Assembly (NCBI GenBank): GCA_043811375.1
Contig: JBDRNJ010000070.1
Span: forward strand, 1 to 23,954
DNA length: 23,954 bases
DNA from: a bacterium
GTDB lineage: Bacteria; Zixibacteria; MSB-5A5; GN15; FEB-12
Direction of reading: 5' to 3'
The notes under the pieces were generated by a model that worked only from the letters and a program-made list of their open reading frames with translations, did not search any database and was not told the origin of the DNA. Below, piece by piece: positions 1-23,954 of the stretch (the first letter of the stretch is position 1; every line of letters begins with the position of its first letter). A program made the position numbers and the translations under genes.

Positions 1-102
1 GCGGAGATATTGGAGCAGCGGGAACGAATCAAGACAGAAACAATCAGGAAACGGAGAGAATCATACCGAAAAGCCATTGCAATGAGGCAAAGTGTGTCTT
101 AG
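1..102 (+). CDS. C-terminal fragment of a probable IS3/IS481-type DDE transposase (truncated by window edge)
   Basis: Frame 1 is open from base 1 to TAG at 100-102: AEILEQRERIKTETIRKRRESYRKAIAMRQSVS*. This resembles the basic C-terminal tail (..IL.ERERIK..TI..RR) of a group of integrase-core IS transposases. Not in the ORF track. Confidence 0.55.
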   Translation, partial: AEILEQRERIKTETIRKRRESYRKAIAMRQSVS

Positions 103-141
103 CTTAAGGAGCAACGTGTCCGACTTGTTTGACGACATACA
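1..141 (+). mobile_element. Right end of a probable insertion sequence, terminal inverted repeat about 116-141
   Basis: The transposase-like tail is followed by GTGTCCGACTTGTTTGACGACATACA, which ends in ACA (5'-TGT on the other strand), as in IS3/IS481-type ends. The partner IR is outside the window. Confidence 0.45.
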
Positions 142-143
142 CC

Positions 144-172
144 TTGCGTCAGTATATACAAAGTGTTACCTT
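144..172 (+). promoter_or_regulatory. sigma70-type promoter for the DUF1778-like gene (and possibly the tRNA-His-like gene)
   Basis: TTGCGT(144-149)-17 bp-TACCTT(167-172), with TG just upstream of the -10. Confidence 0.5.
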
Positions 173-200
173 ACCGATAGCAATAGCAGCAGCCCCACTT

Positions 201-371
201 ATGAAGAAAACAGATACACTGATATTCAGGCTTTCGCCGAAAGATCGAAGGCTGATAAACCTTGCCGCGAAGATTGACCGTCGCACAGTGTCAAACTTCA
301 TTCGGTTGGCGGTATTGGATAGAGCAGAGACAATCATCCAGACGGTGAAGAAACGAAAGGAGGCCAAATAG
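201..371 (+). CDS. DUF1778-like ribbon-helix-helix protein (TacA-type antitoxin fold), 56 aa
   Basis: MKKTDTLIFRLSPKDRRLINLAAKIDRRTVSNFIRLAVLDRAETII: alternating beta-strand followed by the 'I..AA...R.VS.FI..A....A' pattern. ATG at 201 lies downstream of the promoter. Confidence 0.75.
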   Translation: MKKTDTLIFRLSPKDRRLINLAAKIDRRTVSNFIRLAVLDRAETIIQTVKKRKEAK

Positions 372-458
372 ACAGCACGTAAGTGCTACAGGTGCTGAAA
401 AGGGCACCTGATTGCATTAAAAACACGTGTGATTGGTGATCGTAAGTGGTTGGTATAC

Positions 459-529
459 GGTCCTGTAGCTCAGTTGGTTAGAGCGCCTGACTGTGGATCA
501 GGAGGTCGGCAGTTCAACTCTGCCCCCCA
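459..529 (+). pseudogene. tRNA-His(GTG)-like gene with intact D, anticodon and T arms but a broken acceptor stem
   Basis: D arm TAGCTCAGTTGGTTAGAGC; anticodon arm CCTGA-CTGTGGA-TCAGG (486-502); T arm GGCAG-TTCAACT-CTGCC (508-524); then CCCCA (525-529). The 5' strand GGTCCTG has no 3' partner. Confidence 0.85.
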
Positions 530-2185
530 GTATTCTCTTAAGTGCAAACTATTCTTCGGCGCAGCCGCCCCGATAAGACCCCCAATATCGGCCTCAGATC
601 TAACTCTCAAATACTTGTTACCGTCAATGACTTCTGGGGAAAGAGTAAATTCTCCCAGGAGCGAAGTCAGCTTGGCTTTGGCAACCAGGGGATCAGCTTC
701 AAAGAGTTCGCTCATTCGGCCAAGCCAGCCACGGACCCAATGGCTTTCAACCTTCAGCCTATTGTAGCTGAGCTTGCTGTTAAGCGCGGTATGCTGCCGG
801 TCAATCTCGGCCCGACGGGCTTCAACCTCTGAAAGACGCTTCTTGAGATCATCGGACCTGAAACCGTTAGCTATTGCGTCGATGATATTAGACGCTTGGC
901 GGTCCAGCTTCTCCTTCTCGACCAATAGGGCTGGGGAACTCTTGCGCAGGACCCTCAGCTTCTGGCGCAGTGTCTTGTTAATAAGCTTCACAATACTCGA
1001 TAATGTTGAGGGATTCAGCAATTGTAGCTGGATGTCTCCAAGAATCTTTTTCTCAATCTCACGTCGACCAACCTTGAATATGTTTGGGCACGCCACCTTT
1101 CCGCGGTGGTGATTTGTACCGCAAGCGTACAACGGGTTCGGTCTGTCTGTTCCAGTCACGACAATGTAACTGCCACCACATATTTGACACTTTATCAGAC
1201 CGGAGAACAGGAATCGTGACCGGAAACGACTCTTCTTTAGTGAACCTCGCTTGTTTTTGAGGGTCCTTCGCTGGACTTTGTCCCAGGTAGCTTTGTCAAT
1301 GATGGCTAAGGCAGGTTGCGGATTTTCAACCCACTCACCGCGATCCTTGACGATTCGCTTTCTTTGACCGGTCTCAGGATTCGTCACCCAGCCGGTCTTG
1401 TTGAACGTCCAATCTCCTGCGTACTTGGGATTTCTGAGGATATTGCGTACTGTACCCGGTATCCAACCTGGTATCGCTTTACCCAACGAAGTTAGTCGAC
1501 GTCTGCCGGGGGGAGCATGTCCTTTCTCGTTAAGGTGATGCGTTATATCCCGGATACCAAGACCTTCGTTGAAAAGCTGGAATATCTCACGAACGACATT
1601 TGCTTGGTCGGAATCTATTTCAATGCGGGTTCCGACAACCCTGGGACGACCAGTCTTACGATCGGTAGTACCTGTGTCGTCCTCCACCATAACGTATTGA
1701 TAGCCATACAATCTACCACAGGTGTTAAATCCTCTGAGCGCCTGACCGGCCATGCCTCGGAGCGTCTTCGATGCAAGGTCGCGCCTATACTGGCTATCCA
1801 GCAAGCTATTCACGCCAACGGACAAGTGGGCTTGCTTATCTGCACTGTTGATACCCTGGGACACAAAGTAAATGTGTATGTCGTAGAAACGAAGTCGCTC
1901 AATAATACTCTCCACCTCTCCTGGTTTCCGTGAGAGACGACTTGTGTCATCAACAAGCAGGTAATCAAATGAATGGGGTAATGTCTGAGCGACACGAAGC
2001 AAGTCCGACAATCCAGTTCTACCAATGGCTGAAGCACCCGAAACCGCCCTGTCAGTGTATTTGTGACCGTCCAGTACAACCCAACCCTTCTGCTCTGCGA
2101 ATCGGCTACAGTTTCGTATCTGATCGTCTATTGACCTGTCCCGTTGAAGGTCACTGGAGTATCTGGCATATATGGCGCAGCGCAT
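470..2185 (-). CDS. Large serine recombinase/integrase (resolvase + recombinase + Zn-ribbon + coiled coil), 571 aa
   Basis: MRCAIYARYSSDLQ (catalytic Ser), DDTSRLSR, ILRNPKYAG, LFSGLIKCQICG..YAC..C. Start moved to ATG 2185 because of the RBS AGGAGG/AGGTGA and the upstream promoter. Confidence 0.95.
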   Translation of the reverse strand: MRCAIYARYSSDLQRDRSIDDQIRNCSRFAEQKGWVVLDGHKYTDRAVSGASAIGRTGLSDLLRVAQTLPHSFDYLLVDDTSRLSRKPGEVESIIERLRFYDIHIYFVSQGINSADKQAHLSVGVNSLLDSQYRRDLASKTLRGMAGQALRGFNTCGRLYGYQYVMVEDDTGTTDRKTGRPRVVGTRIEIDSDQANVVREIFQLFNEGLGIRDITHHLNEKGHAPPGRRRLTSLGKAIPGWIPGTVRNILRNPKYAGDWTFNKTGWVTNPETGQRKRIVKDRGEWVENPQPALAIIDKATWDKVQRRTLKNKRGSLKKSRFRSRFLFSGLIKCQICGGSYIVVTGTDRPNPLYACGTNHHRGKVACPNIFKVGRREIEKKILGDIQLQLLNPSTLSSIVKLINKTLRQKLRVLRKSSPALLVEKEKLDRQASNIIDAIANGFRSDDLKKRLSEVEARRAEIDRQHTALNSKLSYNRLKVESHWVRGWLGRMSELFEADPLVAKAKLTSLLGEFTLSPEVIDGNKYLRVRSEADIGGLIGAAAPKNSLHLREYWGAELNCRPPDPQSGALTN

Positions 2186-2212
2186 TGTATCACCTACCTC
2201 CTGCCTCTGTGC

Positions 2213-2241
2213 AGAGTAACCAGAACTGGCTGAATTGTCAA
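2213..2241 (-). promoter_or_regulatory. sigma70 promoter of the left recombinase
   Basis: Minus strand TTGACA(2241-2236)-17 bp-TACTCT(2218-2213), 27 nt upstream of ATG 2185. Confidence 0.7.
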
Positions 2242-2250
2242 TATCCATGG

Positions 2251-2372
2251 CCCACACACTGCATAAAACACCCGAAAGGCACGAAACCCACCAATCACAC
2301 AGTTTCCGGGTTCAGCAAACTCTGTTGGGACTCAACAGCTTTGTGCGTTTCGTGTGAATCGTGTGTTTGTTT
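2251..2372. repeat. Convergent arrays of degenerate 9-bp repeats (consensus CNCACGAAA) around a small hairpin; candidate replication origin
   Basis: Plus strand: CACCCGAAA, GGCACGAAA, CCCACCAAT, CACACAGTT (2269-2304). Minus strand: CACACGATT, CACACGAAA, CGCACAAAG (~2339-2365). Central CTGTTG-GGACT-CAACAG (2322-2338). Confidence 0.55.
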
Positions 2373-3932
2373 CAGGCCGTAGGCGCTCCTTAGCTGCTTG
2401 ATTTGGTCTTCGTCCCACACCATGCCCATGTTGTTGCCTGTCCTGGCCTTCTTGAAACCCATCGCCGATAGCCTTCGGCCGATCCCTTGGTAAGTGACCT
2501 GGTTCCTTTCTGTTTTCCCCTCATTGAGTGAGTCAGTAATATCCTTGATTGCCAATTTGCCCTTGTCCACCCGGCCCCTAATGGTCTCAAGGACCACGAG
2601 AATCCTGGCTTCGAGACTATCGGCTTTCTCGTTCAGCCTTTCTTGCTCCAAGTCCCGGACGAGTTCGAGAAAGCTCTCCTCTCGCTCGGGACTGACGGCT
2701 CTAATGATCTGCTGGAGCGGTTTCAGAATGTCCCCGAGTCTACCAAAAGCAGGTTTGGCAATATCCGGAAAGGGCTCCCCGAGGTATCTCGCTCGGAAGG
2801 CCAGGAGCTTTTCTTTCAAAGGAAGGGCGATTTCAGGTGTAATGTCGTTTTCAAAGCGTTTGGTGGTCTGCGGCATGTTCATCTGGACCGCCCTCGATTC
2901 CAGTATCTTGTGAACCCCTTCGTTAGTACCGATGATTGTCGGGCCGAAAATGTCGTAGTACACAGTGTCACAGAAAGGGCCTTTTTCGGGGTAGAGGACT
3001 CTGGGGACTTTGGCTCCCTTCTCGTAGCGCAGGAGTAGAATATCGTCGCTTCCAGCTTTTTCAGCTCGGCGCCAAACGTTTCTGACGTCTATGAACAGAC
3101 TTGCACAGAAGTTATTGGCCACCCTGACCATGTAAGCATCCCGCAGAGACTCCACGTAGATGCCACGGTAGGATATATAGATGGCACCCTTTCCGGTTCG
3201 GCTTTTGCCCCGTTCGGGCACAGCAAAAAGACATATAACAGGAGAATACTGACATTGCTCCAAGCAGTATGTATGGAGAATCCAGGCAGCCAGTAGATCA
3301 TAGTGCCCATCGGCTGGAAGCTGGGAGTTCTGTTTGAGATAGGAAACAACCTCTCCAAATGTCGCCCAATCCGCCTCACCCGGCCGCATCTGGCTCTCAG
3401 CATTGAAAATCTCTACCACCTTCTTTCCATTAGGCAGCTTCCAAGGAATCTGTCTGGCCGGCGGTGGATGATGGGTCGTGCCATCGATATCAAAAGAAGT
3501 CTGTATTTCGAGCCGATCATCATCCTTCACTAGAAACGCCGTTTTGCCATCATGCTCTACGACGTCAACCAGGCCCTCGAACCTGGCCGTATAGGCTGGC
3601 CGCTTCTGACTGGTCTGCTCATCACCCTTGCCGCTCGTTCGCTTAATGAAGTCTTTCCGGTGCCGGTTCAGATCAGCGCGAAAGGATTTGAGTTCTGACA
3701 CAGTCAGGCTAAAGTGCTCCTTGACGGTGTGACAGAGCACCGCCTCTGCGTACGAGACGTCGAGGTCCGCCAGTCCTTGCATGATCGGCTTGAGCGCTGT
3801 AGCTCGTTCGACCGGCGAGAGATCGGGATTGATCGCCAATATCTTCTGCGCAAATGGATCGGCGGATTCAACCTCATTCATCTGGTGATCCAGGCCGAAC
3901 TCAGCTTTGGCGGCTTGCTCTGGTATTTCCAT
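2295..3932 (-). CDS. DUF3631-like primase-associated replication protein with degenerate P-loop, 545 aa
   Basis: LLAAWILHTY..PVICLFAVPERGKSR (Walker A-like), FGPTIIG, ILESRAV, GRLGDILKPL and a C-terminal wHTH-like segment (IGRRLSAMGFK). This pattern is typical of replication proteins in integrative elements. Confidence 0.7.
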   Translation of the reverse strand: MEIPEQAAKAEFGLDHQMNEVESADPFAQKILAINPDLSPVERATALKPIMQGLADLDVSYAEAVLCHTVKEHFSLTVSELKSFRADLNRHRKDFIKRTSGKGDEQTSQKRPAYTARFEGLVDVVEHDGKTAFLVKDDDRLEIQTSFDIDGTTHHPPPARQIPWKLPNGKKVVEIFNAESQMRPGEADWATFGEVVSYLKQNSQLPADGHYDLLAAWILHTYCLEQCQYSPVICLFAVPERGKSRTGKGAIYISYRGIYVESLRDAYMVRVANNFCASLFIDVRNVWRRAEKAGSDDILLLRYEKGAKVPRVLYPEKGPFCDTVYYDIFGPTIIGTNEGVHKILESRAVQMNMPQTTKRFENDITPEIALPLKEKLLAFRARYLGEPFPDIAKPAFGRLGDILKPLQQIIRAVSPEREESFLELVRDLEQERLNEKADSLEARILVVLETIRGRVDKGKLAIKDITDSLNEGKTERNQVTYQGIGRRLSAMGFKKARTGNNMGMVWDEDQIKQLRSAYGLKQTHDSHETHKAVESQQSLLNPETV

Positions 3933-4497
3933 GACCGGTTATTCTTTTCCTCATTGCATTTCGTTCCCACGTTGCTTCTATTACTTGCGAATCCATTTCC
4001 TCAAGTTCGTACAGAACGACTTCTTCCCTGGGATAGAAGTCCTCCATTGACATCCTGGTACGCGTCATGCTCCGCCGAATGATGCGGAGATATGTGTCAA
4101 GTCCCGCGCGGATGGTTTTCAGCCTTTCCTGACGGTTCTTAGCGGCCAGGTACTCTTCGTTCGACAGCAGTGGGTTGATTCGACTCATTGGCCGTGGGCG
4201 AAAGGATTCCTGCGGCGAATTGGGCTGATTATCATCAAACGGCAGACCGGCCATTGAGCACAGGTGACGAAGGGCTTCCCTGCGCTGGCAATGGTGCAGA
4301 TACTGAACCAGGTCGATCAGTCCGCCGCTGACCCCGCAGGAGAAGCAGCAGAATGTCGAATCCTCAAAAGAGAACGAAGTCCGGTTGCTGCTGTCGTGAA
4401 TGGGGCAAGGCATACGGTTCCTGACAGGCTTGTGTCCATGCGCTGCCAAAACGTCCCGGATTGTAACTCGGGCCAGAATCTGGTCAAAGTCGACCAT
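3901..4497 (-). CDS. CHC2 zinc-finger (DnaG-type zinc-binding domain) protein without TOPRIM domain, ~198 aa
   Basis: CPIHDSSNRTSF..FCCFSCGVSGGLIDLVQYL..REALRHL. RBS AGGAGA before ATG 4497. The C-terminal half is helical/coiled coil. Confidence 0.85.
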   Translation of the reverse strand: MVDFDQILARVTIRDVLAAHGHKPVRNRMPCPIHDSSNRTSFSFEDSTFCCFSCGVSGGLIDLVQYLHHCQRREALRHLCSMAGLPFDDNQPNSPQESFRPRPMSRINPLLSNEEYLAAKNRQERLKTIRAGLDTYLRIIRRSMTRTRMSMEDFYPREEVVLYELEEMDSQVIEATWERNAMRKRITGHGNTRASRQS

Positions 4498-4747
4498 TGT
4501 TTCTCCTGGCCTCGTGGGCGACACCCTTCAGCGAGTTGATGACCTCAGAGAACCGCAGCGCTGAAACCTGCCCTGACCCGGTAAAGAATGCTGATATATC
4601 TTCGTCGCTCGGGTGTTTTGACAGGATGAAGGTCACCTGCCGTGAACCAGGAGTAGGCTCAGTGCCAGCCAGTTCAGCCCTGCCGGTCGCGATAAGATAG
4701 CTGGCAAACGTCAGCTTCTCGGTTTTGTACTGGGACGTTGTTGTCAT
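4484..4747 (-). CDS. DUF5659-like small mobile-element protein, 87 aa
   Basis: YKTEKLTFASYLIATG..L.G......VTFIL....FFTG...VSALRF....LK pattern. RBS GGAG. Confidence 0.7.
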   Translation of the reverse strand: MTTTSQYKTEKLTFASYLIATGRAELAGTEPTPGSRQVTFILSKHPSDEDISAFFTGSGQVSALRFSEVINSLKGVAHEARRNNGRL

Positions 4748-4892
4748 TCTTTGCTCCGATCATCTGAGATTTTATTTCCTGGAGTTTCTTTTCAACGACA
4801 AGTTCGGCTACCAGATCGATGAGAGGGCTGAGCTCTTTAGACAGAGAAGGCTGCGGCGGTGCCGATCGTTCTACTGACTGTTCTTGTGTCAT
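4674..4892 (-). CDS. Small hypothetical protein with amphipathic helix (first gene after repeat array A)
   Basis: GAGG just before ATG 4892. Helix LSPLIDLVAELVVEKKLQEIK. Overlaps the start of the DUF5659-like gene. Confidence 0.5.
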   Translation of the reverse strand: MTQEQSVERSAPPQPSLSKELSPLIDLVAELVVEKKLQEIKSQMIGAKNDNNVPVQNREADVCQLSYRDRQG

Positions 4893-4962
4893 GCCTCAAC
4901 ATGACCACACAGCAGAGGTTGTCAAACAATCTGATTGGACGGATGCAGATTTCGACACATTT

Positions 4963-5013
4963 ATGTCGAACAGATGTCGAACAGACGTCGAACGTCGAAC
5001 GGACGTCGAACGG
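4963..5013. repeat. Tandem direct-repeat array A (GTCGAAC x5, mainly 11-bp period)
   Basis: ATGTCGAACAG ATGTCGAACAG ACGTCGAAC GTCGAACGG ACGTCGAACGG. Heptamers start at 4965, 4976, 4987, 4994 and 5005. One inverted partial copy TTCGAC at 4951-4956. Confidence 0.9.
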
Positions 5014-5040
5014 GAGTGTCCCCGGGTAAGAAAAACGCTG

Positions 5041-6540
5041 TTAAGTTGTTCTGGATTTAGACAGATTTATCTTTAGGCTATATAGTCCCCAGCCCTCATT
5101 GCGCAGCAACGGTTGAATGGGCGTCTTCTTGAATAAGTCGTAAACTCTATAGGTTTTCTTTGCACCTGCTTTGCTCACAATTCTGTGACTCTCAACCGGC
5201 TTGTCTGAGTTTTTGAGTTCTGTCAGCAAAAAGTACAGAGCGTCGAACCTCCTGTACTTTCCTTCGGTGAGAGTCACTTTCTTGCCGTCTATCCAAACCT
5301 CTCTGGTCATCTTGTTGAGCTCCAGAGCCGGCTTCGGCGACTTTCCTGAAACACTACCTTTGATGTTTATTACTGACTTCTCAGTAAGAACCGTACTCCC
5401 CGATCCCGCTCTAAGCACTTGAATGGCGCGCTGCTGAAACACATTGAGGTACTCATCCAGTCCCTGCTTGCTCATTTCCCACGCAAAGAATAATCGATCA
5501 AACCACTCAGGCGAGCCGCTACTGTAATCTCGGTAAAAGTCCTTGAGGTCAAATTCGATGCCGACCCTTGGGTCTTCAGCTTTCCAAGGGCGAAGCCGGA
5601 TTCTAAGGTCAGTAATGGAACGTAGCGCCATTTCACCCGTCACGCGGCCTATTACTGTCAGCAGATCCGTCAATCCACCAGGTCGCAGGAATTTCTCTGT
5701 ATTTCGGTGACTCGGTAGATGATCGCTGTCGTAGAAGAGTCCGTACTTCTCGTCTACAGTTAACAAGAAATGTGTATCGTCACTTCTCAGCACGGTCTTA
5801 GACTTCTCAAGACACACTTGGGCAACAGTCAATGCTGCCTCCTGCCCGATTCCACGTGGTGTTGCCACTTGCACTTGCGACAGAAGACGTTTTACCACTT
5901 CACATTTGAATGCATAGACCTCCTTCCGAAGTACAGGACTATCCAGTCGGTCGGTCTCTTCCGGTTTGAGAAACTTCAGGTAATCTGCATCTGGATATTC
6001 GCATATGGTCCCATCGGCAACCCGTTCTTGACCCGTACTGCGTAGCCAGAATACTCCATCCTTTCCTTGGTGTCTCTTCCTCACGAAATAAAGGCAACCC
6101 AACTGACAATCCAACCAGGGGGACACATCGAAGTCCATCTCTGGGTAACCGGTTTGTAGGAGAGACTCCTTGTTAGTTCTTTGGAATTCCAAGAATTGTT
6201 CCAGCGCTATTGACCAGTCACCAATACTATAGAAGCAGTTGTAAGGATCGGCCAACTGGCTTGCGAAACGCTGACGATTGCTGAAATCCTCCAAATTCTG
6301 GGTCTCAAATAGGTTTAGAGCTTGTTCAAGATTCTGTGAAAGACACTTGAAGGCTTCATCAAAGTCAGGGTCGGCAGATTTGATGGTGCCTTCTTTGTGA
6401 TTGATGCCCTTAAGTGTGTTTCCAAGTATTTGCACAACTCGCACATGATCAGGCGAATCTTTAGGTGCGTAGTCCAACGCTATCGACTCGATGAAGGCGT
6501 GCCTAGATGCAAATTTCGATCTGGTTTTGCTTGTGTGCAA
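5041..6540 (-). CDS. Hypothetical protein with C-terminal OmpR/PhoB-like winged-helix DNA-binding domain, ~499 aa
   Basis: C-terminus LELNKMTREVWIDGKKVTLT..FDALYFLL..PVESHRI...LLRNEGWGLYSL resembles Trans_reg_C (beta scaffold, helices, wing). The N-terminal ~400 aa are unrecognised. TTG start is uncertain. Confidence 0.65.
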   Translation of the reverse strand: MHTSKTRSKFASRHAFIESIALDYAPKDSPDHVRVVQILGNTLKGINHKEGTIKSADPDFDEAFKCLSQNLEQALNLFETQNLEDFSNRQRFASQLADPYNCFYSIGDWSIALEQFLEFQRTNKESLLQTGYPEMDFDVSPWLDCQLGCLYFVRKRHQGKDGVFWLRSTGQERVADGTICEYPDADYLKFLKPEETDRLDSPVLRKEVYAFKCEVVKRLLSQVQVATPRGIGQEAALTVAQVCLEKSKTVLRSDDTHFLLTVDEKYGLFYDSDHLPSHRNTEKFLRPGGLTDLLTVIGRVTGEMALRSITDLRIRLRPWKAEDPRVGIEFDLKDFYRDYSSGSPEWFDRLFFAWEMSKQGLDEYLNVFQQRAIQVLRAGSGSTVLTEKSVINIKGSVSGKSPKPALELNKMTREVWIDGKKVTLTEGKYRRFDALYFLLTELKNSDKPVESHRIVSKAGAKKTYRVYDLFKKTPIQPLLRNEGWGLYSLKINLSKSRTT

Positions 6541-6632
6541 CGAGCTTCAATCTTTGATTCACTTCAGTTTCCGTTATTTCATTGGCAAACATAAGACACT
6601 AATTCGATGAAGTGCATCAAAAAAAGATGACG

Positions 6633-6671
6633 CAGTGTCCCAGAAACGCTCCCTTTCTGGGCAGAACACTG
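6633..6671. repeat. Inverted repeat in the divergent gap between the two elements
   Basis: CAGTGT-CCCAGAAA(6633-6646)..TTTCTGGG(6654-6661)-CAGA-ACACTG(6666-6671). Confidence 0.5.
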
Positions 6672-6742
6672 TATCAAACTCCTTGGATGTTTGATCAGGC
6701 ACAGCGCATATTGGGATAAACACTGAAATGGTCTAAAGTGAA

Positions 6743-9226
6743 ATGAAGAAAAACAGGGATCGCCCCAGTAGCACTCTACCGAAAGACAAGCTGAAACGTT
6801 ATCTACGGCATTGCCTTCTCACCTACGGTCGTAACAGGATGCAGAAGCCCGTCACTCTACTGGAAAAGTGGCTTATTGAGAAACCCGATGATGCGATTAC
6901 GATAATCTGTTCAGAGCGCGAGCCTCATGAGCTTCTGGGCAAGCTCTTGGACTCAATTGACGTTCCGTACAAGACTCTGGACTCAACAACACAACTGCCG
7001 AACACCACAAAGTACCGACTTGAGATTCCCCCGCTTCACGATCGGCTTGAGGATTTGCCTCTCATTACTGAGTCAACGCTGAGAACTCACATCGAAAACC
7101 ATGAAGTCGAAGCTACCAAACTGCCATTACTCTACCTTGCAGCCTTCTTCTTCCTGTGCTGGAAGTACGAATCGCCGCTGAAACTGACAACGCCCATTCT
7201 CACTTATGACAAACTCGTTTCGTACCTACAGGGCTTCTTAGATTCCGGGCGGCATCTTGATCCTCCGTTCAAACTGGCTTTGCTTGACTTCAATGATGAG
7301 GGGGAGAGCAAAAGAAATCAGGCACTTCAACCGTTCACCGCACTCCATGATGAAATCGTTACAGTGCTACTGAGTGATGTGCCCGAGGAGGATGCTGGGT
7401 TCTGTGTTCATGAGGACAATGAGCTTCAAGCATCACTGATTGCACCGGAGACGGATCGGGAAACTGGGGGGTCAATCAATGAGCACAGAATGCACTTGTG
7501 GGCCGCTGTGTCAGGAGAATTTCGGCACATCATCATGGATAAGCATACCGGACTTAGCAAGAGACAACTCTCCAGAAAAATCCAGTTGGATGACATTCAA
7601 CGACAAATGATCAGGGTTGGAAGTAAGTTCGCTCCCACAACTGAGAACATCAAGATCGAGCCTATCCCGCAGATTCACTTAAAGCGTAGAGACTCATACA
7701 AAGCGTTAGTGAGATTCATTAGAATCCAAGCTCTTAGAGAACAACTCTCCAGATACCTGTTAGTCGAGTCCCATTCTCCGGCTGGTCACGAACTTGTTGA
7801 AAGAGTAATAAGCGAATACGACCTCCGCGACCAGGACCGAACAGTTTTTCTCAAGGGTGATCGATTCTTCTCTGATATGATCCAGCCCCTTCTTAAAAGC
7901 TGGGGTATCACGGTTTGCCACGAAGGGGACGAGACTCGTCCGGACTACCGAACCTTGTACGTTCCAGGGCCAAGCGAGAGAAAGGAAGACATTCCATCTG
8001 TTGTGTCGTACGTCGTTCAAGACTTTGCAGCGAAGTTCAGAGAACGTGGCATAGAGATACCTAAGTATATATGTGGTGAGACCCTACTGCTCCTGTTGAC
8101 CGACTCCCTCTGGACTGGTTTCGATCACCTGCGAGATTTTCTTTACTACTTTATGAGAGCTAACTGGGATGCCAGTAACAACACAGTCCTTCTTGGACAA
8201 GCAGTCACATTGGGGCGAGATACCTTTGAAGGCAAAAGTCACCTCCAAACGCTGGATGAACAACACCTGACATCGGATAACCTGAAGGACTTTTTCCCTG
8301 GATTTTATGAGACCGAAAGAGAAAAAACACTATGGGGGATCGTTGATCACTTCATGGAAGGTCCGCAACCCAAACACATCTTTTACCTTCCGACCTTGGT
8401 GCGTGAGTATGTCTATGCCTCCTGGGATATGCCGGGGACTATGTTACATCCGTTTCCGCTGGAGGCAGTCAGACAAGCAATGCACAACATACGTGTATTG
8501 TCCGATGAGCACCCGAACAGTCAGAATCTTGACAAGAACAAGATAGCAGATATCAACGAAATCATTTCCATCCGCTTGAAACAAGTGTGGCCTGACCTGA
8601 AAGCAAAACGAGAAGAAGAAGAAGATCAGTCCACCACTGTATGGCCGAATTGGAACGTTGATACCGAAATCAGTGATGTGGCGGCTGCTGGACTTTGTGA
8701 CCAGGTTGATTATGAGAATTTCATGGCAGACCTTTGTTTCAACCTGAGTTTTCCCGATGCTGACACTGTATACGACGAGTGGGATGAGATACGACAAGCT
8801 TTCGGTCTTCCCACACGTGAAACAGGTGGTTCAGCCGCGGTTGGTACACGACCTAAGTTCTTGATCCACCAGGATGATGAGTCAGTGGTCTCCGATGGCA
8901 TCAAGTACTGTCTACCCCAGGATCGATATCTGGCAGTCTTCTTTATTGCAGAACAACACAAGAAGGGCAACCCGTGGGTCCGAAAGAAGGCCATCTACGA
9001 CTATTGCCGAGTCTTCGATGATGAGGATCGCGAGTCGGCACAGACACCTTCCGTGAGAGAGTGGTTCATTGATGCGGAAGGTGACGCTGCACGGCTGGCG
9101 CAGAAGGGATTGATAGAGACGAACCCAAGTCACAACGGAACCTGTAGAATCCCGGTCGACCCAGAACTCATAGAGTTTATCCCTCACACTGGCGAGGATT
9201 CCGAGGATAGCGTACCAGAGGGCTAA
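6743..9226 (+). CDS. Large hypothetical regulator: two degenerate sigma54-activator (bEBP) AAA+-like segments plus a putative C-terminal winged helix, 827 aa
   Basis: LEIPPLHDRLEDLPLI (~aa 93-108) and LYVPGPSERKEDIPSVV..FAAKF..ICGETLLLL...W (~aa 405-457) match the NtrC-family PPLRERxEDIPxL/lid motif. No GAFTGA and no intact Walker A. Confidence 0.6.
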   Translation: MKKNRDRPSSTLPKDKLKRYLRHCLLTYGRNRMQKPVTLLEKWLIEKPDDAITIICSEREPHELLGKLLDSIDVPYKTLDSTTQLPNTTKYRLEIPPLHDRLEDLPLITESTLRTHIENHEVEATKLPLLYLAAFFFLCWKYESPLKLTTPILTYDKLVSYLQGFLDSGRHLDPPFKLALLDFNDEGESKRNQALQPFTALHDEIVTVLLSDVPEEDAGFCVHEDNELQASLIAPETDRETGGSINEHRMHLWAAVSGEFRHIIMDKHTGLSKRQLSRKIQLDDIQRQMIRVGSKFAPTTENIKIEPIPQIHLKRRDSYKALVRFIRIQALREQLSRYLLVESHSPAGHELVERVISEYDLRDQDRTVFLKGDRFFSDMIQPLLKSWGITVCHEGDETRPDYRTLYVPGPSERKEDIPSVVSYVVQDFAAKFRERGIEIPKYICGETLLLLLTDSLWTGFDHLRDFLYYFMRANWDASNNTVLLGQAVTLGRDTFEGKSHLQTLDEQHLTSDNLKDFFPGFYETEREKTLWGIVDHFMEGPQPKHIFYLPTLVREYVYASWDMPGTMLHPFPLEAVRQAMHNIRVLSDEHPNSQNLDKNKIADINEIISIRLKQVWPDLKAKREEEEDQSTTVWPNWNVDTEISDVAAAGLCDQVDYENFMADLCFNLSFPDADTVYDEWDEIRQAFGLPTRETGGSAAVGTRPKFLIHQDDESVVSDGIKYCLPQDRYLAVFFIAEQHKKGNPWVRKKAIYDYCRVFDDEDRESAQTPSVREWFIDAEGDAARLAQKGLIETNPSHNGTCRIPVDPELIEFIPHTGEDSEDSVPEG

Positions 9227-9326
9227 TCGGGCTCCCAGAAGGCCAAGAACTGACATCGTGTACGCTACAGACGGAGTCATTTTCACCTGATTACAGTAAA
9301 AAGTCAGAATATCCACGGTTTTTTTT

Positions 9327-9367
9327 GGATACCCCCCCGGATACCCCCCCGGGTGACACCCCCCCCC
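9327..9367. repeat. Tandem direct-repeat array B (GGATACCCCCCC x2 + GACACCCCCCCCC)
   Basis: 12-bp units at 9327-9338 and 9339-9350, variant at 9355-9367, preceded by a T8 run. Confidence 0.85.
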
Positions 9368-9376
9368 ATAGCCTTA

Positions 9377-9500
9377 GATTACCTGAGCGAAGAGCCGGAT
9401 GCCGTTGTTGACCCGGCCTAAGCTCAGATAGGAATCACCCTCGTGGGTGTTAACCGACCCCCTGACTCCATAGCCGGGTCAACATTCAGGGGGTCGCTTT
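9377..9500 (+). ncRNA. Candidate structured leader RNA/attenuator upstream of the primase operon
   Basis: Three stems: CTGAGC/GCTCAG with inner GCCGG/CCGGC (9383-9427); CACCC-TCGT-GGGTG (9436-9449); perfect 11-bp CGACCCCCTGA/TCAGGGGGTCG (9455-9496) followed by CTTT. There is also a 12-nt long-range complementarity between 9406-9417 and 9473-9484. Confidence 0.5.
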
Positions 9501-9518
9501 GTGCGGAGTACCGCTGCC

Positions 9519-9656
9519 GTGAGTTGCGAAAGTGACTGGTCATTCGAGATCATCAGCGTGACGGAGCGAGCCAATCCTGATCTCGATCTTGAAGTATGGT
9601 TGGCGGACCTATTAATAGCGCTGTGGCGCCTACAGAGCGGAGCAGGGGGTGATTAA
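9519..9656 (+). CDS. Small hypothetical protein, 45 aa, translationally coupled to the primase gene
   Basis: GGAG at 9505-9508, GTG at 9519, MSCESDWSFEIISVTERANPDLDLEVWLADLLIALWRLQSGAGGD*. The stop overlaps the next start (TAATG). Below the ORF-track cut-off. Confidence 0.55.
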   Translation: MSCESDWSFEIISVTERANPDLDLEVWLADLLIALWRLQSGAGGD

Positions 9657-11209
9657 TGGTTCTCTCACTCTGGTGGACAGGCTGCGCTGCCAGGATAACT
9701 GAAAGGCGTCTATCAAGACGGAAACGTCTGATCCGATTGGGGATATCTGAGAGTGATTTTGAAGTGTACACTGGTCTGTTTCTGGCCTGCCGAAGACCAG
9801 ATGTCTACTCTGAGCGAAAACACGATGGGTCTTGGCCGTTACAGTCTCACCGGTGGAATAACTCTTTGATATTGCGACACTTGTGTGGCGAGACCGATGT
9901 CGCCATTCCCTTTGGCTGGATCGTAGATCAGGTAGTACTGGACATTGATTTCGAAGGAAACAGAGCTTGGGGAGACGTGGAATCCACTACGAGAGGGGCG
10001 ATTCGGGCAATACCTGGTGAGCCGCTGGTTTATCAGAGTTCTGACTCAGGTGGGTTGCGCCTGATCTGGTTTTTGAGCACCAAGATGAAGCGCACTCACT
10101 TGTACCGGTGGGTGAAATCGAGGTTGCGCGACCAGGGAGTGACTGTACAGAACGGCGTTTGTGAAATCCGACTTGGTACATCTCCAGACCGACTGCCCTT
10201 TGGGTACTTCAGTATGCTGGTTGACCCAATTCTGCTGGAACCTCATTACCACGTGAGCTTGGCTGAGACTCTGAAGATCGTGCGTGAACACCGGGAGTGG
10301 CACGCCATAGACATCGAATCGGACTCCGCCGATGACTTCTGCTCGTCGCGTTCATCGGGAAGCGATTTCACACGGGACATGGAGACATTGCTATCGAATG
10401 GACTCCCGTGGGATGTGACCACCAACGATTGCCTCATGAAGCTGGCTTGGTTCGGTCGAGTCAGAAAGAGACTGCAAGAGGAGCAACTGAAAGCATTTCT
10501 CCGAGACTGGATTTGCCAGAAACACAACGGATTCTCAACACGTGTGAACGAAGGGAGAATCCAGGACATCTACGACCAGATAGACCGCATAGTGCATAGC
10601 CTTCATGCTGTCCCCGGGCCGCTTGCTTACCAGGCTAATGCTGTCGGACTGGGTGAAACCGAGATGAGATGTCTACTTCAGTATCCCGGGAACTTCAAAA
10701 CCATTGAAGGAGCTTTTAAGATTCTATGCTACGCCAAGTCCAAGCTCCATCGAATCAAGTCCAGAAGTAGTACTATATGTACAGGGGGAGGGGATGGTAC
10801 CAACAAATGGGGCACGGTTTTTCACCCCGCGGAAGGCATACCAAATGGGGCACGGAATTTCCCACTTTTCGTGAATCTTGGCAAACAGCATCTGCGGCGT
10901 CTCCGGGTGCCTTTTGCCTCAAATACCGCCCGGATTGTCGGAGAACTGGAACGACTTGGAACCCTCGCTCTTAAGAGAAAGGCCTGGCCCGATGGCGACA
11001 AATCCAGGCAATACTGGGTCAATTTCCCGTTTGACCTCGCGGATGCCCATCTGTATGACGATTTTGACGAAGCACTGTGGCGTATTGTTGGCTGGGTTGG
11101 GATAAAGAAGCGCTTTTCTGCCTACCAGGCAAAGAGGATAGGTTCTAAAATGAGAAATGACTCACTCGAAACAGGAGTTTCTGAGGATGAACTGCCGAAA
11201 TCAAAATAA
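9656..11209 (+). CDS. Archaeo-eukaryotic primase (AEP) superfamily primase-polymerase/replication protein, 517 aa
   Basis: Motif I VVLDID, motif II-like QSSDSGGLRLIW, NGVCEI..RLPFG..LVDP, a PriCT-like helical region (TNDCLMKLAWFG..LRDWI) and a C-terminal wHTH-like segment (IVGELERLGTL..SRQYWV). Confidence 0.7.
   Translation: MVLSLWWTGCAARITERRLSRRKRLIRLGISESDFEVYTGLFLACRRPDVYSERKHDGSWPLQSHRWNNSLILRHLCGETDVAIPFGWIVDQVVLDIDFEGNRAWGDVESTTRGAIRAIPGEPLVYQSSDSGGLRLIWFLSTKMKRTHLYRWVKSRLRDQGVTVQNGVCEIRLGTSPDRLPFGYFSMLVDPILLEPHYHVSLAETLKIVREHREWHAIDIESDSADDFCSSRSSGSDFTRDMETLLSNGLPWDVTTNDCLMKLAWFGRVRKRLQEEQLKAFLRDWICQKHNGFSTRVNEGRIQDIYDQIDRIVHSLHAVPGPLAYQANAVGLGETEMRCLLQYPGNFKTIEGAFKILCYAKSKLHRIKSRSSTICTGGGDGTNKWGTVFHPAEGIPNGARNFPLFVNLGKQHLRRLRVPFASNTARIVGELERLGTLALKRKAWPDGDKSRQYWVNFPFDLADAHLYDDFDEALWRIVGWVGIKKRFSAYQAKRIGSKMRNDSLETGVSEDELPKSK
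10804..10855. repeat. 14-bp direct repeat inside the primase gene
   Basis: CAAATGGGGCACGG at 10804-10817 and 10842-10855. Confidence 0.8.
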
Positions 11210-11214
11210 AAGGG

Positions 11215-11252
11215 TTGACAAAGCTATATACCACGGATGTATTAGTACTACA
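11215..11252 (+). promoter_or_regulatory. Probable promoter/operator of the RHH-recombinase operon
   Basis: TTGACA at 11215-11220. An imperfect palindrome TGTATTAGTACTACA (11238-11252) covers the expected -10 region. The -10 hexamer itself is not clear. Confidence 0.45.
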
Positions 11253-11282
11253 GTTATGAACTCATCTGTTAAGAGGTCTACA

Positions 11283-11462
11283 ATGAAAGCAAAGATAGCA
11301 AAAGCACACTTAGGAAGGCAGATTCACATTCGCTTATCGGATGACACACACAAGCGAATTAGAATCCGCGCAGCTGAGTTGGATACTACGATTCAGCATT
11401 GGGTTGTCTCAGTGGTTGAACGTGCCCTAAAGGGACCGAAGAAGGTGCGTGCCGGCTCATGA
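11283..11462 (+). CDS. Arc/HicB-like ribbon-helix-helix DNA-binding protein, 59 aa
   Basis: RQIHIRLSDDTHKRIRIRAAELDTTIQHWVVSVVERAL. RBS AAGAGG. ATGA overlap with the recombinase start. Confidence 0.75.
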   Translation: MKAKIAKAHLGRQIHIRLSDDTHKRIRIRAAELDTTIQHWVVSVVERALKGPKKVRAGS

Positions 11463-13180
11463 ACGAGAAAGTAGCAGCCTACTTCAGATGTAGCACGGAC
11501 AAGCAGAGTAATTCCATTGCTGACCAACGCAAGACGCTGCTGGAGTATGCCAAAGACAATGGAATGACCATCACAACCTGGTATGATAAGGACGAAGGGA
11601 TATCCGGAACCAGCTTTGAGAAACGACCTGACTTCATGAGGATGGTAAGCGATGTGGAATCTGGGAGGAACGACTTCGATAAGATACTGGTGTACGATGT
11701 GGATCGCTGGGGAAGGCCCCTGGACCCGGATGAATCAATCTACTGGGAATTTCACTTCAAAAGGTTTAGTGTTCAAGTGACCTATATCTCCGATGAATCA
11801 CTCAACGATGATTCAATCGGTGGCCGTCTGAGCAAGAAAATCAAACAGGAGTTAGCCACCGAGGAGAGCCACAAACAATCACTTCGCGTGCACGAACGAT
11901 CAAAGATGCGGGCGGCCGAGGGCTTTCGGGTTGGGGGCTTTGCTCCGTATGGCTACAAGAGGATGCTCGTTGAGTCCAACGGAACACCGATTCGTGTACT
12001 GGAACACGGTGAGCGTAAGTATGACAAACACCATCGTGTTGTTCTCACGGTGGGTGACCCTGAAGAGGTGCGTACGGTTAACAGGATATTTGAATTGAGG
12101 GACCACGGAAGAGGATCGAGGTCCATTGCGAATTTGCTCAACAGGGAAAGTGTTCCTTCGCCCAGTGCTGTAAGACCATATTCCAATAACAAGCCCGGAA
12201 AGTGGTCAGCAGGCACAGTGTCAGCGATTCTGTCAAGCCGCGTCTATGTAGGCCAGCTGACATACAATCGGCAAGTAAGGGGTAGTTGGGCCAGGAAGGA
12301 GAGACCTGGCATGGCACAACGTCCAGAGGAGAGTTGGGTGATCTGTACAGATGCCCATGAAGCCATTGTACCTCGGGAGCTATTCGATCGTGTTCAGACG
12401 ATTCAACAGGGGAGAAGTAATCGCGGTCCATCCGGTCGAGGTCATAGTTCACGTTACCTCCTTTCCGGCCTTATGGTATGCAAACATTGTGGGTATAATT
12501 ACCACGGTCACCAGCGGACCAACAGTTGTGGTCGTCATTACCGGTATTACGAGGATAGTGGGTTCAGCCTTCATGGAGCAAGCGTATGCAAGTATTCCTC
12601 AGTGCCAGCGGATGTTATCGAAGACTTTATCGTTAAGAGGCTGGACCGGGACCTGGCCAAGTTGATCGATCCAGTGCGCCTTCGGCAACTCATAGGGTCA
12701 AGACTTGCCGGCATCGATCCTGGCTCTGGCGTGGAACTCGATGCTAACCGGAGCCAACTGGCGGACATCAAGGGAAGACTCGACAATCTTACGAACGCCC
12801 TCGAAAAAGGCGTCAGATATGATCGTGTTCTGACACGCATGGATGCACTTGAGAAGGAGAAGCTGCAGGTGGAGTCAGAACTCAGGCGAAAGGAAAGCTC
12901 ATCTGCGAAGGGTTTTGACACCGACCGAGCAGTCGATGAGATAGTCGGCATGGCGGGAGAGGCATTTCAGACTGTGAGATCGCGCTCGCCACAAGAGGCG
13001 AAGTGTGTCCTGAGACTCTTCGTTGATCGGGTAGAGATCGATCCCTTAAGGAAGAAGGCGACGTTCTTCGTCTACAAAATCCCAAGAACATCACAGACTT
13101 ACGAGAGATTCGTGCCGGTTAGTAAATGCCGGAGGTCGGACTCGAACCGACACGGTCTGAAACAGACCAAGGGATTTTAA
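11459..13180 (+). CDS. Large serine recombinase/integrase, 573 aa
   Basis: VAAYFRCSTDKQ (catalytic Ser), YDVDRWGR, GGFAPYGYKR, YVGQLTYNR, HEAIVPRELFDRVQ, LLSGLMVCKHCG, coiled coil, FVDRVEI. Confidence 0.95.
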   Translation: MNEKVAAYFRCSTDKQSNSIADQRKTLLEYAKDNGMTITTWYDKDEGISGTSFEKRPDFMRMVSDVESGRNDFDKILVYDVDRWGRPLDPDESIYWEFHFKRFSVQVTYISDESLNDDSIGGRLSKKIKQELATEESHKQSLRVHERSKMRAAEGFRVGGFAPYGYKRMLVESNGTPIRVLEHGERKYDKHHRVVLTVGDPEEVRTVNRIFELRDHGRGSRSIANLLNRESVPSPSAVRPYSNNKPGKWSAGTVSAILSSRVYVGQLTYNRQVRGSWARKERPGMAQRPEESWVICTDAHEAIVPRELFDRVQTIQQGRSNRGPSGRGHSSRYLLSGLMVCKHCGYNYHGHQRTNSCGRHYRYYEDSGFSLHGASVCKYSSVPADVIEDFIVKRLDRDLAKLIDPVRLRQLIGSRLAGIDPGSGVELDANRSQLADIKGRLDNLTNALEKGVRYDRVLTRMDALEKEKLQVESELRRKESSSAKGFDTDRAVDEIVGMAGEAFQTVRSRSPQEAKCVLRLFVDRVEIDPLRKKATFFVYKIPRTSQTYERFVPVSKCRRSDSNRHGLKQTKGF

Positions 13181-13213
13181 GTCCCTGGTGTCTACCAATT
13201 CCACCACTCCGGC
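13127..13213 (-). tRNA. tRNA-Leu (anticodon TAA), CCA not encoded
   Basis: GCCGGAG/CTCCGGC acceptor stem + A73; D loop GGAATTGGTAGAC; AGGGA-CTTAAAA-TCCCT; long variable arm GGTCTG-TTT-CAGACC; T arm GTCGG-TTCGAGT-CCGAC. Confidence 0.97.
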
Positions 13214-13241
13214 GCCAAAGGCGGCTCTTATGAGCTTCCGG

Positions 13242-13270
13242 AAGCTATGATGCTGTCACGTCAGACGCAA
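13242..13270 (-). promoter_or_regulatory. sigma70 promoter of tRNA-Leu
   Basis: Minus strand TTGCGT(13270-13265)-17 bp-TAGCTT(13247-13242). The -10 overlaps a 14-bp palindrome AGCTTCCGGAAGCT (13233-13246). Confidence 0.55.
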
Positions 13271-13410
13271 GAAACTTATTGTCTGCCTGATTCAGGCGAA
13301 TGCGAGAAGGAATTAGAAACCCACTGCAAGCGGATGGGCCACCGGGCCCATGTGTTGACATTCGGGTGAATCAAGGAAGTGCGATTCCCTATGTGCCTAT
13401 CACCAATTGA

Positions 13411-15054
13411 TTATGGATCTTGGAGGATGATCTTCTGTGCCTCTACAGTGCGCTGTTTTATCGTTTTCCTGTCCCAATCCTCATAGCTCAAGACTTGAAT
13501 ACTCCGTGGGTAATCACTGACTCTGTCCTTCAAGTATTTTTCCTTCTTCTTGTCAAAGTCGAAATTCCTGGCAGAAGAATTCTTGCTCTTGCTAAGCAAG
13601 ACAAGATTCCCGATAGTGTTTACGTACTTGTCGATTTTGGTCAAATCATGGTTGTCTGCCCAGTATCCTTCCGCTTCCGGGTTTCGCGGGAGAACGTGTT
13701 CTACTGACTTGGCATCGAATTCGTGGAGTGCATCGTGTTCCGCAGTAACAAGCTCAAGTCTTAGCAAAAAGTATTTACCGAAGCCCACCGAATAGAGATC
13801 GTTGACAACTGCTGCCTGCATGATCGCATCCGAGTCATAGCTGAGGCCTCCGAGCACATCATCAGGCTTCTTGGCTGACTCGATTAGCGCAAGGATCTTT
13901 GAATAATCTGCGTAACGCTCGTCCTTCCGCATCGCCTTGACCCATTGAGCCAGAAACACTTTCTCCATACCCAAGCAGAATTCATAAAAGCTCTTGCTTC
14001 CAAATCGCGATGCGAAGTAGAGTAGGCACGCCCGCCACTCGGAGGCCTTGAATTCCGCATTCATAATGTGAATAAGTGAGCGATACCGATTGTGCTCCGG
14101 CGCTTCTGTCGGAATAATGTCCCTCTCTATAAAAATCGCTGTGTAAAGCTTGGAATACTCGAACACAAGGTCGAAGAACGGTCCACCTTTGCTAACGGTC
14201 TTCTTTAGGAAAATCCGATTTTCGAACTCTTTTAAGAGATCTCCCTGTGGTTTGTCTTTAAGCAGAATCAGCCGAATCAAGTGGAAGATGCTTTCGAAAG
14301 TAGACTCTCCCAACCCCTTTTCCAAGTCTTCCCACTCTTGCGCCACTCTATTCCGAACCGTGTCGCTAGCAATTACATCTGGGGCGATGTTTAAGGCCTT
14401 AAGAACATCGATACGCCTTAGTTGCTTGCCTCTATCGTTGACGATTGTGAAGAGCCGGAATGCGTCATCGAAGGTTTCGGTTGCCAAGCAGATCACAACG
14501 CACTTCTGGCTCAAAAATGTGATGAGCTCTTGAATCTCCTTTTCTGATAGCTTGGCGAGCTTTGACCGAAAGACATTAACGGCGTTGACGTAGCGCCACT
14601 CCGGTTCCGGCAACTCGCTTTTCTTCAGAGACTTGGTGGTACCGCCTTCTTCGACGACTATCTCACCAAACAACTTACGGTCCTTCACTTCAAGGCGGAC
14701 CTTTTCTGGGATTCCGTCAACAACGTTTTTCCGTTGGAGTATCTTGTCCTGAAGACCCTTTTTGAAGTTATCGTCCTTCACGAAGTCTCGGAGACATGCA
14801 AAGAGGATTAGTAGAGATGTGAGTCGTTGTTGCCCGTCTACTACGTCATTGTGTCCACGTTCTTTGCGGTAGTGAAGAACCATTGTGCCAAGGAAGTATT
14901 CTTGCCCCCTCGTGGCGGTAATCACGTCATCAATCAGATCGTCGAAATGGTCTGTTTTCCACGAGAACGGCCGCTGATATTCCGGCACATGAAAAAAGAA
15001 ATCCTGGGACAGTAGTGTCCCTATAGCTATCGTCCTTCCGTCTAGGTTTTTCAT
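13411..15054 (-). CDS. DUF262 + DUF1524 protein (GmrSD-like type IV modification-dependent restriction endonuclease)
   Basis: VPEYQRPFSW, YFLGTMV, VVDGQQRLT and FTIVNDRGKQL (DUF262); SVEHVLP..IGNLVLLSKSKNS (His-Me finger, DUF1524). Start 15054 fits GGAGA RBS spacing. Confidence 0.9.
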   Translation of the reverse strand: MKNLDGRTIAIGTLLSQDFFFHVPEYQRPFSWKTDHFDDLIDDVITATRGQEYFLGTMVLHYRKERGHNDVVDGQQRLTSLLILFACLRDFVKDDNFKKGLQDKILQRKNVVDGIPEKVRLEVKDRKLFGEIVVEEGGTTKSLKKSELPEPEWRYVNAVNVFRSKLAKLSEKEIQELITFLSQKCVVICLATETFDDAFRLFTIVNDRGKQLRRIDVLKALNIAPDVIASDTVRNRVAQEWEDLEKGLGESTFESIFHLIRLILLKDKPQGDLLKEFENRIFLKKTVSKGGPFFDLVFEYSKLYTAIFIERDIIPTEAPEHNRYRSLIHIMNAEFKASEWRACLLYFASRFGSKSFYEFCLGMEKVFLAQWVKAMRKDERYADYSKILALIESAKKPDDVLGGLSYDSDAIMQAAVVNDLYSVGFGKYFLLRLELVTAEHDALHEFDAKSVEHVLPRNPEAEGYWADNHDLTKIDKYVNTIGNLVLLSKSKNSSARNFDFDKKKEKYLKDRVSDYPRSIQVLSYEDWDRKTIKQRTVEAQKIILQDP

Positions 15055-15198
15055 AATCCACATATCTCCAATACAAGAGTAAGCTCAGTACTACTGACAC
15101 GGCAAGGCCCGTGTGGAATCGCTTCAGCCAACATGCAACAACTTCCCGTCCAAATCAACAATAATCCATCCAACATGGAAAGGGTACCGGGCGACTGG

Positions 15199-17019
15199 TT
15201 ATGCAATGCCTTCCAGTGGTGGTGTTGCTGCGGTTGTTGAGGGGATTAACTTTTCTATTTCCTTGAGCAGCGTATCGAGGTCTCGCAGAAACCGTTCTCC
15301 CTGTTCCATACGAAATTGATCTGTCAGACGACGGTAATACTCGATCCCGTTGATCAGGTTGCGCTTGAAGTTCTGGAGGTGTCCGGCTGTCTCGCCCACC
15401 AACTCTTCCGATGCCTTCTGAAGTTCATGGCGGAGATGGTCAACGTACAGCATTAGTTCCCGTATGAACATGTGCGGGCGGTCGGAGTCGGTCAGGAGAG
15501 ACAGACGTCCGTAGATATGGCCGACTATTTCCTCCAGGGTGGCAACCCTGGAGAAGTTGACGATGTTGGGTCCACAGCAAACCGCCGGATGCGCGTCGGG
15601 ATCTATGCCATGCTTCAAGGTTGCACAGCCCGCCAGGTCGTGACAGATACAGGATTTGGCCACGACCCGTTCCCTCCTCGTGCGAAGCTGTTCCGGAGGG
15701 GCGTCGTCCGTCGAAAATTGTTCCAGCTTTCGTTTCTGGTAGTTTCGCGAGGCGTGGCAAATGGGCACCGGGGTGAATTCGGTATCGGATACAAGGTAGC
15801 CTTTCGGACAGGGACTGCCGGGCTTGTCGGCACTGATCCGCCGGCGACGACTTTCTTCGCTTCCCGAGTTACGTAAGCACCAGAATGGAACATTGAGGGG
15901 CGAGTGATCGCTCAGGTAGACGTCACTGTCGGTAGTTGTTGACAACTTCTTCAAGTGATCGTCGTCAACGTTCGTCACTTCGGGGACCAGCAGGAACGGC
16001 GTTCCCCAACCGGTGCCGTCAACGCCGTAATGTTGCAAGAGAAATCTGTTCTCATCGGCGGTGCCTATACCACCCTGAACGGTGATGCGTACTTCATGTG
16101 GTGATTGAACCGGAGCGCGTTCCATCGTCGTCAACGCCTTATTGTACGCTCCGTGAAGATTACTGATCAGTTCCGCCTTCTTGTCCGTGAACTCTTCCAG
16201 GATGGGACCCATCAGGTATCCTTCGGTAGCAAAGGCGTGACCACCACAGTTGAGCCCGGACTCAACCCGGTACTCGGAGACCCACAGTCCTTTCCTGGCC
16301 AGGTATTTACCCTGGACCATAGCTGAACGGAAATCACTCACCTTTAGAATTATTCTCTTCTTGAGAATACCGTCTTCATCCGGATAAAAATCTTTGAAAC
16401 TGGTGAGATAATTAAAAAGCCGTCGGCTTATGCCTGCGGAAAAAACAATTGATGACCGCAGTGAGCTCTTGGCGTAACCTCGCAGAGCAGACATGGCGTC
16501 AGCAAACTCCGGGGGGAGTTTGTTTCCATTCCGGTAGAGGTCGCGATCCACTTTGGTCATTATGTTAACATCGATGCTGCCCGGCACGGCACGGCGGCGG
16601 AGTGCATCCTGCAACAGGACCTTATCTGCCGGTTTCGATGATTTGAGCATTTCGAGATAGGATTGCTTGAGCTGTGAGTCGGGAAGCATTTCGAAGTAAC
16701 GTGTAATCTCGCTACCCGGCTCAAATGGCGAAGACTGCAATGCTATAACCTGATCACGGATCAGTTCATCCAGGAAATTCAGGTAAGTGGTGATGCGGTT
16801 GGCTCGGACGTCTTCGTCGCTGTCAGGTATTTCTGCAAATTGCAGGCCAAACTCTCGGCAATGATATCTCCGCATTTGCTCCATAAGGATGTCGTCAATG
16901 AGCGATATTGCCGATGAAATACCGTATCTCGCCACTTTCAAAGGAGTGTCAATGCTGAATCCGGTACCCATGACCGGTATGTGAAAACCGTGTGGGTTTT
17001 CATGCTTCGGAATGTTCAT
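15199..17019 (-). CDS. Conserved hypothetical protein (~606 aa), possibly a distant FMN-binding TIM-barrel oxidoreductase
   Basis: Long ORF with FHIPVMGTGFSIDTP, ESGLNCGGHAF, ITVQGGIGT, GTGWGTPFL, GSPCPK and CICHDL motifs. Start uncertain (ATG 17019 vs TTG 17058). Confidence 0.75.
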   Translation of the reverse strand: MNIPKHENPHGFHIPVMGTGFSIDTPLKVARYGISSAISLIDDILMEQMRRYHCREFGLQFAEIPDSDEDVRANRITTYLNFLDELIRDQVIALQSSPFEPGSEITRYFEMLPDSQLKQSYLEMLKSSKPADKVLLQDALRRRAVPGSIDVNIMTKVDRDLYRNGNKLPPEFADAMSALRGYAKSSLRSSIVFSAGISRRLFNYLTSFKDFYPDEDGILKKRIILKVSDFRSAMVQGKYLARKGLWVSEYRVESGLNCGGHAFATEGYLMGPILEEFTDKKAELISNLHGAYNKALTTMERAPVQSPHEVRITVQGGIGTADENRFLLQHYGVDGTGWGTPFLLVPEVTNVDDDHLKKLSTTTDSDVYLSDHSPLNVPFWCLRNSGSEESRRRRISADKPGSPCPKGYLVSDTEFTPVPICHASRNYQKRKLEQFSTDDAPPEQLRTRRERVVAKSCICHDLAGCATLKHGIDPDAHPAVCCGPNIVNFSRVATLEEIVGHIYGRLSLLTDSDRPHMFIRELMLYVDHLRHELQKASEELVGETAGHLQNFKRNLINGIEYYRRLTDQFRMEQGERFLRDLDTLLKEIEKLIPSTTAATPPLEGIA

Positions 17020-17368
17020 ACCGTCATAATGGTTGGCCAGGACAGTAATGTCAAACAAATATACTGCCTGAAGCCTAAGATTACGAAGACGACCGAAATT
17101 TGATTGGGAGTTTTCACTGAGGGAAAGTGACCCGTTAACCTGAAAAAGACAGGGAAGGCTCCCGTATCTGAGATAGTCTCAATATCAGCACCGCGGACGT
17201 TTCCTCTGTGTAAGCGTGTAAATCGCTGCTCCAGCGGCACATATACCCTTGTTGCAATGACTCCCGACAGGTTTCCCCACAATGATCGGTACTCTCCAAC
17301 CCGAACGTATCGACCTTCACCACGTCTACGCTGTTTCTTTCAGTCCGCCCACCAGGTGGGGGAGAGGG

Positions 17369-17962
17369 CTACAGATAAACGGCGAACTCACAGGTATCAT
17401 CACCCTGCATAACTGATTTCAGCAACCTTACCTTCACCGGTCTCTCAAAAACACCCTCAAAGATATTCCGGTACCAACCGGCTGAGCAATAGCAATGCGT
17501 TGGCGTTATCCGTTCCCGGGTACACCGTATCCAGTCGCAATGGCAATAGAAGTAACGCTTCTCCTGTTCGGTTGTAGCTTTCCGGTGTTCTTCGGCGTTG
17601 TGAGCCACCTTGGTGAAATAGATGACGTTACCTTCACGGCGTGGCCTGACATAGAACGGATTTTTGTACATCGCTTCCAGCAAAGCATCGATATCGCCCG
17701 ACTCGCGGTATACTTCCCTGAACCGGGGAATAATGGACGCCGCACACTCGCACGAACAGCGCGCCATTATATCGTATCGTTTATCTTCGTCGTCCACCCG
17801 CCGGTCAAGCTTGTCCAGAGCCTGTTTTACCCAGGCTGCTTTAGATTGTTCATCCATGTCCGCCACCGCTTCGCTGCCCGCCAGGACTTCTTCTCTGACA
17901 CCGGGATCGGCTACATCGTCGAGACTTTCACGAAGTTTCTCGATCCAGTTCGGGTTTCCCAT
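17369..17962 (-). CDS. DUF6144-like Cys-rich protein (V4R-like C-terminus), 197 aa
   Basis: RCSCEC, YCHC, HCYCSAGW..FEGVFERPVKV.L.KSV..GD..CEF. RBS AAGGA. Confidence 0.75.
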   Translation of the reverse strand: MGNPNWIEKLRESLDDVADPGVREEVLAGSEAVADMDEQSKAAWVKQALDKLDRRVDDEDKRYDIMARCSCECAASIIPRFREVYRESGDIDALLEAMYKNPFYVRPRREGNVIYFTKVAHNAEEHRKATTEQEKRYFYCHCDWIRCTRERITPTHCYCSAGWYRNIFEGVFERPVKVRLLKSVMQGDDTCEFAVYL

Positions 17963-18127
17963 GATCGGTTCCTTTCCCTCAGGGGCTATGTCGTATCCCT
18001 GCCGACAACCGCTACGGCAGCGTCTGCCTTAAGGCCAACTGATCAATAATAGGTGATGATTACACTAGTCACAAGGGTTTTACCGGACGGTGGCTTGAAG
18101 TGAAAATGTGGTATATCGGCGATACCG

Positions 18128-21100
18128 TCAACTCCGAACGGTCGGGTCCTGCTCGGTGAGCGGTACGCCGGAACCTTCCAATGCCTGCTGCACGACTTCA
18201 CTGAGCGAACTTGGCTTGAACGGCTTGGACACGAAACCGCAGAAACCGTATTCCTCAGGAGCGGCCATCACGGGGTCGTTGGAATAGCCGCTGCATACTA
18301 TGGCTCGGACATGAGGGTCGATCTCAAGCAGCTTACGGATCGTGTCTTTACCGCCCATTCCACCGGGTATGGTCAGATCAAGGATTACCACAGCGTACGA
18401 TTCATTGGCGTTGACAGCCTTCCGGTAAAGCTTCAGCGCATCTTCTCCATTGGTGACGGTGTCGACGATATACCCGCAGTTGCGGAGAACCTTGCCCATC
18501 AGATCCCTGATAATATCCTCGTCATCCATCATCAGTATACGCCCGGTACCGGCGGTCAGCGCTTCTTTTGTCCTGGTGCCGATTCGAACGGTGTCGTCAG
18601 TGGCCGGGATATGAATTGTGAACACGGTTCCCTTATCGGTTGTCGATGCCACCTGCAAATGCCCCCCGTGCTTCTTGATGATAGAGTAGCTGGTAGCCAG
18701 CCCCAGACCGGAGCCGCCAGGTTTAGTGGTGAAATAAGGATCGAATATTTTAGCCAGATGTTCACCGGGGATCCCGACACCCTCATCGGCAACCGTGATC
18801 AATATGTAGTCACCGGCTGCAAGAGGGAGACTGTCACCATCCTCAAGTTTGGTATTGCTGCAGGTGACTTTTATAGTGCCGCCGTGGGGCATAGCCTGGT
18901 TCGCATTTAATACCAGATTATGTATAACCTGGCTAATCTGCCCGGCATCAACTTCGGCTGCACTGAGATTGTCGGCAAAAGACAGTTCCAGCCTGGCATT
19001 GGATCCCCGGGCGGCAAAACGGGCCGAGTCGCCTACAATGTCCGAAATTGATGTAGCCCGTTTGATCGGTTCGCCACCTTTGGAAAAGGTCAACAACTGG
19101 AGAGTCAGGTCCTGGGCTCGCAGGGCAGCTTTCTCGGCCGCCGCGAGACAGATTCGGTTCTCCTCCAAATCAACCGTATCCTGCCGGGCCAGTGAGACAT
19201 TGCCCAGAATACCAGCCAGTAGATTGTTAAAATCATGAGCGATGCCGCCGGCCAGAAGTCCCAGACTCTCAAGCTTCTGGGACTTGAGCAACTCCTGCTC
19301 CATTTGTTTTTGCTCAGTTATATCGCGTGCTACTGCAAGCACCAGTTGGCGGCCGTCAATTTCGGTAGCCGACAGGGAGATCGCCATTGGAAACTCATGA
19401 CCGTCGCTGTGCAATCCGGGTAACTCTACAAACTTACCTATGGCTGCATTTGGTTTGCTGGTAGTGAAGTAACTTCGCAAATACTCCCGGTGTTTCTTCC
19501 GATATTTCTCAGGCATCAGATTGTCGAGTGGCTGGCCGATCATCTCAGCTTTCGTGCGACCGAACATGCTCTCCGCGGCCGGGTTGAAAAGCGAAATCAT
19601 ACCATCCTCTCCAACGGCGATTATCGCTTCCTTGGTTGCCCGGATAATAGTACTCTGGAGTTTCTCGCTTTTGCGCAGTGCTTCTTCGTGCTGTCTGCGT
19701 TCTGTGACATCTACCATCAGCGTCAGCAGGTGCGGCTCATCGTTGATGTGAATGAGGTCAGCGGAGAACATTCCGTGGCGTAGCTCACCGTTTTTCGCTC
19801 GAACTGTGACCTCAAGATCTCTGGCACTGCCTTGCTTTAGGACCCGGTTGACAATCTCGTCGCGCTGACTGTAGTCTGCGAACAACTCAAGTTCTCTGAC
19901 TGTATGTCCGATTATTTCTTCCTTCCGGTACCCCAGTGTTTTCAGGAAGGTATCGTTGACTTCAACAAAGGTCTTGTTTTTTACACTGGTGATGGCCATG
20001 AGAGCCGGGCTCGAAAGGAATGCCTTGGAAAACATCTCCTGATTCTCACGCAGCGCCTCTTCCGACCGTCGCCGCTTCGTGACATCACGAAAACTCCAGA
20101 CCCGCCCAATTATTTTGTTGCCAAGCCACTGCGGTCGGGAATAGCGCTCAATTAGCTGCCCGTCCTTGAATTCTATCTCATCGAAACTTTCCGCCTCGGG
20201 AGTCCCGTAAAGCTTTCGCACCTTGTTCAGAAATGCCTCGGGATCACTCAGTTGGGAAAGAACATGCCCCAGGAGATCGTCATCATTCCCGGCATCAGCC
20301 AATTCCCTGGGAATTTGCCACATTTCCAGAAACCGCTGGTTAAAACTGGCCACTGTACCCTTACCATCAATTACCAGGATGCCGTCGGCTGTTGATTCCA
20401 GGGTGGCCTGCAGCAACGATACTGTATTCTCCAACTGGATTTCGATTGCCTTGCGGTCACTGATATCAACCATGAGACCTCGCAGACCTATCGGCCGTCC
20501 ACGATGTCGTGCCACTTGCGTGTGGACCTCTATCGGGAAATGGCTCCCATTCTTTCGAACGGCCATGTACTCAGTGCCGGTGGATTTCTCACCTTTCAGG
20601 CGGCGGGCGATATTCTGCCGGGCTCGCGGTCGGTCTTCCGGAATCAGCAGATTCAGGGCATTGAATCCTGCCTTCAGATCCGCCGGGGAATAGCCAAACT
20701 GCCCGTAGGCGTTTTCGTTGACATAGGTCAACCGGCCGTCAAGCTCCATTTCAAAAACTATCTGTGGCAGCGTGTCGACCAGCGTGCGAAATCTCTCTTC
20801 ACTAAGCCGCAGCGCTTCCTCGGTCCGCTTGCGTTCCAGGGCTCCCATAATGATCTCACCGGCCAACCGCAACAGGGCGATTTCATCCTCTGACCACTCC
20901 CTGCCCGACGTCACGGAATCAAACCCGAGAACCCCTCTGAGTTTGTTGCCGCTTACCATTGGAACGATTACCACCGACCACGCATGACAAGCCTGGAAAA
21001 AAACCTTTTCCTTCGCAGCTTCGAGGGGAAGATCGGACACCGAAGGTATATAAATATCCTCAAACCGGCAAATTCTGGAATACAGCCAGGGAACTGTCTC

Positions 21101-21961
21101 CTGGCCAAAGAGAAATCCTTTCAGATTGTCGTCCAACAGTGGAATGCCTTCTGCACACCATTCGTGGCTGTACTCAGCAGTCACTCCATCGTCTCTCATT
21201 AGATAGATATAGCTGCGATCTACTTGTGAAAATTCACCAATGATCTGCAACGCCCGGTATATTCCCCGGTCGATGTTCTCCGGCTCCAGGCGTATCAAAT
21301 CAGATGACAGCCCGGTGATTATTCGATCGAAGTCTGCCCGGTATTGAAGAACCGCTTCAGACTGCTTATGTACCGTGACATCGCGCATGACGCAGTGCGT
21401 CCGCTCAAAATTGCCGCTGCGATCACGGCCGATCTTGCCGTCGAACTCCACCTGGAGGGCGCTGCCGTCCCTACGAAGCATCTCAAACTGCACTCCATGA
21501 ATCTCTCCCGCGGACATGAGGCGAGAAAAACAGGCACTCAAATGCTCACGATAGCTGGGTGCCGGAAAGTCTCCGAACCAGCGACTGAGTACTTCCTCCC
21601 GGGTGTATCCCATGATCCTGCACCAGGCCGGGTTGACATCCAAAAACCGTCCCTCTGCATCCAGTGACTGGTAAGCGACCGGAGAGTTCTCGTAAAACAG
21701 GCGGAACTTCTCATCGCTCTCTTGCAAAGCCCGGATTGCCGCACGGCGCCTGGCCGGCAGAACGGACCAGACAAAAGCCAAAATCAGAAACGACACCAGG
21801 CCCAGTAAACGAGCATGAAGGGCTGGGGAATCAAAACCCGGAAATAACCGTGACTGGAAGGTTCCCTGATCGAACACAAAGCTGTCCAGCGCTGTGTTCA
21901 GCAACCAGACAACTGCACCCATAAAGAAAAACAGGATTATGATCTTGCGGTCAGCCTTCAT
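18128..21961 (-). CDS. Membrane-anchored hybrid sensor histidine kinase (2 TM, ~5 PAS, GAF, HisKA, HATPase, receiver), 1277 aa
   Basis: H-box LAGGIAHDFNNLL, N-box NLVLNA, DEGVGI, FDPYFTTK, GSGLGL; receiver ILMMDDE..ILDLTIPG..SKPF. Confidence 0.95.
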   Translation of the reverse strand: MKADRKIIILFFFMGAVVWLLNTALDSFVFDQGTFQSRLFPGFDSPALHARLLGLVSFLILAFVWSVLPARRRAAIRALQESDEKFRLFYENSPVAYQSLDAEGRFLDVNPAWCRIMGYTREEVLSRWFGDFPAPSYREHLSACFSRLMSAGEIHGVQFEMLRRDGSALQVEFDGKIGRDRSGNFERTHCVMRDVTVHKQSEAVLQYRADFDRIITGLSSDLIRLEPENIDRGIYRALQIIGEFSQVDRSYIYLMRDDGVTAEYSHEWCAEGIPLLDDNLKGFLFGQETVPWLYSRICRFEDIYIPSVSDLPLEAAKEKVFFQACHAWSVVIVPMVSGNKLRGVLGFDSVTSGREWSEDEIALLRLAGEIIMGALERKRTEEALRLSEERFRTLVDTLPQIVFEMELDGRLTYVNENAYGQFGYSPADLKAGFNALNLLIPEDRPRARQNIARRLKGEKSTGTEYMAVRKNGSHFPIEVHTQVARHRGRPIGLRGLMVDISDRKAIEIQLENTVSLLQATLESTADGILVIDGKGTVASFNQRFLEMWQIPRELADAGNDDDLLGHVLSQLSDPEAFLNKVRKLYGTPEAESFDEIEFKDGQLIERYSRPQWLGNKIIGRVWSFRDVTKRRRSEEALRENQEMFSKAFLSSPALMAITSVKNKTFVEVNDTFLKTLGYRKEEIIGHTVRELELFADYSQRDEIVNRVLKQGSARDLEVTVRAKNGELRHGMFSADLIHINDEPHLLTLMVDVTERRQHEEALRKSEKLQSTIIRATKEAIIAVGEDGMISLFNPAAESMFGRTKAEMIGQPLDNLMPEKYRKKHREYLRSYFTTSKPNAAIGKFVELPGLHSDGHEFPMAISLSATEIDGRQLVLAVARDITEQKQMEQELLKSQKLESLGLLAGGIAHDFNNLLAGILGNVSLARQDTVDLEENRICLAAAEKAALRAQDLTLQLLTFSKGGEPIKRATSISDIVGDSARFAARGSNARLELSFADNLSAAEVDAGQISQVIHNLVLNANQAMPHGGTIKVTCSNTKLEDGDSLPLAAGDYILITVADEGVGIPGEHLAKIFDPYFTTKPGGSGLGLATSYSIIKKHGGHLQVASTTDKGTVFTIHIPATDDTVRIGTRTKEALTAGTGRILMMDDEDIIRDLMGKVLRNCGYIVDTVTNGEDALKLYRKAVNANESYAVVILDLTIPGGMGGKDTIRKLLEIDPHVRAIVCSGYSNDPVMAAPEEYGFCGFVSKPFKPSSLSEVVQQALEGSGVPLTEQDPTVRS

Positions 21962-22256
21962 TGGATCTCATCTTAGTTATACTGCTTCCCAGCAGACTAC
22001 AAAACAGCCATAGAGTCCAATTACGGCCACGTTGACAGGCAACTCGCGCGGTGCCACTTCAAACAAACGCCCCCGAGCTTCCTATAGCCGACATTCCTAA
22101 CCGGCCACCGCGTCAAACGCAATATCCCGCCTGTCTTACCTTTTTCGGCTGAATAATGGATCGGCTTAACACATATTCCCGGATTTGCCCACTCCGGCAA
22201 GTCACCACTTCGCAGATGACAGTATCACTTTCCGGGTACCGACAACGTGATTATCG

Positions 22257-22285
22257 TTGACATCTGAACAAATGAGCAGTATCCT
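22257..22285 (+). promoter_or_regulatory. lexA promoter with candidate LexA operator in the spacer
   Basis: TTGACA(22257-22262)-17 bp-TATCCT(22280-22285). The spacer contains CTGAACAAATGAGCAG (22264-22279). Confidence 0.7.
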
Positions 22286-22326
22286 GCCGATGATATTAAA
22301 GGTGCCGATCACGGAGGAAATAAAGC

Positions 22327-22941
22327 ATGGTCAAGACGGCTCTGACAAGGAAGCAGCGGCTGGTCCTGGAGTTTGTTCGCCGACAGATCACCTCCCGGGG
22401 CCATCCGCCCACGGTGCGGGAAATCGGCCGACAGTTCGGTATCAAATCCACCAACGGAGTACGGTCACACCTGACGGCCCTGATCAGGAAAGGATATCTT
22501 AAAAAAGAACGGTTTATCTCACGGGGACTGGAACTGACCTACAATACTGCCGGTGTCGGACGGGTGCCTCTGGTGGGAGCGGTACCGGCAGGGATTCCCA
22601 TTGATGCCGTCGAGAACGTCGAGGGCGAAATCGCTCTGGACCTGTCGTTCCTTCCTCGGGGAGACAGGTTTACGTTGCGTATAGTCGGCGATTCGATGAC
22701 AGGAGCGGGCATATTCGACGGTGACCTGGTCATTGTCAAAAAACAACAGGTGGCCCAAAAGGGAGATATCGTGGTAGCCCTGGTGGGTGGAGAAGCAACC
22801 GTCAAGCGATATTATCCCTCCGGTAAAACGATCCGATTACAGCCTGAAAACGACGATTTCGAGCCGATCATCATCAGCAAACACTCCCGCGAGTTTCGGG
22901 TCGCCGGCAAAGTAGTCGGGCTGCTGCGCAAAATCAGTTGA
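22327..22941 (+). CDS. lexA: SOS repressor LexA
   Basis: LTRKQ..PPTVREIG wHTH; VPAGIP Ala-Gly cleavage site; GDSM catalytic Ser; EATVKR catalytic Lys; LQPEN. RBS GGAGG. Confidence 0.97.
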   Translation: MVKTALTRKQRLVLEFVRRQITSRGHPPTVREIGRQFGIKSTNGVRSHLTALIRKGYLKKERFISRGLELTYNTAGVGRVPLVGAVPAGIPIDAVENVEGEIALDLSFLPRGDRFTLRIVGDSMTGAGIFDGDLVIVKKQQVAQKGDIVVALVGGEATVKRYYPSGKTIRLQPENDDFEPIIISKHSREFRVAGKVVGLLRKIS

Positions 22942-23070
22942 TGAATAATGGTATATCGTTGCCGGTTATCAATTGAAGTGCAGCGGAGAAGCCAGGGTCG
23001 ATTATACCTCAGAAGGGTTATGGGCGTGATCTCTGATCGCGGCTCGCCAGCAGGTGCTTAAGACGGAAGG

Positions 23071-23101
23071 AAGGGAGCCCGCCCTGACGACAGACTCCCT
23101 T
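23071..23101. terminator. Possible hairpin terminator between convergent lexA and yceI-like genes
   Basis: AAGGGAG..CTCCCTT stem; U-tract is weak. Confidence 0.3.
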
Positions 23102-23123
23102 GGCTACAGAAGGAGGGAGATTC

Positions 23124-23714
23124 TTAACTTCCAGCCTTGACGGCCTCGATCTCGAGAGTTATTGATACACCGTCGCCTACCACCAGACCTCCCGCATCCA
23201 GCTTTTTGCTCCACTTGATGCCGAAGTCGTTGCGGTTGATTGTTGCCGTAGCCGTGAAACCAGCCCGCGTTTGACCCATGAAGTCCTGGACAGAACCATG
23301 AGAACGACACTCAAAGACAACTTCCCGCTTGATATCCTTGATGGTCAGATCTCCCACCAACTGGAACTCGCCTTCGCGGCCGGGTACCACCTTTCGGGAA
23401 CGAAAGGACATCGTCGGATACTTGTCGTTGTCAAAGAAGTCCGGACTACGCAGGTGCTCATCACGCTTTTCGTTGTCTGTGTTGATCGACGCGATTCGAA
23501 CTGTCATCTCCGCGGTCCCGTTCTTTACGTCGTTGGTGTCATACCTGATAGTGCCTTCAAACTCATTGAATGAGCCCTGCGTCCAGGCAATCACCATGTG
23601 CCTGACTTTGAAACTGACTGAAGAATGTGCGGCATCAATCTGCCACTCCTGCGCCGTGGAAGAAAATGCCAGCGCCAATATGGCTCCGATCGTCAACGAT
23701 AAAACCTTCAACAT
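23124..23714 (-). CDS. yceI: YceI-family secreted lipid/polyisoprenoid-binding protein
   Basis: Signal peptide, WQIDAAHSSVSFKVRHM, SINTDNEKRDEHLRSPDFFD, GDLTIK, INRNDFGI. RBS AGGAGG before ATG 23714. Confidence 0.93.
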   Translation of the reverse strand: MLKVLSLTIGAILALAFSSTAQEWQIDAAHSSVSFKVRHMVIAWTQGSFNEFEGTIRYDTNDVKNGTAEMTVRIASINTDNEKRDEHLRSPDFFDNDKYPTMSFRSRKVVPGREGEFQLVGDLTIKDIKREVVFECRSHGSVQDFMGQTRAGFTATATINRNDFGIKWSKKLDAGGLVVGDGVSITLEIEAVKAGS

Positions 23715-23863
23715 TATATAACCTCCTGAAATATGTGGTCTATATAGGTCCATTATATCTTAGTAACACCGACAGGGAAAAGAGGTTCCCGGTCGAGTGA
23801 CCACCGCGCCCGTTATCACGGTAGTGTAAACTAAGTTGTGTAAATTGGTAGATTGAAATAACA

Positions 23864-23913
23864 ACGGGTTTGACTTTGAGTCTTTCGAACCAAATGAAAG
23901 GAGTCAAACCCGT
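23864..23913. repeat. Inverted repeat/hairpin upstream of the yceI-like gene
   Basis: ACGGGTTTGACT(23864-23875)/AGTCAAACCCGT(23902-23913), with inner CTTTC/GAAAG. Confidence 0.6.
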
Positions 23914-23954
23914 GGTAAACTTGTGGTTTACAGACAAAGATTTACGTTATCGCT

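Follow-up and report, generated by a model that had tools for sequence, protein, structure and literature searches.

Small genomic islands that encode integrase and primase yet lack transfer genes are common; the trigger that wakes them is mostly unknown. Tycheposons, as the preprint of Hackl et al. defines them, combine a tRNA-targeting integrase (mostly tyrosine, in some cases large serine) with a small replication module and cargo or terS (bioRxiv 10.1101/2020.12.28.424599). The ssrA islands of Dehalococcoides are described as carrying a CcrB-like integrase, the 3′ end of which always overlaps attL and the stop codon of which comes from outside the island, and as stacking in tandem (McMurdie et al., PMC3146451). 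For two further systems the accounts concern control: FseA, in the rdfS switch of ICEMlSym R7A, is a tested activator that binds repeats just upstream of the excision promoter starting mobilisation (PMC10359603), and in the CI attenuation of P4 premature termination gates the replication genes (PMC4825925).

The window analysed here is the whole stretch of 23,954 nt of contig JBDRNJ010000070.1 (GCA_043811375.1), of which positions 459..13213 were studied (Table 1). An earlier note had described this region as a mirror-image pair of elements, and the shared order and outward direction hold: from a centre at 6541-6742 both arms are transcribed outward, each as a large winged-helix protein, repeats, small ORF(s), a replication gene, a TTGACA hexamer, and an LSR gene ending inside tRNA-derived sequence of the opposite strand. 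The left "tRNA", the element bounds, the DUF3631 assignment and the ORF count needed correction. That the parts are not copies is true of the large proteins insofar as a direct BLAST comparison finds no similarity (best E 0.68), but they are linked by domain swapping (see below). The two LSRs both look intact (Resolvase, Recombinase and Zn ribbon) and are 28% identical over 377 aa. As the note had said, the scanned window ORFs match no conjugation, capsid or terminase families; no relaxase or mating-pair genes were among them (the far cargo being incomplete), and the window holds no packaging gene, terS or capsid, the far parts of both arms lying outside it.

Table 1. Features of the two arms, in window coordinates.
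Feature	Position	Strand	Description
5′-truncated tRNA-His copy	465..534	+	70/70 bp identical to C8:2993-3062, from tRNA position 7
LSR A	470..2182	-	570 aa from ATG at 2182; PF00239, PF07508, PF13408; reads through own att site
attL of arm A	524..548	+	13-bp core 524-536 and 11-bp arm 538-548
TTGACA, -35-like, before LSR A	2236..2241	-	putative promoter element, from sequence
545-aa P-loop protein	2295..3932	-	matches C-terminal part of CHC2-TOPRIM primase fusions
CHC2 zinc-finger protein	3901..4524	-	PF01807 E 4e-7; phrog_11992; without TOPRIM catalytic core
Conserved 87-aa small protein	4484..4747	-	71% identical in C69 sibling
Small helical ORF of arm A	4674..4892	-	39% identical in C69
Six 7-bp direct repeats	4950..5011	-	GTTCGAC-like; spacings 11, 7, 11, 11, 15
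499-aa protein	5041..6540	-	body of unnamed fold; C-terminal OmpR-type winged helix
Arm junction	6541..6747	.	8+7+8-bp palindrome at 6639-6661
827-aa protein	6743..9226	+	two degenerate sigma54-activator-like AAA+ bodies in tandem; C-terminal OmpR-type winged helix
Three 12-bp C-rich direct repeats, then -10-like hexamer	9327..9380	+	repeats 9327-9367
Three-hairpin leader	9383..9500	+	9406-9417 complementary to loop of last hairpin (9456-9495)
Small helical ORF of arm B	9501..9656	+	stop overlaps primase start
517-aa AEP replication protein	9656..11209	+	Foldseek CAPP Prim-Pol E 1e-7
TTGACA hexamer and RHH gene	11215..11462	+	TTGACA 11215-11220; likely RHH start 11283; overlaps LSR B start
LSR B	11459..13180	+	Resolvase, Recombinase, Zn ribbon; reads into tRNA-Leu
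tRNA-Leu(TAA), intact	13127..13213	-	only copy in assembly; attL of arm B

The two large proteins end, as had been proposed, in winged helices, which are of the OmpR type. Residues 397-494 of the 499-aa protein align to Trans_reg_C proteins (Atlas structure rows), and its body is 40% identical to one homologue (P0148) and its tail 50% identical to another (P0139). A model of residues 372-470 of P0148, that is, of the homologue and not of a window protein, gave OmpR/PhoB domains in all of the top 20 VIA rows at Z 6.8-8.6, a value of about 8 being a middling fold score; all seven weak PDB sequence matches were likewise response-regulator domains. Homologues of the 827-aa protein match residues 13-326 or 329-822 separately. 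Its bodies match profiles of true bEBPs at E about 1e-6 over the lid region, the lid-side motif being the only one kept; Walker A, GAFTGA and Walker B were absent by motif search. The winged-helix domains are swapped between the families of the two proteins.

The gene order, too, recurs elsewhere, in the form of the single arm, so both outcomes that the earlier note had named as refuting it are contradicted. Twenty other genomes contain 21 related genes, 15 of them with an integrase within 5 kb, against a background of 66 of 1498 genes in the source genome (4.4%). Ten of these 15 integrase-linked loci carry tyrosine integrases, the others serine integrases, so the class is not tied to LSRs. 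The evidence supports the view that small integrative replicons with their own winged-helix gene, and repeats behind it, form a recurring class, but not its description as minimal, as bounded relatives measure ~13-26 kb and hold cargo. The single-arm layout is apparently undescribed. Its "sensor" and "switched on" roles, as the note had called them, are ones we infer.

The account that we favour, at slightly better than even confidence, is that two separate tRNA islands were joined head to head by one inversion and that in each the winged-helix protein binds 11-12-bp repeats behind its own gene and turns on the replication operon. The variable N-terminal body would receive the signal, with a helper phage or a partner protein as a guess, and the winged helix would then sit on the repeats, which would stand in for a -35 box, just as PhoB binds pho boxes in that position. 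The arrays claimed for both arms are clearly tandem, each scoring 20/24 at lag 11-12, above all 200 shuffles, and repeats plus a -10-like hexamer form the same pattern after related genes. A periodicity score of at least 15 was reached at 9 of 18 loci, both window arms included and the other nine without clear periodicity, versus 2.9% of 520 controls (peak lag 12). From their sequence the arm A repeats are predicted to be binding sites of the 499-aa protein, and repeats and hexamer of arm B are predicted to form an activator-dependent promoter.

The large proteins might instead be repressors or anti-phage cargo and the repeats replication iterons, a reading we hold unlikely but worth serious consideration: the bodies share their large size and variability with defence proteins, OmpR-type domains can repress, and repeats beside a rep gene are often iterons. 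PADLOC found no match, however, and in many loci the repeats end ~10-14 nt before the -10-like hexamer (read by eye). In other relatives the slot of the large gene holds either an ECF sigma factor or a domain with weak similarity to FseA, which speaks for an activator, and sigma factors in this place count against the present reading. Also against it is a separate repeat pair inside the primase gene (~10796-10861), a candidate origin which is conserved at the DNA level (52 of 58 identical residues use the same codon, versus 320 of 862 elsewhere).

Under the favoured account arm B would have a second control, its kissing-loop leader gating read-through into the small ORF and the primase. The leader (folding z -2.16) has compensatory changes in one relative (L128) and no Rfam match, and is one of three such sites genome-wide; three-hairpin kissing-loop leaders with at least 11 bp occur at 6 of 27 loci versus 0 of 300 controls.

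The replication proteins of the arms are of different kinds. That of arm B is an AEP, as had been suggested, with the catalytic fold (VIA Z 17.8, rmsd 2.9, 183 residues aligned). AEPs have a DxD in motif I, sxH in motif II and an acidic residue in motif III; here, D96/D98 and E170 are invariant, and in all ten sequences motif II has Arg135 in place of the His. The zf-CHC2/DUF3631-like replication ascribed to arm A holds for a CHC2 zinc finger and a P-loop protein, but DUF3631 matches none of 30 members (the 545-aa protein and 29 relatives) at E 0.05, and no primase core was found in this arm. Most of the 494 homologues of the 545-aa protein are ~860 aa long with CHC2/TOPRIM, and some have Prim-Pol or DUF3854. 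The protein, in whose family the motif ERGKxRTG is invariant, received no Pfam, PHROG or PDB name; we infer that it is a helicase or an initiator, and short repeats at the 3′ end of its gene (about 2270-2375) may serve as an origin. At none of 78 loci of this family does the activator family occur within 4 kb, so replication and activator modules are only loosely coupled. Among viral contigs two distant relatives of the 545-aa protein were found, and none of the AEP. One small helical ORF per arm had been noted; both are present and have counterparts in relatives (similar ORFs in L070, L072 and L322 for arm A; a WLADLL-type helix in L124/L128, L127 and L268 for arm B), but arm A has two small ORFs, the second being the 87-aa protein, also present in L070, L072, L090, L266, L267 and L424.

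The integrase would be expressed separately, from a sigma-70-type promoter. A TTGACA does precede each integrase unit and is conserved in relatives, but a strict promoter scan, which gave fewer sites than shuffles (8 vs 13.4), lists neither. For arm A, the sibling island on contig C69 has kept the hexamer, in DNA that is 91% identical as far as the start codon, whereas the LSRs share only 36% identity. In arm B the promoter does not lie directly before the LSR: an RHH gene, identified by weak family matches, intervenes, an order kept in L023, L124 and L127.

Four relatives of LSR A (41-62% identity) lie at tRNA-His, and relatives of LSR B (47-53%) at tRNA-Leu in L124, L268, L339 and L437. The left "tRNA" is no tRNA gene, as it gave no ARAGORN call and matches the Rfam model at positions 7-64 only; the intact tRNA-His is on contig C8, followed by a tyrosine integrase gene. 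We read the fragment as attR, the far att site, of a third element with a tyrosine integrase, which would later have pushed island A away from the intact tRNA-His. C8 begins with the left end of an IS and the window with the right end of the same IS, so a join of the two is compatible, albeit unproven.

Neither arm has its far attachment site within the window, contrary to the view that the elements are bounded there. Judged by sequence, attR of arm A lies on contig C63: the 13-bp core has exactly two copies in 3.56 Mb, here and at C63:11740, where the inverse of the 11-bp arm adjoins it (symmetric arms), and the arm score there (11/12) is the top of 1853 stubs and equals that of the positive control at C69. 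Excision of arm A in silico gives LSR A an open 24-aa tail ending like that of a relative (G099); immediately inward of the C63 site the DNA matches the far end of the sibling island on C69 at 74-84% identity, and ABC genes are cargo inside the C63 end. The idea of a composite bracketed by two usable tRNA sites has to be abandoned, its left site being a fragment and the other end of arm A being on another contig. For arm B no attR was found (best arm 9/12, with many ties); the window's right-hand part belongs to the host, since it carries lexA and tRNA-Leu(TAA), both single-copy. The survival of the C63 end also largely refutes a simple abutment, in which one island each entered tRNA-His and tRNA-Leu when these were convergent neighbours and both far ends were then lost to a deletion, unless the site belongs to a different, lost A-like element. 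The two tRNAs are indeed convergent and 10-15 kb apart in G027, G033 and G036, members of another family of the order, but at least 70 kb apart in family-level relatives with both on one contig, and we regard this course as very improbable.

In the favoured history by inversion, island A would have entered tRNA-His and B tRNA-Leu(TAA), two same-strand targets separated by a MATE gene and accreted DNA, and an inversion with breakpoints just upstream of both large genes would have turned the core of B against that of A. The junction block 6644-6747 resembles, at 77% identity, the DNA that precedes the large gene in the C69 sibling, and neither an att site nor an IS was found at the junction. Same-strand linkage of MATE and tRNA-Leu(TAA) is seen within the 1.5-kb flank of 5 of 29 relatives, and G078 has it too, with an LSR-B remnant behind the tRNA. 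Against the inversion, tRNA-His directly precedes MATE in none of the 29 relatives (tRNA-Tyr does in 8), a second inversion junction was not found, and C63 is not linked to the window contig; as inverted IS copies flank C63, its orientation could be either. The latter would suit a nested capture, in which the A att sites in direct orientation enclose B, tRNA-Leu, lexA and other host DNA; bounded His islands of relatives do hold foreign modules, that of G099 a tRNA-Ser and a second integrase. Excision would then, however, lose the only tRNA-Leu(TAA) and lexA, an extra block move is needed, and the repeats differ between the right end of the window and the ends of C63, so nested capture seems quite improbable.

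An end state identical to that of the inversion history would result if A and B had fused first and entered one tRNA as a cointegrate, the second recombinase then joining its intact attP to the other tRNA and inverting the DNA between. After the fusion this takes only site-specific steps, attP x attB recombination by serine integrases needing no directionality factor, and it accounts for a junction without an IS; but no head-to-head pair of complete cores was seen among the other 21 activator loci (L423 has a partial divergent pair only), nor any second mirror pair, and we hold it unlikely. The fused composite using two tRNAs that the earlier note proposed is, in this sense, one possible history of the inversion. 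Finally, an assembly chimera might be suspected in a metagenome assembly of 92 contigs, yet contig ends overlap by 141 bp and the closest repeat of the junction elsewhere in the genome is 77% identical over 106 bp, making a chimera extremely unlikely. As now arranged after the favoured inversion, A and B would not come out together as a His-to-Leu circle, and all that LSR A could do is invert or delete the whole stretch as far as C63. The mirror image itself is probably a one-off rearrangement, less important than the blueprint.

A candidate trigger, its predicted sites and a possible RNA gate lie here within a few hundred bases, and the set returns, in unrelated sequences, in at least 20 genomes; being so compact and recurrent, it makes the trigger question testable with a simple reporter. 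Also gained are new serine integrases for tRNA-His and tRNA-Leu, of which one allows its attP to be reconstructed, as well as an AEP family whose motif II carries Arg. More broadly, but speculatively and with doubt prevailing, there may be phylum-wide satellite-like islands with a plug-and-play switch: an OmpR winged helix on exchangeable bodies (including catalytically dead sigma54-activator AAA+), 11-12-bp repeats replacing the -35 box, a sequence-free three-hairpin kissing-loop attenuator and, behind it, interchangeable primase and integrase modules; two islands of this kind could fuse and, with both integrases, invert the chromosome between two tRNAs.

Compared with known systems, the arms resemble tycheposons as defined in the preprint in their tRNA-targeting integrase, small replication module, lack of conjugation and capsid genes (here among the window ORFs scanned), stacking behind partial tRNA copies, and inversions; unlike the inward-facing integrase given for tycheposons, both LSRs read outward into the tRNA, and that definition does not include a dedicated winged-helix gene with periodic repeats (bioRxiv 10.1101/2020.12.28.424599). 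They share with SCC, as described by Bebel et al., a swappable primase/helicase operon that directly precedes the LSR, two unrelated replication patterns, cargo and, as far as the scanned ORFs of the window go, the lack of transfer genes, while the genes are not SCC homologues and that description mentions no upstream activator gene (PMC7581432). The target site is also another one and there is no CcrA/CcrB pair, the best scores being 80 and 135 bits against a cut-off of 900. The overlap of the integrase 3′ end with attL and the tandem stacking recall the account of the Dehalococcoides islands (DsiB), which differ in their ssrA target and a six-gene module with DsiA, RecF, ParB and Mom homologues (PMC3146451); the window has tRNA targets and no match to DsiA, ParB or Mom. 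Integrase, primase and regulator are also the set reported for PICI-like satellites and VEIMEs (bioRxiv 10.1101/2022.07.26.501625), from which the window differs in that it has no packaging gene and AlpA is absent; an arm B relative (L124/L128) carries a terminase small subunit gene (terS; phrog_309, E 1e-44) immediately before the large gene. The arm B leader has one upstream complement and not the seqA/CI/seqC design outlined for P4 (PMC4825925). With FseA-rdfS, a works-like analogue, the arms have in common an element-encoded activator and repeats before a promoter, here predicted; FseA, as portrayed there, is a DUF6499-DUF2285 protein acting at an inverted repeat of a conjugative element, whereas the arms have an OmpR-type fold and direct repeats (PMC10359603).

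The two island cores of the window, which makes up all of contig C70 in a source genome of 3.56 Mb and 92 contigs, diverge outward from a gap of about 200 bp. Arm A, on the tRNA-His side, reads outward as the gene of a 499-aa protein, repeats, small ORFs of 72 and 87 aa, a CHC2 zinc finger, a 545-aa P-loop protein, a TTGACA box and a large serine recombinase (LSR A); arm B, on the tRNA-Leu(TAA) side, as an 827-aa protein, repeats, a structured leader, a 51-aa ORF, a 517-aa primase, a TTGACA box, an RHH gene and LSR B. The mirrored outward order proposed in an earlier note is thus borne out by gene calls and domain matches, as is its statement that no gene for conjugation, capsid or terminase is visible: no window protein matched such families in Pfam, PHROGs or NCBIfam. 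LSR A and LSR B are 28% identical over 377 aa. The palindrome at the junction of the arms may serve as an operator or for recombination; it is shared with an arm-A-like sibling island on contig C69, where it lies 3′ of a resolvase gene.

Coordinates of features in the window and of related sites elsewhere
Feature	Position	Remark
End of a multi-copy IS	1-141	termini TGT...ACA; presumably IS481-like
TacA-like RHH antitoxin gene	129-371	toxin partner absent from the contig
Partial tRNA-His copy	465-534
LSR A	470-2182 (-)
499-aa protein	5041-6540
Junction palindrome	6639-6661	8+7+8 bp
827-aa protein	6743-9226
RHH gene	11283-11462	start at 11283 likely
LSR B	11459-13180 (+)
tRNA-Leu frame read by LSR B	13100-13126	differs from that of the relative at L124
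Short hairpin-bearing sequence	13302-13350	several 85-95% copies in source genome and relatives
GmrSD-family gene	13411-15063	directly upstream of tRNA-Leu; Pfam GmrSD_N/C; PADLOC Orf5, HEC-06 models
619-aa protein	15199-17058	no match in Pfam or NCBIfam; in 43/108 family genomes, identity up to 73%
C69 sibling island	G000:C69:22007-35635
Far att site of arm A	C63:11740
Bounded tRNA-His island (L330, G099:C19)	2352-16120	carries an LSR-A relative
Tandem tRNA-Leu 5′ halves	G027:C1:2263192-2282820; L032 (G024), L124, L345/L437 (G078), L380/L436 (G129)

Both large proteins had been said to end in winged-helix-like domains, and this was confirmed on a homologue. The 499-aa protein, used in a word-indexed search, matched nothing besides itself; in a full HMMER search (58 matches) the 827-aa protein falls into two bodies and a tail. 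Its bodies weakly match true sigma54 activators over the lid region, lacking Walker A and GAFTGA. The homologue P0148 combines a 499-aa-type body (40% identity) with an 827-aa-type tail (51%), and P0139 an 827-aa-type body (36%) with a 499-aa-type tail (50%); judged by these sequences, tails have been exchanged between the two families. OmpR/PhoB DNA-binding domains occupy the top 20 structural matches of the P0148 model (pLDDT 79.5; Z 6.8-8.6), the body of which had no clear structural match. Three lines agree that the tails are OmpR-type winged helices, though the fold scores are middling and come from P0148.

Behind the winged-helix genes a periodicity of at least 15/24 at lag 11-12, peaking at lag 12, was found at 9 of 18 loci (both window arms included) versus 2.9% of 520 control regions, and at many loci a -10-like hexamer, read by eye, follows the last repeat. 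In arm B the repeats are followed by a leader of three hairpins, the loop of the last of which pairs with a 12-nt stretch; arm A has no such leader. Pairing of at least 11 bp occurs in unrelated sequences at 6 of 27 loci versus 0 of 300 controls (four of the six were known ahead of the scan, which added L425 and L427), with compensatory changes at L128. The arm B leader, one of three such sites genome-wide, has no match in Rfam. The hairpin pattern also matched 108 genome and four viral sequences, none of which, the window's own aside, has a loop complement longer than 8 nt; they look like unrelated terminators. As to replication, the 517-aa protein is an AEP in which Arg replaces the His of motif II, and an internal repeat of its gene is kept as DNA (same codons at 52/58 positions versus 320/862), as expected of an origin, for which it is a candidate. 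The two replication genes of arm A correspond to the flanking parts of the CHC2-TOPRIM fusion that is usual elsewhere; having no primase core of its own, arm A would depend on a primase from the host or a helper.

The blueprint shared by the arms does recur, as had been supposed, but for single arms: among related loci in the phylum genomes searched, no second pair of complete cores stood head to head. From 285 phylum genomes, two profile searches gave 21 loci in 20 other genomes, seven weak winged-helix matches (E 5e-5 to 1e-3) being excluded and the anchor gene of one locus (L429) being assigned by position. An integrase lies within 5 kb at 15 of the 21 (10 tyrosine, 5 serine, the one at L266 being a small serine recombinase of 251 aa) and at 7-8 kb in two more, the background being 66 of 1498 genes of the source genome; four loci, three of them on contigs below 9 kb, have none. 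A tRNA lies within 8 kb at 11 of the 21. The full order is closely matched at L124/L128, L127, L267, L268, L278 and L427; one relative has terS directly upstream of the large gene. The replication slot behind the large genes varies freely. Conversely, the 545-aa family, which a single-sequence locus search missed and an alignment search recovered, has among 78 loci an integrase at 48 and a winged-helix activator within 4 kb at none, the activator slot being taken there by other genes, among them an ECF sigma factor and genes with weak FseA-like domains. On contig C83 an ECF sigma factor precedes a relative of the 545-aa gene that carries a frameshift. Plasmid and phage collections yielded one weak match to the AEP and none to the 545-aa protein.

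We propose that a signal reaches the variable body of the large protein, whose winged helix would bind the direct repeats, these standing in for a -35 box; transcription of the small ORFs and replication genes would follow, in arm B through the RNA gate. The integrase would be made from its own promoter, probably limited in arm B by the RHH protein, and, with a small ORF acting as its directionality factor, would excise the island. In the source genome clean excision is unlikely, because each core has been parted from its far end.

Contrary to what was first assumed, the islands are not bounded within the window. No att site inside it came out of approximate searches for inverted arms and tRNA 3′ stubs. 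A candidate at 6763 (exact 8-nt stub, arm 13/22) was rejected, as it does not rise above background and is without the arm of the G072 and C63 sites. The C69 sibling, a complete island, sits at tRNA-Glu and has both att sites, its far end being marked after 13.6 kb by a 17-bp repeat and inverted arms. Compared with arm A, the gene of its 545-aa protein is 88% identical, its LSR only 36%. (Past the attR of the sibling, the sequence is similar to the end of a related, older integrase gene.) A scan modelled on this architecture gave one site for arm A, on contig C63. Its 13-bp core occurs genome-wide only there and in the window, its arm (11/12) is the best of 1853 stubs and level with the C69 control, and core and arms are symmetrically spaced. 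Joined there in silico, LSR A has an open 24-aa tail ending as in the bounded tRNA-His island of G099; at the G072 site the tail has only 3 residues. Immediately inside the site, the DNA shares 74-84% identity with the far end of the C69 sibling. As core, arm, tail and flanking identity agree, the far end of arm A is placed on C63. The attR of arm B was found neither in the source genome nor in ranges from five relatives; the integrase family of LSR B has two tail frames. The G099 island also carries a tRNA-Ser, a tyrosine integrase and genes that by eye are ClpP-like and tape-measure-like. The source genome has nine Recombinase-domain genes in all; other elements with a serine or tyrosine integrase, several of them at tRNAs, lie on C6, C28, C31, C32, C42, C57 and C83.

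Of the two tRNAs said to bracket the pair, tRNA-Leu(TAA) is intact and the sole copy in the genome; the left one is not a gene but an exact 70-bp copy of the tRNA-His on contig C8 without its first six bases. A tyrosine integrase and a PriCT gene lie 3′ of that intact tRNA-His. On the simplest reading, arm A was displaced behind a duplicated site when a third element inserted in tRNA-His after it; C8 and the window contig start with opposite ends of one IS, which is compatible with their being joined. On the other side, relatives have tandem tRNA-Leu 5′ halves of about 39 nt, spaced 1.7-8 kb from each other and for the most part lying upstream of the intact tRNA, which flank cassettes such as defence genes and suggest accretion on the 5′ side of tRNA-Leu by some recombinase. 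The GmrSD-family gene is probably such a cassette.

Both lexA and tRNA-Leu occur only once in the genome, which identifies the right third of the window as host DNA. MATE followed by tRNA-Leu(TAA) on the same strand is seen in 5 of 29 family relatives (1.5-kb flank); in G078 MATE is followed by a tRNA-Leu 5′ half, a cassette, tRNA-Leu and, last, a remnant with 53% identity to LSR B, and the C63 att site adjoins a MATE gene. The most economical history would start from the order His, A, MATE, accreted DNA, Leu, B, in which one inversion, with breakpoints just upstream of both large genes, set the cores head to head. Against it, tRNA-His precedes MATE in none of the 29 relatives, and the assembly does not fix the orientation of C63 relative to the window; no second inversion junction was seen in the source genome. 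(A resolvase on contig C29 was considered for that junction; its context does not match.) The same end state would result if A and B, fused into one circle, had entered one of the tRNAs and afterwards recombined with the second; this is considered less probable. The mirror arrangement is probably an accident of one genome, and the part worth following is rather the activator-repeat-leader unit.

No description of the layout, or of it in this host, was found in the literature covered, which was mostly outside subscription journals. Stacking behind duplicated tRNA sites is described for tycheposons (10.1101/2020.12.28.424599) and in comparable form for the ssrA islands of Dehalococcoides (PMC3146451), for which the same source also reports an integrase overlapping its att site. 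In their working the window islands would resemble tycheposons, SCC and, putatively, PICI-like satellites, with a predicted switch that is FseA-like; from tycheposons, SCC and ssrA islands they differ in missing a defining feature of each.
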